Notes under the pieces: generated by a model | The model's database searches: none | What the model saw: the letters and a program-made list of their open reading frames with translations, nothing else | What the model was told of the DNA's origin: nothing | Shown here: piece by piece, positions 1 through 38,067 of the stretch | How positions within the stretch are numbered: the stretch's first letter is position 1 | How the letters are laid out: every line of letters starts with the position of its first letter | Translations under genes and position numbers: made by a program | DNA from: a virus | Taxonomy: Duplodnaviria; Heunggongvirae; Uroviricota; Caudoviricetes | IMG/VR virus record: IMGVR_UViG_2541047915_000012 | Length of the DNA: 38,067 nt | Direction: 5' to 3' (one strand)

Positions 1-97
1 AGTCTTGAGTCTTGAGTCTTGAGTCTTGAGTCTTGAGTCTTGAGTCTTGAGTCTTGAGTCTTGAGTCTTGAGTCTTGAGTCTTGAGTCTTGAGTCTT
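1..97 (-). repeat. Tandem heptanucleotide repeat tract (AAGACTC on the minus/coding strand); 13 full copies plus a partial copy cut by the window edge
   Basis: Plus strand reads GAGTCTT x13 (7-97) with 6 nt of a further unit at 1-6; all copies perfect; lies inside the 5' coding end of the minus-strand ORF starting at 102. Confidence 0.97.
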
Positions 98-102
98 AAC
101 AT
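1..102 (-). CDS. neuO: 5' end of a neuO-like phase-variable O-acetyltransferase gene (partial; continues beyond window start)
   Basis: Minus-strand ATG at 102..100 with AGGA upstream; ATG-TTA followed by the repeats translates to MLRLKTQDSRLKTQDS...; repeat unit and position downstream of an endosialidase-like tailspike match the described neuO locus of K1 prophage CUS-3; gene body not in window. Confidence 0.55.
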   Translation of the reverse strand, partial: MLRLKTQDSRLKTQDSRLKTQDSRLKTQDSRLKT

Positions 103-255
103 ATTAGTATCCTACGTTATTTTACCACTAGTTACTTTTCTTGTCATTAAAAAGCATTTAAATTTTTATATTTAATTTCGTTGACGTCAATGTTTTTTGC
201 CAATGTACTTACTTCTTTATGTGATCAGTTCATATTTTTGACGCCAACGAAACAT

Positions 256-3201
256 TTAGTGCTTCCCTTCTATTAAGTCTAACCTAGCTTTTATTCTTTC
301 TATTTCTCTGCGCTGCCATGCTGCCTCGATATAGAATAAGAGATCAGGTCTGACCCCCCATCTAGATCCTGCTGGCGTTATTTCAACGCGCTCAATGATG
401 TCTTCCATTACCATCACTGGATTATCATCCTCATCAACAATGATGCTCCCGTCATTATCAGTCAGCGGCATTTCCCTTTGGCCAGTAATGACGTCATCAT
501 ATACTGCGGGATAATCGTCATAGCAAAGAAAGGCATAGCGGCATGTTGTGCTTTCTTCTTCCATGAGTCCGTGAGAAATAAGAACATCACGAAGTTGCTG
601 CGCGATTACACCATGATGTATCCTCGCCCCTTCTTCCCCCTTTATAGCGACAGCGTTCAGCCATTTATAAGCGATATACCTGACGTCACCCCAGGCATCC
701 AGCAATGTTTCGTCAGGAGAGACCGGCTCTGTCTTTAATGTTCCGTCACTGGTAACCACAGGATTGGAGCCAAGATAAACTATCGAGAACCTGTTTCCCG
801 GACCACCAAGAGCATTTACATTATCAAGATAAGGTTTAACATCTCCGTTCTCAAAAAGATGTTCGAGTGCGTTATATACCGCGCGACGTGGAGTACTGCT
901 TCTGGAACCATGCAACGTTATCATTGCACCATCTGCTGAAGACGTTGTTTCACCGCCGCTAACGATTAATCTCTGAGCGGTAACATCATCAGACGGTACT
1001 TTCTTCGCAATAATGGCGTAATTACCCTCAAGTTTGACTTCCGCGCGAACTTGTCCTGATGTACCTGCATGGACAGTCAGTGACTGGACGGCAACATCAT
1101 CTGTGAAATCAACGGGTACAGGAACCGTCCTCACGCCTGACGTCGACATAAAAGTAGGAAGCGTTCTGTTAGGAGTGGCTCCGTAGACAAAATCCCTTGA
1201 AACAAATTCTTCCTGTTTAATTTTCACCCTGAAACAATACAAATCAGCCGGGTGACCATCGTGAACATAAGGATATTTTCTGTTGTTATCCCCTATGCTC
1301 CATGGGTTTAGAAAGTCTTCCCCACCGAAAATGTAGTACAGCCAGTTGTCTTTGATACAAACTGAACCAACACCAACCGCAGAGTTAACTATTCCGCCCT
1401 GATAAATCTGATCAGTAACATTAACCCACTCTACATTATCCAGACTCCACTCATTGACGTTAACTCTGGTCATAAATGTTCTTGGATAGTTTCCTGCATA
1501 ACGGTTATCAGGTTCTCCTCCTTCCCACTCACCAAATGCGCGCTCACTGCCAAAAATAATCAGCTCATCGCCAACTTTGGCAAAAGGAAGGTTTGAGTGA
1601 TGAACATTATTTGGGAAGCGAAGAGAATTCCATGATGTACCTAAATCAGAGCTTCTGTGCAATGAACTACCGGGTTGAGTACTTAATGTCCCCCTGGTCG
1701 TCAGATACAGAATGCCATCATAATATTTTACACATGGCTCAGATGCATTCGCCTCATATTCTGCAGGTATGCGTCTGCGAACAAAGCTACCAGGAGAACC
1801 GAAAGCATCAGAGAAATAGAGTATCCCAAGCTCGCGTGGACCAATATCACCATTATGGTAGCCAACAGCAAAACTGTTATCGCTAATCGTCGCAAAACTG
1901 TGAATCTCAGTAACAGGAGTGCTTCCGTCAACAAAAGAAGGAATAGTTCCAAGACTGGTTTTTCTCCATGGTGACGAGTGAAATGATGTACCAAAACTCC
2001 AGTATCTACCCTCGTTATTCTGATCCACATCCTGGGTATTTTGCGTCGTAACTGTAAAAGTATTTTTATCAATAACAGTAGTCACCGTCATATTCCCGGT
2101 AACACCTGTAACACCAGAGTTTGAGAAGTTGACAAAATCACCAGCAAATAATCCGTGATCAGTAATGCGAATATAAGCGACTTGCTGATTTGCTGCTTTC
2201 GTTATACCACCATAAACGCGAAGGCTGCGACTCATTGGGCGATCCCACAACTCTGCAACCTGCAGTTTATTTCCGCTCACGGTCCGCGTCTCAATTACAG
2301 CAAAAAGGCGATTTCTGACAACCCCCATACTCATGCAGTGATAGTTAACTGTGGGATAGTTTTCATGTAAATCTGTAAGCCATTCCGGCGTTGTCCAGGT
2401 CTTCCCGTCATCTCCTGAGCGAACCCATGCAACATGGAGGTTATTTACACCATGGCGGTCTCCAGCCATAAAAGGCGCATAGATGACATTGTCATATACA
2501 AACGTTTTATCCTGCGTCCAGGCGTTGTACCACGGTGTATCTGTAATTTTAAATAACTCTCCCTGGATAAAATCTTCAGAAACATAAAAAAGAGGCTGAC
2601 CCGGTATTCTCTCAAATAAAAAACGAGCATTTTTAAATCGACTGACATCTGGAAGAGTTGATACTTTAAAAGTAAGCCCTCGCCCATCTATCTTTTCACC
2701 ACCTGTTGCAACAGAAAGTAATTCTGATAGAGCTGATGTATCATCATGAACACCATCACCAATAGCCCCCCAACCTCTTACATCATAACTGTCTCTCCAT
2801 CTTGCTATCTGAAGTTTTGGGTATTTATTCGCTCCATCTGGGTCTTCTAATTGCTGCCGTAGTTGATCAGGATCATACTTCAGCACATTCTGGAAATAGA
2901 ACTGCTGTACGCCATACGCATCGTACACAGCCATAGAATGGCCTTGCACAGTTACGAACTTGGCAATCCGTCCGTTATATACAGGGTAACCAGCAGCGTT
3001 AATGATGATTGGTTGCGAAACAGGAACGTGAGAGCCGTCTTCGTTCTCTACATAAACCTGAATCCGGTTTTCAGGATTTACCGGGTCAGTGTCAATTTTA
3101 CCGATATAAATTTTGCCATTGGCTACGGCTTTAAAAGAACGCGCCATAGTGAAGAGTTGCGAAGGCATCGATACAATCACATTGGCTGTAATGTCTGTCA
3201 T
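256..3201 (-). CDS. Tailspike protein, probable endo-N-acetylneuraminidase (endosialidase) with P22-type head-binding N-terminus and C-terminal intramolecular chaperone domain
   Basis: 981-aa ORF, GGAG RBS before ATG at 3201; N-terminal ~110 aa resemble P22 gp9 head-binding domain (MTDITANV...[19 protein letters not shown]...VTVQGHSMA); two sialidase Asp-box motifs SGDDGKTW and SSDLGTSW; C-terminal ~150 aa resemble autocleaving chaperone domains of endosialidases and tail fibres. Confidence 0.75.
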
Positions 3202-3258
3202 TTAATTTGCTCCAGATGCAAAGAATCGCCGCAGCATGGCCACGGTGAATTTTGGGCA

Positions 3259-3281
3259 TAAAAAAACCCAGCCGAAGCTGG
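3259..3281 (-). terminator. Rho-independent terminator between ant and the tailspike gene
   Basis: Minus strand reads CCCAGC-TTCG-GCTGGG followed by TTTTTTT. Confidence 0.6.
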
Positions 3282-3301
3282 GTCGTTGCGTTGGTTATCT
3301 G

Positions 3302-4204
3302 TCAGTAATTATGTACTGAAGGAGGTAATTCTTTATTCTTAAGTCTCATCCATGCGGAAAGATTCGTTGGTCCGTCTGGCTCATTGATATCAACATCTCG
3401 TGTGTGATTGATTAAAACGTCTCTCGCCATATCGATAATACGGGAGAACTCATAACCGCAGTCATGACATCTGCCGGAATAGTTCGATTGAATTTGTTTT
3501 AGCGCCGGATACAGTTCGCGGAATAATGCCTGTGAGCGGTTGGCATAATCCCATAGCCATACAAGGCTGTTTGCTTCTTTTGCAGAAAGCTCGTTGGTTT
3601 TCTTCTCTTGTTTGCCGATGAACTCACCTTCAAGCACTACCCTGTGGATGTACTCTACTGCTTGTGGTATCTGAGATGCATCAAGCTCTTCAATACTTTC
3701 CACATTGAAACGCTGATGAATCATTGCATAAGCTTCTGGGTACATTAGATGCTTTTTGCTGACTAGCATATTTACAGCATCACGAAGCGGAGTCCTGTCA
3801 TCAACAGATGTTTTCTTCCGTGCATTTGCTGCCTCTCCCTTTGTCCAGTAGTCATGCAGCACAGTAAAGCATTCTTCCTGGTACTGAATCAGTTTATCGC
3901 GGATGTCAGCACGAACTTTCTCAGGGTTGATGCTGAACAGCCATCCATTTAACTTCTTCAAAGGAAGGCAGAGTAGCTTACGAAGCTTACCATCAGCGGC
4001 AACCATGTTCATATGAACACAGTTGAATTTGCTAATCTGCTTCATGAGTTTTGTTTGCTGCGTTGACCAGCTCATTCCGAGGTTTTCAACGATTGGCTTC
4101 ATCGCAACATATGCAACTCCGGCAGCCATGGCGGTGATAATTTGCTGACCGTTGAATGGCACGTAAGAGGTGTTCACTGCTTCTAAAATTGCTATACTAT
4201 TCAT
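3302..4204 (-). CDS. ant: Antirepressor Ant (P22 immI type)
   Basis: 300 aa from ATG at 4204 ([21 protein letters not shown]...) with GGAG RBS; matches recalled P22 Ant length and N-terminus; tool ORF has a GTG-initiated 22-codon upstream extension judged spurious. Confidence 0.75.
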
Positions 4205-4436
4205 GTTGGTTTTTCTCCACGGATTTACCGACAACCGAAGCCCTGACTGTTCCAGCAGTTGGGGCTTCACTGTTTTGATTTCTTTGCCGCATCAAGCATC
4301 ACTTCTGAAAACGTGCGCTTGCCACTGAATACTCTTTCTCTTCTCAATTTTTCGTTCGTGCCAAATGATTCGCCATGAACAAAATTTGGTCTTAAAATGG
4401 TAATCGCAATCTCTTTGACTACTGCATCCAAGCGAA

Positions 4437-4589
4437 TCACACCGTTACCCCCTCTCTCTTCAGGCTGTCTATCAGGCGCTTGATAACCTCTGAGTTAAAC
4501 GACCTGCACTCTTCCTTTGCCCTGCTACCGATAGCATCCTTTAACGACTGCGGCATCCTTACCAAAATCTTACTTATTTCTTTCTCCAT
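4437..4589 (-). CDS. arc: Arc-like ribbon-helix-helix repressor
   Basis: 50 aa from ATG at 4589 with GGAGGG RBS; ...RSFNSEVIKRLIDSLKREG resembles P22 Arc (...RSVNSEIYQRVMESFKKEG); tool ORF starts at an upstream TTG. Confidence 0.7.
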   Translation of the reverse strand: MEKEISKILVRMPQSLKDAIGSRAKEECRSFNSEVIKRLIDSLKREGVTV

Positions 4590-4703
4590 GTTACCCTCCA
4601 CGCAAACAACTCTTTTCGAATACAAAAGATAGCAAAGTGAGTATATCTAGTCAAAATTTTTTTGCATACACTTTGCTATCAAATTGAATACCAAAGGTGT
4701 TAT
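4590..4703. promoter_or_regulatory. Divergent Pant/Pmnt control region with operator-like inverted repeats
   Basis: Between divergent arc and mnt; minus-strand -35 TTGACT (complement of 4651-4656); perfect 12-bp inverted repeat GATAGCAAAGTG (4628-4639) / CACTTTGCTATC (4669-4680) flanking it. Confidence 0.5.
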
Positions 4704-4952
4704 ATGGCAAAGGGTGTGTCAATTTCTCCAACTACGGTAAGAATCCCTGAATCTTTACGCGAGGCTCTTGCTGTCAGAGCATCAAAAAATGGTCGCTCTG
4801 TTAACTCCGAGATCGTCATGATTTTGCAAGCCGCGATTGATGAAGATAGGTCGCCAAAGTCAGTTGAGTCATTTGCTCAGCAAGAAGCTGATAAATTCAA
4901 AGAGGCGCTACTTGAGACGCTAAAGACCATGTATGCTAAGGATGAAAAATAA
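4704..4952 (+). CDS. mnt: Mnt-like repressor (Arc/MetJ family)
   Basis: 82 aa from ATG at 4704 (AGGTG RBS); ...ASKNGRSVNSEIVMILQAAI... resembles P22 Mnt (...EANGRSMNSELLQIVQDAL). Confidence 0.7.
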   Translation: MAKGVSISPTTVRIPESLREALAVRASKNGRSVNSEIVMILQAAIDEDRSPKSVESFAQQEADKFKEALLETLKTMYAKDEK

Positions 4953-5488
4953 TGCTGCACACAATTCATTTCTTATGCCCTGTTAACACTGCCACTGTTG
5001 GGCAACTTCAGAACCACTGTCTCACCGCATTATCTCAAGGCGCAACTGAATTAAATATCCATATATCAAGTCAGGGAGGGGAAACTGCTGCTGGCTTTAC
5101 TGCGTATAACTTTCTTAAGTCACTCCCTGTTACCGTTAGAACTCACAACATAAGCAATGTTGAATCCATAGCTAATATCGTTTTCCTGGCTGGCTCAGAA
5201 CGTTTCGCAAACCCATTATCAAGATTCCTGTTACATCCTCTATTATGGTGCTTTGCCTCCCCAGCCGCCGACCATGCCAGATTGAGAGAGTACGGGAAAT
5301 GCCTCGATAACGATCTTGATCGCTTCGTTGAGACGTTCAATATCGACATCGGAACCCATATTAGGTGGGCATCCCTGATAGCAGACTCGACCATTTTGGA
5401 TGCTAACAAGGCTCTTGAGCATGGCATAATTAATTCCATAAAAACTGCAAGGCTGGCATCCAATCAGGCAAACTGGTGGGTTGTTTGA
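4952..5488 (+). CDS. ClpP-like serine peptidase (Clp/crotonase fold), function unknown
   Basis: 178 aa; start overlaps mnt stop (TAATG). Alignable by eye to E. coli ClpP: IHISSQGG vs YINSPGG, ...VESIANIVFLAG vs ...AASMGAFLLTAG, SRFLLHP vs SRVMIHQP, ALEHGIINSI vs AVEYGLVDSI; candidate Ser/His/Asp triad present. Confidence 0.55.
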   Translation: MLHTIHFLCPVNTATVGQLQNHCLTALSQGATELNIHISSQGGETAAGFTAYNFLKSLPVTVRTHNISNVESIANIVFLAGSERFANPLSRFLLHPLLWCFASPAADHARLREYGKCLDNDLDRFVETFNIDIGTHIRWASLIADSTILDANKALEHGIINSIKTARLASNQANWWVV

Positions 5489-5510
5489 TGGGTAAATCAT
5501 GATTACTCCT

Positions 5511-5536
5511 TATAAAAAACCCACCTGACGGTGGGT
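5511..5536 (-). terminator. Rho-independent terminator immediately after the YafO-like gene (bidirectional position between convergent genes)
   Basis: Minus strand: TAA-ACCCACC-GTCA-GGTGGGT-TTTTTAT; perfect 7-bp stem, 4-nt loop, T-run. Confidence 0.75.
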
Positions 5537-5986
5537 TTAGTCAAACATAGTGTTTCTAAAGTCTCTCGCATACCCTGCTAACACTCTCATTCTATTATGA
5601 TTGTTAGCAGACATGTGAGCTACAGGATGAAAAAGAGCAATCAATGAATACCTGTTCTCATCAAAAAGATTTTGTGCATAAACGAGAGCGGTATTGGATG
5701 TTTTATGCCACTGCAACTTTTGCGGTGTGCTGATATCTGTGCCATTTTTTATTGGCTCAAATTTATTTTCACCAATTGCTAAATGAAGGTGCATAAGGCC
5801 TGCATCTTCAATATCAGGAGGTCGATGATAAGAGGTGTCTCTGCCAAAATAGCTGGGCAACGTTCCCGTAGACTTGTAGATGATAAAATCATCTACAAGT
5901 GTTTGTTTTAAATCAGGAAACTCAACAAAAACCGGGGAGAAAAAATAGTCAAAACTATCCTGATTATATTCCACGGTTACTTGCAT
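5537..5986 (-). CDS. YafO-family toxin-like protein (putative ribosome-dependent mRNA interferase)
   Basis: 149 aa, ATG at 5986 with GAGGT RBS overlapping upstream stop. Blocks shared with recalled E. coli YafO: DFIIYKSTGTLPSYFGRD vs DFISYKRDGVLPDIFGRD; MHLHLA vs AHIHLA; LIALFHPVAH...NNHNRM vs LIAILKPEPH...DNNQMH; C-terminal DFR vs AFR. Confidence 0.55.
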   Translation of the reverse strand: MQVTVEYNQDSFDYFFSPVFVEFPDLKQTLVDDFIIYKSTGTLPSYFGRDTSYHRPPDIEDAGLMHLHLAIGENKFEPIKNGTDISTPQKLQWHKTSNTALVYAQNLFDENRYSLIALFHPVAHMSANNHNRMRVLAGYARDFRNTMFD

Positions 5987-5994
5987 GTTTTACC

Positions 5995-6561
5995 TCAGTG
6001 GAAGTTACCAGAGTGAAACACACGAGTCCCGTGCTCAGCAAGCGCACGCAAACCAGCCATATCTACGGAACTATCAAAAACAACCGGAACACATGAGCGT
6101 TGTTTAATAAGACTATTCAGGTTGGTTACGGCAGATCTGGCATCAGCAACAACGATATAGATATCTCTTGCGATCTCTTTAAAATCAGCAGAAGCTTCTT
6201 TGAATACCGATTTCATTGCCCCTTCAAGTCCTCTCAATTGATGCTCTATCAATCGAGACTTTTCTGGTTCAATGATAGACAACACATTGTCTACATTCTC
6301 ATCGGTAGCGTTTGCAAGAACACGATAAGCGTATTTCAGCATTCGAGACAATTCTTTAATCGAAGACACCGCCTCATGAAGCTCATCATTAGCCCGTTCA
6401 CTGCTGAATGAGGATTGATGGTAAGCGTGCTGAACGTTATCAGTAACAACCACCTCACAACTGAACGCAGAAGCTTGCTGTAATAGCAAACCTATTGCGA
6501 CTCCAGCTTTGGCAGCGTTCAAGCTAAACATTTCATCAATCCCATTAGTCTCATTGCTCAT
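5995..6561 (-). CDS. Hypothetical protein, upstream operon partner of the YafO-like gene (not recognisably YafN/RelB/Phd-like)
   Basis: 188 aa from ATG at 6561 with perfect AAGGAGG RBS 5 nt upstream; stop is 8 nt before the YafO-like ATG; tool ORF begins at an upstream TTG. Confidence 0.6.
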   Translation of the reverse strand: MSNETNGIDEMFSLNAAKAGVAIGLLLQQASAFSCEVVVTDNVQHAYHQSSFSSERANDELHEAVSSIKELSRMLKYAYRVLANATDENVDNVLSIIEPEKSRLIEHQLRGLEGAMKSVFKEASADFKEIARDIYIVVADARSAVTNLNSLIKQRSCVPVVFDSSVDMAGLRALAEHGTRVFHSGNFH

Positions 6562-6736
6562 ACAAACCTCCTTCTTATCGGAGATTATCAATAGCTATGC
6601 ATCCATTGAATACACGCTATGCGCAATAAGTTTACGTCACGTGATATCATTATGCAACCACCGTTCTATCACCGACTAACTTTACTCCCACTCCTATACA
6701 TCATCTGGTATCCTGCGCAAAACTAAGGAGGTTGGT

Positions 6737-7087
6737 GTGAATGCTCAGTCTGTCATCATGGTTTTCCTTGGGCTGATTGTCGCAAAACTATATCCAGACT
6801 GGTGGAAAGGGGCATTAGCTACTGTCGCCATCTATTTGCTTTTATCCATCGTTAAGCGATCACTCGCTGAGACCGTAAATCAAGCAAAACGTTTCTCATT
6901 TAAGAGTTTAATAAACTATGTTACTGGGCTTATTTTTTGCCTTTCAATTCTGATCGCTTCGGCTTTTTTGCCCGTATCAATAGCTAATTTTTTTGGCGCA
7001 CCATATGAGGTAGGTTATCTATTCTCTGTTTCCTGTCTTGCCATTGCTCTTCTTTACCTGTGGACGAGATCAAAGAATAAAAATTAG
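6737..7087 (+). CDS. Small integral membrane protein (about 4 predicted TM helices), candidate superinfection-exclusion-type protein
   Basis: 116 aa, GTG start preceded by AAGGAGG; hydrophobic stretches VIMVFLGLIVAKLY, ALATVAIYLLLSIV, LIFCLSILIASAFLPVSIANFF, VGYLFSVSCLAIALLYLW; divergent from the 5995-6561 operon. Confidence 0.55.
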   Translation: MNAQSVIMVFLGLIVAKLYPDWWKGALATVAIYLLLSIVKRSLAETVNQAKRFSFKSLINYVTGLIFCLSILIASAFLPVSIANFFGAPYEVGYLFSVSCLAIALLYLWTRSKNKN

Positions 7088-7104
7088 CCATCCGTGGCTG
7101 CCAG

Positions 7105-9121
7105 TTATTGAGCTTCTTTTTGTGATGCCTGTGCGACTCTGGTGAGCGATTGTGTGACCGTACTGATCGCTCTGTCATATGCTGTGCTACCTTTTGGCGT
7201 ATTTGCCAGACGTAACAAGGCATTTCGTATAACAGGGCTTTCGTATGCCTTCGCAGCTCCTCCTACGACACCAGCAGCAGGAACAACAAACGCAGCCGTT
7301 TTTAGCATCCCCGCTAATACTGCTGCGTTTATGATGCCACCACCAACTAACAATCCATAAAGCTGCTGACCATTTAAGTTTTGAACGTTCGCTTTTGCCG
7401 CGTGTCTTGTATCGTTGAGGTATTTAATAACGCCGTCCAGTTCCTTTCCATGTACGCCTTTAAAGAAAGTTGCTGATTGCTTCCTGTTCCGGTGTAACGC
7501 ATTAATAAACTTTTCAACACTAATATTTCCAGACGGATCAGTCGCCTTATCTACAGCATTCTGAACTATGGCTGCTCGTGCGTTTTGCCTACCATTGTCA
7601 TCCAGAAGCCTGTAAAGCTGAGAACGTTCTGATGGGTTTTGGCTAAAAACGAGTTTTGTTACATCCTCAGGTGTAGCCTTGCCGCTGGCTATTGCCTTTT
7701 GAACGCGCGTTCTTCCCATCATGTCATTGAATCTAGCCCATGAGCGATCAACCCTAGACATATTGGCAGCTTCTTCTGAGCCTAGTTTTTGGGATACTGC
7801 TTTTTTCATATCCGCTGTATATGCCTTGTAGACAATATCGCTGGCTTTCTGGAGCGTGTCTTTATCAACAGTCTCGTTTGAATTCATGAACCGCTTTCGA
7901 AGGTCAGTTCTGTTTTCTCTCGCCAGACGCAGGTCATTGGGTCCGCTGGTGATATCGTCTTTAAATTGCTGCAAGACTTTTACCGCGGCTCTATCCTGAG
8001 ATTTGCCCGGGCGGCTTAACACGGCAATCTGATTGTCGATAGCTTTTACCGTGTTTGAGAGATCGACAGGGGTATCCCCCATAGCGTCAATTATGCGGTT
8101 ATATCGCTTTCCTGCTGCCTCAATGAATTTTTGTTGCCCTTTAGTCGCAGATTCATAAAGCTGTTTATCAGAAATGCCACCCAGACCATCGCTAAATGTT
8201 CTGACTAAATTTTCTCGTGCTTGTTGTTGATTCAGCCGATTCTTACCGGTTCCAAAAAAAAGGAACTCTTTCGCCTAATGTCTGAGCCTGACTCTGCATA
8301 AAGGTTTTATCTTTCAGCGTGTCACTGGTCATTAACGGCAGGTTTCTTTCCGACGCAAAATCGACAGCAGCCTTTGCTTCCGGTGACATCTCACCGCGAA
8401 CAGCCCTGGAAACCGCACTAACTGTATTTTCCAGCCCCTTGCCAACACCACCAATGCCAGCAGAAATTACCGTTTGTGCAGGATCAATATCTTCTCCGCC
8501 AGCAAGGCTGGTGCCACCCTGTAGTGCTAAATCTGTAGCAGCTGATTTCCCTATGGCACCAAGCACCGTTCCAGCCCTGCCCGCTGGTGTGAACGCTAAC
8601 GCATTAGCAAGAAACGAAGTCAGGTCTTGCGGTGATAAACCTGGCTTGTTCAGGGCATAATCACCGGATGGCAGGGAAACGATAGTGTTACCCTTCTCAT
8701 CCTGCCTTAATTTCGCCCCCATACTCTGAAGAATCTTTTCCTGAGACGCGTCGGAGCCGAAAAGTTGAGACCATCCAGCCTTCAGGGCATCCATGCTTAG
8801 TGAGTTCAACTCAGGGGCAGCCCCAACATTTTGCAGTCTCTCCATTTCTGGTGTCATTCGGCTTTCACCGGTAACGGCATCGCGCATTGCAGCACCTAAA
8901 ACAGCCCCTTGCTCAGCAGAGCGATCTAGTCCTTCCTTCTGCTGAGTGGCAAGCTGTGCATATCCTGATGCAAGTGAGTTGTCTGCTGGCGATTGCTGAA
9001 CACCTTGTTGTGTTGGCGCTGACTGACCAGCAAAATACTCATCAATGGCGGACCCAATATCTTCCGTGCTCGTACCATCAGGAAAGGTAAATGTCTTACC
9101 ATTTGCAGTTACTTTCATCAT
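7105..9121 (-). pseudogene. Ejection protein gp16 homolog with reading frame interrupted at an A8/T8 homopolymer
   Basis: Two same-strand ORFs (8243..9121, 292 aa; 7105..8082, 325 aa) where P22 has one gene 16; the downstream ORF frame stays open upstream through the homopolymer at 8254-8261, so a 1-nt change would fuse them (~670 aa). Confidence 0.5.
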
Positions 9122-10569
9122 TCCACCGTAAATTGAATGCCTGATTTTGACGTGTAGCTACCTCCTGCTGATTGCTGAGTAGCTGGCTGTTGCCTTGATG
9201 ATTTCTTCCCGCCATTACCAACATTAACGTTATATTGCTGGTTGTAATTGTCGGTATATTGCTGAATGTCGCGCATTGATTGTTGCAGCGCTTCAGGACT
9301 TGAGAAATCAGGCTTTGGCATACCCTGAAAATACCTATTGGCCTCTGCTTCGGTGTTGATGCCAGATGCCCCCATATCTCGGGCTGCTGCAATCCCCTGA
9401 TTTTGCATTTTGCCCATGATTCGCTGTGCAGCGTTGTATAGCCTCCTCTCCTCAACACCAGATGCCCTGCTACGAATATCTGCACCAAGAGCAAAAGAAC
9501 CTGAAGAACCTGTAATACCTGTCATGAAGCCAAGATCGTCAATTGATGCGCCAGAAATTGCATCAAGATCTTTCTTCATTTCGTAATTCTGTGCATTAGC
9601 TGCCGATGTAGCCGGAGCAGCAATAGAACTGGCGGGGACGCGAATCATATTGCCCTCGTTGTCTATTCCTTCGTAGAACGCATTAGCACCAGCGCCGTGA
9701 AGCTTCCTACCAACCGTTACCGTTCTGCCATCTGCCAGTTGCACAACATTCTCCCCGCCAGCATCAGGACGACCTCGAACACGAAGATATGTCTTTTGTT
9801 GCTCTGGAGACAGGCTGTTGAAATATTGATATTCTTTAACAGATGCAGGAACAGCACCTCCAGCAGTGCGCAGGGAGTTTTCACGGCTAACAGCAATGCT
9901 TTGCGCCTTTAAACCTTCCCCAGCTTTATTGCTGCGAATCGTCTCTGCCAACTTGCCACGCTCAATATCCCGACCTTCCATTTGATCTTTGATATCGAAA
10001 TACTTCTCATGACCGAGAGAAAATAGTGCCAGATTACCTGCGAAGTGCTGGAAGCCCTGCGGGTCATTAACCTGCATTTCCGCAATAGTTTCTGGAGGGA
10101 TACCTAAACGACGCATCTCCTTTTCGTTATCCATCATGAACCTGCCAAATGCACCCGGACCAAGCGACGAAGCGACCTGAGCCTTAAGCGCCAGATTGCC
10201 AAAATCATCCCGCTGGGCGTCATCGACATACCCCATGCCTTTACGGACTTCCTCAAACTCTTCGGGGAATGCTGTAATAAGATTACGCATCTGCTCCCTG
10301 TCGCCGGACGCATAAGCATCCGCATAACCTTTCTGGAATGCCGCTTTACGCTCCTGCTTTTGCTGCTGCTTATAAATATCAGCAACTCCAGCCAGACCAC
10401 GAAGACCTGTCAGAGCAACGTTATTTGCACCTGATCGAGCCAGTTCATTGTTTTCGCGGATCAGACCAAGCGTTGCGTTAATGTCGCTTGCCTTTGGCGC
10501 ATTCTCATTTTGCGTACCGATGCCAGCCAGAAACCCACCAGAATTAATACCCTGTTGCCACGTAGCCAT
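9118..10569 (-). CDS. Ejection protein (P22 gp20-like)
   Basis: 483 aa; position between gp7-like and gp16-like genes and size match P22 gene 20. Confidence 0.6.
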
Positions 10570-10579
10570 TGATTACCCC

Positions 10580-11272
10580 TTAAAACAACGAGCCAAGCAG
10601 ACCAAGACCAGCACCGATACCAGCACCCCACGGAGTTGATAGCTCGAGAGCACTGGCTATGCCACCACCCAAAAGCGCACCGGATGCAGCACCACTAACA
10701 CCCTGCTGCAATGCTGACGGTCGGTTGGCGTTTGCCGCTGCAAGAGCCGCGCTTTGCTGTGAAATCTGACTCATGTTGTTGGCATATGTTTGCCCGGCGT
10801 TTGCCTGCCCCTGAAGAGCGCCAAGACCGATATTTGCCAGGTTGTTGTAATTGTTCATTTGTCCAGATAGCCATTGCTGACCAAGCGTTGGTGCGATTGT
10901 TGCTAACTGATTACTGGTTGCGGTGGAACCCAATCCACCTGTTGCTTCCGCTGCCGCCAGACTCTGATAGCGAGCCTGACCTGCAAGGTCTTTATACTGC
11001 TGAGAGTTGTAATACTGGTTAAGTGCCTGACCTTGCCCTTCCAGAGACGATAAGTTCTCAAGGCTGCCGACATACTTCCCAGCCAGAGGAGTAAACAGCT
11101 TCAGGTTGTTCATGATGGTGTTGAACTGCTGATTTTGCAGGTCTGCGGCATACTTCTGAGCTTCTGCTGCATACTTTGCGCTTTTATCAGAACTGCCACC
11201 TTTCCCGCCTTTTTCAGGGTAATAAGGTTCCTCGCCGCGCAGTTTTCTGCCCAGCGTAAATGCATATAACAT
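10580..11272 (-). CDS. Ejection protein (P22 gp7-like)
   Basis: 230 aa, Gln/Ala/Gly-rich with glycine-rich hydrophobic C-terminus; synteny and size match P22 gene 7. Confidence 0.6.
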   Translation of the reverse strand: MLYAFTLGRKLRGEEPYYPEKGGKGGSSDKSAKYAAEAQKYAADLQNQQFNTIMNNLKLFTPLAGKYVGSLENLSSLEGQGQALNQYYNSQQYKDLAGQARYQSLAAAEATGGLGSTATSNQLATIAPTLGQQWLSGQMNNYNNLANIGLGALQGQANAGQTYANNMSQISQQSAALAAANANRPSALQQGVSGAASGALLGGGIASALELSTPWGAGIGAGLGLLGSLF

Positions 11273-11274
11273 GG

Positions 11275-11730
11275 CTATCTCCCGTGATTCAGGAAGTCGA
11301 TTAGTTCTTCGCGTGTGGCGCTGTAAAACGTCACGTCATCCACGCCTTTGAAGTATTTCTTGATGGTTCCTACACGCTTAAGGCCAATCATTGCGCAGTA
11401 CATCTGCCCGTGGCGGAATTTGCGTGCAGCAAATGATGTGACGCACTGAACGGTGGTGTTGGTCAGAATGTATCGCCAGAACGCCAGCCCTATTTCCTTG
11501 CTGAAGCCGCGAATCTCTGGCAGGTACATGGCGTGGCAATCGAATGTAAGCGGCTGAATCTCCTGATAGTAAACAATGCCGCCAAACTGACCGTGCACGT
11601 TCACCTCAAAGTAACGGCAATCAGGTTTGTAGTCGTATCCATCACCGTTGTTGCTCCCGGCGATGATGTCAGGGTGATTTCCTACTGCTTCGATCAGGTC
11701 GATGTTTCGCGTTGGTTTGAATGTAATCAT
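11275..11730 (-). CDS. Head/tail assembly protein (P22 gp14-like)
   Basis: 151 aa; located between gp26 and gp7 homologs as in P22. Confidence 0.5.
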   Translation of the reverse strand: MITFKPTRNIDLIEAVGNHPDIIAGSNNGDGYDYKPDCRYFEVNVHGQFGGIVYYQEIQPLTFDCHAMYLPEIRGFSKEIGLAFWRYILTNTTVQCVTSFAARKFRHGQMYCAMIGLKRVGTIKKYFKGVDDVTFYSATREELIDFLNHGR

Positions 11731-12431
11731 CAGTCAATCAGCCCATGTAATCTAAGTGCTGTTTCAAGCGCCAGAATACGCTGCCGCGCCTGCTCCAAAC
11801 CTGTAGCGATAGCTGCGACTTCGGATTGTGTGTACGTAGTGCCGACCGTGTATGACTGGTTAGCGTTGAATGAGCCAAGAAGTGGTGTGCCTGTGGCCGC
11901 TGTCCATCCGGTCTGCCTTGCTCCAACGACCTGAATTCCATCAACTGAATATGATGTTTTTACATCCAGCGGTGACGCAAGAGACTGCGATTCTGTTACG
12001 GTTTTCGATACGTAATCACTCTTAATGTCAGATATATCGCTTTCTACGCCATCCAGTCTTTGGTCAACAGTGACCAGATGCGCCTGAATATCGATAACCT
12101 CATCCAGCAAGTAATCAACATCGCTACGCAGTACAACTATCTTCCCTTCGGCGGTTGTTAACCTGACCTCAAGGAGATTTATCGCTTTTGTGTTTGCGGT
12201 GATTCTTGCATCGTGGTCAGCCAGTTCGACATCCTGTTCATCGTTTTTCACCTGAGCATCGTAAGCGCCCTGACCAGCCTGATTTGCTTTCCCGGCAATT
12301 GCGCCGACATCAGCCCCCTGATTAATGACATACAGCAGGTAAGACTGGCTGAATATATTGCGTGGAAGGATTGATGTATCGAGCCGCGTCGCCTGCACAA
12401 TAACAGGGGTGTTGAGATTCGAATCAGCCAT
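11730..12431 (-). CDS. Tail needle protein (P22 gp26-like)
   Basis: 233 aa from internal ATG at 12431 ([18 protein letters not shown]...); N- and C-terminal regions (...[24 protein letters not shown]) match recalled P22 gp26; start overlaps gp10 stop by 1 nt. Confidence 0.75.
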
Positions 12432-13849
12432 TACTCGATCCTTATCTGGCAGCCAGACAGAGTGACAGGTGACTTCGTGATAACGCGCAATTTGAAGCCG
12501 ACATTTTTCCTGATGCGCCCGACTCGCTTCCACAAAACGCGTTTGTCGTAAACAAACGGTTCATTCTGCTCAATCATCTGCTCACGACCGTAATTGATGC
12601 CGTCAGTGGTTGCAGAGAGAAAAAGGCGGTCGGCGTACTGCGCAACGCCAGTTGAAGATTCAACTTCAAGGTCGAAAACTCTGGCGTTATCCGCTTTGAA
12701 CAGAGGAGTAAACAGCAGATGCTCCTGTTGCTTGTCGTACTGGCTGCTGATGTCGAATTGCAATTTCCCGGTCACGGACTCCAGCTTATCGCCGCACGTT
12801 ATCTGATTGCCTTCGTAAATGAAGTCGATAGCGCGGTACACATCGTCATACAGACCTGTTTTCAGTACACACCATTGCGGAGCATTGGCGCTTGAAGATG
12901 CGTCGTATACGAGGACATGGCGCGGAAGATGGATAATCAGCAGCTCATGCGCATCAAATCGCAGAGACTCCATCACACCATCAGCCAGTTCATCAGCAGT
13001 GTAGGAGCGAAGAATTTTCTCAATGCTCGCGCTGGCGATTGGTGACACCTGCCCGGAACCGATGATGTATACAGACGGCGCACCTGTTGCCGGATTGCTG
13101 ATGAACGCATAGGAATCAGCGAATGGCGTTTTGCAATAGGTTCCGGCGATGCCTTTTTGCACCATCAGTGATGGCTGTGCGACATACAAAGCAGCACCAA
13201 CGGTGGTTGCGCCAGTCAGGGAGAAATATTCAATAGTCGATGAACCAAAGCAGACGATGAAGTCTCGCCATGTCCCGATACCGATGATGCCGTCCGGCTG
13301 CGATTCTGCGCGATATTGTGCACTGTATCGGTCAGGGTGCGATTCGTCTTCAAGGTCAGTGATAAACCATGAATCAGTTCCGTCTTTTGACCACGCATAA
13401 CGCCCACGTAAGCGAGTAATGTCGCGAACTGAACCTAACTCATACTGCGTGAATCCACTGTCTGTAGGCCAGTTTGAGACGGTTTTAACCGTGCCATCAT
13501 AACGATACTCGACCAGTTGACCATTAACGCCTACAGCCTGTGATGTTCGACCATGCGCCATTGATACGCGACCACTTCCGGCGACGTCACCGACTTCGCT
13601 TTCTCCTTTGTACAGCTTGCCGCCACACACGCGATAAACAGCACTCTGCGCCATGTTGTACTCGACGCCGCGCGATATACCATTCACATCAGAACGTTTG
13701 GCAATGCCCGGGAATGAGCGAAGATATCCGCTGCTGTTCAGGATTTCTTTGGGCGTAGCCAACATATTCACTGGCAGATAGTCGATATAGTCGGCGTTTC
13801 GAAAGTCTTTGCCGACACCTTTCATAAGCGGAAGTTGCTGAATCGGCAT
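12431..13849 (-). CDS. Tail accessory protein (P22 gp10-like)
   Basis: 472 aa beginning [16 protein letters not shown]..., same length and N-terminus as recalled P22 gp10. Confidence 0.75.
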
Positions 13850-13858
13850 TTATTCACC

Positions 13859-14320
13859 TCACGTACTCGGATCATCTTTCTCGATGTAAAACCGATTCCA
13901 CGTAAACGCGCTTTTGTTACCACTACCGCGAGGCATGTCATTTCGCCGCTCAAGTGGTGGTATTTTGGTTAAAGCGATACAGATTGTCTGATATGCACTG
14001 TCAGCAGCGGTAAGGAGAGCGTCTGACGGCTGAATGACGTTATCCATGCACACTTGCACAGCGAGTTTCAAAGCGACGCCATCATTTGCCCATGCAGGGA
14101 TGCCTGAATCATCGTCAGGTAACGGCATGATGCCGTTTTCTGTATCAGCAAACTGATACCCAAGCTCGATACCTTTCGCCTGCCATGCTGCCATCATGTC
14201 TTCGAGGTCATTAATGGCATCTTCAATTGCCTGAGGGTCAGCATCTGTCAACGTGGCATTGGAATACAGCCCGGCTTTTCGTAAAGCCTTTAGAACGAGA
14301 TCACCCTTCGTTTTCGCCAT
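13859..14320 (-). CDS. Head completion / tail accessory protein (P22 gp4-like)
   Basis: 153 aa; KTKGDLV..ALRK.G..S.ATLTD..PQ...DA..DLE.MMA.W resembles P22 gp4 N-terminus. Confidence 0.65.
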   Translation of the reverse strand: MAKTKGDLVLKALRKAGLYSNATLTDADPQAIEDAINDLEDMMAAWQAKGIELGYQFADTENGIMPLPDDDSGIPAWANDGVALKLAVQVCMDNVIQPSDALLTAADSAYQTICIALTKIPPLERRNDMPRGSGNKSAFTWNRFYIEKDDPST

Positions 14321-14489
14321 CTTCTTCCGCCTTAGCCACTTTTTGCTTCGTTGCGGTTTCTTCAGGAGTTTTTACCCAACCTTTTTTCAGGTGAGATTTA
14401 ACTTCTTCGTCATCAACAATGATGTAATCGACAGCAAACTGACCGCAGGTGATCATGTTGCCTGGCTTATAGAGCATTGTTCGTGCCAT
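14301..14489 (-). CDS. Small hypothetical protein between coat and gp4 genes
   Basis: 62 aa from ATG at 14489 with GGGAGAAG RBS just downstream of the coat-gene terminator; no recognisable homolog. Confidence 0.35.
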   Translation of the reverse strand: MARTMLYKPGNMITCGQFAVDYIIVDDEEVKSHLKKGWVKTPEETATKQKVAKAEEDGENEG

Positions 14490-14500
14490 TGTCTTCTCCC

Positions 14501-14527
14501 AATAAAAATGGGGCCGAAGCCCCACCA
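14501..14527 (-). terminator. Rho-independent terminator after the coat gene
   Basis: Minus strand TGGGGC-TTCG-GCCCCA followed by TTTTTATT, 4 nt after coat stop. Confidence 0.7.
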
Positions 14528-14530
14528 AAA

Positions 14531-15784
14531 TTACTGCCCAGCAATAACGATGCCCGTATATTCAGGAACCAGTACAGAGCAACCGTACAGAGTGGTGAAA
14601 CGCGCAGTGGTTACGCCTTTGATGTGGTCGAAGGAGTAAGACATGATCAGCGTAGCGCCCTGCTCGGTGGTTGCTGTCATTACCTGTGGACCCTGACCAG
14701 TTGGGAACGCCAGTTTGCCGTACATCAGTTCAACAGAACCATCAGCCCAGAACAGGTTAGCAGGTGCTGCGTTCTTGTTGAGAATGGTGATTGCTGCTGA
14801 TTCTGCCGGTTTGGCATCGACGTTTGCATATGGACGACTCGCAACATCAGTATTTTCAACAGGGAGAATCTTTGGAGAAATTGTTACGGTAGTTCCGCTA
14901 ACAGCCAGAACACGGAATACCTGCGGTTGACCGGTGGTATCTTTTGTGATCTGGTGTACGGAATTCACACCGGCAATGGTGAACGCATCACCAACCTGCA
15001 AGCCAGATGCAGATACCGTAATAGTCCCCTGTCGGTTATCAACTGGCATACCATTTGAATCTTTCGCTTCAACCTTGTGTTCAGGTTGGCCTGATACTGT
15101 CAAGGATTCAGTGCTTCCTTTCGGTAATCGACCAGAAATATCGGTCTTGTAGCTATCAAAGGAAGCAACCGGAGGGATCTGCGCTTTTTCGTATGCTGTC
15201 AGGGTTGCGCCCTGAGCGTAGGCTCGGTGACCAAGCTCGCCAGCAAGGTCTTTGTAGTTGAAGGGGTTCCAAAAAGAGCGGCGGTTGATACCCTGTGGCA
15301 CACCAATCGCCGTCATGGTGGCATCAATACCTGCCGCACAGTTCCACAAATCACGGCCCTGTGAACCAGTGGTTGAGTCAGCCATTGTGATCACGTTAGT
15401 AGCACGCTGCGTGACCATGGAAATCAGGTCAGAGTCAATCTGTGCAGCAAGGCGCATACCTGCGGCGCGACCAGCTTCAGTTTTATGCTCAGGGTCACGC
15501 ATTTCACGCGCATCCAGAGTGTACAGAATGTTTTTCGGCTCCTTGAACACTGAAGGAACAAGGCGCTGAACCAGTGCTGTTGGCGTTTTGCTGCTGAGGT
15601 CGAGGCCTTCCTCAATGTTCATGTGGTAATGCTGCGGACGATACAGAACATCACCTGCTCGCTGCATTGCTGTATCACCGGGACGGAATTTTTTAGCGTT
15701 ACGGGAAACTACGCAGGCGGCCTCAAAGCCTTCAACGTAGTTTTCGAACATGATTTCAAGGTCTTTTGCTAATTGGTTATCCAT
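14531..15784 (-). CDS. Major coat protein (P22 gp5-like)
   Basis: 417 aa; position after scaffold gene and size match P22-like coat; followed by a strong terminator. Confidence 0.7.
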   Translation of the reverse strand: MDNQLAKDLEIMFENYVEGFEAACVVSRNAKKFRPGDTAMQRAGDVLYRPQHYHMNIEEGLDLSSKTPTALVQRLVPSVFKEPKNILYTLDAREMRDPEHKTEAGRAAGMRLAAQIDSDLISMVTQRATNVITMADSTTGSQGRDLWNCAAGIDATMTAIGVPQGINRRSFWNPFNYKDLAGELGHRAYAQGATLTAYEKAQIPPVASFDSYKTDISGRLPKGSTESLTVSGQPEHKVEAKDSNGMPVDNRQGTITVSASGLQVGDAFTIAGVNSVHQITKDTTGQPQVFRVLAVSGTTVTISPKILPVENTDVASRPYANVDAKPAESAAITILNKNAAPANLFWADGSVELMYGKLAFPTGQGPQVMTATTEQGATLIMSYSFDHIKGVTTARFTTLYGCSVLVPEYTGIVIAGQ

Positions 15785-15802
15785 GCTTAATGCTCCGATA
15801 GG

Positions 15803-16696
15803 TTATTTTTTTGCCTTTTTAGCGGCGAAATACGGCGTCCAGTCACCAGTTTCCAGCGCCTTGGCTTTCAATTTGTCGAGGTTGTTGATTACTGCGCCGT
15901 TGCTCCCCTTAACCGTCGGGGTTGTGGCTGCCGTGGTTTTTGCTTTTGGCATGATTCTGGCCTTCGATTCGATACGTTCCAGCAGACGACCAATTGCTAC
16001 GGGGTTGGTAGCTTCTGCCAGTTGCTTGCGCAGTTCAGCGTTGCGACCAAGCGCCAGAACAACGATTTCCGGCTTCTCTGACTCAAACAGGATCGCGTTT
16101 TGTGTCTCGATGGGGATTTCCTCGAGTACGGCCTGCTCAGCTTCCTGATAGCCAGGAACTTTGAGAGCCTTAACACGTTGCTGATATTTGGATAATCGCT
16201 CTTGATAGGCAGCCTGAAGCTCCTGCTCCTTCTGCTTGCGAGCCATCTCCTGTTGCTGGTACTTGCCATTATCCTCTGCCCACTTAGCCATGCGTTGCTG
16301 GTAGATTTCTTCATCGAAACCGATGTCCTCATCATCCAGTTTTGGCATTCGCGGTGGTTGAGTGATTACCGGCTGCTGCTCGACGGGTTTCTGAGACTGA
16401 CGCATCAGCTCTTTCAGCTCGCGGTCTTTCTCTTTAATCGTCTTGCGCAGGTGTTTTACCAGTCCATGCTCAGCGCCATCTTCGCTGGTTGGCGAATCCA
16501 GCTTTTCGTCACCAAAGTAGAATTCCTGTTCTGATTCGTCGTCATCAGTTTCAGTAGCCTCCTCTGCATCATTGCCTGAGGACTCACTGCCATCTTCTGT
16601 TTCGACTTTTTCAGCCAGTTCGACATCATCAGGAATCTGCTCTGACGCGTCGGTTTCGATTTCAACTTCTGGTGTGTTTTCTGCCATCTGGTCCAT
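15803..16696 (-). CDS. Scaffolding protein (P22 gp8-like)
   Basis: 297 aa, highly acidic and helical, located between portal and coat genes. Confidence 0.65.
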   Translation of the reverse strand: MDQMAENTPEVEIETDASEQIPDDVELAEKVETEDGSESSGNDAEEATETDDDESEQEFYFGDEKLDSPTSEDGAEHGLVKHLRKTIKEKDRELKELMRQSQKPVEQQPVITQPPRMPKLDDEDIGFDEEIYQQRMAKWAEDNGKYQQQEMARKQKEQELQAAYQERLSKYQQRVKALKVPGYQEAEQAVLEEIPIETQNAILFESEKPEIVVLALGRNAELRKQLAEATNPVAIGRLLERIESKARIMPKAKTTAATTPTVKGSNGAVINNLDKLKAKALETGDWTPYFAAKKAKK

Positions 16697-16786
16697 TTGT
16701 TACCCCTGTTTACTCGATGTTCAGCCCATCGGAAGGCAATAGGGTGCCAGGCCTCATAAAGACAGCCATTGCACGTTATGGGTTAA

Positions 16787-18985
16787 TTACTGCTGTGGTT
16801 GTTGCTGAGTTGATTTTTGCAGGATGCTGCTGATGTCCATGCGCTGCGCATGGCCCTGTGCCTGACTTTTCAGGACAAGCTCTGCATCAGCACGGGCATT
16901 GTCTCCTTGCTGTTGCTGGAACTGTCCGAGCAGTTTCAGAGCCTCGCGGATATCAGATTTCTGCTGGCTATCGGCAGATGCGAGGATTTTCACAACATTT
17001 GCCGCTGCAACCTGAGCATCAGTCTGTGCCTGGAATGCTTTAACCTGAATGGCTGCCTGCTCGTTCTGCGCTTTCTGCAATTCAGCCTGACCAGCAAGAA
17101 GCTGACCTTGCGCAGCAACCATAGCCGGATCTGGCTGACTGGCCTGTTGTTGTTTCGCCTGCTCAACCATCTGCTGTTCTTCTGGCGTTCTCGGCTTGAT
17201 AACTCCAGACAGAAGCAACTGATTGCGGTTGTATTCTTTAAGGTCGTCCATCCCTTCGCCGTCCATATTGTCGAGGATCATCGACGATACAAGGTCGTGT
17301 TTCGGCGTTCCGGGCGGGATAAGTGCCAGCATGGAAAGTAACGACTTAACCGTTGCGTCACGGCGAGTAGCGAACGACTGACCGACATCGACAGTCACTT
17401 CATAGTTACCCTGCGAAAGGTCGTTAAGCGCGATAACCTGCCCTGTCTGACGGTCAACCACTTCACCAGTCATCAGCGCCACGTCATCGCTGCCGTCCTC
17501 ATTAACGATACGCATCGGCGTATCGCTGCCATAGACTTCACGAGCCATAGAAAGCCACACAACGCCAGCGCGACGCATGGATTTAGCCATGTTGTCCATG
17601 TAGATATAGGACTGCGTATCCATCCGGTTAAAGATGCTATCAACGGTATCGGTAGCAACGTTGCTCGGCATGTTCTCAAGCTGCGACGCACCTGTAATTT
17701 GCTGAATAGCCGTTCCGGTGTACTGCAATAGCCCGGCAAGAGCTGGAGGCATTTGTGTCGGAGGCGTATAACTGCTGACCTGAGCCTGCGCAGTAATATC
17801 TCCGTTTTTGTTTTTCAGACTGACCATCGGCAGGAACGCCGGGCGCTTTTTGTTGCGCTCCGCCCAATGAGTGGCGAGAGGACCAGGAATCATGTCAACA
17901 TCAACTACAGGAATGCCATCACCGCCAGCCTGAGTAGCGTTATCTGCAATCATGGAAACCATCAGGTTCTCAAGACGCTGTGCATCCATCGCTTTTGCTG
18001 CGTGGCCTTCGATTCGTTCCTGATTATCAACAAATGAGCGACGTCCATATACCGGGATGAGAGGAATATGTTCGCCCGGAATACGCTTCGGTTCTTCCAG
18101 CCATTCAGCGCCAGACAGAAGGCCGCAATAAACGCGGCGTTTCTTCACCGTTCGCTCGCCAATCAGTTCGAATGCACCATCGGTCAGCTCGTCGACAATA
18201 TCTTTGATTTGCTCTTCATCATAGATTGCCGTTTCTCCGCTAACAGGGTTGCGCCATGCCGTGAGCTTCACCTTCTCTATGCGAACTTCGTAGTAGCGCC
18301 CAACATAGATGGCATCTGGCGTTGACCAGTCATATTGAGTGCCAGTCTCATCACGAGAAAGGCCTGCCGCGATGGAATCAGGGTATTCAGCCTCGAACGC
18401 TTTAGGCGTCATGGAGAACATTTCCATAGCCCACATAGCATCAGAACGGTCATATTGCTTGCTGTCCTGATCGAAGAAGACGCATGTCGCTGGGTCGTAA
18501 ACAGGAAGAAGGCTGATGCGTCGCTGCTCGTTACTTGGGTCCATTTCATCTTCGTAATCGGCACACATGCGGAAACAACCGAATCCGCCCGTTACAGCAT
18601 CATCAAATGCGTTATCACACGCTTCGCCACCTGATGTTTCCTGATAGTCAGCGCGGAATTTGCCGTTCATCTTTTTGGCTAACGCTTCCGATGCCTTGTC
18701 ATCCTTCGGCCTGAATTTAACGCTGATGCGATTCTGTCGATACTCGCCAATGATGCGATCACATTCACGGGCAATCTTATTCAGTTCAAAGCGCGGGTAA
18801 TGCTCAAACCTGCCTTCATCAAATGAGTAACCAGCGTTTGTGCTGCCTTCCCACTGTGCGCCGGATACCCGGACGAAACGTTGAGCCTCAATAATCTGCT
18901 CACGCATATCCTGCGTTGCTGACCAGGCATTATCAAAGTTGCACAGCACCTTGCGATGCCAGTCAGTCATCTTTTTTTCTGCCAT
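16787..18985 (-). CDS. Portal protein (P22 gp1-like)
   Basis: 732 aa; motifs RRVY...AGEHIP.IPV.G and Gln/Ala-rich C-terminal helix (PEEQQ...DPAMV.AQG.LL.GQAEL.KAQN) resemble P22 portal. Confidence 0.8.
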   Translation of the reverse strand: MAEKKMTDWHRKVLCNFDNAWSATQDMREQIIEAQRFVRVSGAQWEGSTNAGYSFDEGRFEHYPRFELNKIARECDRIIGEYRQNRISVKFRPKDDKASEALAKKMNGKFRADYQETSGGEACDNAFDDAVTGGFGCFRMCADYEDEMDPSNEQRRISLLPVYDPATCVFFDQDSKQYDRSDAMWAMEMFSMTPKAFEAEYPDSIAAGLSRDETGTQYDWSTPDAIYVGRYYEVRIEKVKLTAWRNPVSGETAIYDEEQIKDIVDELTDGAFELIGERTVKKRRVYCGLLSGAEWLEEPKRIPGEHIPLIPVYGRRSFVDNQERIEGHAAKAMDAQRLENLMVSMIADNATQAGGDGIPVVDVDMIPGPLATHWAERNKKRPAFLPMVSLKNKNGDITAQAQVSSYTPPTQMPPALAGLLQYTGTAIQQITGASQLENMPSNVATDTVDSIFNRMDTQSYIYMDNMAKSMRRAGVVWLSMAREVYGSDTPMRIVNEDGSDDVALMTGEVVDRQTGQVIALNDLSQGNYEVTVDVGQSFATRRDATVKSLLSMLALIPPGTPKHDLVSSMILDNMDGEGMDDLKEYNRNQLLLSGVIKPRTPEEQQMVEQAKQQQASQPDPAMVAAQGQLLAGQAELQKAQNEQAAIQVKAFQAQTDAQVAAANVVKILASADSQQKSDIREALKLLGQFQQQQGDNARADAELVLKSQAQGHAQRMDISSILQKSTQQQPQQ

Positions 18986-18986
18986 A

Positions 18987-20402
18987 TCAACCTACACCAC
19001 AAGGAATTGAGTAACTGGAATAGTCGGGTTGCGCAGCCGACTCCGGGCAATGCATACACATCATCAGCGCATCAGCCAGGTTAGGAGATGGGATACCGAG
19101 CTTCTGCTTCATTTCGACCTTAGTCATAAGCTCCAGTTTCCCGTTATTATTGAATTTGCGCTGAATCTGCGTCAGTTCTGCAAACAGTTTCTCCAGCATC
19201 TTCTCGCCTATCGCTTCTTTGTCGAAGCTCAGCATGTCGTCGGGGTCTGCATACTCACCGTGGACAACCGCCCGATATGTCAGATACAGCCTGTCAGCCA
19301 GCGCGTAATAGAATTGCGCTCGCTTATTGCGGAATACATCGCCAATAGTGCGAACGTTGTCACCCTGTACGACTTCATCAGCCCATGCTCCGGCCTGATA
19401 CGGAGCATCTTCATCGAATGGCGATTCGCTGCCCTTGAACATCGTGGCGGTAATTTTCTTGCCGGAGAATGCTTCCGTTGTCTGTCTGCGTAGCCCTGCA
19501 CCGACACCATCGCCATCCCACAGGTAATGGTCAGCGCCGTCTTCAATCGCCAGCGAAGTAGCCCAGTCAGCACCCTCGTTGATGTCCATCAGCAGACCTT
19601 CGGCAATGCGCTTAACTACCGAACCGTGACGCGATGCATAACCTTTAGCATCTGGCCCTGTATCTGATGGGTCATGCGCAGAGACAACAGCGCCTTTCGC
19701 TTTCCATCCGAGTTTCTTGTGCGCATCGGTTGCGGCTTCAAGCCATTCACGTTTGATGATTGCCATATCACTTGCGCTTACTGGCTCACCAAGCCAGATG
19801 TGACGATACAGTGTCGGGTTTCTGCGTTTACACTCTTCCATCTCCAGACGGAGAACTTCAGGAAAGTGCGGGTTGTCGGTGTAGTTCACCGTCAGCAGAC
19901 AAATATCATCGGGAGGGTTTACTACGAATCGCTGATAGGTATCGTCGAGGATGTTTTTCGGGTTGAAGCTCACCCATATTTCGGAAAATGGCTTGCGGAT
20001 GGTTGGTATCAGGATATCCCATGATTCCTTCGTTACCGCTTCCGCTTCCTCCACCCAGCAGATATCAATGCCTTCGAGCGATTTAATCTTCGTCGGGTTG
20101 TTTTTGATGCCGTAGAACATGAACTCAGCATTCGTCCCGAGATGACGAATCATGGAACGCTGAATTTCAAACTCAGCCGTATACCCTTCACGCTCTATGG
20201 TGTCTTCAAGCAGCCGGATTACCGAATCGCTGATACTGTTTTGCAGTTCACGAGCGCAGAGAATACGCACTGGCTGCCGACGCGCCGCTTCAACAAGCAG
20301 TCTCGCAATTGCCCATGATTTACCGCTACCTCGACCGCCTTTGGCGACTTTGTAGCGATGCGCCTCAATGAACGGTTCAAAGATAGGATTAATCGAGGTC
20401 AT
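18987..20402 (-). CDS. Terminase large subunit
   Basis: 471 aa; Walker A KGGRGSGKS near N-terminus; immediately downstream of small terminase gene. Confidence 0.8.
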   Translation of the reverse strand: MTSINPIFEPFIEAHRYKVAKGGRGSGKSWAIARLLVEAARRQPVRILCARELQNSISDSVIRLLEDTIEREGYTAEFEIQRSMIRHLGTNAEFMFYGIKNNPTKIKSLEGIDICWVEEAEAVTKESWDILIPTIRKPFSEIWVSFNPKNILDDTYQRFVVNPPDDICLLTVNYTDNPHFPEVLRLEMEECKRRNPTLYRHIWLGEPVSASDMAIIKREWLEAATDAHKKLGWKAKGAVVSAHDPSDTGPDAKGYASRHGSVVKRIAEGLLMDINEGADWATSLAIEDGADHYLWDGDGVGAGLRRQTTEAFSGKKITATMFKGSESPFDEDAPYQAGAWADEVVQGDNVRTIGDVFRNKRAQFYYALADRLYLTYRAVVHGEYADPDDMLSFDKEAIGEKMLEKLFAELTQIQRKFNNNGKLELMTKVEMKQKLGIPSPNLADALMMCMHCPESAAQPDYSSYSIPCGVG

Positions 20403-20839
20403 TTTCCGAATAGAGTACTCATCGGTGATGTTTCAATCTGGATTGCGCCGCCGTCTTTGCCTGTTAGCTCGTGATCAACCTTGTCGCGCCATTTATCCTT
20501 CTGTCGGTTCTTAAGCCAGAAGATGGCAGCTGTTGTATCAGGCGGGTAATACTTCTCAAGAGGAGTTTCGACAATTCTGTTTTCAATAACACGAATATCG
20601 ATGTCTGGAGCCACGAAGCCCATAGCGCGTTGATAAAGACGGTCACTAACTTCTGCATCAGCGACGGCCTTACCCTTTTTTATGGACTCCGAAAACTCAG
20701 GATAATCAAGCTTCCACTTGTTAATAGTTGACTCACTGACTTCGAAGAAATCAGCAAGCTCTGCATCGGTGTAGCCCAGCAAGCACAGTTTGCGTGCCTG
20801 TTCGGCATACGCCTCTTGATACTTTGTTGGGCGCGCCAT
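20399..20839 (-). CDS. Terminase small subunit
   Basis: 146 aa; stop overlaps terL start; position and size consistent with Sf6/CUS-3-type small terminase. Confidence 0.6.
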   Translation of the reverse strand: MARPTKYQEAYAEQARKLCLLGYTDAELADFFEVSESTINKWKLDYPEFSESIKKGKAVADAEVSDRLYQRAMGFVAPDIDIRVIENRIVETPLEKYYPPDTTAAIFWLKNRQKDKWRDKVDHELTGKDGGAIQIETSPMSTLFGK

Positions 20840-20841
20840 GT

Positions 20842-21084
20842 TTATGCTCCGGTGGTGAACAGGTCTAACGCTTCCTTCGATTTACGCACCGCTTCGATAG
20901 TGCGGGTCGTGATATCTGAATTAGCGCCGCCTGACTGGAAGTGAATTTTGAATAGCTCAAGCTTCAGTTCGTCAGTGCCAATGAACTGAAATGCTTCCTC
21001 TGCGGCTGCGTTCTGGTTCATGACCAGCTTGTAAATCTCTAACTGGAATTTCTGTTCTTCAGTCATGGGAATAATCTCTGCCAT
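20842..21084 (-). CDS. Hypothetical protein (P22 orf80-position)
   Basis: 80-aa ORF immediately upstream of the small terminase gene. Confidence 0.45.
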   Translation of the reverse strand: MAEIIPMTEEQKFQLEIYKLVMNQNAAAEEAFQFIGTDELKLELFKIHFQSGGANSDITTRTIEAVRKSKEALDLFTTGA

Positions 21085-21311
21085 TGTTGGCTCCGTTTAT
21101 CCGTTAAAAGGGATATCAGTTAAGTTATCCCGTGTAGGGTATAAGCCATTGTCGAGACCACTCATTGAATGGTCTCTGCAATAACCGATGTCTTTCCATC
21201 AGTCCGCCACCACAAAGAATCTTTTTTGCCATAAGGCAGGAGGTTCATCTTTCAGTGGCTGCCAGTGTTATTTCCCCACTTTCTGGCTTGGGTTGTTTCG
21301 CTGTACTGCCG

Positions 21312-21923
21312 TTAATTGGTGAGTCCGGGGATTACGGTTTGCCCGTGCTGTTCAAGGCGTTCAATTCTCGCCAGTAGCTGAGGCTTCTTAATTTTTCCCC
21401 AGCGATTAAGCAGGCGGCCTGACATGCTGGCAACATCCTTCTCTTTCATGTACTCCAGCATTACGGCATTTCTCTCTTCTTCAAATTGACGATGACCAAC
21501 CTGAAGCATGGCGTACATCCAGTTGAATGCGTTGATGTAAGCAATTTTGATACGCATTGCTTCTTTTTTGGTGTAGGACATAACCAAAAGCATCAACCCA
21601 TCCTTGCGGAGACGGTAGAATTTTTGCGGCTTACCATTCTGTAACTCATTGTTTTTATAGCAAAGCTCAAAGTTGAGCTTTGTATCAAACTCAGGAGGGC
21701 AAGCTTCTATGGTTCGTTCAATGTCACGAACCACGTTCTTCGGCAGCTTTCCAAATGCTTTTGCCACCATAAAAGAATCTGTAACCGGATCGTTGTTTGC
21801 TACAAAAATTAGGTCTCTGAAATCTATATCGTTAACAACGGTTGGGTAGTTCATTGCGTCTTTACCTTTTAGAAAGATGAGCCTGTTCGCACAGAAAAGC
21901 CGCCCCGAGATGGTCGCCACCAT
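21312..21923 (-). CDS. rha: Rha-family phage regulatory protein (P22 orf201/rha position)
   Basis: 203 aa (alternative start at 21854 with better RBS); motif KLPKNVVRDIERTIE typical of Rha-domain proteins; located between lysis and packaging genes. Confidence 0.55.
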   Translation of the reverse strand: MVATISGRLFCANRLIFLKGKDAMNYPTVVNDIDFRDLIFVANNDPVTDSFMVAKAFGKLPKNVVRDIERTIEACPPEFDTKLNFELCYKNNELQNGKPQKFYRLRKDGLMLLVMSYTKKEAMRIKIAYINAFNWMYAMLQVGHRQFEEERNAVMLEYMKEKDVASMSGRLLNRWGKIKKPQLLARIERLEQHGQTVIPGLTN

Positions 21924-22001
21924 ATACGGCAGTTCTCAGGCTCAGCTTTCTGAAAGACTCGGGATTGTTACGCGCTGCGATGCGCGGTTTACTGCAGATA
22001 T

Positions 22002-22026
22002 AAAAAAGCCCCGCGAATGCGAGGCT
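22002..22026 (-). terminator. Rho-independent terminator downstream of the lysis cassette
   Basis: Minus strand GCCTCGC-ATTC-GCGGGGC followed by TTTTTTAT. Confidence 0.6.
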
Positions 22027-22199
22027 AAATCCTGGTATTTGTAATGACTGGCTCTTATCTCAACGCAGCCCCTTACCGCGCGCCAGATGCTCAATATCAA
22101 GCATCAGCAATGAGATGTTTAATCTGGATTCACTCCAGAAGTGATCACCACCCTGTCTACAGAGCCAGATGTGAAGGATGATGAGTAAAATTATCGCTA

Positions 22200-22637
22200 T
22201 CATCGAAGGCATTGCGTCCTGATGTACTCCTGCAGGTAGTTAACCTGCGCGGTTATCCTGTCGATTCCACTTCGGAGACGGTAATAATTGAGTTCAGCAT
22301 CTGCTGTAAGTCTTGGGTTTTCTCCATCGCCCATGCTGCTGGCTCCGGTCGTTGACTTTGCACAGGTGGCGGCGACTTGCAGGCGCTTACGCCCAGCAGA
22401 AACATCAGCACGGAGACTTTCGATAGTCGCGTTAGCATCAGCAAGCTCCTTTGTGTATCTTGCGTCGAGTTCTGCTACATCACGTTGACGCTTCCGCATA
22501 TCAGCGATGATGGATGTGGCTTTATCGCGCTGCTCTTTGTAGGCGATTGCATTATCACGGTAATGATTAACAGCCCATGACAGGCAGACGATGATGCAAA
22601 TAATCAGAGCGGAGATAATCGCGGTGACTCTGCTCAT
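22200..22637 (-). CDS. Rz: Spanin, inner-membrane subunit (Rz)
   Basis: 145 aa; N-terminus [31 protein letters not shown] nearly identical to recalled lambda Rz; start overlaps R stop. Confidence 0.8.
22253..22444 (-). CDS. Rz1: Spanin, outer-membrane lipoprotein subunit (Rz1), embedded in Rz in a different frame
   Basis: 63-aa ORF wholly inside Rz; hydrophobic leader ending in lipobox-like VSAC, then proline-rich [13 protein letters not shown]; true start may be an internal Met. Confidence 0.55.
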
Positions 22638-23110
22638 ACCTCAATCTCTCTGACCGTTCCGCCAGCCTCTTTGAATTTTGCAATCAGGTTGTCAGCCTTA
22701 TGCTCGAACTGACCATAACCAGCGCCCGGCAGTGAAGCCCAGATATTGCTGCAACGGTCGATTGCCTGACGAATATCACCGCGGTCAATCATCGGTAAAG
22801 CGCCACGCTCTTTAATCTGCTGCAATGCCACAGCGTCCTGACTTTTCGGAGAGAAGTCTTTCAGACCAAGCTGCTTACGGTAGGCATCCCACCAACGGGA
22901 AAGAAGCTGGTAGCGTCCGGCGGCTGTTGATTTGAGTTTTGGGTTTAGCGTGACAAGCTTGCGAGGGTGATCGGAGTAATCAGTAAATAGCTCTCCGCCT
23001 ACAATGACGTCATAACCATGATTTCTGGTTTTCTGCCGTCCGTTATCAGTTCCCTCTGACCACGCCAGCATATCGAGGAACGCCTTACGTTGATTATTGA
23101 TTTCCACCAT
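22634..23110 (-). CDS. R: Endolysin, lambda R-type lytic transglycosylase
   Basis: 158 aa; [51 protein letters not shown]... essentially as recalled for lambda R. Confidence 0.85.
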
Positions 23111-23417
23111 CTTCTACTCCGGCTTTTTTAGCAGCGAAGCGTTTGATAAGCGAACCAATCGAGTCAGTACCGATGTAGCCGATGAACACGCTCGTTATAT
23201 AAGCGAGATTGCTACTTAGTCCGGCGAAGTCGAGAAGGTCACGAATGAACCAGGCGATAATGGCGCACATCGTTGCGTCGATTACTGTTTTTGTAAACGC
23301 ACCGCCATTATATCTGCCGCGAAGGTACGCCATTGCAAACGCAAGGATTGCCCCGATGCCTTGTTCCTTTGCCGCGAGAATGGCGGCTAACAGGTCATGT
23401 TTTTCTGGCATCTTCAT
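23094..23417 (-). CDS. S: Holin, lambda S-type (class I) with dual-start motif
   Basis: 107 aa; begins [41 protein letters not shown]..., Met1-Lys2-Met3 dual start as in lambda S107/S105. Confidence 0.85.
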
Positions 23418-23796
23418 GTCTTACCCCCAATAAGGGGATTTGCTCTATTTAATTAGGAATAAGGTCGATTACTGATAGAACAAATCCAGGCTACTGTGTT
23501 TAGTAATCAGATTTGTTCGTGACCGATATGCACGGGCAAAACGGCATGAGGTTGTTAGCGCAACCTCATGCCACCCGCTTTCACGAAGGTCATGTGTAGA
23601 AGGCCGCAGCATAACTATCACTGATGAATTCAGGATAGCCAGTGGCTACGGCTCAGGTTGGGTTGTGGCGGTCGGTGCTGAACTCCGACTTAATGACGAT
23701 AGGCGTGTACCGACGCCTCGTTTTACTTCCTCCGCTTTCACGGCTTCACCCTAGACCAGCTTTACGAAATCCTCGTAAACCTAACCGCGGCAGATA
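23418..23796 (-). promoter_or_regulatory. Lambda-like late-operon leader upstream of S (sdi stem-loop, 12-bp hairpin), cut at its upstream end by IS911
   Basis: Minus strand ends ...AATCCCCTTATTGGGGGTAAGAC-ATGAAGATG (CCCC/GGGG stem before the dual start); perfect 12-bp stem GGCATGAGGTTG/CAACCTCATGCC at 23543-23572 followed by GTTTTG; overall sequence closely resembles the lambda leader as recalled. Confidence 0.6.
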
Positions 23797-23868
23797 TGAA
23801 GTGGTTTACTGAATTTGGCCACCTGAACAGAGGTGATATGCTCACCTCAGAACAACACAGGTGCCATA

Positions 23869-25016
<1,148 letters not shown>

Positions 25017-25204
25017 CTCGGTGGCCAGTTTTTGTTGACCACTTCAATATGACCGGCACGGTGTGCCATATCACGGACCGGCGGGTGTCTCGTTCACCTG
25101 ATTAACGCATCAGCCTGCGTATTCACCACAACGATAAGAGTACTGCGCGGCACCTTTCACCAATTCCGCGAGGTCTGCGGGTTCAATGCTCTTACCTGTT
25201 GTGC

Positions 25205-25249
25205 AAACAAAAAAGCCACCGTTGCAACTTAAGAGTCACTAACGGCAGC
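25205..25249 (-). terminator. Rho-independent terminator just downstream of Q (tR'-like)
   Basis: Minus strand GCTGCCGTT-(18 nt)-AACGGTGGC stem with two G-U pairs, followed by TTTTTTGTTT; directly precedes the lambda-like leader motif GCACAACAGGTAAGAGCATTGA. Confidence 0.55.
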
Positions 25250-25259
25250 TTACCTTCTA

Positions 25260-25289
25260 ATTATGGCTAAATGGATAATTGCATGTCAA
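25260..25289 (-). promoter_or_regulatory. Candidate late promoter (pR'-like) overlapping the Q stop codon
   Basis: Minus strand TTGACA (25289..25284), 18-bp spacer, CATAAT (25265..25260); the -35 lies in the last Q codons; terminator hairpin begins only a few nt after the predicted start, so assignment is tentative. Confidence 0.45.
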
Positions 25290-25785
25290 GGTTTTTAACA
25301 GCAACATGCTTAACTTTCTCAACACGTTTACGCATTTTGAAAGCATTTTGCATTGGCTGGTATAAAACAAATAATGACGCTTTCAGGATGTCGTCAATTT
25401 CGTTTCTACAGGTTGCCAGTGAAGGTTTTCTCCATCCCTCGCCACCACGTCCACACATCTTGCGTGGCTTTGCAGTCGCGTGATAGTAGGATGCAATTGC
25501 TCGCTTAGATGAACCATGAGCGTAGTAGCTGAGGAGGATGCCAAAGGCTTTCTTGTCAATGTACATGACGGAATCAACGACCTGAGAAATCAACATTCCA
25601 TCATCATCATTACACATTGGCCTTGTCATAATTCTTCCCGGCTCTACGCTCTCCATGAACTTCGCTATTACGCTGCTCATGCGCTTTTCCAGACGACCTG
25701 AATAAACCCATGCGCCCCACAGTTCAAGCCAGCCATTCAGCCACTCGTGCTGCTCTTTGGTGAGGTTTAGTTCTCTTATGCTCAT
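25267..25785 (-). CDS. Late-gene antiterminator Q-family protein (not lambda-Q type)
   Basis: 172 aa; motif WGAW...CNDDDG resembles Q-like antiterminators of cryptic lambdoid prophages; directly upstream of candidate late promoter and lysis genes; start overlaps ninH stop. Confidence 0.6.
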   Translation of the reverse strand: MSIRELNLTKEQHEWLNGWLELWGAWVYSGRLEKRMSSVIAKFMESVEPGRIMTRPMCNDDDGMLISQVVDSVMYIDKKAFGILLSYYAHGSSKRAIASYYHATAKPRKMCGRGGEGWRKPSLATCRNEIDDILKASLFVLYQPMQNAFKMRKRVEKVKHVAVKNLDMQLSI

Positions 25786-25970
25786 CGTCTTCCCCTCTTG
25801 CCTTGTTTGACCATCAGGACGCCGTTAACTATTACGTGACGCTCGCCTTTGCTGTCTCGGTTGTACTTGAGCACTGTTCCTCTTGCGCAGGAAAGCATCC
25901 TCGCCACTTCGGTCTGATTGCCTCGTGTCTGGATAAGAAGCTCTGGTATCGTTTGAATTGTGGCGTTCAT
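25782..25970 (-). CDS. ninH: NinH-like small DNA-binding protein
   Basis: 62 aa; ...TIPELLIQTRGNQTEVARMLSCARGTVLKY...HVIVNGVLMV resembles lambda NinH (...TIPDMLVE.YGNQTEVARRLKCSRGTVRKY...HAIVNDVLMV). Confidence 0.7.
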   Translation of the reverse strand: MNATIQTIPELLIQTRGNQTEVARMLSCARGTVLKYNRDSKGERHVIVNGVLMVKQGKRGRR

Positions 25971-26329
25971 GCGTTCTCCAGTTCGGTGATTTTTATTCCA
26001 AGCCGTCCGCCTGGTACTTTCACACCACGAATTACGCGAATGTCATCGAATTGCTCGTCGTCTTCCGCAAATCCGGCGTGGATAAGGGAGTCGAGTAAAC
26101 CTTTCAGGATGTTGTCGAGGTCGCGGCGGCGGGAGTCTGGAACGTCTGCGATGACTTTGATACGGAGTCGTGATTTGGTGAAAATGTCTAACTTGAGTTG
26201 GCGGATGATTTGCTGAACGTCTTTTCGGTATTTCTGGCCTTTATCGCTTATGTAATATTGGCTTCCCCGTCTTCGCCAGTAGGTATTCACCGACGGCGGG
26301 TATGGAAGCACAAACTGATATTCGTTCAT
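25967..26329 (-). CDS. rusA: RusA-family Holliday junction resolvase
   Basis: 120 aa; motifs LPYPPSVN.YWR, DVPDSRRRDLDN, GGRL.I.ITE match RusA as recalled. Confidence 0.7.
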   Translation of the reverse strand: MNEYQFVLPYPPSVNTYWRRRGSQYYISDKGQKYRKDVQQIIRQLKLDIFTKSRLRIKVIADVPDSRRRDLDNILKGLLDSLIHAGFAEDDEQFDDIRVIRGVKVPGGRLGIKITELENA

Positions 26330-26616
26330 GACTTAATCTTCCCCTCCCTCAGCAGTATCGCCTGCGTTCTGATCACGCCTTCGAGGTGGTAAAGTCTGGC
26401 GTCTTTGTTGTCGAGATTATGGGTGCGTCGGTCGATTTCATCGTGACACGCACTACAAGCCCATGCACCGATCAGGTCGTCAGGCTTCATTCCCGTTCCG
26501 CAAATTCCAGCCATCCGGTAATGTGCCAGAACTGTAGTTTCAGGGTTGCCATTGCATACGCCGTAAATACGTACCTGACATTCTCTTCCGCGCGCTTCTT
26601 TGCGTAGGTTAGCCAT
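26326..26616 (-). CDS. YbcO-like protein (DUF1364, cysteine-rich putative nuclease)
   Basis: 96 aa; ARGRECQVRI.GVCNGNPETTVLAH...CSACHDEIDRRTH resembles DLP12 YbcO. Confidence 0.6.
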   Translation of the reverse strand: MANLRKEARGRECQVRIYGVCNGNPETTVLAHYRMAGICGTGMKPDDLIGAWACSACHDEIDRRTHNLDNKDARLYHLEGVIRTQAILLREGKIKS

Positions 26617-27338
26617 TAAGCAGCCTCCCCTGTTACTTTCAGCATTCCGTTATCGAGCAGCTTTCTGGTCAGCCACTGTTGACCACGCCCGGTGATTTTT
26701 GTGGTGAACGATATCTGTATTCCGTGATTTGTGTTGACCGCTGTTTCTTTCACTGTGAAATAGCCGCGATCCATATATTCCTGCATTGGCACATTGCGCC
26801 GGGAACCTGAAGCAATAAGGATTTTGTGATCACGCATCCACGCAAACAGTTTGTTTTGACCAATACCAACAACCTTTGCAAAGTTTCCAATCAAAATTCC
26901 GCTGGCCTCGCCAACGCGATCGGCAAACTCAACTTTAGGTGCGACAATTGCGAGCTGGTTTTCCAGTTGCATTTTCTGCTCAGCAAGATCGGCAGCAAGG
27001 CGCAACGCTTCCGGTAGCGTTTTGGGGATATTAACCGCAGCTTCTTCAAGCTCTCGCCAGCGGTCAACAAGGCGAGCGGTGAACTCTGGCGACAACTGGG
27101 CAACAACGACAATACTGTCTCGCTTACCTTGTTCGCCCTCGAAGACGTAATGCTCGTACTGAACATTGAACCCTAAGTTATTGATTCTTTCGGAAACCTC
27201 AATTTGAGGAAGCCGGATAACACCATTTTTAGCCAGCGTTTCGATGGTACGTTTCACATTGTCATGACGCTTACCAACCAACTCAGCAATTTCAATGCTT
27301 GTCATTTTGATGGCATTGCCATTCATTAACTCATTCAT
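26616..27338 (-). CDS. Phage regulatory/antirepressor protein (Rha-like N-terminal domain plus KilAC-like C-terminal domain)
   Basis: 240 aa; N-terminal motif ELVGKRHDNVKRTIETL typical of Rha-domain proteins; C-terminal region of antirepressor type; in nin region. Confidence 0.5.
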   Translation of the reverse strand: MNELMNGNAIKMTSIEIAELVGKRHDNVKRTIETLAKNGVIRLPQIEVSERINNLGFNVQYEHYVFEGEQGKRDSIVVVAQLSPEFTARLVDRWRELEEAAVNIPKTLPEALRLAADLAEQKMQLENQLAIVAPKVEFADRVGEASGILIGNFAKVVGIGQNKLFAWMRDHKILIASGSRRNVPMQEYMDRGYFTVKETAVNTNHGIQISFTTKITGRGQQWLTRKLLDNGMLKVTGEAA

Positions 27339-27507
27339 CGTCTTCTTCCTCGTACATTGAGCTATTCGGATCGCTCATCAGTTCTGCGCAGCAATCGGAG
27401 CACACGTGAACTTCAAGCACATGCAGCTTCTGACCGCAGTTAGCGCACGTTAATGCCCGCTCGACGCTTTCTTTCTGGTATTGAAGGGATTGGGATGGGC
27501 TAAGCAT
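27331..27507 (-). CDS. ninF: NinF-like small cysteine-rich protein (not in supplied ORF track, <60 aa)
   Basis: 58-aa ORF MLSPSQSLQYQKESVERALTCANCGQKLHVLEVHVCSDCCAELMSDPNSSMYEEEDDE; stop overlaps downstream start, start 5 nt after upstream stop; zinc-ribbon-like Cys pattern. Confidence 0.5.
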   Translation of the reverse strand: MLSPSQSLQYQKESVERALTCANCGQKLHVLEVHVCSDCCAELMSDPNSSMYEEEDDE

Positions 27508-37866: not shown

Positions 37867-38067
37867 ATGCAACACGAACTACAACCTGATTCACTGGTTG
37901 ATTTGAAATTCATCATGGCCGATACTGGCTTCGGTAAAACCTTCATCTATGACCGGATTAAGTCCGGCGACCTGCCAAAAGCCAAAGTTATCCACGGGCG
38001 AGCAAGATGGTTATATCGTGACCATTGTGAATTCAAAAATAAGCTCTTAAGCCGCGCCAATGGGTAA
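37867..38067 (+). CDS. xis: Excisionase / AlpA-family DNA-binding protein
   Basis: 66 aa ending exactly at window end; MADTGFGKTFIYDRIKSGDLPKAKVIHGRARWLYRDHCEF fits the AlpA/Xis winged-helix pattern; expected position next to integrase (beyond window). Confidence 0.6.
   Translation: MQHELQPDSLVDLKFIMADTGFGKTFIYDRIKSGDLPKAKVIHGRARWLYRDHCEFKNKLLSRANG

Follow-up and report, generated by a model that had tools for sequence, protein, structure and literature searches.

A heptanucleotide tract at the start of neuO in a CUS-3 provirus of Escherichia coli and its reading as a phase-variation switch

Organization of the locus

The window analysed here is a 38,067-nucleotide stretch of viral DNA (Caudoviricetes; IMG/VR record IMGVR_UViG_2541047915_000012) whose left edge lies within the 5' end of the minus-strand gene neuO. 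Tandem Repeats Finder (TRF) reports a single perfect array at positions 1-97 (period 7, 13.9 copies, 100% matches, no indels, score 194), and the runner-up array across the 38 kb scores only 61. A regular-expression search of the reverse complement finds ATGTT followed by (AAGACTC)x13 and AAGACT, and the minus strand thus reads ...AGGATACTAAT ATG TT (AAGACTC)x13 AAGACT up to the window end (Table 1). A perfect 97-nt array of period 7 cannot be of chance origin. The initial annotation had described at least 13 perfect AAGACTC copies on this strand, and both searches agree with it and with its coordinates; it was also right that the window edge cuts through the tract and leaves its ON/OFF state unreadable, the fourteenth copy stopping at 6 of its 7 bases. 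The tract had been placed two codons after the ATG, and this distance is actually two nucleotides: the repeats start inside codon 2 of neuO (ATG TTA AGA CTC...), 2 nt past the ATG, as also stated by Schulz et al. 2011 (PMC3046976). The ATGTT junction is common to the window and the loci of CUS-3, S88, MS7163, and PE144. A codon-2 variant in which ATG TCA (Ser) replaces ATG TTA (Leu) before the tract is found in phiv205-1 (L002 3414-3418) and in four IMG/VR contigs (L009-L012), and it marks a second neuO/CUS-3 lineage.

Scanning IMG/VR for at least 4 AAGACTC copies also returned non-neuO contexts (L008, L013, and L014). The array in L008 and L013, (AAGACTC)5(AAGCCTC)4 at 3097-3168 in L013, belongs to an unrelated metagenome phage and occupies the spacer that separates a structural-looking gene from the following ATG, while L014 carries (AAGACTC)6 in AT-rich DNA; neither is neuO.

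Table 1. Coordinates of the features at the neuO end and the far end of the window, and of contig ends within the tract in related prophages.
Feature	Position	Strand	Basis or remark
Poly(psi) heptanucleotide tract	1..97	-	TRF, regex, CP000711.1 label "neuO poly(psi) domain"
13 full AAGACTC copies	97..7	-	Regex
Partial 14th AAGACTC copy, first 6 of 7 bases	6..1	-	Cut by window edge
TT between neuO ATG and tract	99..98	-	Sequence
neuO start codon ATG	102..100	-	Sequence; position 102 is the A of the ATG
Putative Shine-Dalgarno-like AGGA	110..113	-	7 nt upstream of neuO ATG; read from sequence
siaK1-neuO intergenic region	103..255	-	Consensus scan
Sigma-70-like match ATGACA-17-TAAAAT with TG, 10/12	147..119	-	Consensus scan only
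Sigma-70-like match TTGACG-17-AAAAAT, 9/12	190..162	-	Consensus scan only
siaK1 endosialidase tailspike gene, 981 aa	256..3201	-	ORF, Pfam, CUS-3 annotation
attR core, 16 bp, TTGCAGGTTCGATTCC	37832..37847	+	Equal to CUS-3 attR; far prophage end
Contig ends in neuO tract	L005 1-97; L006 13995-14093; L011 13119-13185		IMG/VR, related CUS-3-like prophages

Immediately upstream of neuO and on the same strand lies siaK1, in line with the initial description of the tract as downstream of an endosialidase tailspike. The siaK1 product carries the Pfam domains Head_binding (P22-type), End_N_terminal, End_beta_propel (E=1e-233), End_beta_barrel, End_tail_spike, and Peptidase_S74. Over the 158 nt preceding the neuO ATG, which comprise 153 intergenic nt and the final 5 nt of siaK1, the window and S88 show 100% identity. 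Our consensus scan of this interval yields two promoter-like candidates for neuO and cannot choose between them, and no terminator-like site was found in the siaK1-neuO intergenic region. Transcriptional control of neuO by DsdC, which binds the neuO promoter region, has been described (PMC9659370).

Prophage context

Megablast against phage records aligns window positions 1-3634 at 98.5% identity with positions 2271-5904 of CUS-3 (CP000711.1, host E. coli RS218), where the record annotates a "neuO poly(psi) domain" of AAGACTC repeats next to the "siaK1 endosialidase tailspike protein". Whole-window blastn extends these matches collinearly from the tract (CUS-3 2271) to the attR core (CUS-3 40207, window 37847), interrupted by non-matching mosaic segments. 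Judged by these alignments, the window is the CUS-3 prophage from the neuO tract to attR. The assignment to neuO of the K1 prophage CUS-3, made initially from the letters of the window, is thus borne out by a match that begins at the tract and by a record that labels it. For annotation, the locus identifies the window as part of a K1 E. coli, probably of ST95 type, that is lysogenic for CUS-3.

Because the match to the RS218 CUS-3 record is missing or partial by megablast in four segments (3635-10365, 23800-25046, 27555-29584, and 31806-33955), we regard the prophage as a mosaic variant relative to that record. The first of these segments is identical to S88 and MS7163, and the S88 annotation places in it Ant, two Arc-family genes, a ClpP-like protease (4952-5488, plus strand), and a YafO-family toxin (5537-5986, minus strand). 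More broadly, window positions 98-12000 (11.9 kb) align over their full length with 100.0% listed identity to S88, MS7163, APEC O1, ATCC 11775, and others.

At the far end, a complete torI ORF (37867-38067) starts 19 nt past the att core (TTGCAGGTTCGATTCC) and ends with the window. Its product is a KplE1-type excisionase/TorR inhibitor. The att core lies upstream of torI, which therefore falls outside the core-delimited prophage of CP000711.1, though its partner integrase intS sits at the opposite prophage end. The next gene beyond torI in S88 is dsdC, whose product is the reported neuO regulator (PMC9659370). A search for tRNA genes, made to place attL and attR, found none within the window, and argW sits left of the window region, judged from S88. 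IS elements have inserted in or close to the tailspike region of several CUS-3 copies (phiv205-1, FY26, NCTC11151, E10, and ATCC 11775), and a few E. coli genomes have 2-3 matching places, with 3 in ExPEC XM.

A probable neuO body past the window edge

The window ends inside the tract, and the acetyltransferase body thus lies outside it. In phiv205-1 (n=18 repeats), the annotated coding sequence is M-S-(RLKTQDS)x6-FSVDDNG..., 258 aa long, and this protein matches PDB 3jqy, "Polysialic acid O-acetyltransferase" (E=1.3e-160), as well as Pfam Hexapep. We inspected the continuation past the tract in loci whose junction is away from a contig end, and a NeuO body follows the ATGTT/ATGTC-tract junction in CUS-3, phiv205-1, S88, MS7163, PE144, and three IMG/VR contigs. 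The initial annotation had named a missing acetyltransferase ORF downstream as the finding that would speak against it; reference loci that share the upstream flank exactly do carry this ORF, which matches 3jqy (E=1e-160). Among complete E. coli genomes that match a query of neuO plus tract, 158 of 178 carry at least 80% of the query, and the partial matches among those listed mostly comprise the tailspike end alone, lacking tract and ATG.

These data bear on the possibility that the switch is vestigial, its neuO body past the window edge being deleted, truncated, or IS-disrupted in the source strain. Such a loss would go unseen in the window, all but the 3' 239 nt of the query is missing from one complete genome, and IS elements lie near in several CUS-3 copies (siaK1 of phiv205-1; FY26, NCTC11151, and DSM 30083). 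We nevertheless consider a vestigial switch very improbable: the large majority of matching genomes retain most of the query, the listed partial matches without tract and ATG are a different class from the window, and the inspected junction loci all run into a NeuO body. These body-bearing relatives, both the junction loci and the complete genomes, make it highly likely, though not certain, that neuO is intact in the source strain, left of the window.

Repeat number and reading frame

The dependence of neuO on repeat number was followed in an in silico rebuild that joined ATGTT, (AAGACTC)n, and the S88 downstream sequence for n=9-24. The full ORF, ending in ...HAKLTQ*, appears solely where n is divisible by 3. 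Alleles with n%3=1 end in ...RLVFR* just past the tract, those with n%3=2 end about 20 codons beyond that stop, and the products of OFF alleles are stubs of 28-73 aa. Annotated genomes follow the same rule, with intact coding sequences at n=18 (phiv205-1), n=21 (MS7163, 265 aa), and n=60 (PE144, 356 aa), no coding sequence annotated at n=19 (RS218), and a C-terminal fragment alone called at n=34 (S88). The rebuild and the annotations thus uphold the initial claim that the full gene is read only if the repeat number is divisible by 3.

They also speak to the idea that the tract acts on neuO transcription, e.g., through promoter spacing, rather than on the reading frame. Control of this kind is known for some contingency loci, and the region is AT-rich with promoter-like hexamers. 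However, the tract lies downstream of the ATG and not between promoter elements, and ORF integrity follows n mod 3 exactly both in the simulation and in the annotated genomes, leaving a transcriptional role of the tract with almost no probability.

Variation of tract length across isolates

To compare tract lengths, CUS-3 positions 1590-2530 (941 nt, n=19) were matched against all complete E. coli genomes and n was derived from the match span in the best 60 records and 31 further records from a spread sample. The deviation of the span from 941 nt is an exact multiple of 7 in all 60 of the best records and in 30 of the 31 records of the spread sample. The exception, UM146, deviates by 6 nt, pointing to an indel or a misassembly in another part of that record. 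Copy numbers obtained in this way range from n=3 to n=60 among 90 complete E. coli genomes, and direct counts confirm the span method for S88 (34), MS7163 (21), and PE144 (60); long reads and Sanger sequencing have likewise given 21 repeats in MS7163 (PMC13001214). Tract length is hence far from invariant across isolates, the observation that the initial annotation would have taken as evidence against its reading, and it changes in 7-nt steps.

Phase ON (n divisible by 3) is seen in 28 of the 90 complete genomes (31%), which approximates the one-third expected from unbiased drift and is close to the 34% reported for 64 genomes (PMC13001214). Twelve of the genomes with 100.0% listed identity over the adjacent 11.9 kb have n=10, 11, 14, 26, 26, 27, 30, 30, 34, 34, 38, and 39. 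The tract thus changes much more quickly than the sequence around it, the hallmark of a contingency locus. Within a single clone, MS7163 has been described as a mix of 93% n=21, 1.9% n=20, and 5.4% n=22 (PMC13001214).

The window edge as a probable assembly break

A scan of IMG/VR for the tract/ATG junction turned up two contigs that share 98-99% identity with the window without being the same sequence, and both stop within the tract after 13 copies plus 3 nt; a third contig ends there at 9 copies plus 4 nt; short tracts (n=8, 9, and 12) are assembled through in IMG/VR contigs. Other contigs thus end in the same tract, and the cut at the left edge of the window is therefore probably an assembly break. 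The right end of the window coincides with a gene boundary, the torI stop codon, and its left end lies mid-repeat. A gene boundary at the window start was considered and rejected, since in each frame of the plus strand a TGA recurs at 21-nt intervals and the stubs made in phase OFF stop past the tract, not inside it; a contig break explains the edge better. The window is probably a provirus extracted from a short-read contig whose assembly stopped at the neuO repeat, and its 13 copies would then reflect read or k-mer length rather than biology, with the true n probably larger. The "13 copies" of the initial annotation hold as a count within the window but form a lower bound set by the end of the sequence, not a property of the strain. 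More generally, short-read contigs end inside the neuO tract, and ON/OFF status is not callable from such assemblies.

That the window and three related contigs end within the tract, where assemblers struggle, could also suggest that the tract itself arose as an artefact in sequencing or assembly, or that it is a simple repeat without function. This reading is refuted by the finished genomes, about 90 of which resolve the tract at the same place, as does the curated CUS-3 record; we give it practically no weight and regard the truncation as the sole artefact. It is also highly unlikely that the tract is unusual past the edge, either by exceeding the published maximum of 93 copies or by being phase-locked through an imperfect unit, and nothing points there. 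A long or interrupted tract of this kind, if present, would be a naturally phase-locked or extreme-activity neuO allele.

Proposed mechanism and significance

Taken together, we hold it as very probable that the locus is the neuO slipped-strand phase-variation switch of CUS-3. In this gene, ATG-TT-(AAGACTC)n would be followed by the acetyltransferase body, and the perfect 7-nt repeats would mispair by strand slippage during replication, a mechanism taken from the literature, so that whole units are gained or lost and each one-unit change moves the reading frame by one base. Where n is a multiple of 3, translation would reach the left-handed beta-helix acetyltransferase domain and the gene would be ON, with the capsule O-acetylated as the phenotype known from the literature; at any other n, translation should stop shortly past the tract, leaving the gene in phase OFF. 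Slippage has been described to alter tract length, with single-unit changes the commonest (Schulz et al. 2011, PMC3046976), and the unit, position, rule, and mechanism of the tract are as described in PMC3046976, PMC13001214, and PMC9659370. In ON alleles, three units encode one RLKTQDS heptad. The same correspondence of one heptad per three units has been reported together with a catalytic efficiency that is linear with heptad number (PMC3046976), and because efficiency is reported to rise in this way, the tract may be seen as both a switch and a dial, the activity gradient again coming from the literature.

Phase variation of neuO decides O-acetylation of the polysialic acid capsule of E. 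coli K1. O-acetylation has been linked to K1-phage and neutrophil resistance, serum sensitivity, immunogenicity, and desiccation tolerance (PMC13001214, PMC9659370, PMC3046976), with the protection from K1 phage and neutrophils and the serum sensitivity described in PMC13001214 and PMC9659370.

Comparison with known systems

The locus shares with the neuO poly-psi locus of CUS-3 (Deszo et al. 2005 PNAS, cited in PMC3046976; CP000711.1) the unit AAGACTC, its strand, and its position 2 nt after the ATG, along with the upstream intergenic sequence, the endosialidase tailspike neighbour, the prophage backbone, and the argW-type att core. It differs from CUS-3 of RS218 in the mosaic make-up of the prophage, whose first 12 kb are of the S88/MS7163 type, and in copy number, with at least 13 full copies in the window versus 19 in RS218. 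The tract of the window is the already-known neuO contingency locus of CUS-3 and holds no new biology. What our analysis adds is the correction from codons to nucleotides, the lower-bound copy number, and the confirmation of variation in 7-nt steps in 90 finished genomes.

A first parallel is the serotype-converting cargo of P22-like phages, such as gtrABC of P22 and oac of Sf6, which mediates lysogenic conversion by modifying the polysaccharide that is recognised by the phage's own tailspike. Like these genes, neuO is placed at the int/att-tailspike end of the prophage. Unlike them, NeuO acetylates the K1 polysialic acid capsule and not the O-antigen, and neuO is switched by an intragenic repeat, whereas gtrABC and oac are constitutive or Dam/OxyR-regulated.

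A second parallel is found in the contingency loci of Haemophilus, Neisseria, and Campylobacter, which carry intragenic repeats with a unit that is not a multiple of 3 and vary by slipped-strand mispairing. The neuO tract resembles them as a perfect short repeat in the 5' coding region with frameshift ON/OFF switching and a length that is hypervariable between otherwise identical genomes. In contrast to these loci, neuO has a heptamer as its unit and resides on a mobile prophage, and its tract encodes a functional N-terminal RLKTQDS domain of tunable length, which modulates activity (PMC3046976).

Follow-up and report, generated by a model that had tools for sequence, protein, structure and literature searches.

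An endosialidase tailspike gene of the siaK1 type in a CUS-3-type prophage of Escherichia coli K1

The long open reading frame near one end of this viral DNA, a stretch of 38,067 nucleotides called the window here, raises the question of which protein it encodes, what that protein acts upon, and whether it is still put to use. A first-pass annotation, made from the sequence alone, had taken positions 256 to 3201 as the gene of a chimeric tailspike. The gene is real and intact, but it lies on the minus strand, where it forms a single unbroken open reading frame with an ATG start, 981 codons for amino acids and a stop, and with a GGAG Shine-Dalgarno sequence at 3210-3213. The precursor has a computed mass of 109.5 kDa. 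At the DNA level the gene and siaK1 of phage CUS-3 (CP000711) share 99.0% identity, and the encoded protein matches the CUS-3 tailspike (siaK1/endoNK1; ABQ88383, CAJ29292), which has the same length of 981 amino acids, at 975 of the 981 positions. The CP000711 record describes siaK1 as an "endosialidase tailspike protein" with endo-alpha-sialidase activity under evidence code IDA (PMID 16689790), and this direct-assay evidence concerns a protein 99.4% identical to the one encoded here. The enzymatic activity of the CUS-3 protein is thus taken from the database record and the literature; the identity with that protein, the domain architecture and the conservation of key residues were established in the present analysis. 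We conclude that the gene is almost certainly the endosialidase tailspike gene (siaK1) of a CUS-3-type prophage (P22-like, Lederbergvirus) that lies beside a tRNA-Arg gene in an E. coli K1 strain, and no feature contradicts this identity of the protein. The same tailspike DNA occurs with 100% identity in S88, in APEC O1 and in many other K1 strains, among them several O1:K1:H7 and O2:K1:H7 isolates, and at least 80% of window positions 1-3400 is present in 154 of 5426 complete E. coli genomes.

The fusion of a P22 anchor to an endosialidase is already known and is not novel. It was published in 2006, is described with credit to Stummeyer et al. in a review (PMC5380687), and stands as a textbook case of tailspike module swapping. 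The first-pass annotation had not recognised that the protein was a published and experimentally characterised one.

The N-terminal 113 residues, encoded at 2863..3201 (minus strand), form the P22-type head-binding, or virion-anchoring, domain, and they match PF09008 (Head_binding) over the whole model (1-113/113, E=3.8e-64), which bears out the earlier description of the first ~110 residues as P22 gp9-like. The best solved relative of this domain is Sf6 gp14 (7sg7, 1.5e-66), to which it is nearly identical, followed by P22 gp9 structures with E values of ~1e-50. In the solved structures the N-termini of the Sf6 and P22 tailspikes align over residues 1-118 of the present protein. The domain ends at the conserved YDPDQ junction, after which the Sf6 and P22 alignments stop, and the homology to P22 gp9, Sf6 gp14 and the HK620 tailspike likewise extends to YDPDQ (residues 1-113). 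The bodies of those three tailspikes are right-handed beta-helix O-antigen glycosidases that are not known to have a cleaved chaperone domain, and the P22 protein is labelled endorhamnosidase in its PDB entry. Compared with the present tailspike, their receptor-binding bodies are entirely different catalytic domains (PMC5380687). Between anchor and enzyme lies a linker of 32 residues (114-145; 2767..2862, minus strand) in which no Pfam domain was found. It is the sole stretch for which there was no high-scoring solved homologue: residues 113-150 match tailspike 9vvr_A weakly, and solved structures align to the whole protein except residues 119-144.

The differences from CUS-3 are confined to this end of the gene. 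Relative to the assayed RS218 (CUS-3) protein, the present allele carries six substitutions, all within residues 43-121, so that residues 122-981 are identical and the enzyme proper, residues 146-981, is 100% identical. All 29 nucleotide differences from the CUS-3 siaK1 DNA fall in codons 9-121; the other 2585 nucleotides are unchanged. The breakpoint of recombination between CUS-3 variants coincides with the junction of anchor and enzyme. The same endosialidase cassette is also found on a phage of another genus, Escherichia phage vB_EcoP_ZX5 (Uetakevirus), whose tail fibre gene (QTH80017) shows 99.5% DNA identity over nucleotides 522-2914 of the present gene. The ZX5 protein is near-identical from about residue 175 to residue 966, but it differs in having another N-terminal anchor of ~190 residues and another C-terminal tip.

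The first-pass annotation had described the body as a sialidase with two Asp-boxes, and this can now be specified as a member of the endosialidase family. Six Pfam domains score above cut-off in all, in the order seen in endoNF of phage K1F and behind a full Head_binding domain. The endosialidase N-terminal extension occupies residues 146-212 (2566..2766, minus strand; PF12218 End_N_terminal, 2.9e-37), and endoNF (1v0e) aligns here from chain residue 2. It is followed by the catalytic beta-propeller, which is predicted by homology to the solved structure to be six-bladed, at residues 213-662 (1216..2565, minus strand; PF12217 End_beta_propel, 1.2e-233, model 1-367/367). A beta-barrel is inserted in the propeller at residues 324-406 (1984..2232, minus strand; PF12195 End_beta_barrel, 1.2e-46, full model), and the stalk, or tail-spike, domain covers residues 663-817 (751..1215, minus strand; PF12219 End_tail_spike, 6.7e-78). 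PF12195, PF12218 and PF12219 are each above cut-off with full-length model coverage. We take the body to belong to phage endosialidase family GH58, and the barrel is presumably a polysialic-acid-binding lectin-like domain, a role that we carry over to residues 324-406 from endoNF.

The structure prediction that the first-pass annotation had proposed is unnecessary, given the solved structures that align to all but residues 119-144. The crystal structures 1v0e and 3gvl align over residues 145-817 (E=0), and the identity to the K1F enzyme (1v0e, 3gvl, 3gw6) is 62.8% over residues 146-981. The two proteins share the domain order from N-terminal extension to chaperone; the stalk is conserved as well, together with the catalytic residues, the pair of Asp-boxes and, for cleavage, the Ser-Lys dyad and the Arg sensor. 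The two Asp-boxes that had been named were located at residues 262-269 (SGDDGKTW; 2395..2418, minus strand) and 517-524 (SSDLGTSW; 1630..1653, minus strand), aligned with SGDDGQTW and SRDIGQTW of endoNF; they are the only two matches to S-x-D-x-G-x-x-W in the tailspike, where ~0.008 would be expected by chance for its composition. The catalytic and substrate-binding residues of the K1F enzyme are listed in PMC12632334 as H350, R549, E581, R596 and R647. On the minus strand their aligned and identical counterparts are H250 (2452-2454), R456 (1834-1836), E488 (1738-1740), R503 (1693-1695) and R554 (1540-1542), respectively. The present protein differs from endoNF by a 7-residue insertion (FVDGSTP, residues 422-428) and by a chaperone domain whose acidic loop is longer, and its anchor is a P22 head-binding domain where that of endoNF is a T7 tail-fibre-type N-terminus (PMC5380687).

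An autocleaving intramolecular chaperone of ~150 residues had also been proposed at the C terminus. The domain is there, but it is longer, at 164 amino acids (residues 818-981; 259..750, minus strand; 18.7 kDa). Homology to Peptidase S74 is at the extreme C terminus, immediately after the triple-beta-helix stalk (PF13884 at residues 818-878, 2.8e-10), and the endoNF chaperone construct 3gw6 aligns over residues 698-979 with E=1.8e-93, or 4.4e-69 with the C-terminal 202 residues alone. The Ser-Lys dyad S911/K916 of endoNF and the role of R897 have been described (PMC8326128). S818 (748-750, minus strand), which is aligned with Ala911 of 3gw6 (endoNF S911A), is the predicted scissile and nucleophilic residue, K823 (733-735, minus strand), aligned with K916, is its predicted dyad partner, and R804 of the stalk (790-792, minus strand) corresponds to R897 in the alignments to 1v0e and 3gw6. 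The mature spike would thus be predicted to consist of residues 1-817, with a mass of 90.8 kDa.

From homology to endoNF and P22 gp9 we infer how such a protein would work, including autocleavage, trimerisation and use of the tailspike in the present host. The 109.5 kDa precursor would form a trimer. After the stalk has folded correctly, an adjacent chain would supply R804 to aid the S818-K823 dyad in a cut at T817/S818 that frees the 18.7 kDa chaperone. The mature 90.8 kDa trimer would then attach to the P22-type tail through residues 1-113. At infection, alpha-2,8-polysialic acid would be bound by the beta-barrel and the stalk and cut endolytically at the propeller active site (H250, R456, E488, R503 and R554), and the virion would tunnel through the K1 capsule until it reached the outer membrane. 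The same polymer is O-acetylated, in a phase-variable manner, by the product of the adjacent gene, neuO.

The surroundings of the gene agree with those in CUS-3. The order int-neuO-siaK1-ant, with neuO downstream and ant upstream of the tailspike gene, the prophage type and the integration site beside tRNA-Arg are all as in that prophage; S88 has the gene order tRNA-Arg, intS, acyltransferase (neuO), tailspike, ant. On CUS-3, neuO is reported to have the endosialidase gene on one side and int on the other (PMC8653822); the same paper is our source for the neuO mechanism. The link that had been drawn from an adjacent neuO-like gene to K1 polysialic acid holds, although of this polysialic acid O-acetyltransferase contingency gene no more than the first 102 nucleotides lie in the window (1..102, minus strand). 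The window edge cuts the gene, whose ATG is at 100-102 and whose AAGACTC repeat, in 13.9 copies, fills 1-97. In the S88 locus, otherwise identical, the array has 34 heptads, an out-of-frame number; the gene is ON when the number is a multiple of 3. Elsewhere in the window there are genes for P22-type portal, coat, gp4, gp10 and ejection proteins. In the S88 prophage, which is otherwise 99.99% identical, portal, gp4-family, gp10, P22 coat and gp16/gp17-family ejection proteins are annotated at the same coordinates, and by this annotation P22-type tail machine genes are present in the same genome as the tailspike. CP000711 matches about two thirds of the window at 97-99.9% identity; the IS elements differ, as does the segment at 3635-10365 with the immI region and the ejection protein genes, which is of a P22-like lineage other than that in RS218.

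Could the enzyme nonetheless be something other than a K1 endosialidase? A conventional exo-sialidase (GH33, NanH-like) that scavenges sialic acid and has no role in the virion would also carry Asp-boxes, and a weak BNR_2 match was indeed obtained. That match, at 17.4 bits, is below the cut-off of 31.4, and no FRIP motif ([FYW]R[IVL]P) occurs in the 981-residue tailspike; on these two grounds a GH33 identity was rejected. With the full endosialidase-specific domain set joined to a P22 head-binding domain, in a gene that takes the place of the tailspike gene in a P22-like prophage, we regard the chance of an exo-sialidase as vanishingly small. A shift in specificity relative to the K1 endosialidases, for example to the alternating alpha-2,8/2,9 polymer of K92 or to O-acetylated polysialic acid only, might be suspected from the divergence of the protein, which is ~63% identical to endoNF and ~60% identical to endoN92 of phi92, whose host is K92, and from the FVDGSTP insertion. 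This we consider extremely unlikely, as residues 146-981 are those of the CUS-3 enzyme, annotated in its record from direct assay as an endo-alpha-sialidase, and every host with a named serotype is K1. The polysialic acid (K1) capsule, which had been put forward as the target, is supported both by the database identity and by homology to solved structures.

A K1 endosialidase may still be one that its present host never uses, and here the state of the prophage matters. Compared with the S88 prophage, the window carries three IS911/ISEc52-like elements: one in the late-operon leader (23797-25046), one at 28338-29587 where there is no target duplication and 3556 bp are missing, and one inside the N-like gene (31806-33055). 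The 3556-bp loss includes the genes for the replicative helicase and the replication protein (O/P), and an extra A at 8254 splits the gene of a 670-residue gp16-family ejection protein. In the window the prophage around the tailspike thus looks crippled, and the tailspike may therefore never enter infectious particles in the present host. The gene would then be a silent relic, intact and unused in a prophage unable to finish a lytic cycle, and carried along with a neuO that benefits the host. The fact that the same prophage has decayed differently in other strains, the tailspike gene being interrupted by an IS in FY26 and NCTC11151, and AH21I008 having an IS-linked deletion, is in keeping with this. 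On the other side, the tailspike frame has no lesion and is base for base as in apparently complete prophages, the extra A, being part of an A8 run, may reflect an error of sequencing, Q-modified late transcription might pass through the IS, and the missing functions could be supplied by a helper phage. We regard the silent relic as a serious possibility, somewhat short of an even chance; it concerns use in the present host only and is compatible with the CUS-3 identity. A further thought is that the endosialidase gene, intact and always linked to neuO, might be kept by host selection, low-level expression from a crippled prophage serving to trim or reshape the K1 capsule of the bacterium itself, in which case neuO and siaK1 would form a cassette of two capsule-editing genes that persists beyond the phage. 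Relative to CUS-3, there are 0 differences in the 2840 nucleotides that make up the 5' end of neuO and the body of the endosialidase, versus 29 in the first 361 nucleotides of the gene. That pattern is compatible with host selection; recent common descent with recombination at the domain junction accounts for it equally well. We hold such selection to be highly unlikely. The IS-disrupted tailspike alleles of other strains argue against strong host selection.

As a discovery the siaK1 tailspike carries little weight, the chimera being published and the enzyme family having crystal structures. For annotation it is of use in three ways: its presence indicates a K1-capsulated host, an E. coli of the extraintestinal-pathogenic type with a neuO contingency locus; it provides an exact, predicted map of the cleavage site and active site for the present allele; and it contributes two small points on evolution, the breakpoint at the junction of anchor and enzyme and the cassette shared with ZX5. 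The three-IS configuration was sought in complete genomes as well, and no genome of the collection spans 80% or more of window positions 22000-38067 in a single place. Finally, a pattern scan placed a putative terminator-like hairpin at 3265..3284 (minus strand; GACCCAGC-TTCG-GCTGGGTT then T7), in the gap that separates the ant stop (3302) from the start of the tailspike gene.

The tailspike gene is a single long ORF at 256-3201 that begins with an ATG and encodes 981 amino acids; its orientation in the first-pass annotation is corrected here to the minus strand. A Shine-Dalgarno-like GGAG precedes the start codon by 8 nt. The gene shows 99.0% DNA identity to siaK1 of phage CUS-3 (CP000711), a P22-like prophage of E. 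coli K1, and 975 of the 981 residues match the reference protein; it is an allele of CUS-3 siaK1. In the CP000711 record the product is named "endosialidase tailspike protein" and is assigned endo-alpha-sialidase activity under evidence code IDA, citing PMID 16689790. The chimera is already known, the protein having been published and characterized by experiment and structure. The same chimera is described in PMC5380687, where credit is given to Stummeyer et al. 2006; the chimera has its N-terminal domain in common with P22, Sf6, and HK620 and its catalytic domain in common with K1F, whose own anchor is T7-like. Window positions 1-3400 are 100% identical in the chromosomes of E. coli S88, APEC O1, MS7163, and many more strains, several of which carry a K1 label, and at least 80% of this region was found in 154 of 5426 complete genomes.

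Counting only Pfam domains above curated cut-offs, we found six in the tailspike: Head_binding (aa 1-113), End_N_terminal (aa 146-212), End_beta_propel (aa 213-662), an inserted End_beta_barrel (aa 324-406), End_tail_spike (aa 663-817), and Peptidase_S74 (aa 818-878). The proposed P22-type head-binding N terminus was borne out both by its Pfam domain and by alignment of aa 1-118 to the N terminus of Sf6 gp14 (7sg7; E = 1.5e-66) and to P22 gp9 N-terminal structures (E near 1e-50). Both of the Asp-boxes that had been quoted are present, at aa 262-269 and 517-524, with no other such motif in the protein and a chance expectation of about 0.008. The sialidase body stands as a set of endosialidase domains, with the correction that this is an endo-sialidase; an exo-sialidase-type assignment was rejected, the FRIP motif being absent and the BNR_2 match below threshold. 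The C-terminal chaperone domain is likewise present, although at 164 aa rather than the ~150 suggested. The tailspike belongs to three families, those of the endosialidases, of Peptidase S74, and of the P22 head-binding domain, and shows all the defining features of each that sequence can test. Overall, the original observation was confirmed and its interpretation supported.

The entire protein except aa 119-144 aligned to solved structures. In the proposed comparison with endoNF, the endosialidase of phage K1F, the catalytic trimer (1v0e and 3gvl) is matched by aa 145-817 (E = 0), aa 698-979 align with 3gw6, an uncleaved endoNF S911A stalk-plus-chaperone construct, and aa 146-981 show 62.8% identity to K1F endoNF. 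The key catalytic residues of K1F, identified as H350, R549, E581, R596, and R647 in a deep-mutational-scan paper (PMC12632334), have identical counterparts in H250, R456, E488, R503, and R554 of the tailspike. The endoNF autocleavage dyad S911/K916 and folding-sensor R897 (PMC8326128) align with S818, K823, and R804, respectively. In the predicted pathway, the C-terminal domain would help the 109.5-kDa precursor to trimerize, and self-cleavage at T817/S818 would yield a 90.8-kDa mature spike and an 18.7-kDa chaperone fragment; aa 1-113 would dock the spike onto a P22-type tail, and during adsorption the spike would digest the K1 capsule (alpha-2,8-polysialic acid). For the present allele we infer trimerization, cleavage, and activity by homology, activity having been reported for the near-identical CUS-3 protein (CP000711 record).

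What the present analysis adds is a breakpoint at the domain junction and the finding of the same cassette in a second phage genus. Compared with the tailspike gene of CUS-3 from strain RS218, all 29 of 29 nucleotide differences fall within codons 9-121, comprising the head-binding domain and linker (window positions 2841-3201), versus none in the other 2585 nt of the gene (256-2840) and none in the 255 nt downstream; the probability of such clustering is about 4e-27 under an even spread of differences. A further 25 differences occur in 3202-3634, an intergenic and ant stretch. CUS-3 variants thus recombine at the anchor/enzyme junction, the very one from which the chimera arose, and the neuO-endosialidase block is the unit that is conserved. 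The endosialidase cassette recurs in phage vB_EcoP_ZX5, a Uetakevirus (MW722083, 1803-4922), with 99.5% DNA identity over gene nt 522-2914; there it is joined to another N-terminal anchor, of ~190 aa, which points to recent transfer of the module between phage genera. The tailspike linker may itself be a reusable adaptor module, since a solved tail spike of 843 aa, 9vvr_A, has matches both to the linker region, which is an orphan otherwise (aa 113-150, against 9vvr_A residues 213-250; 5.3e-10), and to the stalk-end/chaperone region (aa 786-911).

Window positions 3635-10365, spanning the immI region and an ejection-gene segment, gave no CP000711 match at the megablast level. Within them lie a ClpP-like protein gene (4952-5488, plus strand), a YafO-family toxin-like protein gene (5537-5986, minus strand; 79 bits, short of the cut-off of 153 bits), and a 198-aa ORF (5995-6591, minus strand) that has neither an annotation nor an NCBIfam match. 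This content may be moron or defense cargo. A pattern match places a strong terminator-like hairpin with a run of seven Ts (3265-3284, minus strand) after the stop codon of ant and ahead of the tailspike start; if it acts as a terminator, tailspike expression would need antiterminated read-through. Such read-through is thought to apply to P22 gene 9.

A few structural changes aside, the window matches the S88 prophage at 99.99% identity; it ends 220 bp past attR. An IS3-family element of 1250 bp (IS911/ISEc52-like, with ORFs of 112 and 272 aa) is present in three identical copies, none of which occurs in the S88 prophage. One (23797-25046; 3-bp target duplication ATA) sits in the leader of the late operon, with the Q gene on one side and the holin gene on the other, and another (31806-33055; 3-bp target duplication ATG) is inside an N-like gene. 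The remaining copy (28338-29587) has no target duplication and adjoins a 3556-bp deletion, which has taken out the genes for the replicative helicase and the replication protein. An extra A relative to S88 at 8254, in an A8 run (8246-8254), splits the gene for a P22-gp16-family DNA ejection protein (670 aa) into two minus-strand ORFs (7105-8082 and 8243-9121); this may reflect either a genuine frameshift or a sequencing error in the homopolymer. The prophage is probably non-viable on its own, and we tentatively entertain the reading that the tailspike is in this strain an intact but unused gene.

The neuO-like neighbor is present as claimed, with only its first 102 nt inside the window: the ATG is at 100-102 (minus strand), opening a repeat peptide that begins MLRLKTQDS, and positions 1-97 hold an array, cut by the window edge, of 13.9 repeats of the neuO heptad AAGACTC, here as its reverse complement AGTCTTG. 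The S88 locus, otherwise identical, runs tRNA-Arg, intS, acyltransferase (neuO), tailspike, ant, and its array has 34 heptads (locus L002, 3860-4097). Full-length NeuO arises only from repeat numbers divisible by three (PMC8653822). As 34 is not a multiple of 3 and the S88 reading frame from the neuO ATG ends just past the repeats, S88 neuO is OFF; RefSeq annotates a 111-aa C-terminal "acyltransferase" fragment alone. The proposal that the spike, which cuts the capsule, is functionally linked to a neighbor that modifies it is correct and already in the literature, where neuO sits between the endosialidase gene and int (PMC8653822).

This prophage has decayed independently in other strains. In FY26 (locus L006, 756-5014) and NCTC11151, an IS3-family element with a programmed frameshift lies inside the tailspike gene, which survives as two pseudogene halves. 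AH21I008 (locus L007, 2370-4329) shows another IS-linked deletion: one ISEc52 copy is flanked by the holin gene and by a replication protein gene that is truncated, and the annotation lacks the Q-to-helicase genes that S88 has.

Follow-up and report, generated by a model that had tools for sequence, protein, structure and literature searches.

What fills the spacer between arc and ant in this prophage, and what is the large hairpin that lies in it? In epsilon34, where the stop of arc directly adjoins the 3′ end of sar, the spacer is 68 nt long and is made up of sar alone (the same is given for P22; in both phages arc ends 4 nt from the hairpin, at a TAA in P22-type arcs), whereas in the window, as we call the whole stretch of 38,067 nucleotides analysed here, it measures 232 nt. 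The length given in the initial annotation holds, with the arc stop at 4437-4439 and the ant ATG at 4202-4204, both on the minus strand, leaving 4205-4436 between them. The window is an E. coli prophage of P22-like (Lederbergvirus) type, and the spacer falls in its immI (mnt-arc-ant) or 'ant moron' region. The studied segment shares 99.7% identity with phiv205-1 and 100% with the E. coli ATCC 11775 prophage, and the tailspike and injection genes of the window find their match in the K1 phage CUS-3. Hypervariability of the 'ant moron' among P22-like phages is already known, as described by Villafane et al. (2008; PMC2629481), and the window is another mosaic of this region. The elements that frame the spacer are the following.

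Positions 3302..4204, minus strand: ant antirepressor coding sequence, 300 aa, with its ATG at 4204-4202 and the Shine-Dalgarno GGAGA at 4218-4214.
Positions 4437..4589, minus strand: arc-like gene for a ribbon-helix-helix repressor, 50 aa (Pfam PF03869 Arc, 5.1e-12, 45.9 bits).
Positions 4626..4654, minus strand: promoter-like site TTGACT-17-TATCTT with TG before the -10, in the mnt/arc divergent region, from a consensus scan only.
Positions 4706-4954, plus strand: Mnt-like gene, divergent from arc.

The ant product matches Pfam P22_AR_N (4.3e-45) and P22_AR_C (2.3e-28) and is labeled 'phage antirepressor Ant' in RefSeq, where the arc product appears as 'Arc family DNA-binding protein'.

The hairpin belongs to a textbook antisense RNA. 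Its stem, described in the initial annotation as GAAGCCC pairing with GGGCTTC and enclosing an inner ACTG/CAGT, is present at 4237-4268. An Rfam scan of 3800-5100 detected RF00262 (sar RNA) on the plus strand with 83.9 bits (gathering score 43; E = 7.8e-18) in a match that spans model positions 1-68 of 68, and the score on the minus strand was only 16.5 bits. The parts of this RNA and its promoter are listed here.

Positions 4170..4198, plus strand: Psar promoter with the extended -10 TGcTATACT at 4190-4198, within the first ant codons, assigned from the epsilon34 feature.
Positions 4205..4271, plus strand: gene of the sar small antisense RNA, complementary to the ant leader and ribosome-binding site, assigned from Rfam RF00262, the fold and P22 sar.
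Positions 4205..4232, plus strand: sar stem-loop I, with a loop complementary to the Shine-Dalgarno of ant (GGAGA, minus-strand 4214-4218), from the Rfam structure line and the minimum-free-energy fold.
Positions 4237..4268, plus strand: sar stem-loop II, an intrinsic terminator hairpin of 14 pairs with a 4-nt loop, from the terminator scan, the Rfam alignment and the fold.
Positions 4269..4285, plus strand: T-rich sar terminator tail ACTGTTTTGATTTCTTT, the complement of the last codons (AKKSKQ and the stop) of the 57-codon frame ORF57, from the sequence and the terminator scan.

Structure prediction, the check proposed with the initial annotation, gave -32.4 kcal/mol for the 81-nt plus-strand RNA against -16.3 +/- 2.8 for shuffled sequences (z = -5.84, 0/200 as good), and the minimum-free-energy fold, which is the same as the centroid fold, consists of the two sar stem-loops. 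The stem is stronger on the plus strand, where 14 pairs form with the help of G-U pairs that turn into mismatches on the minus strand. Together with its T-rich tail it is the sole terminator-like site found by the terminator scan in 3900-5000. Over 4100-4269 the window is 98% identical to epsilon34 and 88% identical to P22. Psar and sar are annotated at the matching epsilon34 positions; the Psar stretch is identical in the alignment and carries there the feature 'promoter, located by similarity with P22 Psar'. The sar of the window is also near-identical to the P22 sar sequence printed in PMC13397905. Taken together, the Rfam match, the fold, the terminator scan and the matches to epsilon34 and P22 identify the hairpin, by homology, as stem-loop II, the terminator, of the known sar RNA; the sequence complementary to it in the ant mRNA belongs to the target of sar. 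Psar would fire on the plus strand and yield an RNA of ~68 nt with two stem-loops, ended by the large hairpin. In the immI region of P22, sar is reported to match the ant leader with perfect complementarity and to block ant translation by pairing across its Shine-Dalgarno (Liao et al. 1987; Wu et al. 1987; Schaefer and McClure 1997, cited in PMC2629481).

The sar of the window resembles that of P22 and epsilon34 (RF00262) in its position between arc and ant, in being cis-antisense to the ribosome-binding site (with its Shine-Dalgarno) and leader of ant, in its two stem-loops and in having Psar inside the 5′ end of ant. It differs in the loop of the terminator hairpin (TTCC, against TACC in P22/epsilon34 sar), in one pair of stem I (G-C where P22/epsilon34 sar has G-U) and in a more T-rich 3′ tail (ACTGTTTTGATTTCTTT vs AACTTTACGCG), the last because the tail is here the complement of ORF57 codons and not of the arc stop region. 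The exact hairpin was found again in >120 IMG/VR contigs. The initial annotation had thus been right in substance in suggesting sar-like antisense targeting, since the RNA is sar itself, but it had assigned the functional hairpin to the minus strand, when it lies on the plus strand. Its placement of the hairpin over the ant start does not agree with the geometry of the ant mRNA, on which 18 nt separate the end of the hairpin from the GGAGA Shine-Dalgarno downstream of it and 32 nt separate it from the ATG; the ribosome-binding site is covered by the smaller stem-loop at 4205-4232, not by the one at 4237-4268. We also considered an attenuator or intrinsic terminator on the ant mRNA and rejected it. 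The minus-strand hairpin is followed by GGUUGUCGG, with no U run, and no minus-strand terminator was found in the scan; with GGTTGTCGG after the hairpin on that strand, termination of the ant mRNA is impossible. The hairpin itself, as an RNA that Rfam finds, is nothing new, and the lesson it offers is the plus-strand assignment.

The ~165 nt of extra DNA in the 232-nt spacer are filled exactly, without a gap, by ORF57.

Positions 4267..4440, minus strand: ORF57, the 57-codon cassette ORF, whose GTG overlaps the arc stop (GTGA) and whose TGA overlaps the first two hairpin bases.
Positions 4448..4454, minus strand: Shine-Dalgarno-like GAGGGGG, 7 nt upstream of the ORF57 GTG, within the last arc codons (KREG), from the sequence.

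A 54-codon frame opening at a TTG with weak initiation signals had been noted at this place. The open reading frame does exist, but the TTG at 4431 is internal to it, as the likely start lies three codons earlier at the GTG of 4440-4438, and the initiation signals are better than was thought, with a good Shine-Dalgarno (GAGGGGG, 4454-4448, 7-nt spacing) and the GTGA overlap with arc, both of which are intact in all ORF57 alleles. The arc codons for KREG (window region 4440-4465) thereby double as the Shine-Dalgarno of the downstream ORF. At the other end, the last codons (AAG AAA TCA AAA CAG TGA) are the complement of the T-rich sar terminator tail and the TGA is that of TGAAGCCCC, the foot of the hairpin. 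Mononucleotide shuffles keep the frame open in only 1.2% of cases and the five other frames all contain stops. The share of purines at codon position 1 is 0.71 in ORF57, as compared with 76% in arc and 62% in ant. These coding-like signals make translation of ORF57 likely.

The frame is already catalogued, in a family without an assigned function. ORF57 is a full-length member of phrog_17642, with no difference (E = 1.3e-43, residues 2-57 on profile positions 2-57 of 57), and it is the RefSeq 'hypothetical protein' WP_000620145.1, identical to the protein of E. coli ATCC 11775. RefSeq and PHROGs share the 57-aa model, one NCBI record calls a 54-aa version, and in E. coli O104:H4 C227-11 the frame is intact although PGAP left it unannotated. 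At least 80% of the segment is present in 93/5426 complete E. coli genomes. ORF57 has been kept intact beside three or more Arc types and three or more Ant N-termini, including those of a Klebsiella aerogenes prophage, and always in the slot between arc and sar.

Homology searches returned ORF57 and little else. Among Pfam, NCBIfam and PHROGs it matched its own PHROG and no other family. A word-indexed search of 5.8 billion proteins yielded only near-identical sequences, in 10 clusters, and an exhaustive phmmer search of 1.84 billion representatives recovered the ORF57 family only, with no homologue beyond 86% identity, plus five long repeat proteins. The latter (FG-GAP-like 'DAVVVNDAGVTIRRSNGSSFGPNE' and eukaryotic 'LRPSFVRGRSF' repeats; phmmer E 1e-7 to 1e-4) were rejected as homologues, their E-values being sums of many weak repeat matches and for this reason treated as spurious. 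The GTDB species representatives gave no match to ORF57, the metagenome scan gave identical alleles only, plus two pattern-seeded chance matches in AT-rich DNA, and distant blastn against phages and plasmids gave nothing past phiv205-1. Across these searches, ORF57 is without relatives outside enterobacterial P22-like prophages. The literature searched for WP_000620145.1 and phiv205-1 contained nothing about ORF57, and AlphaFold, run on a 5-sequence alignment, returned three helices in a model of too low a quality for fold searches (pLDDT 55). A type II toxin-antitoxin pair, with a ribbon-helix-helix antitoxin and an overlapping downstream toxin, was rejected because ORF57 has no toxin homology; the ribbon-helix-helix protein is an Arc homologue in its canonical immI context.

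Among the comparative arguments for a gene, the strongest is what other prophages carry in the same place. At least nine unrelated small ORFs (57-89 aa) occupy the slot between arc and sar in other prophages, with identical NTGA start and TGAAGCCCC stop junctions; the following were located.

Locus L004, 1735-2004: 89-aa membrane/coiled-coil cassette protein (EC.P3 and S.Kent 1-2-1).
Locus L032, 963-1145: 60-aa cassette, overlapping the arc stop by NTGA and ending at TGAAGCCCC.
Locus L033, 963-1187: 74-aa cassette, with the same overlap and end.
Locus L034, 963-1184: 73-aa cassette, with the same overlap and end.
Loci L045, L061, L062, L075, L077, L086 and L097: further cassette loci in IMG/VR.

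Both junctions, the NTGA overlap with the arc stop and the TGA of TGAAGCCCC, are shared by ORF57 and by the cassettes of 60, 63, 66/67, 73, 74, 80 and 89 aa. The 60-aa cassette is a genuine C4 zinc finger of the ClpX kind (PF06689, 43 bits). The cassette proteins of 63, 66/67 and 74 aa carry CxxC (CxxC...CxxC in several); proteins of 73 and 80 aa occur as well. In every cassette other than ORF57 the start overlaps the arc stop as ATGA, with the Shine-Dalgarno motif GAGGGGG preceding each ATG; ORF57 alone starts with GTG. We took a census of the slot in 120 IMG/VR contigs carrying the exact sar hairpin, in which 48 hold a cassette (about nine kinds) and 37 have arc directly beside the hairpin; a different arc type, or none, is found in 27, and the remaining 8 are too short for classification. 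ORF57 accounts for 8 intact copies in this census against 3 remnants. In all classified cassette-bearing loci Arc ends in ...DSLK(R/K)EG plus three residues, an ending whose codons provide the Shine-Dalgarno, and the P22-type Arc (...SFKKEGRIGA) goes without a cassette.

With so many unrelated small genes at the same spot between arc and ant, the finding in the window is largely ordinary, being mostly explained by known biology: the sar hairpin and one small cassette among many. The arc-X-sar-ant layout and the diversity of its cassettes are a variant of the known immI layout, in a region whose hypervariability is well documented. In the accessible part of PMC2629481 this variability is treated as whole genes around immI, and neither there nor in the available portions of the other P22-like immI literature that was searched did we find a description of the precise slot between the arc stop and sar, with its NTGA and TGAAGCCCC junctions. 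The value of the observation is a modest one. In many prophages of E. coli, Salmonella and Klebsiella the immI operon has a slot with precise boundaries for small genes that are coupled to arc and end inside the sar terminator, and 48/85 of the classifiable IMG/VR contigs have a cassette in it.

On the available sequences, ORF57 is probably one allele of this hypervariable accessory-gene slot, translated, with a peptide that has of late been constrained weakly or not at all. The promoter-like site at 4654-4626 is probably Pant, as its position agrees with the Pmnt/Pant feature of epsilon34, and would drive arc, ORF57 and ant as one transcript. Two features, the GTGA overlap and the Shine-Dalgarno that the final codons of arc supply, would couple the translation of ORF57 to that of arc. 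Transcription from Pant would limit ORF57 to a short burst before Arc (Mnt in lysogens) shuts this promoter. The frame ends at the TGA in the foot of the sar-target hairpin, by which the geometry of P22 arc would be restored.

How much the peptide itself matters can be judged from the alleles. Six ORF57 alleles differ by 18 distinct substitutions, 13 nonsynonymous and 5 synonymous, which are spread 8/4/6 over the three codon positions. They are compatible with neutrality (p = 0.56), and an omega <= 0.2 is rejected (p < 0.01), in a comparison of low power with alleles <=6% diverged. Drift that does not spare amino acids, named in the initial annotation as evidence against a functional frame, was therefore observed, in alleles too young for it to disprove coding; the 13 to 5 ratio does not support a conserved functional peptide, and the youth of the alleles makes omega a weak test. 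Between the window and the Klebsiella prophage, ORF57 has a dS of 0.086 and an omega of 0.72, and the adjacent arc a dS of 0.97 and an omega of 0.03, with a divergence boundary ~25 nt before the arc stop. This boundary and the roughly tenfold lower synonymous divergence show that the cassette spread recently by recombination. Three IMG/VR contigs and E. coli Z0117EC0133 carry an in-frame deletion remnant of ORF57, which is 12 codons long and keeps the original start and stop (L036, near 966-997; L060 and another two IMG/VR loci). The deletion apparently took place between short direct repeats, TTGGATGC and TTGATGC, that lie at either end of ORF57. Databases also hold frameshifted or rearranged versions. 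The existence of deletion remnants suggests that the peptide, which shows no sign of constraint, may be dispensable. Substitutions that fit neutrality, together with the remnants, leave translation likely and a peptide-specific function unproven.

These same data give some room to the reading that ORF57 is a non-functional relic, a cassette in decay or else a spurious ORF that came along when recombination joined the conserved arc 3′ end and the sar hairpin. The neutral substitution pattern, the deletion and frameshift variants, the GTG where other cassettes have ATG and the occasional failure of PGAP to call the frame are all consistent with it, and a dS about ten times below that of arc would fit recent hitch-hiking. 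Against this stand a frame that chance would so rarely leave open and that has a coding-like purine bias, initiation signals preserved in every allele, and the predominance of intact copies (8 vs 3 remnants in IMG/VR; 93 E. coli genomes). We regard decay as a real possibility, albeit one that we doubt.

If instead the amino acid sequence matters, ORF57 would be a small early protein, acting in host takeover, in anti-defence or as a helper of Ant, made in the Pant burst and then shut off by Arc in the manner of Aca-controlled anti-CRISPR genes. The many unrelated small proteins in the slot speak for such a role, among them a ClpX zinc-finger domain for which an action on host ClpXP is plausible, as does the intact state of ORF57 across at least three Arc and at least three Ant backgrounds and into Klebsiella; the predicted three helices add weakly to this (pLDDT 55). 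An omega of about 0.7, with omega <= 0.2 rejected, argues against it, as do the deletion remnants, the lack of homology in Pfam, NCBIfam or the PHROG functional classes and the low confidence of the structure, so that a specific effector appears somewhat unlikely. In acr-aca anti-CRISPR loci, a strong promoter burst is combined with a small DNA-binding autorepressor in the operon and with highly variable small ORFs beside it. The likeness of arc-ORF57-ant to these loci is a works-like analogy only, in the burst, the autorepressor and the variable neighbour ORF. It differs in that Arc is upstream of the variable gene, not downstream, and that the cassette proteins here are without a demonstrated anti-defence role. 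A broader form of the idea is that the junction of arc stop and sar terminator is a dedicated exchange site for unrelated early proteins (ClpX zinc-finger mimics, a membrane protein, ORF57) under the Pant burst and Arc autorepression, an 'acr-aca-like' arsenal for host takeover or anti-defence of which ORF57 would be an uncharacterised member; we consider this unlikely. If the cassette proteins do matter, the clearest candidates being those that resemble a ClpX zinc finger, they would be made at the very start of infection together with the antirepressor, and would offer a small, easily testable set of candidate early effectors.

Another reading takes only the act of translation to be important. 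Ribosomes would be carried from arc to the foot of the sar-target hairpin, covering the 165 nt against Rho polarity or RNase attack on ant and reproducing the P22 geometry. This would account for a frame that is kept open and fills the gap exactly while its amino acids drift neutrally, and for a deletion remnant that stays in frame with start and stop kept, although an in-frame deletion arises by chance 1 in 3 times. In all 85 arc-bearing loci that were classified, at most 5 nt lie between the end of the upstream cistron and the hairpin foot, but four contigs have a frameshifted zinc-finger cassette and the cistron-end rule is hence not absolute. Also against this reading are immI variants (L081, L118 and L135, in IMG/VR) with a promoter directly upstream of the hairpin and no arc. 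On this balance a ribosome bridge is improbable. The arrangement in these three contigs, in which a TTGACA-type promoter and a palindromic operator-like sequence stand directly before the sar hairpin, would represent an arc-less variant of immI.

Least probable is that the insert acts in cis as RNA or DNA and is no gene, either as an ant leader with structure or as an internal promoter from which an antisense transcript would run into arc and mnt: conservation is no lower at synonymous than at nonsynonymous sites, the E. coli and Klebsiella alleles share an invariant 60-nt core and a promoter-like site (9-of-12) lies on the plus strand at 4370-4398, but we rate this reading low because the ORF57 part of the minus-strand RNA folds unremarkably (z = -0.82), promoter-like matches are within chance (2 found, 1.4 expected), the site is not conserved (its -10 TAAAAT is CAAAAT in the L007/O104:H4 allele) and unrelated cassettes replace the whole segment in other prophages, so that no conserved cis element is needed here.

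Some features of the neighbourhood lie outside the question of the spacer. On the mnt side, a ClpP-like serine protease gene (4952-5488, plus strand; PF00574, 2.2e-11) overlaps the mnt stop by TAATG and lies within immI, far from the head genes; its name in phiv205-1, 'head maturation protease', is probably a mis-annotation, and the gene is maybe notable beside the ClpX zinc-finger cassettes that occur in the slot of other prophages. Beyond it, on the minus strand, a 149-aa ORF at 5537-5986 is a YafO-family type II toxin according to RefSeq in the identical ATCC 11775 prophage, preceded by a hypothetical ORF of ~190 aa at 5995-6591 (minus strand), and the two could form a toxin-antitoxin or defence pair inside the ant moron. 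On the other side of ant, the DNA of the 981-aa tailspike (256-3201, minus strand) is 98.8% identical to the CUS-3 endosialidase tailspike region, which makes this a P22-like prophage specific for the K1 capsule. Just downstream of ant, on the tailspike side, both ATCC 11775 and phiv205-1 have transposase genes of insertion sequences (IS21-like ISEc12 in ATCC 11775).

Follow-up and report, generated by a model that had tools for sequence, protein, structure and literature searches.

Introduction

Does a run of four accessory genes in a P22-like prophage form one defence system, or are several independent cargo genes merely neighbours there? This question is raised by a prophage of Escherichia coli K1, with 100% identity to E. 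coli S88/APEC O1, which lies in the 38,067-nucleotide stretch of DNA analysed here (referred to below as the window). Between the repressor gene mnt and gene 16, the prophage carries genes for a ClpP-like peptidase, a YafO-like toxin, a 188-aa partner of this toxin and a small membrane protein. In the first-pass annotation of the window, these four were read as a single module. Their identity, surroundings, distribution and possible roles are considered below.

A variable slot between mnt and gene 16

One border of the region is formed by mnt (4704..4952, plus strand), which encodes the ribbon-helix-helix repressor of immI and is the first gene of the operon containing the ClpP-like gene. Its product matches the Pfam family Arc (E 1.4e-10), is annotated in RefSeq as an Arc family DNA-binding protein, and shows 36% identity to P22 Mnt over the full length (E 7e-14). 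Additionally, a match to sar RNA in Rfam (83.9 bits) confirms the immI region. The other border is gene 16 (7105..9121, minus strand), the flanking structural gene for the DNA ejection protein, which is assigned to the P22-gp16 family in S88. The order in P22 is 16 (+), sieA (-, with its own promoter), the mnt terminator, orf59a (-) and mnt (-). The order in the window matches it, and both the Mnt similarity and the sar RNA agree with the original placement of the genes at the sieA position. All four genes listed there are present as ORFs, and all are annotated in S88 by RefSeq. They had been described as lacking a structural role, and can indeed be regarded as non-structural cargo in the P22 sieA/orf59a position. 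The region between mnt and gene 16 is a known variable accessory slot of P22-like phages; homologues of sieA itself were found in 22 of 66 sequenced P22-like phages, every one of which infects Salmonella (PMC10883804).

As a separate observation, gene 16 is a single gene of 2,013 nt in S88. In the window, the A-run that ends at 8254 is longer by one A, and the resulting frameshift divides the gene into the ORFs 8243-9121 and 7105-8082.

Distribution of the genes and the number of units

The four genes belong to three transcription units, namely the plus-strand mnt operon with the ClpP-like gene (unit 1), a minus-strand bicistron of partner and toxin (unit 2), and the plus-strand gene of the membrane protein (unit 3). 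All three are so placed that the prophage can express them. A count over 5,426 complete E. coli genomes gave 126 with the ClpP-like gene, 55 with the toxin pair, 227 with the membrane gene and 51 with all four. In two P22-like prophages (L016 and L017), an identical toxin pair directly follows mnt without the ClpP-like gene or the 116-aa membrane gene; a diverged pair follows mnt at another locus (L118), where both of these genes are likewise missing, and the pair is also found alone at a fourth (L018). Within 3 kb of a relative of the ClpP-like gene, the toxin pair was found in none of 80 IMG/VR contigs. An IS3 element is present in the region in three strains (FY26, E10 and NCTC11151), and in FY26 the annotation shows that it truncates the 5' end of the ClpP-like gene and that the pair is intact. 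Gene identities, architecture and independent distribution are matters of observation.

The claim of a single four-gene module is contradicted by this distribution, by the strands, by the loci that hold the pair alone and by the IS3 disruption. It is very improbable that protease, toxin, partner and membrane protein constitute one integrated defence or exclusion system. The genes are adjacent, 51 genomes carry all four with about 100% identity, and no known system in PADLOC covers them; however, their three transcription units alternate in strand, any one unit is met without the other two much more often than in their company, the 51 co-occurrences look like one clonal prophage lineage, and in FY26 the pair was kept where the ClpP-like gene was disrupted. 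Since the region is nearly identical among the 51 four-gene genomes, a functional interplay of the four genes specific to that lineage is possible. The locus probably consists of three separately exchangeable cargo units and not of one four-gene defence system. Three small units thereby replace one exotic system; each is separately testable, which changes the choice of clones.

It had been stated that the combination matches no nameable system, and a scan with defence HMMs bears this out: none of the four proteins has a meaningful match in PADLOC v2, and three of the four have no match of any kind in PADLOC-DB v2. The similarity of the partner to the ZorA tail (PADLOC, E 0.004) was rejected as a weak coiled-coil similarity. 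The make-up of the locus had also been called typical of defence or exclusion; a defence, exclusion or addiction role is indeed plausible for the locus. In the literature searched, no paper ties YafO toxins or truncated ClpP to phage defence.

Boundaries of the cassettes

Units 1 and 2 meet at a bidirectional hairpin terminator (5511..5538, both strands), a cassette boundary recognised by folding and by identity with Salmonella phage Emek. On the minus strand, the hairpin at 5517-5538 (-14.9 kcal/mol) runs into U6, in keeping with the strong terminator first reported there; on the plus strand the value is -15.1 kcal/mol. The terminator serves the mnt operon (+) and the toxin operon (-) alike. 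A consensus scan for promoters and terminators, in which the number of sites was no higher than in shuffled sequence, did not pick up this genuine terminator, since some of the T-run is taken up by the stem. Emek has an identical copy of the 42 bp 5497-5538, annotated as a terminator in that phage. In Emek and phiv205-1, what stands in this slot, on the same strand and with the same terminator, is a gene for a Panacea-domain antitoxin (PF13274, E 8e-25), with a 160-aa gene after it.

Between the toxin operon and the membrane gene lies their divergent control region (6562..6736). The toxin operon had been proposed to be a self-contained transcription unit. Its minus-strand bicistron with a terminator holds, but the promoter was not confirmed: no sigma-70 promoter of the toxin operon was detected in 6562-6736 by the consensus scan, and inspection by eye shows no more than a -10 element, CATAAT, whose -35 is poor. 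Downstream of this element lies the palindrome TCACGTGA, which is not conserved in L026 or at other loci and is lineage-specific. No conserved promoter or operator appeared when the upstream regions of five divergent pairs were aligned, and Rfam returned nothing in the leader of the toxin operon. The inverted repeat 6558-6573 / 6725-6740, which is 88% complementary, represents inverted copies of one translation-initiation sequence. Moreover, the 42-bp boundary at 6700-6741 is conserved: it is also present in other genomes, where the genes that follow it are unrelated. The junction from mnt to gene 16 can be described as an exchange site whose conserved boundaries are the terminator and the translation-initiation region common to the cassettes. 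Toxin-antitoxin cassettes and membrane-protein genes are swapped at this junction, which makes it useful for mining new cargo.

Unit 1: a truncated ClpP-like peptidase

The first gene of the slot (4952-5488, plus strand, 178 aa) was originally identified as a ClpP-like peptidase, and its product matches the Pfam family CLP_protease (PF00574) with E 2.2e-11 and 44.4 bits against a cut-off of 20.2. The start codon overlaps the stop codon of mnt (TAATG), suggesting translational coupling to mnt, which it follows in the operon. The PF00574 match begins at profile position 37. A full-length relationship is seen to PDB entry 9UXT, the PpClpP1 protein, with E 1.6e-35 and residues 3-175 aligned to 4-179. 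Ser72 and His95 are invariant in 38 members of the ClpP-like family from many genera; the full Ser-His-Asp triad is absent, as its third place is taken by Ser146 in the window protein, by Ala in most of the family and by Pro in PpClpP1. Assignment to canonical ClpP was rejected, given that the N-terminal axial region is missing and that NCBIfam scores reach 19-49 bits against equivalog cut-offs of 120-475. In 36 of 80 viral contigs, the ClpP-like gene is found at this junction behind divergent alleles of mnt. Relatives elsewhere are mostly lone prophage genes facing against their neighbours, situated in the gap between the lysis genes and terminase, in the gap from N to erf/ssb, or near the tail fibres.

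PpClpP1 of Pseudomonas plecoglossicida, the structure of which was determined by cryo-EM in 2026, forms 14-mers as well as mixed rings with host ClpP, in which it boosts ClpXP activity; phages are never mentioned in that paper (PMC12900304). It is the one studied member of the N-truncated Ser-His family, and a search for it in IMG/VR gave only relatives at 42-50% identity. That the PpClpP1 family is mostly prophage cargo is a newly drawn link, which may explain the purpose of second ClpPs.

Here, as for the other three genes, we infer biochemical activity and phenotype. Unit 1 would be an N-truncated Ser-His peptidase of the ClpP fold, translated second in the mnt operon. By homology to PpClpP1, it most likely forms wide-pore tetradecamers that would be unable to dock ClpX themselves, and it may co-assemble with host ClpP and alter ClpXP output. 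A bolder proposal, which we regard as unlikely, is that the truncated ClpP is a widespread single-gene prophage factor, expressed in the lysogen, that joins host ClpP in mixed assemblies in the manner of PpClpP1, rewires host Clp proteolysis and so blocks superinfection or stabilises lysogeny, and that the 188-aa protein is both a new type of antitoxin dedicated to YafO and a phage sensor. If true, this would constitute an undescribed principle of defence or host takeover, and would provide a function for the structurally solved, biologically unexplained PpClpP1 family.

We see hardly any likelihood that the gene is instead a displaced or degenerate head-maturation protease and not cargo expressed in the lysogen. 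Its best PHROG match is phrog_94, head maturation protease (E 7e-21), a match to NCBIfam Clp_rel_HeadMat was obtained (E 5e-13), and the annotation of phiv205-1 names the gene accordingly. However, the NCBIfam scores are all far below the cut-offs (for example, 49 against 120), and the gene is located outside the head cluster, in the mnt operon and on the strand opposite to the late genes. The invariance of Ser72 and His95 across the 38 members indicates selection rather than decay, and the closest studied relative is a chromosomal ClpP paralogue forming 14-mers. P22-type capsids are not known to use a prohead protease in maturation, which also counts against this role. The reading as a truncated peptidase carried as lysogen cargo is therefore retained.

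Unit 2: a YafO-family toxin and its partner

The downstream gene of unit 2 (5537-5986, minus strand, 149 aa) had been taken for a YafO-like toxin, and its product falls clearly within Pfam PF13957 (E 3.4e-22; 78.9 bits, the cut-off being 25; 3-101 of the 101 profile positions covered) and matches phrog_1651 (E 1e-47). In a comparison of six sequences including K-12 YafO, the invariant residues are D33, F34, Y37, P44, F47-G48-R49-D50, Y53, H66 and H68, followed by Q92, Y103, E110, P121 and H124. The score is under the equivalog cut-off for YafO itself (NCBIfam NF007377, 79 against 153 bits). No sequence homologue of the toxin family was found in the PDB, and an AF2 model built from 15 sequences was unusable (pLDDT 53). 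The protein is a putative ribosome-dependent mRNA endonuclease. A survey in 2011 did not find YafO toxins on phages or plasmids (PMC3141249).

The upstream partner of 188 aa reported for this toxin is encoded at 5995-6561 (minus strand), with its ATG at 6561 behind AAGGAGG, and it matches phrog_8416 over the full length (E 2.6e-96). It has no Pfam match, no known antitoxin domain and no recognisable DNA-binding domain. The AF2 model (pLDDT 70) is all-helical, with seven helices; Foldseek comparison of the model with the PDB returned only generic helical bundles, none at E <= 0.001, and a profile search of PDB sequences gave nothing. The family is rare, with only 24 representative clusters among 1.84 billion proteins. 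Its C-terminal FHSGNFH tail is invariant and has low pLDDT, a feature at most suggestive of a toxin-neutralising contact.

The partner stop and the toxin start are separated by 8 nt, with GAGG between them. The order of partner then toxin, with a spacer of 3-8 nt, is found in the window and in eleven further contexts, that is, in all those examined. These include P22-like prophages, phage HK639, siphovirus contigs, a Pseudomonas phage, and a prophage remnant adjacent to a truncated gene for tRNA-dihydrouridine synthase. The gene arrangement of a type II system is found here, namely a tightly coupled bicistron with the putative antitoxin gene upstream, conserved as a pair. From gene order and co-conservation, we infer that the partner is an antitoxin of a new type. 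Unit 2 can accordingly be described as a toxin-antitoxin-like bicistron in which the helical protein is made first, and would bind and neutralise the mRNA-cleaving toxin of the YafO family made from the tightly coupled gene downstream. If the partner were lost or sequestered, the toxin would be set free and translation would stop, and the outcome could be abortion of a phage infection or killing of cells that lose the prophage. The combination of a YafO-family toxin with a rare partner lacking any recognised domain, carried by phages, represents a new pairing.

The second of these outcomes leads to a narrower explanation, in which the pair is a module of prophage addiction or stabilisation, or selfish cargo, with no anti-phage defence. 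This deserves serious weight, although we consider it somewhat doubtful. The pair is built like a classic type II toxin-antitoxin system and has no PADLOC match, and the literature searched is silent on YafO toxins in phage defence. What suggests otherwise is that the pair occupies typical accessory-cargo positions in many unrelated phages and that it alternates with Panacea-type cassettes; by its title, one study ties Panacea-type toxin-antitoxin networks to phage defence (PMC10440598).

A link between units 1 and 2 can also be envisaged. The ClpP-like protease, alone or mixed with host ClpP, might degrade the partner and thereby set the threshold at which the toxin is triggered, as an opportunistic coupling of units that also work alone. 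Such a coupling would fit the usual clearance of type II antitoxins by Lon or Clp proteases, and one terminator is common to both units. The stimulation of ClpXP by PpClpP1 in mixed rings points in the same direction (PMC12900304). Nevertheless, the coupling is improbable: the pair has no ClpP-like neighbour in every other context examined, the ClpP-like family nearly always occurs without a toxin-antitoxin pair, and the strain with the IS-disrupted ClpP-like gene retains the pair. Units that are exchanged separately remain the preferred reading.

Unit 3: a membrane protein in the sieA slot

The last gene (6737-7087, plus strand) encodes the 116-aa protein first described as a divergent four-TM protein, and four hydrophobic segments are present (1-21, 24-44, 57-87 and 91-110). 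Translation begins at a GTG codon five nt after AAGGAGG. In position and orientation the gene corresponds to P22 sieA, lying between gene 16 and gene 9 and convergent with gene 16. No family match was obtained in Pfam, PADLOC, PHROG or NCBIfam. Homology to SieA was considered and rejected (BLASTP E 0.29 against P22 SieA, the P22 type being the one compared), and the check for SieA similarity by tblastn in 50,697 phage records gave no match.

Unit 3 is probably a small inner-membrane protein in the sieA slot, and a candidate factor that, judged by position, might keep the DNA of related phages from entering. The gene is also found outside P22-like prophages, adjoining ykgL, and this occurrence outside prophages weakens a phage-specific role in exclusion.

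Comparison with known systems

The locus as a whole resembles the sieA/orf59a region of P22. In both, one gene is co-transcribed after mnt up to the terminator, and gene 16 faces, in convergent orientation, a membrane-protein gene that has its own start; apart from the lack of similarity to SieA, the difference is the extra minus-strand bicistron that the window holds between the two slots.

For unit 1, PpClpP1 (PDB 9UXT) is a full-length homologue (178 aa in the window, 183 aa in PpClpP1). The N-terminal axial region is missing in both proteins, the catalytic Ser and His are kept, and the third position is not Asp in either, although it is Pro151 in PpClpP1 and Ser in the window protein. The window gene is a prophage gene in the mnt operon, whereas PpClpP1 is treated as a chromosomal paralogue. 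Phage head maturation proteases (phrog_94, NF045542) belong to the same fold family, but the window protein lacks both a scaffold and a capsid domain and scores far below the family cut-off.

Unit 2 may be compared with YafN-YafO of the dinB-yafNOP operon. The toxins belong to the same Pfam family and keep FGRD and HxH, and in both cases the toxin gene is preceded by a gene to which it is tightly coupled. However, the upstream partner in the window is a helical protein of 188 aa with no Pfam match, whereas K-12 YafN, Phd-type in the published classification, has 97 aa; the window toxin is extended at the N-terminus and contains an internal insertion, and the window pair is phage-borne. A second comparison is offered by the Panacea (PanA/SocA) cassettes. 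Although a Panacea domain is absent from the window partner and the toxins share no relationship, the same 42-bp terminator closes both kinds of cassette, and the Panacea cassettes likewise consist of an antitoxin (~150 aa) followed by a second gene (~160 aa).

Independent distribution of the three units

The four genes between mnt and gene 16 behave as three independently distributed units, namely a ClpP-like gene (4952-5488, plus strand), a YafO-family toxin (5537-5986) with its 188-aa partner (5995-6561), both on the minus strand, and a 116-aa membrane gene (6737-7087, plus strand). The first-pass annotation had proposed a single four-gene defence or exclusion module, and the distribution of these units speaks against it. 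Among 5,426 complete E. coli genomes (coverage of at least 80%), the ClpP-like gene was found in 126, the toxin pair in 55 and the membrane gene in 227, as against 51 with all four together. Many genomes and phages have the stretch of mnt and the ClpP-like gene (4600-5538) and lack the pair. An identical pair directly follows mnt, without the ClpP-like or 116-aa gene, in 2 other P22-like prophages whose tailspikes and gene 16 alleles differ from those of the window, and a 54%-identical pair stands after mnt in a metagenomic P22-like contig, again without these two genes. Neither toxin nor partner lies within 3 kb of a ClpP-like relative in any of 80 IMG/VR contigs encoding one; a distant membrane-protein homologue occurs in 1 of the 80.

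An IS3 element is found in this region in 3 strains, FY26, E10 and NCTC11151. According to the annotation of E. coli FY26, the IS3-family element cuts off the 5' end of the ClpP-like gene (equivalent to window positions ~4953-4977) and leaves the YafO pair and membrane gene intact beside it, constituting a natural knockout. The intact pair indicates, from sequence, that the ClpP-like protein would be dispensable for restraining the toxin. E10 and NCTC11151 display a similar two-piece match with an IS3 transposase; the insertion site was located in FY26 only. The four-gene combination is a juxtaposition in one prophage lineage. A defence-model scan with PADLOC showed none of the units to be a described defence system, in agreement with the earlier remark that the combination matches no nameable one.

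Genes and expression signals

The ORF check of the window confirmed the positions of all four genes, and most of their earlier descriptions also held. Profile matches are to PF00574 for the ClpP-like protein (E 2.2e-11) and to PF13957 for the toxin (E 3.4e-22), and the membrane protein has four hydrophobic segments, as expected of a 4-TM protein. The ribosome-binding sites of the toxin operon, earlier described as strong, are AAGGAGG before the partner ATG (6561) and GAGG in the 8 nt between partner stop and toxin ATG. The strong terminator is confirmed, its hairpin (5517-5538, -14.9 kcal/mol) running into U6 on the minus strand. No toxin-operon promoter was identified by a consensus scan upstream of the partner (6562-6736). 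The membrane gene starts at GTG 6737, with AAGGAGG five nt before. The initiation regions of the partner (6558-6573, AAGGAGGTTTGTATGA) and the divergent membrane gene (6725-6740, AAGGAGGTTGGTGTGA) are inverted copies, 88% complementary. Within the toxin coding sequence, an inverted repeat of 13 bp without mismatches, enclosing a loop of 3 nt (5872-5900), was scored as terminator-like on the plus strand, antisense to the toxin.

The ClpP-like gene

The closest solved relative, matched over the full length (E 1.6e-35), is PDB 9UXT, PpClpP1 of Pseudomonas plecoglossicida, and the window gene is a new member of this family, which was recently characterised structurally. PpClpP1 has an N-terminal truncation and a Ser-His-Pro triad, and forms a tetradecamer with a pore of 42.7 A (PMC12900304). 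Its peptidase activity is low and depends on Ser and His, not Pro; it does not bind ClpX, and its mixed rings with canonical ClpP raise ClpXP activity (PMC12900304). Among 38 aligned family members, Ser72 and His95 never change; the third triad position does. The PpClpP1 paper presents its protein as a drug target and as a ClpP paralogue encoded on the chromosome, and phages are absent from it (PMC12900304). The family is mostly prophage cargo in Enterobacterales, an association that appears to have gone unnoticed so far; for PpClpP1 itself, a search of IMG/VR brought up nothing but relatives at 42-50% identity.

Relatives turn up as cargo in diverse prophages. In those of Klebsiella and E. 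coli they separate the lysis genes from terminase, in Chromobacterium they lie close to genes for tail fibres and baseplate, and in Proteus they stand between N and erf/ssb. In 36 viral contigs the gene follows mnt alleles of 36-100% identity with the junction unchanged, and in 43 viral contigs without mnt it usually faces against opposite-strand gene blocks. This recurrent placement suggests a self-sufficient gene that would be positioned for expression in the lysogen. One clade (~52% identity) has a 182-aa ORF on the same strand, 79 nt upstream of the ClpP-like gene (3275-3823 in comparison locus L021, also in L089-L095). This ORF matches phrog_5483, with no match in Pfam or PADLOC, and in those prophages its product is a possible partner for the ClpP-like protein. 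L021 also carries a TIR-domain cargo gene nearby.

The toxin pair

The toxin retains FGRD, HxH and other residues common to K-12 YafO in the alignment; its score does not reach the equivalog cut-off of NCBIfam. Searches of Pfam, PDB sequences and folds gave no match for the partner family, which comprises just 24 representative clusters out of 1.84 billion proteins. Structure prediction makes the partner entirely helical; its C-terminal tail is invariant, though modelled with low confidence. In a 2011 survey, the antitoxins of YafO toxins were Phd-type or unclassified, and no YafO toxins were found on phages (PMC3141249).

The partner-then-toxin order, with a 3-8 nt spacer, is kept in every context examined. 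The pair lies between tape-measure and minor tail genes in phage HK639, near the integrase in Pseudomonas phage D14L, and at the end of a prophage remnant adjoining a truncated tRNA-dihydrouridine synthase gene; it also occurs in one IMG/VR P22-like contig and in siphovirus contigs, and a distant member (E 4e-9) adjoins an Ant/Arc/Mnt module. Adjacency to Mnt/Arc/Ant (immI-like) modules is repeated (comparison loci L110, L111, L117, L118, L016, L017 and L026), and in siphovirus contigs it holds even where immI sits among tail genes. This hints at joint transfer of immI and the pair, or at a common preferred insertion site.

The membrane gene

The 116-aa protein has no family match in the profile databases searched and no phage match by tblastn against 50,697 phage records. 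Homology to SieA was rejected, a comparison with P22 SieA showing no similarity (E 0.29). An exclusion role is a guess from position. A homologue outside any P22-like prophage (E. coli O111:H8 05-3004, locus L019, 3484-3873; ~92% nucleotide and 88% protein identity) adjoins ykgL/ykgM/ykgO beside PerC-family and HTH regulator genes, indicating that the membrane gene moves independently of phage context.

The prophage and its immI region

Positions 4600-7200 match the chromosomes of E. coli S88, APEC O1 and other K1/ST95 strains at 100% identity. The S88 annotation reads tailspike, ant, small ORF, arc and mnt, then "ATP-dependent Clp protease proteolytic subunit", "YafO family toxin", 2 hypothetical proteins and a P22-gp16 family ejection gene. 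This order, a full-length match to sar antisense RNA (Rfam RF00262, 83.9 bits; 4205-4271, plus strand) and the similarity of Mnt to P22 Mnt (36% identity) confirm a P22-type immI region. Two minus-strand ORFs overlap the sar match, a 57-aa ORF (4267-4440) with its end and the long ant ORF (3302-4270) with its 5' end. The divergent arc/mnt promoter region contains a probable operator, a perfect inverted repeat of 12 nt (4628-4639/4669-4680). In gene 16 (7105-9121, minus strand), the window carries 1 extra A relative to S88 in a homopolymer run (8247-8254), dividing the gene for this 670-aa ejection protein into two ORFs, 8243-9121 and 7105-8082. The extra A either leaves the prophage unable to make gp16 or is a sequencing error in the homopolymer.

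Comparison with the P22 accessory slot

Two 42-bp stretches flank the toxin cassette, one with the terminator (5497-5538) and one leading up to the membrane gene and taking in its ribosome-binding site (6700-6741). Both recur at 95-100% identity in genomes and phages with unrelated genes between or after them, and look like conserved cassette boundaries. In other phages, the 42-bp initiation region of the window precedes unrelated small proteins in the membrane-gene slot. The toxin-pair slot of Emek and phiv205-1, with strand and 42-bp terminator unchanged, contains the gene for a Panacea-domain antitoxin (PF13274, E 8e-25) and, after it, a 160-aa gene. The equivalent position of this cassette supports reading the 188-aa partner as a putative antitoxin by analogy, and the slot between mnt and gene 16 as an exchange site for toxin-antitoxin cassettes. 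The locus is a real cargo hotspot.

Comparison of gene order with P22 upheld the proposed sieA position and places the locus in the sieA/orf59a accessory slot. The P22 order is gene 16, sieA (opposite strand, own promoter), mnt terminator, orf59a and mnt. In the window, the ClpP-like gene stands where P22 has orf59a, as second gene of the mnt operon, its ATG overlapping the mnt stop (TAATG), and the 116-aa gene, convergent with gene 16, stands where P22 has sieA. Between these two places, on the other strand, the toxin bicistron forms an additional insert.

Follow-up and report, generated by a model that had tools for sequence, protein, structure and literature searches.

A ClpP-like gene coupled to mnt in a CUS-3-type prophage encodes a candidate accessory ClpP subunit

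What would a gene resembling clpP do directly behind the repressor gene mnt of a temperate phage? Many regulators of phages and hosts are under the control of the proteases ClpXP and ClpAP, and a prophage could alter host proteolysis directly if a phage ClpP subunit were made in lysogens. The question was raised by the window, i.e. the whole stretch of 38,067 nt that was analysed, which represents an E. coli prophage of the CUS-3 type, one of the P22-like phages (Lederbergvirus). Over positions 1–14489, a prophage of strain ATCC 11775 (E. coli) matches it at ~99.98% identity and has one additional IS insertion. A preliminary description of the window, made from the sequence, had presented the gene as a ClpP-like peptidase that is co-expressed with Mnt in lysogens. 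Here, its genomic context, homology, fold, catalytic residues and relatives were analysed, and the possible functions of its product were compared.

Gene layout around mnt and the ClpP-like gene

The features of the region considered here are the following.

256–3201, minus strand: tailspike gene
3302–4204, minus strand: ant (antirepressor), an ORF named 'phage antirepressor Ant' in RefSeq
4437–4589, minus strand: arc (50 aa), divergent from mnt and part of the immI module, an ORF named 'Arc family DNA-binding protein' in RefSeq
4590–4703: divergent arc/mnt control region with a perfect 12-bp inverted repeat (4628–4639 / 4669–4680)
4654–4626, minus strand: Pant-like promoter in the arc/mnt control region
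4704–4952, plus strand: mnt (82 aa), first gene of a two-gene operon (Pfam Arc, 41.8 bits)
4938–4954, plus strand: coupling junction, with the Shine-Dalgarno sequence AAGGA (4938–4942) within the last mnt codons, followed by TAATG
4952–5488, plus strand: ClpP-like gene, an ORF of 178 codons with ATG start
5517–5538: G+C-rich hairpin AAACCCACC-TGAC-GGTGGGTTT, located where the ClpP-like and yafO-like genes converge
5537–5986, minus strand: yafO-like toxin gene, convergent with the ClpP-like gene

A small ORF is located between ant and arc, and a 198-codon ORF is found upstream of the yafO-like gene, with the ejection-protein genes beyond it. In this arrangement the ClpP-like gene has immI on one side and the ejection-protein genes on the other, and its orientation is opposite to that of the late operon. 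The arc/immI module and the ClpP-like gene move together.

The product of mnt is a ribbon-helix-helix (RHH) repressor of the Arc/Mnt type with a C-terminal coiled-coil tail. It aligns with Mnt of P22, Pectobacterium and PhiR12, is named 'Arc family DNA-binding protein' in RefSeq, and is expected to silence ant. By analogy with P22, the region between arc and mnt may be read as a control region of the Pant/Pmnt/Oarc/Omnt kind. On the plus strand of this region, a simple promoter scan revealed no consensus Pmnt.

The overlap of the two genes given in the preliminary description was found to be exact: the stop codon of mnt (TAA, 4950–4952) and the start codon of the ClpP-like gene (ATG, 4952–4954) have one A in common, giving TAATG, and the AAGGA motif lies upstream. 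The junction AATAATG is identical in all 44 viral loci (44/44) that carry a close copy of the ClpP-like gene behind an RHH gene. The upstream Mnt proteins of these loci fall into at least 5 alleles with 30–46% identity in the DNA-binding half, one of which is P22-Mnt-like. All of these alleles end in TLKTMYGKDEK, and the ribosome-binding site lies in that tail.

The hairpin at 5517–5538 folds with −23.3 kcal/mol (z = −3.1), and the same 42 bp carries the annotation 'terminator' in Salmonella phage Emek. It is likely to be a bidirectional terminator which closes the mnt–clpP unit. The terminator scan did not pick it up because the plus-strand T-run is short. In the P22 genome record, the order is Pmnt, mnt, orf59a and terminator; sieA comes next and has a promoter of its own. 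From this operon layout and from the coupling, we infer that the ClpP-like gene would be expressed from Pmnt in lysogens, as had been assumed in the preliminary description. In the related phage Kapi1, mnt was not detectably expressed in lysogens (PMC12922286).

The open reading frame is a real gene under strong purifying selection (dN/dS about 0.07). In comparison with the ortholog from Pectobacterium the value was 0.075, and with a viral copy of 69% identity it was 0.069.

Homology, fold and catalytic residues of the ClpP-like protein

A protein identical to the product of the ClpP-like gene is present in RefSeq (WP_000903306.1) under the name 'ATP-dependent Clp protease proteolytic subunit'. 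The alignment by eye with E. coli ClpP, on which the homology had first been proposed, was confirmed by both of the checks suggested with it, a Pfam profile search and the superposition of an AlphaFold model on ClpP. In the first, CLP_protease (PF00574) was passed with 44.4 bits against a cut-off of 20.2, residues 24–165 matching positions 37–180 of the 182-position model. In the second, the AF2 model (pLDDT 93, pTM 0.88) displayed a predicted Clp fold, which Foldseek aligned to E. coli ClpP (1yg6) with a TM score of 0.83 and an rmsd of 2.2 Å at ~20% identity. The protein failed all of the equivalog models for canonical ClpP, with 19–40 bits against cut-offs of 228–361 (TIGR00493, 19.2 vs 308.6; PRK00277, 31.3 vs 249).

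By far the best solved relative is PpClpP1 of Pseudomonas plecoglossicida (9UXT), with 38% identity, a TM score of 0.94 and an rmsd of 1.6 Å. The match reached E = 1.6e-35 over residues 3–175 with the single sequence and E = 3e-52 with the family profile. In a three-way alignment including PpClpP1, Met1 of the phage protein matches residue 25 of mature E. coli ClpP. The first 24 residues, which comprise the axial loops or gate and helix A, are therefore missing. At the other end, the phage protein has a C-terminal extension of 11 residues ending in NWWV, for which the model builds a beta-strand (173–177).

The residues that bear on catalysis are encoded as follows.

5165–5167, plus strand: codon of Ser72 (VESIA), the predicted nucleophile, equivalent to Ser97 of E. 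coli ClpP and Ser73 of PpClpP1
5234–5236, plus strand: codon of His95 (LLHP), equivalent to His122 of E. coli ClpP and His96 of PpClpP1
5384–5386, plus strand: codon of Asp145, a non-conserved neighbour of Ser146, equivalent to Arg170 of E. coli ClpP
5387–5389, plus strand: codon of Ser146, at the position of the canonical catalytic Asp, equivalent to Asp171 of E. coli ClpP and Pro151 of PpClpP1

Residue conservation was counted on 144 aligned representatives of the family. Ser72 and His95 are invariant in all of them (144/144). The column of the canonical Asp contains mostly Gly or Ala (G 62, A 30, P 9, R 9, S 8, E 7). Since Ser and His are invariant and the third column is not Asp, the hallmark of the family is a Ser-His pair that lacks the canonical Asp partner. 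Of the Ser/His/Asp triad that had been proposed for the phage protein, the first two members thus stand and the Asp does not. The residue taken for the latter was probably Asp145. A canonical triad through Asp145 was ruled out, as this residue aligns with Arg170 of E. coli ClpP and its column varies among the relatives (D/N/Q/S/A/K/E).

With canonical E. coli ClpP (MEROPS S14), the phage protein has in common the alpha/beta fold with the handle helix, the SxGG oxyanion motif, the Ser nucleophile, the His, and Arg84 (equivalent to E. coli Arg111). In contrast, it is devoid of the mature residues 1–24, of Asp171 and of Arg170, and its gene does not adjoin clpX. The resemblance to PpClpP1 is closer in these respects: both proteins are truncated at beta-strand 1, both display the Ser-His pair with a non-acidic third position, and both have the extra C-terminal strand (QWSV in PpClpP1, NWWV in the phage protein). 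They differ at that third position (Pro151 in PpClpP1, Ser146 here) and in the location of their genes: PpClpP1 is encoded at a chromosomal locus, whereas the phage gene is found on temperate phages and would be co-translated with mnt. Judged by its sequence, the phage protein is a ClpP paralog of the PpClpP1 type, i.e. Ser-His, Asp-less and N-terminally truncated.

Distribution and genomic slots of the family

An exhaustive profile search retrieved at least 274 clusters at 50% identity (E ≤ 1e-30), most of them with proteins of ~180–200 aa. The members start with beta-strand 1 of the ClpP fold and end with the extra C-terminal beta-strand. The Pseudomonas members are chromosomal, and the PpClpP1-type locus is conserved beside an aldo-keto reductase. 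In distant members from other phyla, neither a partner ATPase nor a conserved neighbour was found; the genes nearby are unrelated housekeeping genes. A phage-borne branch is carried by P22-like, lambda-like and Mu-like prophages.

Within the close clade, the AATAATG junction invariably links the gene to mnt. In lambda-like siphophages (PhiR12), an ant-arc-mnt-clpP cassette of four genes is inserted between the tail genes K and L, and the cassette is also present in P22-like prophages of Pectobacterium, with 80% protein identity. The slot after mnt is occupied by orf59a in P22 and by the ClpP-like gene in the window. In Salmonella phage S.Kent 1-2-1, the same mnt allele is ATGA-coupled to an ORF of 105 codons with a signal peptide. 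In phage E212, ant, arc and mnt have largely been eliminated by an IS21-family remnant, and the ClpP-like gene has been kept.

The more distant phage members (52–75% identity) have no Mnt neighbour and are single genes opposite to the surrounding lytic operons. They were found between Rz/LysC and terminase in lambdoid prophages of Klebsiella and E. coli; between N and erf in Proteus prophages, convergent with N, in the slot that sieB takes in P22; between the DNA-circulation and tape-measure genes in Mu-like tails; and near the Q antiterminator gene. Overall, the Mnt-like RHH neighbour is missing at 35 of 80 viral loci and at all chromosomal loci.

These slots resemble those of known morons (orf59a, sieA and sieB of P22, bor of lambda), which likewise follow mnt, adjoin N or come behind the lysis genes, and belong to a prophage-expressed operon or run opposite to lytic operons. 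The morons differ in that the ClpP-like gene is unrelated to them in sequence. The positions of the relatives are those of classic lysogen-expressed accessory genes and provide circumstantial evidence for a benefit to the lysogen.

In mnt and the ClpP-like gene, an RHH gene overlaps the gene that follows it, as is typically seen in type II toxin-antitoxin operons, and Mnt could accordingly be regarded as the antitoxin and the ClpP-like protein as the toxin. The co-occurrence data argue against such a pair. The ClpP-like protein cannot readily be a toxin paired with Mnt because each gene is found without the other: the ClpP-like gene lacks an RHH neighbour at the viral and chromosomal loci counted above, the mnt allele of the window is followed by another second gene in S.Kent 1-2-1 as is mnt of P22 by orf59a, and the ClpP-like gene of E212 was retained after the IS-mediated loss of mnt. 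The toxin-antitoxin reading was rejected as highly improbable.

A role as prohead (head maturation) protease is suggested by two annotations. The protein matches PHROG 94, 'head maturation protease', with E = 7e-21, and the GenBank annotation of phage phiv205-1 names a prohead protease. With these enzymes the ClpP-like protein has in common the superfamily fold and a similarity that profiles detect (NF045542, PHROG 94). The PHROG match is, however, at the domain level only, residues 25–168 aligning with positions 110–254 of a 622-position model, and the NCBIfam model Clp_rel_HeadMat (NF045542) scored 49.3 bits against a cut-off of 120. The nearest viral structures with a ClpP-like fold have at most 25% identity; a fold search of BFVD returned only such distant, prohead-protease-like matches. 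In contrast to prohead proteases, the ClpP-like gene has no scaffold or capsid fusion partner and is located outside the head module. In the P22 genome record, the head module contains a scaffolding gene and no protease gene, and P22 proheads mature without proteolysis. The preliminary description had already set the gene apart from the morphogenesis cluster and from capsid maturation. This view was upheld, because the head module of P22 has no protease, the gene lies outside the late operon, and the relatives are found in accessory, non-structural slots opposite to the lytic operons. Score, position and strand all led to the rejection of a head-maturation protease, and there is next to no likelihood that the protein acts as one.

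Both database labels, 'ATP-dependent Clp protease proteolytic subunit' and 'head maturation protease', are misleading. A known anti-phage defence system was rejected as well, as no family of PADLOC-DB v2 matched at E ≤ 0.1.

Possible function in the lysogen

The only characterised relative was described in 2026 (PLoS Pathog; PDB 9UXT). PpClpP1 forms a homotetradecamer with an axial pore of 42.7 Å, and its peptidase activity is 13-fold below that of the canonical paralog (PMC12900304). Mutants with Ser or His replaced by Ala are inactive, while about 60% of the activity persists when Pro151 is replaced by Ala or Asp (PMC12900304). PpClpP1 does not bind ClpX and alone degrades neither casein nor GFP-ssrA (PMC12900304). 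Together with canonical ClpP, it co-purifies as a heterotetradecamer which is more active than either homomer (PMC12900304). Oligomeric state, activity and hetero-assembly are known from PpClpP1 alone, and the identity of 38% between it and the phage protein does not guarantee a like quaternary behaviour with E. coli ClpP.

Atypical ClpP subunits with a modulating role have been described elsewhere. In a study from 2026, ClpP2 of P. aeruginosa was presented as a subunit which retunes the assembly of ClpXP (PMC13056064). ClpP2 of P. aeruginosa, ClpP1 of Listeria and ClpP1P2 of M. tuberculosis act via hetero-tetradecamers. Like the phage protein in the role proposed for it here, they are accessory paralogs which are weak or inactive alone and modulate canonical ClpXP (PMC13056064; PMC12900304). 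Unlike it, they are chromosomal and of full length, and most have Asp or Asn at the third triad position.

The precedent of PpClpP1 points to co-assembly of the phage protein with host canonical ClpP rather than to a free-standing protease. The explanation preferred here, to which we give an even chance, is that the ClpP-like protein may be an accessory ClpP subunit which is expressed in lysogens and retunes the Clp proteolysis of the host. Going by gene position, the subunit would be made in lysogens together with Mnt and in a fixed proportion to it. After the example of PpClpP1, it would assemble from heptamers into a barrel whose pore is wide and ungated, and would have a weak, Ser/His-dependent peptidase activity. 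On the same grounds it would not itself dock ClpX or ClpA, and it would stack on rings of host canonical ClpP, giving mixed tetradecamers with altered activity. The location of the gene further suggests that the retuned ClpXP and ClpAP would serve the prophage or lysogen and not virion assembly, possible targets being the turnover of phage regulators or of proteins from superinfecting phages. Points against this explanation are the negative result of the simple scan for Pmnt, the silence of mnt in Kapi1 lysogens and the missing PADLOC match.

The same biochemical data allow a second reading, close to the idea put forward in the preliminary description, in which the protein would be an autonomous, ungated and weak peptidase without host partner that attacks unfolded or small polypeptides. 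Its candidate substrates would be Ant, small regulators of the phage and the proteins that superinfecting phages eject. This reading agrees with the invariance of Ser72 and His95, with the homotetradecamer, wide pore and measurable Ser/His-dependent peptidase activity of PpClpP1 alone, with the family having no conserved partner gene, and with the relatives found in slots of the P22 exclusion genes sieA and sieB. It is opposed by the failure of PpClpP1 alone to degrade casein or GFP-ssrA, by its 13-fold weaker activity and by the missing PADLOC match. An action on incoming phage proteins or regulators is possible; as a whole, the autonomous peptidase is considered somewhat unlikely.

A third explanation would turn the effect of co-assembly around. 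As a dominant-negative subunit, the phage protein would mix with host ClpP and lower Clp proteolysis, e.g. in order to stabilise a phage or host regulator. The lack of the N-terminal gate and helix A, which canonical ClpP uses toward ClpX and ClpA, is consistent with such a role, and so are the inability of PpClpP1 to bind ClpX and the missing catalytic Asp. However, the PpClpP1P2 heterocomplex is more active, not less, and catalysis seems to be retained, given that Ser and His are strictly conserved. Both points argue against a dominant-negative subunit, which is judged quite improbable.

If the accessory subunit that we prefer does join the ClpP rings of the host, a wider role in lysogenic conversion by temperate phages of Enterobacterales can be envisaged. 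ClpXP and ClpAP would then be reprogrammed, and specific phage proteins would be degraded or spared in the lysogen, adding a proteolytic layer of superinfection immunity or induction control that is wired to the Mnt/Ant switch. Given positions reminiscent of sieA, sieB and bor, an involvement in superinfection or in the control of induction is attractive on circumstantial grounds; the complete scenario is speculative and regarded as unlikely. Co-assembly with host ClpP, together with a phenotype in the lysogen, would make the locus considerably more interesting.

The family has been visible biochemically only since 2026, through a single chromosomal member from Pseudomonas. What is new here is a well-conserved, phage-borne branch of this just-characterised family. 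A literature search covering phage-borne ClpP paralogs, CUS-3 Clp, the WP accession and PhiR12 phages returned nothing relevant, and no phage-borne accessory ClpP subunit is described in the literature searched. The hosts of the phage branch are E. coli, Salmonella, Klebsiella, Proteus, Pantoea and Pectobacterium, and the branch includes K1 and APEC lineages with CUS-3-like prophages. Among 5426 complete E. coli genomes, 128 encode exactly the protein of the window, and at least 1000 public contigs carry it.

The mnt-linked cassette in other phages

The gene that follows mnt was compared between the window and related loci. In Salmonella phage S.Kent 1-2-1, a 105-codon ORF with an N-terminal signal peptide takes the place of the ClpP-like gene, and its translation is coupled through ATGA to an mnt allele almost identical to that of the window. 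Since another gene is thus coupled to nearly the same mnt, the site directly after mnt is a hot spot of cargo exchange. The complete cassette was also detected in a siphophage, Escherichia phage PhiR12_1, where lambda-type tail genes flank it, K on one side and L on the other. Therefore, an immI-type module has been transferred as a whole into a virion module to which it is unrelated.

Cassettes in the comparison loci
L070 (S.Kent 1-2-1), 2182-2744: mnt allele and 105-codon ORF
L002 (PhiR12_1), 3606-5618: complete ant-arc-mnt-clpP cassette

Control region and neighbouring genes in the window

The divergent arc/mnt control region contains a perfect 12-bp inverted repeat (GATAGCAAAGTG / CACTTTGCTATC), the arms of which are spaced by 29 nt. 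The repeat (4628-4680) overlaps the Pant-like promoter of the minus strand, and its arms are candidate Arc/Mnt operator half-sites. Between ant and arc, a 57-codon ORF was identified that corresponds to a RefSeq hypothetical protein and gave no Pfam match, whereas the same interval of P22 harbours the antisense sar RNA and no protein gene. On the other side, a two-gene unit (5537-6591, minus strand) converges on the ClpP-like gene. It consists of a 198-codon ORF (PHROG 8416, E = 2.6e-96) and, 8 nt downstream of it, a YafO-family toxin gene, which scores 78.9 bits with Pfam YafO_toxin (cut-off 25). This arrangement resembles a toxin-antitoxin or abortive-infection module. P22 differs in having sieA at this position, and different genes are found there in phiv205-1 and E212.

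Features of the window
4628-4639 and 4669-4680: arms of the inverted repeat
4267-4440, minus: 57-codon ORF
5995-6591, minus: 198-codon ORF
5537-5986, minus: YafO-family toxin gene

Insertion sequences

Three copies of an IS3-family element with rve integrase domains, each of about 1.25 kb and 99.9-100% identical to one another, are all located in the early region of the prophage, which is therefore probably defective. Despite these insertions, neither mnt nor the ClpP-like gene is disrupted. The tailspike-ant-mnt region is a target of IS21-family elements: in Escherichia phage E212, a retained IstB fragment stands in for most of ant, arc and mnt, and in E. coli ATCC 11775 a full ISEc12 is inserted between the tailspike gene and ant.

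Insertion sequences and remnants
Window, 23794-25048, 28338-29587 and 31803-33057: IS3-family copies
L003 (E212), 4516-5033: IstB fragment (IS21 family)
L068 (ATCC 11775), 4726-7028: full ISEc12 (IS21 family)

Split gene and tailspike

At the position of gene 16 in P22, the window displays two ORFs that are parts of a homolog of a 670-aa protein. The intact counterpart, annotated as 'hypothetical protein', is found upstream of the ejection-protein genes in ATCC 11775. A 1-bp indel distinguishes the window from that strain at the site of the split, which reflects either a frameshift in a pseudogene or an error in the sequencing.

Split gene and tailspike of the window
7105-8082 and 8243-9121, minus: parts of the 670-aa protein homolog
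256-3201, minus: tailspike, 981 aa

The prophage presumably resembles the K1-specific phage CUS-3. In its tailspike, the N-terminal head-binding region is of the P22 type, and the protein is 100% identical to the tailspike of the ATCC 11775 prophage, which adjoins an acyltransferase gene and intS.

Follow-up and report, generated by a model that had tools for sequence, protein, structure and literature searches.

A phage-borne YafO-family toxin gene is paired with a candidate cognate antitoxin from a previously unnamed, predicted helical-bundle family

The yafNO locus of E. coli K-12 is a type II toxin-antitoxin (TA) system located in the dinB operon, where YafO is a ribosome-associated mRNA interferase and YafN a Phd/YefM-type antitoxin. 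YafO ranks among the least understood toxins of the RelE/ParE superfamily; we know of no solved structure, and YafN is, to our knowledge, its sole studied partner. Members of the YafO family act as toxins in E. coli by experiment (PMC11980606; PMC3337138), and for PF_YafO a gene order of antitoxin followed by toxin was reported (PMC11980606). On phage-derived elements, YafO genes have also been listed alone, as an 'orphan' in the P. aeruginosa prophage vB_PaeS-D14L (PMC10449497) and as cargo in a P. fluorescens tailocin cluster (PMC4684702).

Here we study a small two-gene cassette consisting of a YafO-type toxin gene and an upstream partner gene. The cassette resides in a P22-like E. coli prophage (IMG/VR record IMGVR_UViG_2541047915_000012), of which the whole stretch of 38,067 nucleotides, referred to as the window, was analysed. 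A sequence-only reading of the window had pointed to two tightly coupled ORFs, and both are found in place on the minus strand, separated by 8 nt: the toxin gene (5537–5986, ATG at 5986, 149 aa) and, upstream of it, the partner gene (5995–6561, ATG at 6561, 188 aa). The partner ATG is preceded by AAGGAGG (6573–6567); the mechanical ORF runs further, to a TTG at 6591. Two small, co-oriented and tightly spaced genes that are kept as a pair correspond to the layout of type II TA systems. Our preferred interpretation, to which we give somewhat better than an even chance, is that the locus comprises a YafO toxin and, in place of YafN, a cognate antitoxin of a new family, both in a self-contained phage cargo cassette.

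The resemblance of the downstream gene product to YafO, previously proposed from shared sequence blocks, holds in database searches. The protein matches Pfam PF13957 with 78.9 bits (gathering cut-off 25; E=3.4e-22) over profile positions 3–101 of 101, and BLASTP against K-12 YafO yields 38% identity over 120 aa (E=7e-20). RefSeq labels it 'type II toxin-antitoxin system YafO family toxin', and it is a full-length member of PHROG 1651 (E=1e-47), for which PHROGs gives no function. Since it scores 79 bits against NCBIfam NF007377, under the equivalog cut-off of 153, it is not an equivalog of K-12 YafO; judged by its sequence, it represents a divergent YafO subfamily and not the K-12 ortholog. 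An alignment of 11 diverse YafO members, including K-12 YafO, reveals 17 invariant columns, all of which are kept in the toxin (D33, F34, Y37, P44, F47, G48, Y53, H66, H68, F76, L101, Y103, E110, P121, H124, M133, and F143).

The toxin is also extended at its N-terminus relative to K-12 YafO, the phage YafO subfamily is acidic (median pI 5.7), and the search against the PADLOC-DB 2.0 defence models gave no match for the toxin. Together with a score of half the equivalog cut-off, these traits would suit a tamed RNase with a role in tuning transcripts of the phage or the host, with the partner as its cofactor or regulator and without any TA or defence system. We regard this as improbable: all family-invariant residues are retained, including the His, Glu, and Tyr common to K-12 YafO, and the strict pairing and translational coupling described below are hallmarks of the control of a dangerous product. 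Within the toxin gene, a 13-bp hairpin (5872–5900) was observed that is probably incidental, since it is clade-specific and is for the most part a product of the codons that specify V-D-D-F-I-I-Y.

The upstream partner had been described as non-canonical, twice the size of YafN and devoid of RelB/Phd/DinJ-type features, and our searches agree with this description. Single-sequence and profile searches returned no Pfam, NCBIfam, PADLOC, or PDB match, with 26 family members scanned; against PADLOC-DB 2.0, only a weak coiled-coil-type match to the ZorA tail appeared (E=0.004). BLASTP detects no similarity to YafN (E=36), and none of the 26 members scanned against Pfam matched Phd/YefM, RelB, or DinJ. 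The locus thus has a YafO profile match downstream and no known antitoxin family upstream, as the sequence-only reading anticipated. The partner is a full-length member of PHROG 8416 (E=2e-96), as are distant partners; again, PHROGs gives no function. In RefSeq the partner is left without a name, whereas the toxin is named. An exhaustive search for relatives found only 23 clusters among 1.84 billion representatives.

The AlphaFold2 (AF2) model of the partner is composed of six helices without a single strand (pLDDT 79). Its predicted layout comprises a hydrophobic helix (residues 16–34), a low-confidence linker (35–53), a bundle (54–156), and a conserved C-terminal helix with tail (168–188). 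Structure searches with this model retrieved only generic helical bundles, and we assign the partner, on the basis of the model, to a previously unnamed helical-bundle family. Its most conserved part is the C-terminal segment, the usual place of toxin binding in type II antitoxins. Pfam scans and structure search detected no RHH, HTH, AbrB, or Phd DNA-binding domain; because neither a DNA-binding domain nor a known antitoxin fold was found in the partner, we see no sign of the autoregulation that type II systems typically show.

The predicted fold also bears on the proposal that spaced acidic residues in the partner could fit a PIN-like nuclease, which would turn the locus into a two-nuclease module. 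The acidic motifs do exist in the window sequence and are the sole support for this idea, but they are not conserved in the family: among 25 partners, D41 is kept in 6, D59 in 4, and D140, mostly replaced by Lys, in 2, while the position of D163 holds D or E in 17. With an all-helical model and no PIN-like match in the structure search, predicted fold and residue conservation already refute the PIN assignment, and we consider it hardly tenable.

The two genes are strictly linked. We examined 77 related loci in enterobacterial and Pseudomonas phages and in phages from metagenomes, and in every one of them (77 of 77) the YafO gene is immediately preceded by a PHROG 8416 homolog. This holds irrespective of the starting point: searches that began with the partner or with close relatives of the toxin found the YafO gene –4 to 12 nt downstream in all 32 loci, and searches from distant toxins found an upstream partner homolog in all 45 loci with enough upstream sequence. 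Such strict linkage argues for a functional pair. The original framing as a new toxin-antitoxin or two-effector module remains the right one. The distance matrices of partners and toxins are correlated (r=0.91; none of 2000 permutations as high), and the partner is the faster-diverging member, with a mean distance of 0.61 versus 0.46 for the toxin; antitoxins usually diverge faster than their toxins.

The expression signals point to a transcription unit of its own. At the gene junction (5987–5997, minus strand), the partner stop codon TGA (5997–5995) together with the following GGT forms the GAGG Shine-Dalgarno (SD) sequence of the toxin gene, with an 8-nt spacer. Each of the 12 distinct junctions found within the window's clade shows the pattern CA(C/T)-TGA-GG(T/C), followed by an 8-nt gap and ATG or TTG; cassettes at a greater distance have other short junctions, and weak TTG or GTG starts are common among the toxin genes. 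Since the ribosome-binding site of the toxin lies on the partner stop codon and relatives often start with TTG, translation of the toxin appears to be coupled to that of the partner and is probably weaker, which would keep the partner in excess.

Upstream of the partner gene, a putative cassette promoter (6629–6657, minus strand) consists of TTGCAT (6657–6652), a 17-nt spacer, and TAAACT (6634–6629). It was read from the sequence, is absent from the consensus-scan list and is thus inferred; related cassettes in unrelated phage contexts share the skeleton TTGC(A/T)(T/C/G)-N17/18-TA(G/A)A(A/C)T. The palindrome TCACGTGA (6644–6637) sits in the promoter spacer and is not conserved in a Salmonella relative (L012); generally, palindromes overlap the candidate promoters but vary between clades. 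The 5' leader (6562–6628, minus strand) contains a hairpin in which AAUCUCC (6586–6580) pairs with GGAGGUU (6571–6565) and sequesters the ribosome-binding site. The predicted fold of 6550–6628 has an energy of –23.3 kcal/mol (z=–3.2 versus shuffles), an anti-SD/SD pairing is conserved in related cassettes, and their conserved leader has no Rfam match at gathering; among the leader hairpins, that of the HK639-type cassettes is terminator-like. Behind the toxin stop codon, a stem-loop ACCCACC-GTCA-GGTGGGT with a T-run, read from the sequence, represents an intrinsic terminator (5512–5536, minus strand), which the pattern scan did not list. The terminator is covered by a 42-bp stretch with 100% identity to a part of Salmonella phage Emek annotated 'terminator'. 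It marks one boundary of the cassette, since phages without the pair share sequence only to approximately position 5538.

The structured leader and ribosome-binding site on the partner mRNA also fit a reversal of roles in the style of type V systems, for which GhoS, an RNase antitoxin that cleaves ghoT mRNA, provides the precedent. The helical protein, with its hydrophobic N-terminus and without an antitoxin-like domain, would then be the harmful product, kept in check by the YafO-like RNase through cleavage of the partner mRNA. We judge this very unlikely. Gene order and coupling favour a surplus of the product encoded upstream, the partner looks like a soluble bundle of 188 aa and not like a small lytic peptide, and experiments in E. 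coli identify the YafO family as toxins (PMC11980606; PMC3337138).

A more serious challenge to an antitoxin of the classical kind comes from the N-terminus of the partner, where the hydrophobic stretch seen at the outset is indeed present (AGVAIGLLL, residues 19–27). By a signal-peptide heuristic, which is crude and stands in for a calibrated predictor, 46 of 53 unique partner ORF sequences (87%) pass, compared with 6.8% of control ORFs, i.e., other ORFs of at least 150 aa from the same loci. A typical partner begins with a positive n-region and continues with a 9-residue uncharged core (Kyte-Doolittle mean 1.7–2.8), after which a small-x-small site follows (such as QQASA|FSCE in the window protein and AMA|Q, ASA|D, SFSA|G, or AEA|A in others). 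In the AF2 model, the disordered linker of about 20 aa separates the N-terminal helix from the bundle. The window's subclade has no positive n-region, yet it possesses the most hydrophobic core, and a more hydrophobic core is known to compensate for a weak n-region in signal peptides. These features would fit a partner that is Sec-targeted, either to the periplasm or, via an uncleaved signal anchor, to the inner membrane, in which case the pair would be no classical type II TA system. The slot corresponding to that of the cassette in P22, which we take to hold the membrane exclusion gene sieA, points in the same direction.

Several observations stand against Sec targeting. Residues 1–18 of the window partner form an acidic n-region with a net charge of –2, unfavourable for Sec, and the protein passes the uncalibrated heuristic only from M11, while the strong ribosome-binding site serves M1. 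The N-terminal helix (A.GLL.QQ) shows a pairwise identity of 0.47, exceeding the 0.33 of bundle residues 54–83, which is unusual for a signal peptide, and at least one lineage (P0040) has lost the hydrophobic segment but retained the YafO gene. In addition, the literature searched provided no precedent for an exported or membrane antitoxin. Special export routes were considered as well: inspection of the partner N-termini revealed no consistent lipobox or twin-arginine motif, and both a lipoprotein signal (His or Pro often precedes the conserved Cys) and a Tat signal (RR in few members only) were rejected.

Weighing both sides, we regard Sec targeting as doubtful, though to be taken seriously. 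It could take three forms, each of them possible. A membrane-spanning antitoxin might hold the RNase with its short cytoplasmic N-tail and use its bundle, on the periplasmic side, to sense what happens at the envelope, e.g., the injection of phage DNA, by a logic possibly like that of RseA. Alternatively, the antitoxin might be 'export-labile', with secretion replacing proteolysis as the route of removal. Finally, the pair might represent two effectors in two compartments, a periplasmic exclusion protein and a cytoplasmic RNase. That a Sec-targeted partner controls the cytoplasmic RNase, being either export-labile or a single-pass 'transmembrane antitoxin', is in our estimate a little less likely again; the latter would release the RNase in response to periplasmic events, e.g., when a superinfecting phage injects its DNA. 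The signal-peptide-like N-terminus counts against a classical antitoxin because a protein that has been exported would be unable to act on an RNase in the cytoplasm and neutralise it in the classical manner. Hence, the choice between the antitoxin and the two-effector reading depends on whether this N-terminus is functional.

The genomic setting is that of mobile cargo. In the window, as in P22-like phages, the cassette occupies a variable slot with the ejection genes on one side and immI (mnt/arc/ant/sar) on the other, adjoining mnt; in the P22-like phage phiv205-1, other genes occupy the corresponding slot. Elsewhere it is found in the tail cluster of phage HK639, next to a cI-type repressor in another phage, between the Q antiterminator and the holin in yet another, and near the integrase of a Pseudomonas phage. 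Such unrelated genome positions indicate that the cassette is mobile; the pair is a mobile cargo cassette (a "moron") with its own promoter and terminator. A convergent Clp-like gene faces the terminator downstream of the toxin gene. A functional tie to this protease gene was rejected, as Clp-bearing phages without the pair exist and no Clp gene lies near the other cassettes examined.

Among 5,426 complete E. coli genomes, 55 (about 1%) contain the intact pair at high identity. The E. coli matches listed are 100% identical, and carriers include APEC O1, S88, and the type strain ATCC 11775. Persistence of the intact pair in these 55 genomes implies that an active toxin must be tolerated by its carriers.

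Returning to the preferred reading of a YafO toxin with a new antitoxin, we infer that the downstream gene product is toxic as a YafO-family (BECR-fold) endoribonuclease and that the PHROG 8416 partner most likely binds and neutralises it as the cognate antitoxin. Both genes would be carried on one mRNA running from their own promoter to their own terminator and, in a lysogen, be expressed from the cargo slot. If supply or integrity of the partner failed, e.g., when another phage infects the cell or the prophage is lost, the RNase would be freed, and the ensuing translation arrest would amount to abortive infection, exclusion, or addiction. The cassette most likely serves to exclude phages or to retain the prophage. 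Because the cassette occupies lysogen-expressed cargo slots of P22-like, lambdoid, and Pseudomonas phages, it is a candidate for phage-encoded exclusion or abortive infection; a defence role is suggested by location only, as PADLOC holds no model for either protein.

These findings indicate that a whole phage-borne branch of the YafO family uses a different, unnamed partner instead of YafN. For genome annotation, the PHROG 8416 gene that immediately precedes a YafO gene can be taken as its cognate gene. If the N-terminus proves functional, the pair would furthermore break with the assumption that protein antitoxins are soluble cytoplasmic proteins.

Neither RefSeq accession is mentioned in the literature searched, which nowhere links YafO to P22-like phages and contains no report of an obligate pairing of PHROG 1651 and PHROG 8416. 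Compared with the two PHROG records, which carry no function, the obligate pairing is documented here. With yafNO the cassette shares the toxin Pfam family, the conserved core residues, an upstream partner, and close gene spacing. It differs in its partner, which shows no relation to YafN, is double the size, is predicted to be all-helical, and has a hydrophobic N-terminus; in its toxin, which falls below the equivalog cut-off and has an N-terminal extension; and in being phage-borne with a putative promoter of its own, whereas yafNO belongs to a chromosomal SOS operon.

The positions of the cassette, in the variable slot by immI in a P22-like genome, by cI in another phage, and inside late or tail operons in others, match those of prophage cargo genes for superinfection exclusion or abortive infection such as P22 sieA, lambda rexAB, and P1 sim, whose products have no sequence or fold similarity to the cassette proteins; P1 Sim is an exclusion protein that bears a signal peptide. 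The likeness to GhoS/GhoT is one of concept, an RNase with a membrane protein, should the partner be membrane-targeted; there is no homology, and the partner is far larger than GhoT. Likewise, RseA-type anti-factors share with it the concept of a single-pass sensor holding a cytoplasmic effector and no homology, and in such a scheme the cytoplasmic tail of the partner would be merely 8–18 residues long. The YafO genes of vB_PaeS-D14L and of the P. fluorescens tailocin cluster are cargo of the same kind, likewise on phage-derived elements. The YafO gene of D14L is preceded, at a distance of 8 nt, by a partner-family gene of 167 aa that is annotated as hypothetical, and an unrecognised upstream partner explains the 'orphan' YafO toxins of prophage surveys.

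The cassette consists of two genes on the minus strand. The partner gene runs from an ATG at 6561, preceded by AAGGAGG, to a TGA at 5997-5995 (188 aa), and is separated by 8 nt from the toxin gene (ATG at 5986 to 5537, 149 aa), whose Shine-Dalgarno sequence TGAGGT is made up of the partner stop codon and the next three bases. Both ORFs, their sizes and the tight coupling described in a sequence-only reading are thus correct. 3' of the toxin gene, the sequence contains a GC-rich stem-loop with a T-run (5536-5512, minus strand). Within the window's clade, each of the 12 distinct junctions follows the pattern CA(C/T)-TGA-GG(T/C)-N5-(ATG/TTG), and TTG or GTG starts are frequent among the toxin genes. 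Such an arrangement favours the upstream product being in excess.

The downstream protein belongs to the YafO family. It matches the Pfam family YafO_toxin (PF13957) with 78.9 bits (cut-off 25, E=3.4e-22), such that the YafO likeness proposed earlier is borne out by profile search, and 38% of 120 aligned residues are identical to E. coli K-12 YafO (E=7e-20). Seventeen columns, among them H66, H68, Y103, E110, and H124, are invariant between the toxin, K-12 YafO and nine other diverse members. The toxin scores at only half the NCBIfam equivalog cut-off and carries an N-terminal extension, which places it in a distinct YafO subfamily, PHROG 1651. Sequence search revealed no detectably related PDB chain. 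A 2025 review (PMC11980606) lists PF_YafO among the BECR-fold RelE/ParE toxins, with the gene order antitoxin-then-toxin. RefSeq names the gene "type II toxin-antitoxin system YafO family toxin", while the partner gene is a "hypothetical protein".

The partner is indeed non-canonical, as had been supposed. It has no similarity to YafN, the antitoxin of K-12 YafO, and nothing significant came up in Pfam, NCBIfam, PADLOC or the PDB sequences, be it for the single sequence, for a profile or for the individual family members. Over its full length it falls into PHROG 8416, a family of unknown function and small size: a word-indexed search yielded six clusters, an exhaustive profile search of 1.84 billion representatives 23. 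The AlphaFold2 model, built with 25 family sequences (pLDDT 79), is composed of an N-terminal helix spanning residues 16-34 (pLDDT about 73), a linker of low confidence (35-53), three confidently modelled long helices (54-83, 99-122, and 125-156) and a C-terminal helix (168-184). Family-wide conservation is seen at R110 and E113 (motif QLRGLEGA), A141-R142, Q154, S164, L171, L174, and H177. A PIN-like fold, suggested earlier on the basis of spaced acidic residues, is rejected with near certainty, since these very residues vary across the family and the model is all-helical.

Partner and toxin were found together throughout. Every contig with a toxin relative (55-71% identity) carries a 190-aa gene 8 nt upstream, whose product is 34-39% identical to the window partner. 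When the partner alignment was scanned against viral contigs, each of the 19 loci recovered had a YafO gene downstream, and a PF13957 gene comes next after each of five partners that rank among the most distant relatives (18-28% identity). Over the loci derived from the partner or from close toxins, the toxin starts -4 to 12 nt downstream wherever the partner is full-length (32 of 32). Distant toxins, used in a further scan, added 74 viral loci; in all 45 with enough upstream sequence to be counted, a partner homolog lies immediately upstream, the lone apparent exception being a mis-called toxin start. Distances within the two families are strongly correlated (r=0.91; 0 of 2000 permutations as high), with the partner diverging faster than the toxin. 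On balance, we favour the reading of a phage-borne, toxin-antitoxin-like cassette, in which a YafO-family RNase would be toxic and neutralised by a new family of cognate partners, and whose role is probably exclusion, abortive infection or prophage retention. That such a linked pair comprises a non-toxic RNase with the partner as its cofactor appears improbable, and a type V-like reversal of roles, with a harmful partner and a restraining RNase, more improbable still.

A weightier alternative, which we nevertheless consider rather unlikely, is that the partner is Sec-targeted and the pair no classical type II system; the partner could then be a transmembrane antitoxin, an export-labile antitoxin, or one of two effectors acting in different compartments. 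In its tripartite layout, the N-terminus of the family resembles a Sec signal peptide or signal anchor, with a short, mostly positive n-region, a core of nine uncharged residues (Kyte-Doolittle mean 1.7-2.8) and small-x-small sites thereafter (AMA/Q, ASA/D, SFSA/G, AEA/A); in the window partner the site is QQASA/FSCE, after residue 32, followed by the low-confidence linker. By a deliberately simple, uncalibrated heuristic, 46 of 53 unique partner ORF sequences pass; among 325 further ORFs in these loci with a length of 150 aa or more, only 22 (6.8%) do. However, the n-region of the window's subclade is acidic (net charge -2 over residues 1-18), and the window partner passes only from the internal Met-11, whereas the strong ribosome-binding site serves Met-1. 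A strongly hydrophobic core can offset missing positive charge in signal peptides, and this subclade does have the most hydrophobic core. Further points against a plain signal peptide are the comparatively good conservation of the N-terminal helix (A.GLL.QQ), one lineage that has lost the hydrophobic segment and yet kept the pair, and the lack of a consistent lipobox or twin-arginine motif in the partner N-termini. The literature search brought up no earlier case of an antitoxin that is exported or sits in the membrane. The cassette is of moderate interest as it stands, and of substantially more should the export signal be functional.

The cassette seems to carry its own promoter. A putative sigma-70 promoter, TTGCAT-N17-TAAACT, is seen in the sequence upstream of the partner gene (6657-6629), and the same skeleton recurs 5' of cassettes in unrelated phage regions; as the pattern scan did not list this element, we infer it from these observations. 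For the window leader (about 70 nt), the predicted fold is more stable than those of shuffled sequences (z=-3.2) and includes a hairpin pairing AAUCUCC with the ribosome-binding site. A longer conserved leader, not present in the window itself, characterizes the 190-aa clade including phage HK639. Its elements are a palindrome that covers the -35 element, an ACAAC/GTTGT hairpin of small size, a second, GC-rich hairpin that stays paired while its stem sequence differs by locus and that is mostly followed by a U-run (terminator-like), and anti-SD/SD pairing. About 160 nt of upstream DNA are conserved in spite of differing flanking genes (related loci L002:3270-3425, L004:3270-3425, L015-L022, and HK639, L035 ~2800-2961), comprising the promoter palindrome TTGCTCAaaaaTGAGCAA and then a leader with two hairpins, the second terminator- or attenuator-like, followed by the anti-SD/SD pairing. 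No Rfam family matches the 190-aa-clade leader, which may represent an uncharacterised cis-regulatory leader or small RNA. Inside the toxin gene, an inverted repeat of 13 perfectly matched bp around a 3-nt loop (5872-5900), with a T-rich run after it on the plus strand, scored terminator-like; it is kept only in part in the Salmonella relative and absent from other clades. The repeat is probably incidental, since it arises largely from V-D-D-F-I-I-Y codons.

The P22-like prophage that makes up the window has a virtually identical counterpart in E. coli ATCC 11775. Across APEC O1, S88 and the other strains listed, the cassette region shows 100% identity, and 55 of 5,426 complete genomes contain it in full. 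The cassette lies between the DNA-ejection genes and an immI region with Mnt-like and Arc repressors, Ant with P22_AR domains, and a sar RNA (4205-4271, plus strand) overlapping the start of ant. Sar, which in P22 is the immI antisense RNA, matches Rfam RF00262 over its full length (83.9 bits, gathering score 43) and confirms a P22-like immunity region. The Mnt-like Arc-family repressor gene (4662-4952, plus strand) overlaps the start of a Clp-protease-like gene (4952-5488, plus strand, 178 aa; Pfam CLP_protease, E=2e-11), called "ClpP subunit" in RefSeq and "head maturation protease" in phiv205-1. This gene is convergent with the YafO pair and occurs without it in other phages, hence it is independent cargo.

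One cassette boundary is the terminator at about 5538; phages phiv205-1, EC.P3, and E212 share sequence with the window only as far as this point, and in phiv205-1 the same slot is filled by two other small genes. In Salmonella phage vB_SemP_Emek, a 42-bp stretch (window 5497-5538) is 100% identical, with a "terminator" annotation under the match. This stretch, which contains the terminator between the Clp-like and YafO genes, is a shared boundary for cargo exchange in the slot. GC content across the cassette is 0.38-0.43, compared to 0.45-0.52 in the structural genes. Elsewhere, the cassette is found inside the tail gene cluster of HK639, between a tail tube gene and an arc/ant region, between the Q antiterminator and holin, directly after a cI-type repressor, and close to the integrase in a Pseudomonas phage as well as in other elements, positions that are classic for lysogen-expressed cargo genes.

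Three further observations concern the surroundings. A 116-aa ORF (6737-7087, plus strand; a 109-aa hypothetical protein in RefSeq) lies divergent to the partner gene, and the ribosome-binding sites of the two are nearly identical (inverted repeat 6558-6573 / 6725-6740). To the eye its product looks like a multi-pass hydrophobic protein, and it matches no Pfam family; located at the site of sieA in P22, it could be an exclusion protein. At 8254, the window has A8 where the ATCC 11775 prophage has A7, splitting a 670-aa gene beside the DNA-ejection genes into ORFs 7105-8082 and 8243-9121 (minus strand); the extra A could stem from a sequencing error, mark a pseudogene or lie in a tract prone to slippage. 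The ATCC 11775 prophage also carries an insertion of the IS21-family element ISEc12 (istA/istB), which is about 2.6 kb long and separates ant from the tailspike gene. This insertion is absent from the window, where the two alignment blocks overlap by 5 bp (~3173-3177).

The toxin is already known and annotated; for the partner family, its obligate linkage and the mobility of the cassette, we found no description in the literature searched. Leplae et al. (2011) had no phage-borne YafO genes in their data set and reported YafO paired with Phd-type or unclassified antitoxins. A 2023 survey (PMC10449497) gives YafO of the Pseudomonas prophage D14L as a toxin without partner. In vB_PaeS-D14L (L036, 1507-2459) as well as in HK639 (L035, 2962-3980), a partner-family gene lies 8 nt upstream of the YafO gene; the deposited or published annotation of both names YafO and leaves this upstream partner "hypothetical".

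Follow-up and report, generated by a model that had tools for sequence, protein, structure and literature searches.

What is the role of the small gene that lies on the plus strand between a divergent toxin operon and the DNA ejection gene of a P22-like prophage? The initial annotation of this DNA described its product as a polytopic membrane protein, tied it to the toxin operon through ribosome-binding-site (RBS) contexts, a divergent promoter region and a palindromic cluster, and considered its position and topology to fit an inner-membrane superinfection-exclusion protein. The 116-aa open reading frame, here called ORF116, is present as claimed. The questions are whether it is a gene, which system it belongs to and what its product may do.

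The window, that is the whole 38,067-nucleotide stretch of DNA analysed, is identified as a CUS-3-type, K1-specific P22-like prophage, because its tailspike is an endosialidase fused to the P22 head-binding domain and an acyltransferase gene adjoins the tailspike gene in Escherichia coli S88. Over 2 kb, the sequence matches prophages of E. coli S88, APEC O1, ATCC 11775 and other ExPEC/APEC strains at 100% identity. The gene order is tailspike, ant, arc, the mnt-like and ClpP-like genes, the YafO-family toxin gene with the gene for a 188-aa phrog_8416 protein, ORF116 and gene 16 (table 1). The late operon is on the minus strand, opposite to ORF116, which is assigned to the 'ant moron' of P22-like phages. 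In the neighbouring immI region, a clear match to the sar antisense RNA lies opposite the start of ant, so that P22-type antisense control is apparently conserved in this CUS-3-type element. The ClpP-like protease gene overlaps the stop of the mnt-like repressor gene and appears to be co-transcribed with it. It is an unusual passenger in immI, and its 3' end is common to phages EC.P3, phiv205-1 and E212.

Gene 16 encodes a DNA ejection protein. Compared with gene 16 of E. coli S88, which is intact and encodes 670 aa, it has one extra nucleotide (an A) at 8254 that splits it into two open reading frames, so that this prophage copy probably cannot produce infectious virions. In many matching genomes the gene 16 region is annotated as three 'hypothetical proteins' instead of an 'injection protein', and the frameshift is suggested to be a mutation common to a lineage. 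Three IS3-family copies, each with an HTH_Tnp_1 and an rve transposase open reading frame, lie within 9 kb of the early region and are taken as further evidence of prophage decay. ORF116 and gene 16 converge. The gap between them is 17–24 nt in all homologue loci, and gene 16 is the constant neighbour of ORF116, regardless of the upstream genes, in the loci of E. coli, Yersinia and Edwardsiella and on three diverged IMG/VR contigs (L144–L146). A 5-bp hairpin, AGCCA-N4-TGGCT, is followed by a T-rich tail on the minus strand; a terminator-like site of this kind in the spacer is at chance level.

Table 1. Features discussed in the text; positions are those of the window, except for the loci L006 and L007, which are numbered on their own IMG/VR contigs.
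Feature	Position	Strand	Remarks
Tailspike gene	256-3201	-	endosialidase type
sar antisense RNA	4205-4271	+	RF00262, 83.9 bits
mnt-like gene	4704-4952	+	Arc-family repressor
ClpP-like protease gene	4952-5488	+	
YafO-family toxin and phrog_8416 genes	5537-6561	-	p188+YafO module
Variable intergenic part	6562-6705	.	belongs to p188+YafO module, outside the ORF116 cassette; TCACGTGA and TGATATCA at 6637-6649
sieA-type leader TGGTATCCTGCGCAAAACTAAGGAGGTTGGT-GTG	6706-6739	+	34 nt; left recombination junction of the cassette
Extended -10-like TGGTATCCT	6706-6714	+	start of the leader
Shine-Dalgarno AAGGAGG	6725-6731	+	5-nt spacer to GTG
ORF116	6737-7087	+	116 aa, GTG start, TAG stop; predicted four-helix inner-membrane protein; sieA-slot cassette
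Hairpin AGCCA-N4-TGGCT	7086-7099		
Spacer	7088-7104		17 bp; separates the stop codons of the convergent ORF116 and gene 16
Gene 16	7105-9121	-	DNA ejection protein of the P22 gp16 family; converges on ORF116; flanks the cassette on the right
Gene 16 fragments	7105-8082, 8243-9121	-	
Lysis cassette	22200-23417		homologous HS1 genes annotated as holin, endolysin and lysis protein
IS3-family copies	23833-25016, 28374-29557, 31842-33025		HTH_Tnp_1 and rve in each
Example leader-linked cassettes	L006 4038-4226; L007 4038-4367		

Length alone is weak evidence for a gene, because the window holds 82 open reading frames of at least 90 aa. ORF116 is nevertheless judged to be a real gene, because its length, start and stop are conserved across the Enterobacterales (down to 37–42% identity) and because dN/dS against the Yersinia copy is 0.11–0.14, a value that indicates purifying selection. 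Between close alleles the ratio is 0.35–0.46. RefSeq carries the same gene as WP_011703616, annotated from an ATG at 6758 and thus 109 aa long. This start is probably wrong, and the GTG at 6737 is the supported one. It is favoured because GGAGGTTGRTGTG, GTG included, is invariant across seven loci of three genera and in P22, because residues 2–7 (N-x-Q-x-[VI]) are conserved family-wide, and because the most diverged homologues have an ATG at the equivalent codon. RefSeq starts are inconsistent in the family as a whole: some members are given 109 aa from the internal ATG, and others 129–130 aa, with the leader read through. The locus L008 3984–4373 illustrates this inconsistency. The conserved GTG yields 116 aa.

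ORF116 occurs, as two allele groups, in 227 of 5,426 complete E. coli genomes (approx. 4%). The family is narrow. At 90% identity it forms 19 clusters in a set of 5.8 billion proteins, and an exhaustive hidden Markov model search of 1.84 billion representatives recovered seven clusters. All named members are from the Enterobacterales: E. coli, Salmonella, Edwardsiella, Yersinia, Serratia and Pluralibacter. Comparison with Pfam, PHROGs, PADLOC and NCBIfam gave no significant match, and none of the PHROG or PADLOC families matched at E ≤ 0.1. A tblastn search of 50,697 phage records found no match, and the sequence matched no solved structure in the PDB. Scans of the GTDB representative genomes with the leader and family patterns gave no matches and no confirmed relatives, and this collection is uninformative. 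No RNA family from Rfam was detected over 6500–7100.

The predicted architecture is that of a small inner-membrane protein. A Kyte–Doolittle profile has four hydrophobic segments, at about residues 4–19, 25–40, 58–86 and 92–110. AlphaFold2 places helices at 3–18, 23–49, 55–85 and 90–115, with low confidence (pLDDT 57 and 64 in two runs). The topology prediction proposed for this protein thus returns four helices and supports, in silico, the inner-membrane pattern. In ten family members the loop at 40–57 carries a net lysine/arginine charge of +3 to +6 and the C-terminus, LYLWTRSKNKN in ORF116, one of +2 to +4. The remaining two loops are near neutral. An orientation with both termini in the cytoplasm is predicted by the positive-inside rule, because the charged loop and C-terminus are conserved family-wide. 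The first two transmembrane segments, each of about 15 aa, are short and might fold as a re-entrant hairpin. The turn between them is the most conserved element of the family, with V15, K17, L18, Y19 and P20 invariant. Given the predicted orientation, this VAKLYPD(W)W turn would be on the periplasmic side. Fold searches were uninformative: Foldseek with the ORF116 model against BFVD and the PDB gave a best E of 0.39.

The link to a known system comes from the DNA ahead of the gene. The sequence TGGTATCCTGCnCAAAACTAAGGAGGTTGGT-GTG precedes ORF116, and the 33 nt upstream of the GTG, in GGTATCCTGCGCAAAACTAAGGAGGTTGGT-GTG, match the P22 sieA leader with one mismatch (32/33). This leader is found in 73 deposited P22-like phage records, ahead of sieA or of uncharacterized genes (hkcB of HK620, gene 14 of epsilon34), and a diverged copy precedes HS1 sieA. 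Scanning IMG/VR with the last 22 nt of the leader yielded more than 120 contigs. Conservation is at least 97% from −31 to +3 and about 60% beyond (60 distinct upstream contexts), so the left edge at −31 is sharp. A scan for sigma-70 consensus promoters on the plus strand upstream of ORF116 found none. The element TGGTATCCT could conceivably act as an extended −10 promoter element, a reading weakened by the HS1 leader, which has CGGTGTTCT at that position, without the TG and the A. In the P22 record, PsieA is annotated immediately 5' of TGGTATCCT, and the DNA beyond −31 is not conserved in the window.

The same leader serves many other genes. In IMG/VR, TGGTATCCTGCnCAAAACTAAGGAGGTTGGTGTG precedes at least 12 unrelated families, SieA included, as defined from 118 complete open reading frames behind it. 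P22-type SieA accounts for nine of these and ORF116 for six. Other families are two-transmembrane peptides of 62 and 75 aa, several proteins with a single transmembrane segment, two of which continue into a coiled coil (107/109 aa and 109 aa), three signal-peptide families and one soluble protein of 140 aa. An N-terminal hydrophobic or transmembrane segment or a signal peptide is present in 11 of the 12. All 12 converge on a gene-16-sized open reading frame, and a Pfam scan assigned a family to none. The commonest (IMG/VR loci L009–L128) are the 107/109-aa coiled-coil protein (n = 27) and a 129-aa secreted protein with the motif AECW (n = 24). Upstream sequence types assort freely with these cassettes. 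The cassettes are more tightly linked to the type of gp16 C-terminus, as is expected if gene 16 itself gives the right-hand homology for cassette exchange.

ORF116 has the location of P22 sieA: it lies between gene 9 and gene 16 and converges on the latter. No other SieA-like gene was detected in the window (tblastn, E ≥ 0.5). Its relationship to sieA is most clearly seen in IMG/VR loci with closely related flanks. Twenty loci encode a gp16 C-terminus at least 92% identical to that of the window. Fifteen carry ORF116, three a 204-aa protein and two a secreted protein. The 204-aa protein is assigned to the SieA family: hhalign against the SieA type A profile gives a probability of 93.7% (E = 1.9e-7) in an alignment that covers the RYPGEA motif, and it is 34% identical to HS1 SieA, NRYPGEAR included. 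Comparison of L158, which has this gene, with L157, which has ORF116, reveals an exchange that is exact from start codon to stop codon. The left flanks are 97% identical up to GGTTGGTGTGA (GGTTGGT-GTGA), and the right flanks, which run from the stop codon into gene 16, are 98.5% identical. Cassette breakpoints also fall at the start and stop codons in L162 versus L160 and in L165 versus L157. Because the L158 and L157 flanks are near-identical and the swap is bounded by the codons themselves, ORF116 and the SieA-family gene are regarded as ORF-precise alleles.

Allelism does not extend to homology. SieA acts at the inner membrane, where it keeps P22-like phages from injecting their DNA, and in P22 the mutations that escape it fall in the C-terminal portions of gp16 and gp20 (Leavitt et al. 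2024, PMC10883804). The gene with 85 bp of upstream DNA is enough for exclusion, HS1 SieA is experimentally active, CUS-3 itself is excluded by P22 SieA and the SieA types tested to date act alike (PMC10883804). Types A to C are united by a cytoplasmic C-terminal motif, FxRYPxEAxxFNK (PMC10883804). A regular-expression search of ORF116 found neither this motif nor RYP alone. BLASTP against P22 SieA gave E = 0.29, and hhalign with the ORF116 family gave probabilities of 1.9% against the SieA type A profile and 0.08% against HS1 SieA, compared with 93.7% for the divergent 204-aa SieA-family protein as positive control. ORF116 is thus, as far as sequence comparison can tell, not a homologue of SieA types A or B. 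The Pfam copy used lacks PF26849 and leaves P22 SieA itself unmatched, so that the Pfam scan is no test of SieA membership.

The reading preferred here, with a probability of about 0.45, makes ORF116 an inner-membrane protein that the prophage expresses and that replaces SieA in function, by a SieA-like mechanism. Its gene would be an accessory (moron) gene that uses, in a CUS-3-type P22-like prophage, the expression slot of sieA. Transcription would probably occur in the lysogen, from its own promoter and antisense to the late operon, and translation would start at the GTG behind the strong sieA-type Shine–Dalgarno sequence. The product is expected to be a small four-helix protein of the inner membrane, with its N- and C-terminus cytoplasmic and the VAKLYPD(W)W turn on the periplasmic side. 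As a non-homologous substitute for SieA, it would disturb the gp20/gp16 conduit through which superinfecting P22-like phages deliver their DNA. A phage that has adsorbed would then be unable to inject its DNA. In favour of a SieA-like function, 11 of the 12 leader-linked families are envelope proteins. Against it are the lack of similarity to SieA types A and B, the different length and helix layout, the low AlphaFold2 confidence, and the divergence of the region that holds PsieA in P22 together with the missing plus-strand consensus promoter. Position alone does not fix the function of ORF116, and occupancy of the slot does not dictate mechanism, because signal-peptide proteins and one soluble protein are found there as well. 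The proposed fit to superinfection exclusion is therefore strengthened by the sieA position, the leader, the allelism and the predicted topology, and weakened by the missing SieA homology and by the secreted and soluble occupants of the slot. That ORF116 has some prophage-expressed role in defence or conversion at the level of the envelope is likely.

Such a role need not resemble that of SieA. ORF116 could be an inner-membrane defence or lysogenic-conversion protein with another target or mechanism: it might mask a host inner-membrane factor against unrelated phages, cause RexB-like abortive infection or change envelope physiology or virulence. It is not homologous to SieA, and the envelope proteins of the slot are mechanistically diverse (single-transmembrane coiled-coil, secreted and two-transmembrane). 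The gene is maintained in the E. coli genomes counted above, ExPEC/APEC strains of the ST95 type included, and it is kept in defective-looking prophages with a frameshifted gene 16 and three insertion sequences, which suggests a benefit to the host. Set against this are the absence of any PADLOC or PHROG match, including any Sie, Abi or Rex models in those libraries, the lack of any indication of a specific alternative target, and the allelism with SieA, which favours equivalent function as the simplest reading. A mechanism or target other than that of SieA is somewhat unlikely.

ORF116 might instead be a partner specific to the gp16 of its own phage, for example shielding the membrane of the producing cell from gp16 or aiding the handling of the E-proteins. 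Homologues of ORF116 from 100% down to 39% identity lie beside one gp16 clade (100% to 66% identity) in every case examined. This association is compatible with target specificity, and physical linkage explains it equally well: adjacency, with no shared junction sequence on the gp16 side, is sufficient. The same gp16, as judged by the C-terminus, occurs with the SieA-family gene or the secreted protein in five of the 20 loci, and so gp16 does not need ORF116. For the same reason, an exclusive pairing of ORF116 with this clade was rejected as proof of functional specificity. P22 hybrids that carry CUS-3 genes 7, 20 and 16 alone are, moreover, fully viable (PMC10883804). A dedicated partnership with gp16 is very improbable.

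A third possibility, suggested by the RBS contexts and palindromes of the initial annotation, is that ORF116 works with the divergent p188+YafO toxin operon as its membrane component or as a co-regulated partner. The observations that prompted it are correct. The gap from ORF116 to the divergent gene, which starts with an ATG at 6561, is 175 bp. Both RBS contexts are present, AAGGAGGTTGGT-GTG (6725–6739, plus strand) and AAGGAGGTTTGT-ATG (6559–6573, minus strand), so that both starts lie in a AAGGAGGTTKGTRTG context. The CACGTG (6638) and GATATC (6643) cluster lies within two overlapping 8-mer palindromes, TCACGTGA and TGATATCA, and two such palindromes this near each other arise in 2% of shuffles of the intergenic region. 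The p188+YafO module also co-occurs with ORF116 in four of seven leader-defined loci, compared with four of 111 other loci. The proposed tie itself fails, since the two modules assort independently. The module and its palindromes also lie beside four other cassettes (C1, C2, C3 and C11). The remaining three of the seven ORF116 loci lack it, and the Yersinia, Edwardsiella and L008-type loci have different genes upstream. The likeness of the RBS contexts is real, but it is no sign of coupling, because the ORF116 site belongs to the sieA leader, which is found on more than 100 phage contigs with unrelated upstream neighbours. The window has seven AAGGAGG sites, and one pair that matches at four of the five following bases is estimated to be unremarkable given that number; the two are best read simply as strong Shine–Dalgarno sites. 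The enrichment is explained by the clonal CUS-3 lineage. Joint action with the toxin operon, already largely refuted by independent assortment, is barely credible, and the link between ORF116 and the YafO module is considered incidental.

The YafO-family toxin gene (Pfam E = 3e-22) is preceded by that of the 188-aa phrog_8416 protein in place of a gene for a YafN-like antitoxin, and this protein has no match to an antitoxin family. The two may form an atypical toxin–antitoxin or defence pair, and they move as an independent module together with the TCACGTGATATCA palindromes. The corresponding position upstream of the slot holds Panacea-domain or ImmA/IrrE-family genes in further P22-like prophages (L006 3220–3669, L007 3220–3663, L008 2589–3071). 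The segment beside the sieA slot may be a second hotspot for toxin–antitoxin or defence modules.

That ORF116 is a holin or an antiholin-like protein that acts in lysis timing is just as improbable: the sub-threshold Pfam resemblance to Phage_holin_3_6 (E = 0.065, 13.7 bits against a cut-off of 28.4) and the Foldseek holin matches (E = 0.8–1.7) are not significant, the prophage has a separate lysis cassette, and ORF116 is part of the ant moron, runs counter to the late operon and has alleles that include SieA.

Replacement of SieA by a non-homologous protein thus remains the preferred reading, and ORF116 is a well-supported candidate, not a demonstrated member, of a new superinfection-exclusion family. 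That the ant moron is hypervariable and that SieA exists were already known. In the literature searched, the ORF116 family, its ORF-precise allelism with sieA and the 34-nt leader that anchors a dozen unrelated cassettes for envelope proteins appear to be undescribed. The fullest version of the proposal is put forward tentatively, at rather less than even odds: ORF116 would found a new exclusion family that blocks the gp16/gp20 conduit, and the sieA position would be a leader-anchored, ORF-precise swap site that holds at least a dozen unrelated envelope proteins. If true, the slot is a compact natural library of injection-blocking or envelope-level anti-phage factors behind one portable 34-nt leader. 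A non-homologous protein in the sieA slot, beside the same ejection gene, would provide an independent handle on how SieA blocks P22 DNA delivery. If ORF116 excludes phage, comparison of its escape mutants with those of SieA would point to vulnerable features of the gp16/gp20 conduit. A hypervariable region also becomes a defined, searchable locus, marked by the 34-nt leader and a convergent gene 16, with about a dozen candidate envelope-level defence proteins. Several of these are common in prophages of pathogenic E. coli and Salmonella, and they are relevant to host range in phage therapy, for example that of K1-specific phages against ExPEC. For ORF116 itself, the annotated start codon is corrected for a gene in about 4% of complete E. 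coli genomes.

Several known systems invite comparison. HK97 gp15, T4 Imm and lambda RexB (four transmembrane segments) are small phage inner-membrane proteins that are expressed apart from the surrounding operon and that block DNA entry or abort infection. They differ from ORF116 in genomic context and phage group, and were compared with it through the PHROG and PADLOC scans only. Closer in context are hkcB of HK620 and gene 14 of epsilon34, which have the same leader and position as ORF116 but belong to unrelated cassette families. The ant moron is the hypervariable accessory region in which ORF116 lies. It is in rapid flux among P22-like phages, and its CUS-3/UTI-1/APEC-1 type comprises about six genes, mostly of unknown function, according to the portions consulted of Villafane et al. 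(2008, PMC2629481). Those portions concern flux of gene content generally and do not mention the 34-nt leader, ORF-precise exchange, an envelope bias or a role for the ORF116 gene. The nearest counterparts are P22 SieA (type A) and HS1 SieA (type B) (Leavitt et al. 2024, PMC10883804; PF26849). ORF116 is shorter than these (116 compared with 162–212 aa), and its layout differs, with four predicted helices arranged as two hairpins in place of three to four transmembrane segments and a soluble loop of about 50 aa. The slot is nonetheless the same, with a gap of about 17–22 nt to gene 16, and leader, Shine–Dalgarno sequence and GTG are shared with P22 sieA but for the single mismatch in 33 nt. SieA and ORF116 are alike in being small, polytopic proteins of the inner membrane (predicted for ORF116), without a signal peptide, encoded by P22-like prophages of the Enterobacterales.

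Follow-up and report, generated by a model that had tools for sequence, protein, structure and literature searches.

A T7-to-T8 expansion has probably made a pseudogene of a gp16-family ejection protein gene in a defective P22-like prophage of Escherichia coli

Introduction

In P22 and in hybrid phages, gp16 is a virion component that leaves the particle at infection and is needed for delivery of the DNA, where its role is as part of a membrane-bound DNA-delivery conduit (PMC10461980). The locus considered here raises the question of why a gene of this family should be divided between two reading frames precisely at a homopolymer. It lies in a 38,067-nt stretch of viral DNA, which we refer to as the window and to which all positions apply. 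The original prediction, made from the nucleotide sequence alone, held that an A8 tract at 8254-8261 splits a gp16 ejection-protein gene into two ORFs, and left three explanations standing: a pseudogenising slip, a homopolymer sequencing error or a slippage-regulated site.

Results

The reading frame breaks at a run of eight T residues

The plus strand reads AAAAAAAA at the tract, such that the coding (minus) strand carries T8, and both the position of the run and the change of frame at it are as originally proposed (Table 1). The upstream fragment, ORF-A, ends in GERVPFFWNR, that is, in QAQTLGERVPFFWNR, followed directly by its stop codon. The downstream fragment, ORF-B, initiates at the first ATG of the remaining frame, spans 8082..7105 on the same strand, and encodes 325 aa equivalent to residues 346-670 of the intact protein. 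The two ORFs are separated by 160 nt (8083-8242), again as predicted. Upstream of the ORF-B initiation codon, its frame stays open for 64 codons; 57 of these, the number given previously, separate the T run from the ATG, and a further seven pass through and beyond the run to reach 8274.

At the break, the coding strand reads GGC GAA AGA GTT CCT TTT TTT TGG AAC CGG TAA. Removal of a single T converts this to CCT TTT TTT GGA ACC GGT AAG, which is translated within GERVPFFGTGKNRL, and fuses the two frames into one product, of 670 aa if counted from the start codon chosen by PGAP (the NCBI annotation pipeline) and of 671 aa if counted from the first ATG. The fused protein and WP_000868966.1 of E. 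coli S88 have the same sequence. The expectation that one base either gained or lost would yield a protein of about 670 aa thus stands for the loss and fails for the gain: a T9 version would read CCT TTT TTT TTG GAA CCG GTA AGA ATC GGC TGA, with a stop within a few codons, and the frames are joined only by the removal of one T or the addition of two. The run by itself is unremarkable, there being three matches to A8 or T8 in the window against 4.4 +/- 2.7 expected from shuffled sequences; it is the coincidence of the frame break with the run that is non-random.

Table 1. Coordinates of the gp16 gene remnants, the neighbouring ejection protein genes and the ISEc52 copies in the window
Feature	Position	Strand	Remarks
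T8 homopolymer (A8 on the plus strand)	8254..8261	-	Frame-break site; intact ancestral T7 = CCT TTT TTT GGA = P-F-F-G
ORF-A, 292 aa, N-terminal gp16-family fragment	8243..9121	-	Residues 1-289 as in the intact protein, then out-of-frame WNR and stop
C-terminal frame of the gp16 gene	7105..8274	-	Open from 8274; first ATG at 8082 gives ORF-B
gp20-type ejection protein, 483 aa	9118..10569	-	Directly upstream of gp16; PF16928 Inj_translocase
gp7-type ejection protein, 230 aa	10580..11272	-	PF25688 P22_gp7; completes the 7-20-16 order
ISEc52 copy 1, 1250 bp, ATA target duplication	23797..25046	+	Between the Q antiterminator and holin genes, upstream of the late operon with gp16
ISEc52 copy 2, 1250 bp, no target duplication	28338..29587	+	Abuts the 3.5-kb deletion relative to S88
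ISEc52 copy 3, 1250 bp, ATG target duplication	31806..33055	+	Early-left region

The fused product is a full-length member of the gp16 family

The assignment to the gp16 family is based on PHROGs, on precomputed PF26808 (Phage_P22_gp16) matches and on tblastn. Residues 1-669 of the fused protein align significantly with positions 2-667 of the 668 in phrog_770 ('DNA transfer protein'; E=4.3e-172), so that the match extends over the full length, and each fragment accounts for its own end of the profile: ORF-A covers positions 1-265 (E=1.4e-49) and ORF-B positions 325-667 (E=4.9e-98). PF26808 is recorded both for the ORF-A product and for all of the database homologues. Our local Pfam and NCBIfam profile scans gave no match for the fused protein or for either fragment, the copies used evidently being without the PF26808 and 'P22-gp16 family' models, and a search by sequence for a solved structure matched none. 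In tblastn comparisons, the fused protein resembles gp16 of the characterised P22-like phages BTP1, SPN9CC and MG40 over its whole length (31-32% identity, 100% coverage, E = 9e-62 to 5e-67), and it is 28% identical to the 'injection gp16' of APSE.

The genomic context is that of P22-type gp16 genes. The gene is the last of a 7-20-16 ejection cassette, which itself comes after head-completion genes of the gp4/gp10/gp26 type; the stop codon of the gp20-type gene, which in S88 is annotated as a 'phage DNA ejection protein', overlaps the gp16 start codon (ATGA). The window gene therefore has in common with gp16 of BTP1, SPN9CC and MG40 the full-length alignment (~31%), the PF26808/phrog_770 membership and the cassette, although it represents a strongly diverged sequence type, its function is assigned by likeness, and the window copy is cut at residue 289. 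Among isolated phages, the closest homologue is ORF13 of Escherichia phage N7 / HZ41 (Lederbergvirus), which is 69.9% identical at the amino acid level over 100% of the length, is encoded in one frame and, like the window gene, sits after gp7 and gp20.

A member of the family is expected to be encoded by one ORF of about 600-720 aa. The homologues compared, from E. coli, Citrobacter, Yersinia, Salmonella, Klebsiella and others among many Enterobacterales, are each a single protein of ~660-670 aa, which bears out the premise that P22-like phages encode one gp16; moreover, all phage homologues with at least 80% coverage align as one frame. Since the gene is divided into ORFs of 292 and 325 aa in the window and is a single ORF in every T7 relative, the window holds a disrupted member of the family, that is, a pseudogene. 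The break point is itself informative: an alignment of 108 family members reveals a conserved motif, ER[IV]P-[FLYI]-[FA]-GTG, which crosses it, so that in the window 'ERVPFF' and 'GTGKNRL' are read in two successive frames. As the break cuts through a conserved motif, it argues for one frameshifted gene rather than two genes.

The window derives from a mosaic prophage related to CUS-3

Exact matches to ORF-A and ORF-B are found in EQY01772.1 and EQY01771.1, respectively, both from E. coli UMEA 3206-1, and scaffold KE702029.1 of GCA_000460795.1 shows 100% identity to positions 1-19121 of the window (19,121 nt compared). These matches place the window in E. coli UMEA 3206-1, of which it is a contig; the prophage on it is P22-like, mosaic in structure and related to CUS-3. 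In S88, the counterpart prophage lies beside tRNA-Arg, between yfdC and dsdC, and encodes an endosialidase tailspike.

Relative to CUS-3 itself (CP000711, from E. coli RS218), the window is 98.5% identical across 1-3634 and 99.65% identical across 10366-23799. The likeness takes in the genes for the endosialidase tailspike, the head and lysis, and the heptanucleotide repeats of neuO are adjacent. Only 2 nt separate the start of the window from a scaffold gap of 10 N (in the 19100-19160 region of the scaffold locus), which lies within the AAGACTC repeats of neuO, a phase-variable O-acetyltransferase gene. In contrast, positions 3635-10365 (6.7 kb), which include gp16 and most of gp20, belong to another mosaic module that is unrelated to CUS-3 DNA; for gp20, 53% identity to CUS-3 is found over the first 214 aa only. 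We had expected the split gene to be gene 16 of CUS-3, but this was ruled out, as the CUS-3 gene 16 protein (719 aa) is of an unrelated sequence type (BLASTP E = 1.3). Because it is not detectably similar, the complementation data for the E proteins of CUS-3 (PMC10461980) apply to the window gene by analogy only.

The same module holds an arc/mnt region and, beside the ejection cassette, two accessory genes, both of which are also present and annotated in S88. One encodes a ClpP-family protease (178 aa; 4952-5488, plus strand), and the other a YafO-family type II toxin (149 aa; 5537-5986, minus strand), next to a gene for a 188-aa hypothetical protein. Elsewhere, a difference at 36048 (GCACCCTGG in the window, GCACCTGG in S88) affects a YfdS-family gene that is annotated as frameshifted in S88; strain AH21I008 is the same as the window at this position and has an intact 172-aa product, and it is S88 that is mutant there.

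Relatives have seven T residues

The counterpart gene in S88 is identical to the 2017-nt gene of the window but for a T7 run, and its 670-aa product is annotated as a 'P22-gp16 family phage DNA ejection protein'. Indeed, over positions 1-23799 the extra A at 8254 is the sole difference between the window and S88. More generally, the strains that carry WP_000868966.1 in an argW prophage (S88, APEC O1, MS7163, AH21I008 and others) share the gene DNA, the gene order and the integration context with the window, but have T7 and a single 670-aa ORF in place of T8. Two of the carriers can be placed still closer: AH21I008 and ESBLEC_HM50 share with the window the left junction of ISEc52 copy 1, which identifies them as its closest relatives. 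As both have T7 and an intact WP_000868966.1, the T8 allele is derived and private to UMEA 3206-1.

Broader surveys gave the same result. With a 400-nt query, all 60 of the best complete genomes matched over 399 nt, one base short of the window; with a 200-nt query, for which records were sampled evenly down the whole ranking (381 records), the full-length matches (59 of 59) were of 199 nt, with identities down to 85%. Between them, some 110 complete E. coli genomes were scored by match length, and seven of these were confirmed at the sequence level; a member of the 85% identity group has CCC TTT TTT TGG, which is also T7. Additionally, contigs with exact flanks were scanned for any run of 5-12 bases between them, and T7 was recovered in 48 of 48 (18 from IMG/VR and 30 metagenomic), with the frame open on both sides in nearly all. 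The run is confined to a PFFG subclade: most homologues have PIAGTG, PLAGTG or PYAGTG at the motif and no run, and phage N7, with PIAGTG, likewise has neither the run nor the frameshift of the window. Relatives with two separate genes and a conserved stop at this point, the finding that was to decide against a split of one gene, were sought, and there were none; all those examined are T7 and single-frame.

The gene and its prophage carry other lesions

The prophage is damaged well beyond gp16. It contains three copies of ISEc52 in direct orientation, two of which are identical, whereas the third differs by one base. The deletion beside copy 2, which corresponds to 30623-34178 of the S88 locus, has removed a portion of ninB together with the genes for the replicative helicase and the replication protein. 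Copy 1, in the position given in Table 1, may or may not block late transcription. With three insertion sequences and both of the replication genes gone, the prophage is not a viable phage, whereas CUS-3 is one; gene 16 is consequently without purifying selection, and nothing selects against the T8 lesion. A T9 run at 31057-31065, the longest homopolymer of the window, lies ~16 nt past a LexA-family repressor gene; it does not vary between strains and probably belongs to a terminator.

Nor is gp16 broken in UMEA 3206-1 alone. ZJ3920 and E10 have an inserted A, which changes GATCGCT to GATCAGCT at nt ~199 of the gene (~8922 in the window); such alleles are annotated by NCBI as frameshifted pseudogenes in two strains, and the insertion is probably common to 17 of the 40 best matches, these being the records with a 2017-nt span. 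In APEC E12053, an insertion sequence lies within the gene, whereas in HVH 59 and AHB12 an IS junction falls immediately 3' of the T run, and HVH 127 has one after the residues DKQL. To judge from these alleles, the gp16 gene has been inactivated independently in related E. coli strains.

Discussion

Taken together, these observations make it likely that a private T7-to-T8 slippage mutation has given rise to a pseudogene in an already defective prophage. The pseudogenising slip is thus the best supported of the three options originally offered, given relatives that are otherwise identical, with T7 and a single 670-aa ORF. Replication slippage would most likely have added one T to the CCT TTT TTT GGA sequence encoding P-F-F-G. 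Translation would then leave the gp16 frame after Phe289 and terminate three codons on, to give the 292-aa N-terminal fragment, while the C-terminal 381 codons would be out of frame and ORF-B would be merely what follows the first ATG in the remnant. A loss of function is what the truncation implies. We regard the lesion as an ordinary homopolymer frameshift, of interest for annotation only: EQY01772.1 and EQY01771.1, now entered as two 'hypothetical proteins', should become one frameshifted gp16-family pseudogene. The case also shows how the decay of prophages makes fragment ORFs, and how frameshifts and insertion sequences recur in one gene across related E. coli.

A different reading is that UMEA 3206-1 truly has T7 and an intact gp16, the extra base being a homopolymer miscall. 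The difference is of one base, it falls in the second-longest A/T run of the window, T8 is unique among all the relatives examined, and the rest of the 23.8 kb is as in S88. Set against this, the exact T8 ORF-A is present on four contigs, of which one is at NCBI and the others, 20-50 kb long, come from assemblies that include those of Logan, produced with another pipeline, although these may go back to the same source reads; recovery of the allele in four contigs makes an error less likely. Moreover, ten other listed runs of at least seven bases, among them the T9 run, show no indel relative to S88 or AH21I008 in the aligned blocks, which argues that homopolymer miscalling is not general in this assembly. 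The Broad Institute assemblies of the UMEA series were presumably made from Illumina reads, and Illumina reads rarely miscount a homopolymer of eight. The suggestion of a sequencing error, then, loses ground in the light of the four contigs, and we consider it unlikely, albeit with a modest share of the probability still attached to it.

A slippage-regulated site is a far more doubtful proposition. The idea would be that the run signals programmed recoding or switches full-length gp16 by phase variation, or that it provides for two useful products. Certainly, slippage by E. coli RNA polymerase can be measured on a coding-strand T8, since ~10% of a +1 reporter is rescued by deletion of a U on T8 (PMC6260861), and, as read from the sequence, the exact wild type would be recreated by either a transcriptional deletion or a +1 ribosomal slip. 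In many bacteria, however, A/T runs prone to slippage show signs of being selected against in coding regions from nine bases onwards (PMC1088944). The arrangement lacks the conservation expected of programmed slippage and the tract-length polymorphism expected of a contingency locus: T8 occurs in the window and in none of the ~110 genomes and 48 contigs, the broken frame is not shared by relatives, and the run itself is absent from more distant homologues. The absence of length variation, together with that of the run in distant homologues, leaves this part of the original proposal unsupported. The out-of-frame tail amounts to three codons only, and the host prophage is defective anyway. There is also no stimulatory RNA structure, the fold being equivalent to that of shuffled sequences (z = -0.02); on the same result we rejected a hairpin or terminator role for GUUCC-U8-GGAAC, at which no terminator-like site is found. 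We likewise attach very little credence to the particular version in which T8 is a reversible 'off/low' state, with a trickle of full-length gp16 from transcriptional (U8 to U7) or +1 ribosomal slippage, a return to T7 by replication slippage, and hence a T7/T8 contingency switch governing the infectivity of the prophage.

For the pseudogene that we favour, a slight leak through transcriptional slippage may nonetheless occur, as a by-product and not as a designed control. It could arise through a U8-to-U7 deletion during transcription or through a +1 slip of the P-site tRNA-Phe on the U run, and either route would produce the exact wild-type PFFGTGK in a small fraction of transcripts or ribosomes. 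The closest parallels are the non-programmed rescues by transcriptional slippage (PMC1088944, PMC6260861 and PMC4256274), which likewise involve a frameshift in an A/T run; at the present locus it lies in a coding-strand T8, where the loss of one U from the mRNA would restore the ORF. The locus differs in that its disrupted state is not conserved and any rescue would be conjectural. If rescue does take place, it would be a minor case of leakage in the expression of a structural gene of a phage.

That gp16 is naturally split into two real and separately functional genes is scarcely credible: the exact ORF-B is present on 40 contigs and there are PHROGs families that fit the pieces, but the fragments examined come from different lesions of one gene (the inserted A and the IS insertions described above), the break halves a conserved motif, and ORF-B has neither a sigma-70-like promoter in 7900-8500 nor, by eye, a Shine-Dalgarno-like sequence upstream of its ATG. 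The families concerned are phrog_29117 (327 positions), which is labelled 'head morphogenesis' and corresponds exactly to ORF-B (window 7108-8082), and phrog_29864 (399 positions), which is labelled 'transglycosylase', corresponds to residues 1-380 of the intact protein and is matched by window 8246-9121. Both look as though pieces of disrupted gp16 genes gave rise to them, their labels being misleading, and would thus be instances of spurious database families founded on the debris of decay.

Follow-up and report, generated by a model that had tools for sequence, protein, structure and literature searches.

A phage 21-type late promoter, candidate pause element and terminator at the end of Q in a CUS-3-like prophage, followed by an LPR2-like hairpin

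Among the closest described systems is the late regulatory region of phage 21, for which Guo, Kainz and Roberts (1991) is reportedly the original paper; 6JNX and 6P18/6P19 are structures of the phage 21 Q system. In that system two Q21 protomers sit on a direct-repeat Q-binding element (QBE) between the -35 and -10 elements, one of them forming a ring in the RNA exit channel (PMC6606751; bioRxiv 10.1101/651190), and the QBE has been defined structurally (PMC6606751). Transcription from phage 21 PR' undergoes a sigma-dependent pause at +18, compared with +16/17 in lambda (PMC9191641). The phage 21 terminator 21tR' terminates in vitro, its read-through being raised by Q21 (PMC6606751), and the late promoters of phages 21, phi80, 82 and P22 make short terminated RNAs (PMC7547250). 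For phage L, a QBE has been proposed as AATTATCC/AtTTAgCC, the start site has been placed, and the divergence of the C-terminal half of Q has already been remarked upon (PMC8022706). Further downstream, the lambda late operon gives rise to LPR2, an Hfq-bound RNA of about 63 nt present in the lytic cycle and detected in lambda only (bioRxiv 10.1101/2024.10.31.621285).

Here we analyse one such locus in a stretch of viral DNA of 38,067 nucleotides, referred to as the window, which sequence comparison identifies as a CUS-3-like P22-family prophage; positions 25060-25800 are 100% identical to CUS-3 (CP000711). The region of interest, read on the minus strand, is very probably a phage 21-type late cassette comprising the end of Q, the promoter pR', the QBE, a pause element and the terminator tR'. 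Such a late switch is already known, being of the textbook phage 21 type annotated in Sf6, HK75, Nil2 and phage 21 itself. The same order of elements is found in lambda, namely a constitutive promoter, a sigma-dependent proximal pause, a QBE and an intrinsic terminator followed by S-R-Rz, whereas the lambda Q is unrelated and the lambda leader RNA measures 194 nt, against about 48 nt in the window.

Late promoter, terminator and leader RNA at the end of Q

The antiterminator gene Q (25267..25785, minus strand) encodes a protein of 172 aa belonging to the Q21 family (PF06530, E = 1.6e-25). Its residues 1-162 match the phage 21 Q structures 6JNX/6P18 in a phmmer search (E about 1e-91), tblastn gives about 85% identity to phage 21 Q, and the gene is 100% identical to that of CUS-3, whose record names it Q. 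BLASTP against lambda Q revealed no relationship (E = 5.8), in agreement with an earlier note on this DNA that had called the gene a non-lambda Q. The locus is therefore distinct from a lambda-type Q/6S cassette: its Q is non-homologous, its leader spans 46-50 nt, and similarity to lambda begins only at the T-run of the terminator.

The same note had placed a consensus promoter over the stop codon of Q, and we confirmed TTGACA-18-CATAAT at 25289..25260 on the minus strand. The last codons of Q read ...CTT GAC ATG CAA TTA TCC ATT TAG, so that the -35 hexamer TTGACA (25284..25289) overlies the Leu-Asp codons and the stop codon TAG (25269..25267) lies within the 18-nt spacer; the -10 hexamer CATAAT (25260..25265) starts 2 nt past the stop. 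Relative to phage 21, Q carries 10 additional C-terminal codons that read through the -35 element, which brings its stop codon inside the promoter. This is the sole site in the 38-kb window, on both strands, that agrees with the sigma-70 consensus at 11 or more of 12 positions, about 0.5 such sites being expected by chance per window. It aligns with the promoter, QBE and RNA start annotated in the phage 21 record. Across 84 loci with the same Q subtype, taken from IMG/VR and GenBank, the promoter is constant except for one base of the QBE, and the -35 hexamer is the same in 86 loci and in an alignment of the window with phage 21, SfI, Nil2, Sf6, L and HK75, being retained also in phage 21-type loci. 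Transcription is predicted to start at G25253 (+/-1 nt), a position taken from alignment to the 5' end that the phage 21 record gives for its "aRNA".

Between the -35 and -10 elements, at the aligned position of the phage 21 QBE (ATTGAGCA/AATGAGCA), lies a putative QBE (25265..25280, minus strand) formed by the direct repeat AATTATCC/ATTTAGCC with an 8-bp period, which includes the Q stop codon TAG. This repeat was proposed earlier as the QBE of phage L (PMC8022706). The two phages share the Q family, the -35 hexamer and the 8-bp-period arrangement of the repeat between the promoter elements, whereas the repeat sequence itself departs from that of phage 21 (TGAGCA), as do the discriminator and the -10 element with its spacing (AACACT and 17 nt in phage 21). 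Residues 95 and 128 of Q21 have been reported as positioned for DNA-base contacts (PMC6606751), and both differ in the window Q (H95R and R128N). Given these differences in the QBE and in Q, binding of the window Q to this element is a prediction.

An identity map of the cassette brings these differences together. The N-terminal half of Q is 97-100% identical to phage 21 and SfI, the DNA-binding half along with the QBE, -10 element and discriminator only 57-80% identical, and the pause element and tR' again 100% identical, beyond which the sequence past the T-run is unrelated. The confinement of low identity to these parts suggests that the DNA-binding half of Q and the QBE/-10/discriminator form a co-varying specificity patch; on this map the late cassette is itself mosaic relative to phage 21 and SfI. 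A closer correspondence is found with L, Sf6, ST64T and HK75, which carry the late-operon activator of type 3 (gp23/gpQ): their Q genes are 97-100% identical to that of the window at the DNA level, and their promoter, QBE variant, pause element and tR' are identical to those described here.

Immediately downstream of the predicted start, the -10-like motif TAAGCT (25247..25252, minus strand, +2..+7) constitutes a candidate sigma-dependent pause element identical to that of phage 21, and also contributes to the 5' arm of the hairpin in tR'. The intrinsic terminator tR' (25205..25251, minus strand) consists of a hairpin at 25251..25213 and the T-run TTTTTTGTTT at 25214..25205. Folding assigns the hairpin -20.2 kcal/mol (z = -2.9 relative to shuffled sequences), and its stem starts at +3 if G25253 is the start. 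The claim of a terminator a few bases past the promoter was thus borne out. Our simple terminator scan did not list this hairpin, whose loop and bulge exceed the rules of the scan. From +2 to the T-run the window is identical to phage 21 pR'/tR', as the earlier note had proposed to examine by alignment, and its tR' matches those of phage 21 and SfI at 100% identity, with the hairpin retained in all natural variants. TAAGCT, hairpin and T-run are constant in phage 21, SfI, Nil2, Sf6, L, HK75 and the window in the above alignment, and the leader and terminator are almost constant in about 74 of the 84 loci with the same Q subtype. The sequence anatomy of the region, its homology to phage 21 and its conservation are thus directly observed. 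Database annotation agrees: the Sf6 record describes a region "nearly identical to phage 21 late promoter" with a qut site and tR', and pR' and/or tR' are annotated in the records of HK75 and Nil2.

The leader RNA predicted from these positions extends from 25253 to about 25205 and measures 46-50 nt, consistent with the terminated transcript of ~48 nt estimated earlier and with the RNA of 50 nt that is annotated for phage 21, in its GenBank record, at the positions aligned here. To call this transcript "unusually short", as the note did, is misleading, since such a length is normal for the Q21 family. In the more distant members yong1, GF-2, Pm34 and HK639, the -35 element likewise lies at or over the Q stop codon; the QBE is a direct repeat, +2..+7 reads TAnnnT, and the terminator leaves a leader of about 50-75 nt. 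The -10-like element at +2..+7 and the direct-repeat QBE recur down to 45-72% Q identity. The note had offered as an alternative that the true late promoter lies elsewhere. Given the identity to phage 21 and the RNA annotated there, the short-transcript alternative is the one that holds, and the promoter scan (threshold of at least 9 of 12 consensus positions) detected no other promoter-like site on the minus strand between tR' and S. A search of Rfam with positions 22500-26000 (E <= 1) returned no relevant family and a single spurious snoRNA match.

Junction past the terminator and the interrupted late leader

A mosaic junction had been suspected next to the terminator, and it is present at the end of the T-run (25204..25205), past which identity to relatives changes abruptly. 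Annotators of CUS-3 had already marked the stretch, their "bsq4 boundary sequence" corresponding to window 25203..25266. Past the junction, phage 21, Sf6 and L carry tRNA-Asn, whereas the window, CUS-3 and HK75 carry the LPR2-like hairpin described below; ARAGORN predicted neither a tRNA nor a tmRNA anywhere in the window. The sequence beyond the junction had been described as lambda-like through to S and R. This description applies to two segments, a 32-nt patch at the junction (window 25214..25183 = lambda 44776..44807), with TGCACAACAGGTAAGAGCATTGA lying directly past the T-run in both phages, and the last ~250 nt before S (23418..23667, minus strand), 96% identical to lambda 44936-45185 or so and named "bsq3" in CUS-3; it does not apply to the sequence between them.

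The earlier description of the leader had also omitted a 1250-bp IS911-like element of the IS3 family (23797..25046), identified by the Pfam domains HTH_Tnp_1 and rve. Its orfA and orfB lie on the plus strand, antisense to the late operon, and it is flanked by a 3-bp target duplication, ATA, at 23794-23796 and 25047-25049. The element is 95% identical to the IS911 of Sf6 and interrupts the late leader, 207 nt past the predicted start. It occupies the leader in the window only, and not in L, Sf6, ST64T, HK75 or CUS-3; a search of 5,426 complete E. coli genomes and 80 related viral contigs did not turn up the insertion. Downstream of tR' on the same strand follows the lambda-type lysis cassette (22200..23417), with S at 23094..23417, R at 22634..23110 and Rz at 22200..22637. 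Of the late genes controlled by pR'/Q, these come first; terminase genes come next in CUS-3, and in the window the IS element intervenes between tR' and the cassette.

Proposed late switch and competing readings

From the identity with phage 21 and from published structures and assays, we infer the following course of initiation, pausing, Q binding and antitermination. RNA polymerase carrying sigma-70 would start constitutively at about G25253 from the near-consensus promoter over the last codons of Q. Without Q, it would transcribe the 5' arm of the terminator from +3, the hairpin would close by about +41, and the RNA would be released in the U-tract as a leader of 46-50 nt, the counterpart of the phage 21 "aRNA" and analogous in function to the 194-nt 6S RNA of lambda. 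If Q is present, region 2 of sigma would re-bind TAAGCT at +2..+7 and hold the polymerase at a pause at about +18, where the 3' arm of the tR' hairpin is still untranscribed. Two Q protomers on the direct-repeat QBE would dock onto the paused complex, one of them as a ring around the nascent 5' end at the RNA exit channel. With the hairpin blocked, transcription would pass tR' and the IS911-like element and reach S-R-Rz along with the structural genes. The design is compact, the same bases serving as a sigma pause signal in DNA and as the 5' arm of the terminator in RNA, and the comparisons above depict a region whose Q-specificity patches, leaders and lysis cassettes have been reassorted at sharply bounded joints.

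Three other explanations were weighed against this one. TTGACA-18-CATAAT might be a chance or vestigial match, with the true late promoter between the hairpin and S and the hairpin serving to end the early-right (Q) operon. A terminator right after a gene is what an operon end would look like, and the HK629 GenBank record puts its "putative late promoter pR'" some 90 bp beyond the terminator, so annotators have disagreed. The minus strand between 25200 and S, however, holds no site with at least 9 of 12 matches, while the 11/12 site at the end of Q is unique in the window, constant in the 84 loci but for one QBE base, and aligned with the promoter, QBE and RNA start of the phage 21 record. A TAAGCT-like element and a direct-repeat QBE maintained in distant relatives are sensible only if transcription starts here, and we consider a vestigial promoter highly improbable. 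Somewhat less improbable, yet still very unlikely, is that the cassette works as proposed above but that its constitutive 46-50-nt pR' RNA, beyond being a by-product, acts in trans as a regulatory small RNA of the lysogen. The model for this is StxS, the tR'-terminated pR' RNA of Stx phages, which is an Hfq-binding regulator, and antiterminated phage promoters have been proposed as a general source of small RNAs (PMC7547250). Both RNAs are short and derive from a constitutive, antiterminated late promoter in lysogens, and the window agrees with phage 21 at every base from +2 to about +45, although the C-terminal half of Q, the QBE and the -10 element are only 57-80% identical. StxS differs, however, in that a longer precursor is processed to an RNA of 74 nt, which binds Hfq and has defined targets (PMC7547250), whereas the terminator hairpin takes up almost all of the window RNA of about 48 nt; the 2-3 nucleotides left unpaired at its 5' end and the 4-nt loop offer little space for a seed. 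Phages of the HK629 type pair the same Q subtype with a quite different leader, which makes the invariance better explained by pause and terminator function together with recent recombination, and no Rfam family matched the RNA.

The remaining explanation concerns this particular prophage: the cassette might no longer function, the IS911-like element uncoupling pR' from the lysis and structural genes so that only the short RNA is made. An antisense 1250-bp element does lie between tR' and S, the late strand carries terminator-like hairpins at 24980 and 24367, and the absence of the insertion from the 5,426 genomes and 80 contigs suggests that it is recent and perhaps deleterious. Polymerase modified by Q disregards intrinsic terminators (PMC6606751; bioRxiv 10.1101/651190), and read-through of the IS would therefore be expected; moreover, Q, pR' and tR' are 100% identical to those of the inducible phage CUS-3, and S, R and Rz are intact. 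The insertion may have inactivated late expression here, and we rate a non-functional remnant as rather unlikely, though well ahead of the two preceding alternatives. The phage 21-type cassette described above remains the preferred reading of the locus.

A hairpin related to the lambda LPR2 locus

Directly past the T-run, at 25127..25203 on the minus strand, lies a hairpin of 77 nt homologous to the lambda LPR2 locus, with arms CACAACAGGTAAGAGCATTG (25203..25184) and CAGTACTCTTATCGTTGTG (25145..25127). Its 5' arm is the 23-mer that had been recorded earlier as "lambda-like"; its interior is not lambda-like. The closing stem comprises about 19 bp, arranged as 6 bp, a bulged A and 13 bp. The lambda counterpart occupies 44787-44862, and the Northern probe for LPR2 maps to 44816-44850, inside it. 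The window and lambda thus share the closing-stem sequences and their position directly past tR', whereas the interior, which is the part probed in lambda, is unrelated in sequence.

This pattern extends to other enterobacterial phages, in which the closing stem is conserved and the interior hypervariable. Among 65 arm variants the stem is 93.7% paired, with covariation. The matches listed in two scans amount to at least 176 hairpin elements with at least 106 distinct interiors of 34-177 nt, falling into at least 62 unrelated clusters. Roughly half of the matches listed lie between a lambda- or 21-type Q gene and lysis genes, the others in unrelated phage genera.

A possible reading, which we put forward tentatively and regard as somewhat less than even, is that the stem is a portable processing scaffold from which diverse small RNAs are excised, probably by RNase III, out of the Q-antiterminated late transcript. 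On this same reading, phages would swap Q cassettes, cargo in the form of small RNAs or tRNAs, and lysis cassettes at the joint made up of the stem and the T-run. The link between RNase III and the stem is our own suggestion; on RNase III sites in the lambda late leader, the literature search yielded Daniels et al. 1988, by its title only. In the searched literature mentioning LPR2 we found no description of the hypervariable interior, and this pairing of a conserved stem with a variable interior may be the one feature of this region that is new.

Two other identities for the element were considered. A tRNA or tRNA-like gene was dropped after ARAGORN reported none in the window or in 70 distinct hairpin elements, although motifs reminiscent of the T-arm of tRNAs occur in some of the interiors. 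A resemblance to integron attC sites or to MITE terminal repeats was rejected, as no integrase or transposase context and no target duplications were seen, and it is further opposed by G.U-compatible substitutions specific to the strand of the late transcript.

Should the hairpin prove to be a general scaffold for small RNAs of hypervariable sequence, the late-expressed RNAs of phages would include a large class so far unexplored, and the poorly understood lambda LPR2 would gain a family.

Late promoter and terminator at the end of Q

The late genes lie on the minus strand of the window. On that strand the Q gene (25785..25267; 172 aa, Pfam PF06530) ends in ...L D M Q L S I stop, so that the -35 hexamer of the late promoter pR' (TTGACA, 25289..25284) overlies codons, the TAG stop (25269..25267) falls inside the 18-nt spacer and the -10 hexamer (CATAAT, 25265..25260) begins 2 nt past the stop. 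In the promoter scan this pair matched 11 of 12 consensus positions, the only site of such quality in the 38-kb window (about 0.5 expected by chance). The Q protein matches the solved phage 21 Q structures (6JNX, 6P18) over residues 1-162 (E ~1e-91), and no similarity was detectable on comparison with lambda Q. Both the non-lambda character of Q and the promoter over its last codons, as described in the earlier note, were thus borne out.

Downstream of the promoter, GUAAGCUGCCGUUAGUGACUCUUAAGUUGCAACGGUGGCUUUUUUGUUU forms a 39-nt hairpin (tR', 25251..25213) with a fold of -20.2 kcal/mol (z = -2.9; equalled in 1 of 200 shuffles), followed 3' by the T-run TTTTTTGTTT; the stem-loop and T-run claimed just past the predicted start are therefore present, even though the hairpin's bulge and inner stem caused a simple terminator scan of the window to pass it over. 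In an alignment of the Q end and the next 150 nt from the window, Sf6, HK75, HK629, phage L, phage 21, SfI and Nil2, the succession of TAAGCT (the sigma-dependent pause element, SDPE), hairpin and T-run did not vary except in HK629. The phage 21 pR' region, which the earlier note had named for comparison, is identical over this succession; in its record (AJ237660), a promoter is annotated at the corresponding place, together with a 50-nt 'aRNA' whose first base is the A directly 5' of TAAGCT. By this alignment, transcription in the window is predicted to start at G25253 (+/-1), which would place TAAGCT at +2..+7 and give a terminated RNA of 46-50 nt. The Sf6 record annotates a promoter 'nearly identical to phage 21 late promoter', a qut site and tR', that of HK75 pR' and tR', and that of Nil2 a tR' late terminator.

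Judged by its sequence, the feature is a member of the phage-21-type Q cassettes, with every defining property that sequence can test. Features annotated in Sf6, HK75, L and CUS-3 are essentially the same, so the finding is already known; the original observation is confirmed and its interpretation partly supported.

That interpretation held that either the terminated transcript is unusually short (~48 nt) or the true late promoter lies elsewhere. Among 84 GenBank and IMG/VR loci with the window's Q subtype, the promoter is identical except for one base (AATTATCC or AATTAGCC) of the putative Q-binding element (QBE); about 74 share the window's leader, and about 12 have a different, HK629-type leader of ~65 nt joined directly 3' of the -10. 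In all four distant relatives compared (Hafnia yong1, Edwardsiella GF-2, Proteus Pm34 and HK639; Q 45-72% identical to phage 21 Q), the -35 lies at or over the Q stop codon, the QBE is a direct repeat, TAnnnT occupies +2..+7 and the terminator sets a leader of ~50-75 nt. It is cited as established that the late promoters of phages 21, phi80, 82 and P22 yield short terminated RNAs (PMC7547250). A predicted leader of 46-50 nt is thus normal for the Q21 family: the short RNA stands, its unusualness does not. A late promoter away from the end of Q finds no support, since the scan of this strand between tR' and S returned no other site with at least 9 of 12 consensus positions; the only dissenting evidence is the HK629 annotation, which sets pR' downstream of the terminator and is probably wrong in this placement.

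The other leader, which in HK629 (2034-2110) and about 12 IMG/VR loci follows the -10 of the same promoter and Q subtype as in the window, has TATGCT as its SDPE and AGCCCACCTCCTGTGGGCTTTTTT as its terminator. A similar leader occurs in Hafnia phage yong1, behind a promoter of its own and a Q that is less closely related (72% identity to that of phage 21). A second recombination joint thus lies where transcription starts.

Divergence from phage 21 and proposed antitermination

Identity was mapped along the minus strand between the window and SfI, which encodes a Q identical to the phage 21 protein of known structure. It is 97-100% over the N-terminal half of Q (25800-25532), 57-80% from about codon 85 through the QBE, -10 and discriminator (25531-25254) and 100% over the pause element and tR' (25252-25206); beyond the T-run (below 25205) the sequences are unrelated. 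The putative QBE reads AATTATCC/ATTTAGCC in the window and ATTGAGCA/AATGAGCA in phage 21, and Q differs at H95R and R128N, both reported to be positioned for DNA-base contacts. The divergent patch (25254..25531), which spans the DNA-binding half of Q together with the QBE, -10 and discriminator, suggests that Q and its binding site have co-evolved, a co-variation pointed out earlier for phage L, whose QBE is the same (PMC8022706). The window's Q has 10 extra C-terminal codons because this subtype lacks the stop codon that phage 21 has upstream of the -35. At 1100-1120, AJ237660 reads CATTGAGCAAGTAGCAACACT, against CATTGAGCAAATGAGCAACACT in SfI and in the oligonucleotide of the structural study; a 1-nt sequencing error in the QBE of this old phage 21 entry is the probable cause.

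In phage 21, two Q protomers bind the direct-repeat QBE between -35 and -10 and engage a paused complex that contains sigma and has stopped at a -10-like element. At the RNA exit channel, one of the protomers makes a ring or 'nozzle' that passes single-stranded RNA only, so that terminator hairpins cannot form (PMC6606751; bioRxiv 10.1101/651190). The pause at PR' lies at +18 (PMC9191641), and 21tR' terminates in vitro with read-through raised by Q21 (PMC6606751). The window's cassette has the anatomy of this system and is homologous to it; start site, pause and Q action in this prophage would follow the same course. In the absence of Q, the tR' hairpin would have closed by about +41, with release of the RNA in the U-tract. 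When Q is present, polymerase would pause at +18, before synthesis of the hairpin 3' arm (+31..+41), the nascent 5' end would thread through Q and transcription would continue past tR'. The bases TAAGCUGCC serve twice, as pause signal in DNA and as terminator 5' arm in RNA.

Mosaic junction and inserted element

Window 25060-25800 is 100% identical to CUS-3 (CP000711), a P22-like prophage of E. coli K1 strain RS218, and the Q gene recurs at 96-99% identity in HK75, HK629, Sf6, Huey and many Salmonella P22-like phages. The CUS-3 record has the gene order roi, hkbD, rus, ninH, Q, S, R, Rz, terminase and annotates two 'boundary sequences' between Q and S, of which bsq4 corresponds to window 25203..25266. 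Tandem AGTCTTG heptanucleotide repeats open the window (1..80); they probably match the phase-variable heptads with which CUS-3 neuO (polysialic acid O-acetyltransferase) has its 5' end.

The proposed mosaic junction is real and sharp, at 25205/25204: past an identical tR', phages 21, SfI, Sf6 and L continue into tRNA-Asn, whereas the window, CUS-3 and HK75 continue into GCACAACAGGTAAGAGCATTGA. Across 86 loci with a matched promoter, the same terminator is followed by at least three kinds of downstream sequence. The description of the region beyond as lambda-like through to S and R was overstated. Lambda similarity covers 25214..25183 (lambda 44776-44807, the lambda tR' T-run plus 23 nt) and resumes only at 23667..23418, just 5' of S; between these patches lie ~135 nt of non-lambda sequence and an overlooked 1250-bp IS911-like element (IS3 family; 23797..25046, lying between tR' and S in antisense orientation to the late operon), 95% identical to Sf6 IS911 and flanked by the target duplication ATA (23794-23796 and 25047-25049). 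The element is absent from the CUS-3 record, and an insertion at this site was found in 0 of 5,426 complete E. coli genomes and 0 of 80 related viral contigs searched. The insertion may impair late expression or leave it unaffected.

A variable LPR2-like hairpin after tR'

The lambda-like 23-mer is the 5' arm of a 77-nt hairpin directly after tR' (25203..25127, minus strand), whose 3' arm is CAGTACTCTTATCGTTGTG; it is the only element here that may be new. It is homologous to the lambda locus of LPR2, an Hfq-bound late-operon RNA of ~63 nt (bioRxiv 10.1101/2024.10.31.621285): lambda 44787-44862 has the same arms but a different interior, and the LPR2 northern probe (lambda 44816-44850) lies inside the lambda copy.

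The closing stem of ~19 bp (6 bp and 13 bp on either side of a bulged A) is conserved and, over 65 distinct arm combinations, 93.7% paired; inner pairs covary among GC, CG, UA and AU, and almost all one-sided changes give G.U on the late-transcript strand. These pairing and covariation values were reached in 0 of 500 shuffles, to be read with the arms themselves having been the search patterns. We infer that cleavage near the bulge could turn the 76-nt lambda element into a ~63-nt product, matching the LPR2 band, with RNase III as a candidate enzyme.

The interior, by contrast, is hypervariable from phage to phage: scans of viral contigs with either arm yielded at least 176 elements with at least 106 distinct interiors in at least 62 unrelated clusters. 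Among the matches listed, interiors measure 34-177 nt, and roughly one element in two is flanked by a lambda-type or 21-type Q gene on one side and lysis genes on the other. The LPR2-like element matched none of the Rfam families or tRNAs sought, and some interiors contain tRNA T-arm-like motifs. Copies of ~92% identity occur in unannotated intergenic DNA of the unrelated phages Jilinvirus ep3 and Segzyvirus LPSTLL, and at least 6 contigs carry two hairpin copies.
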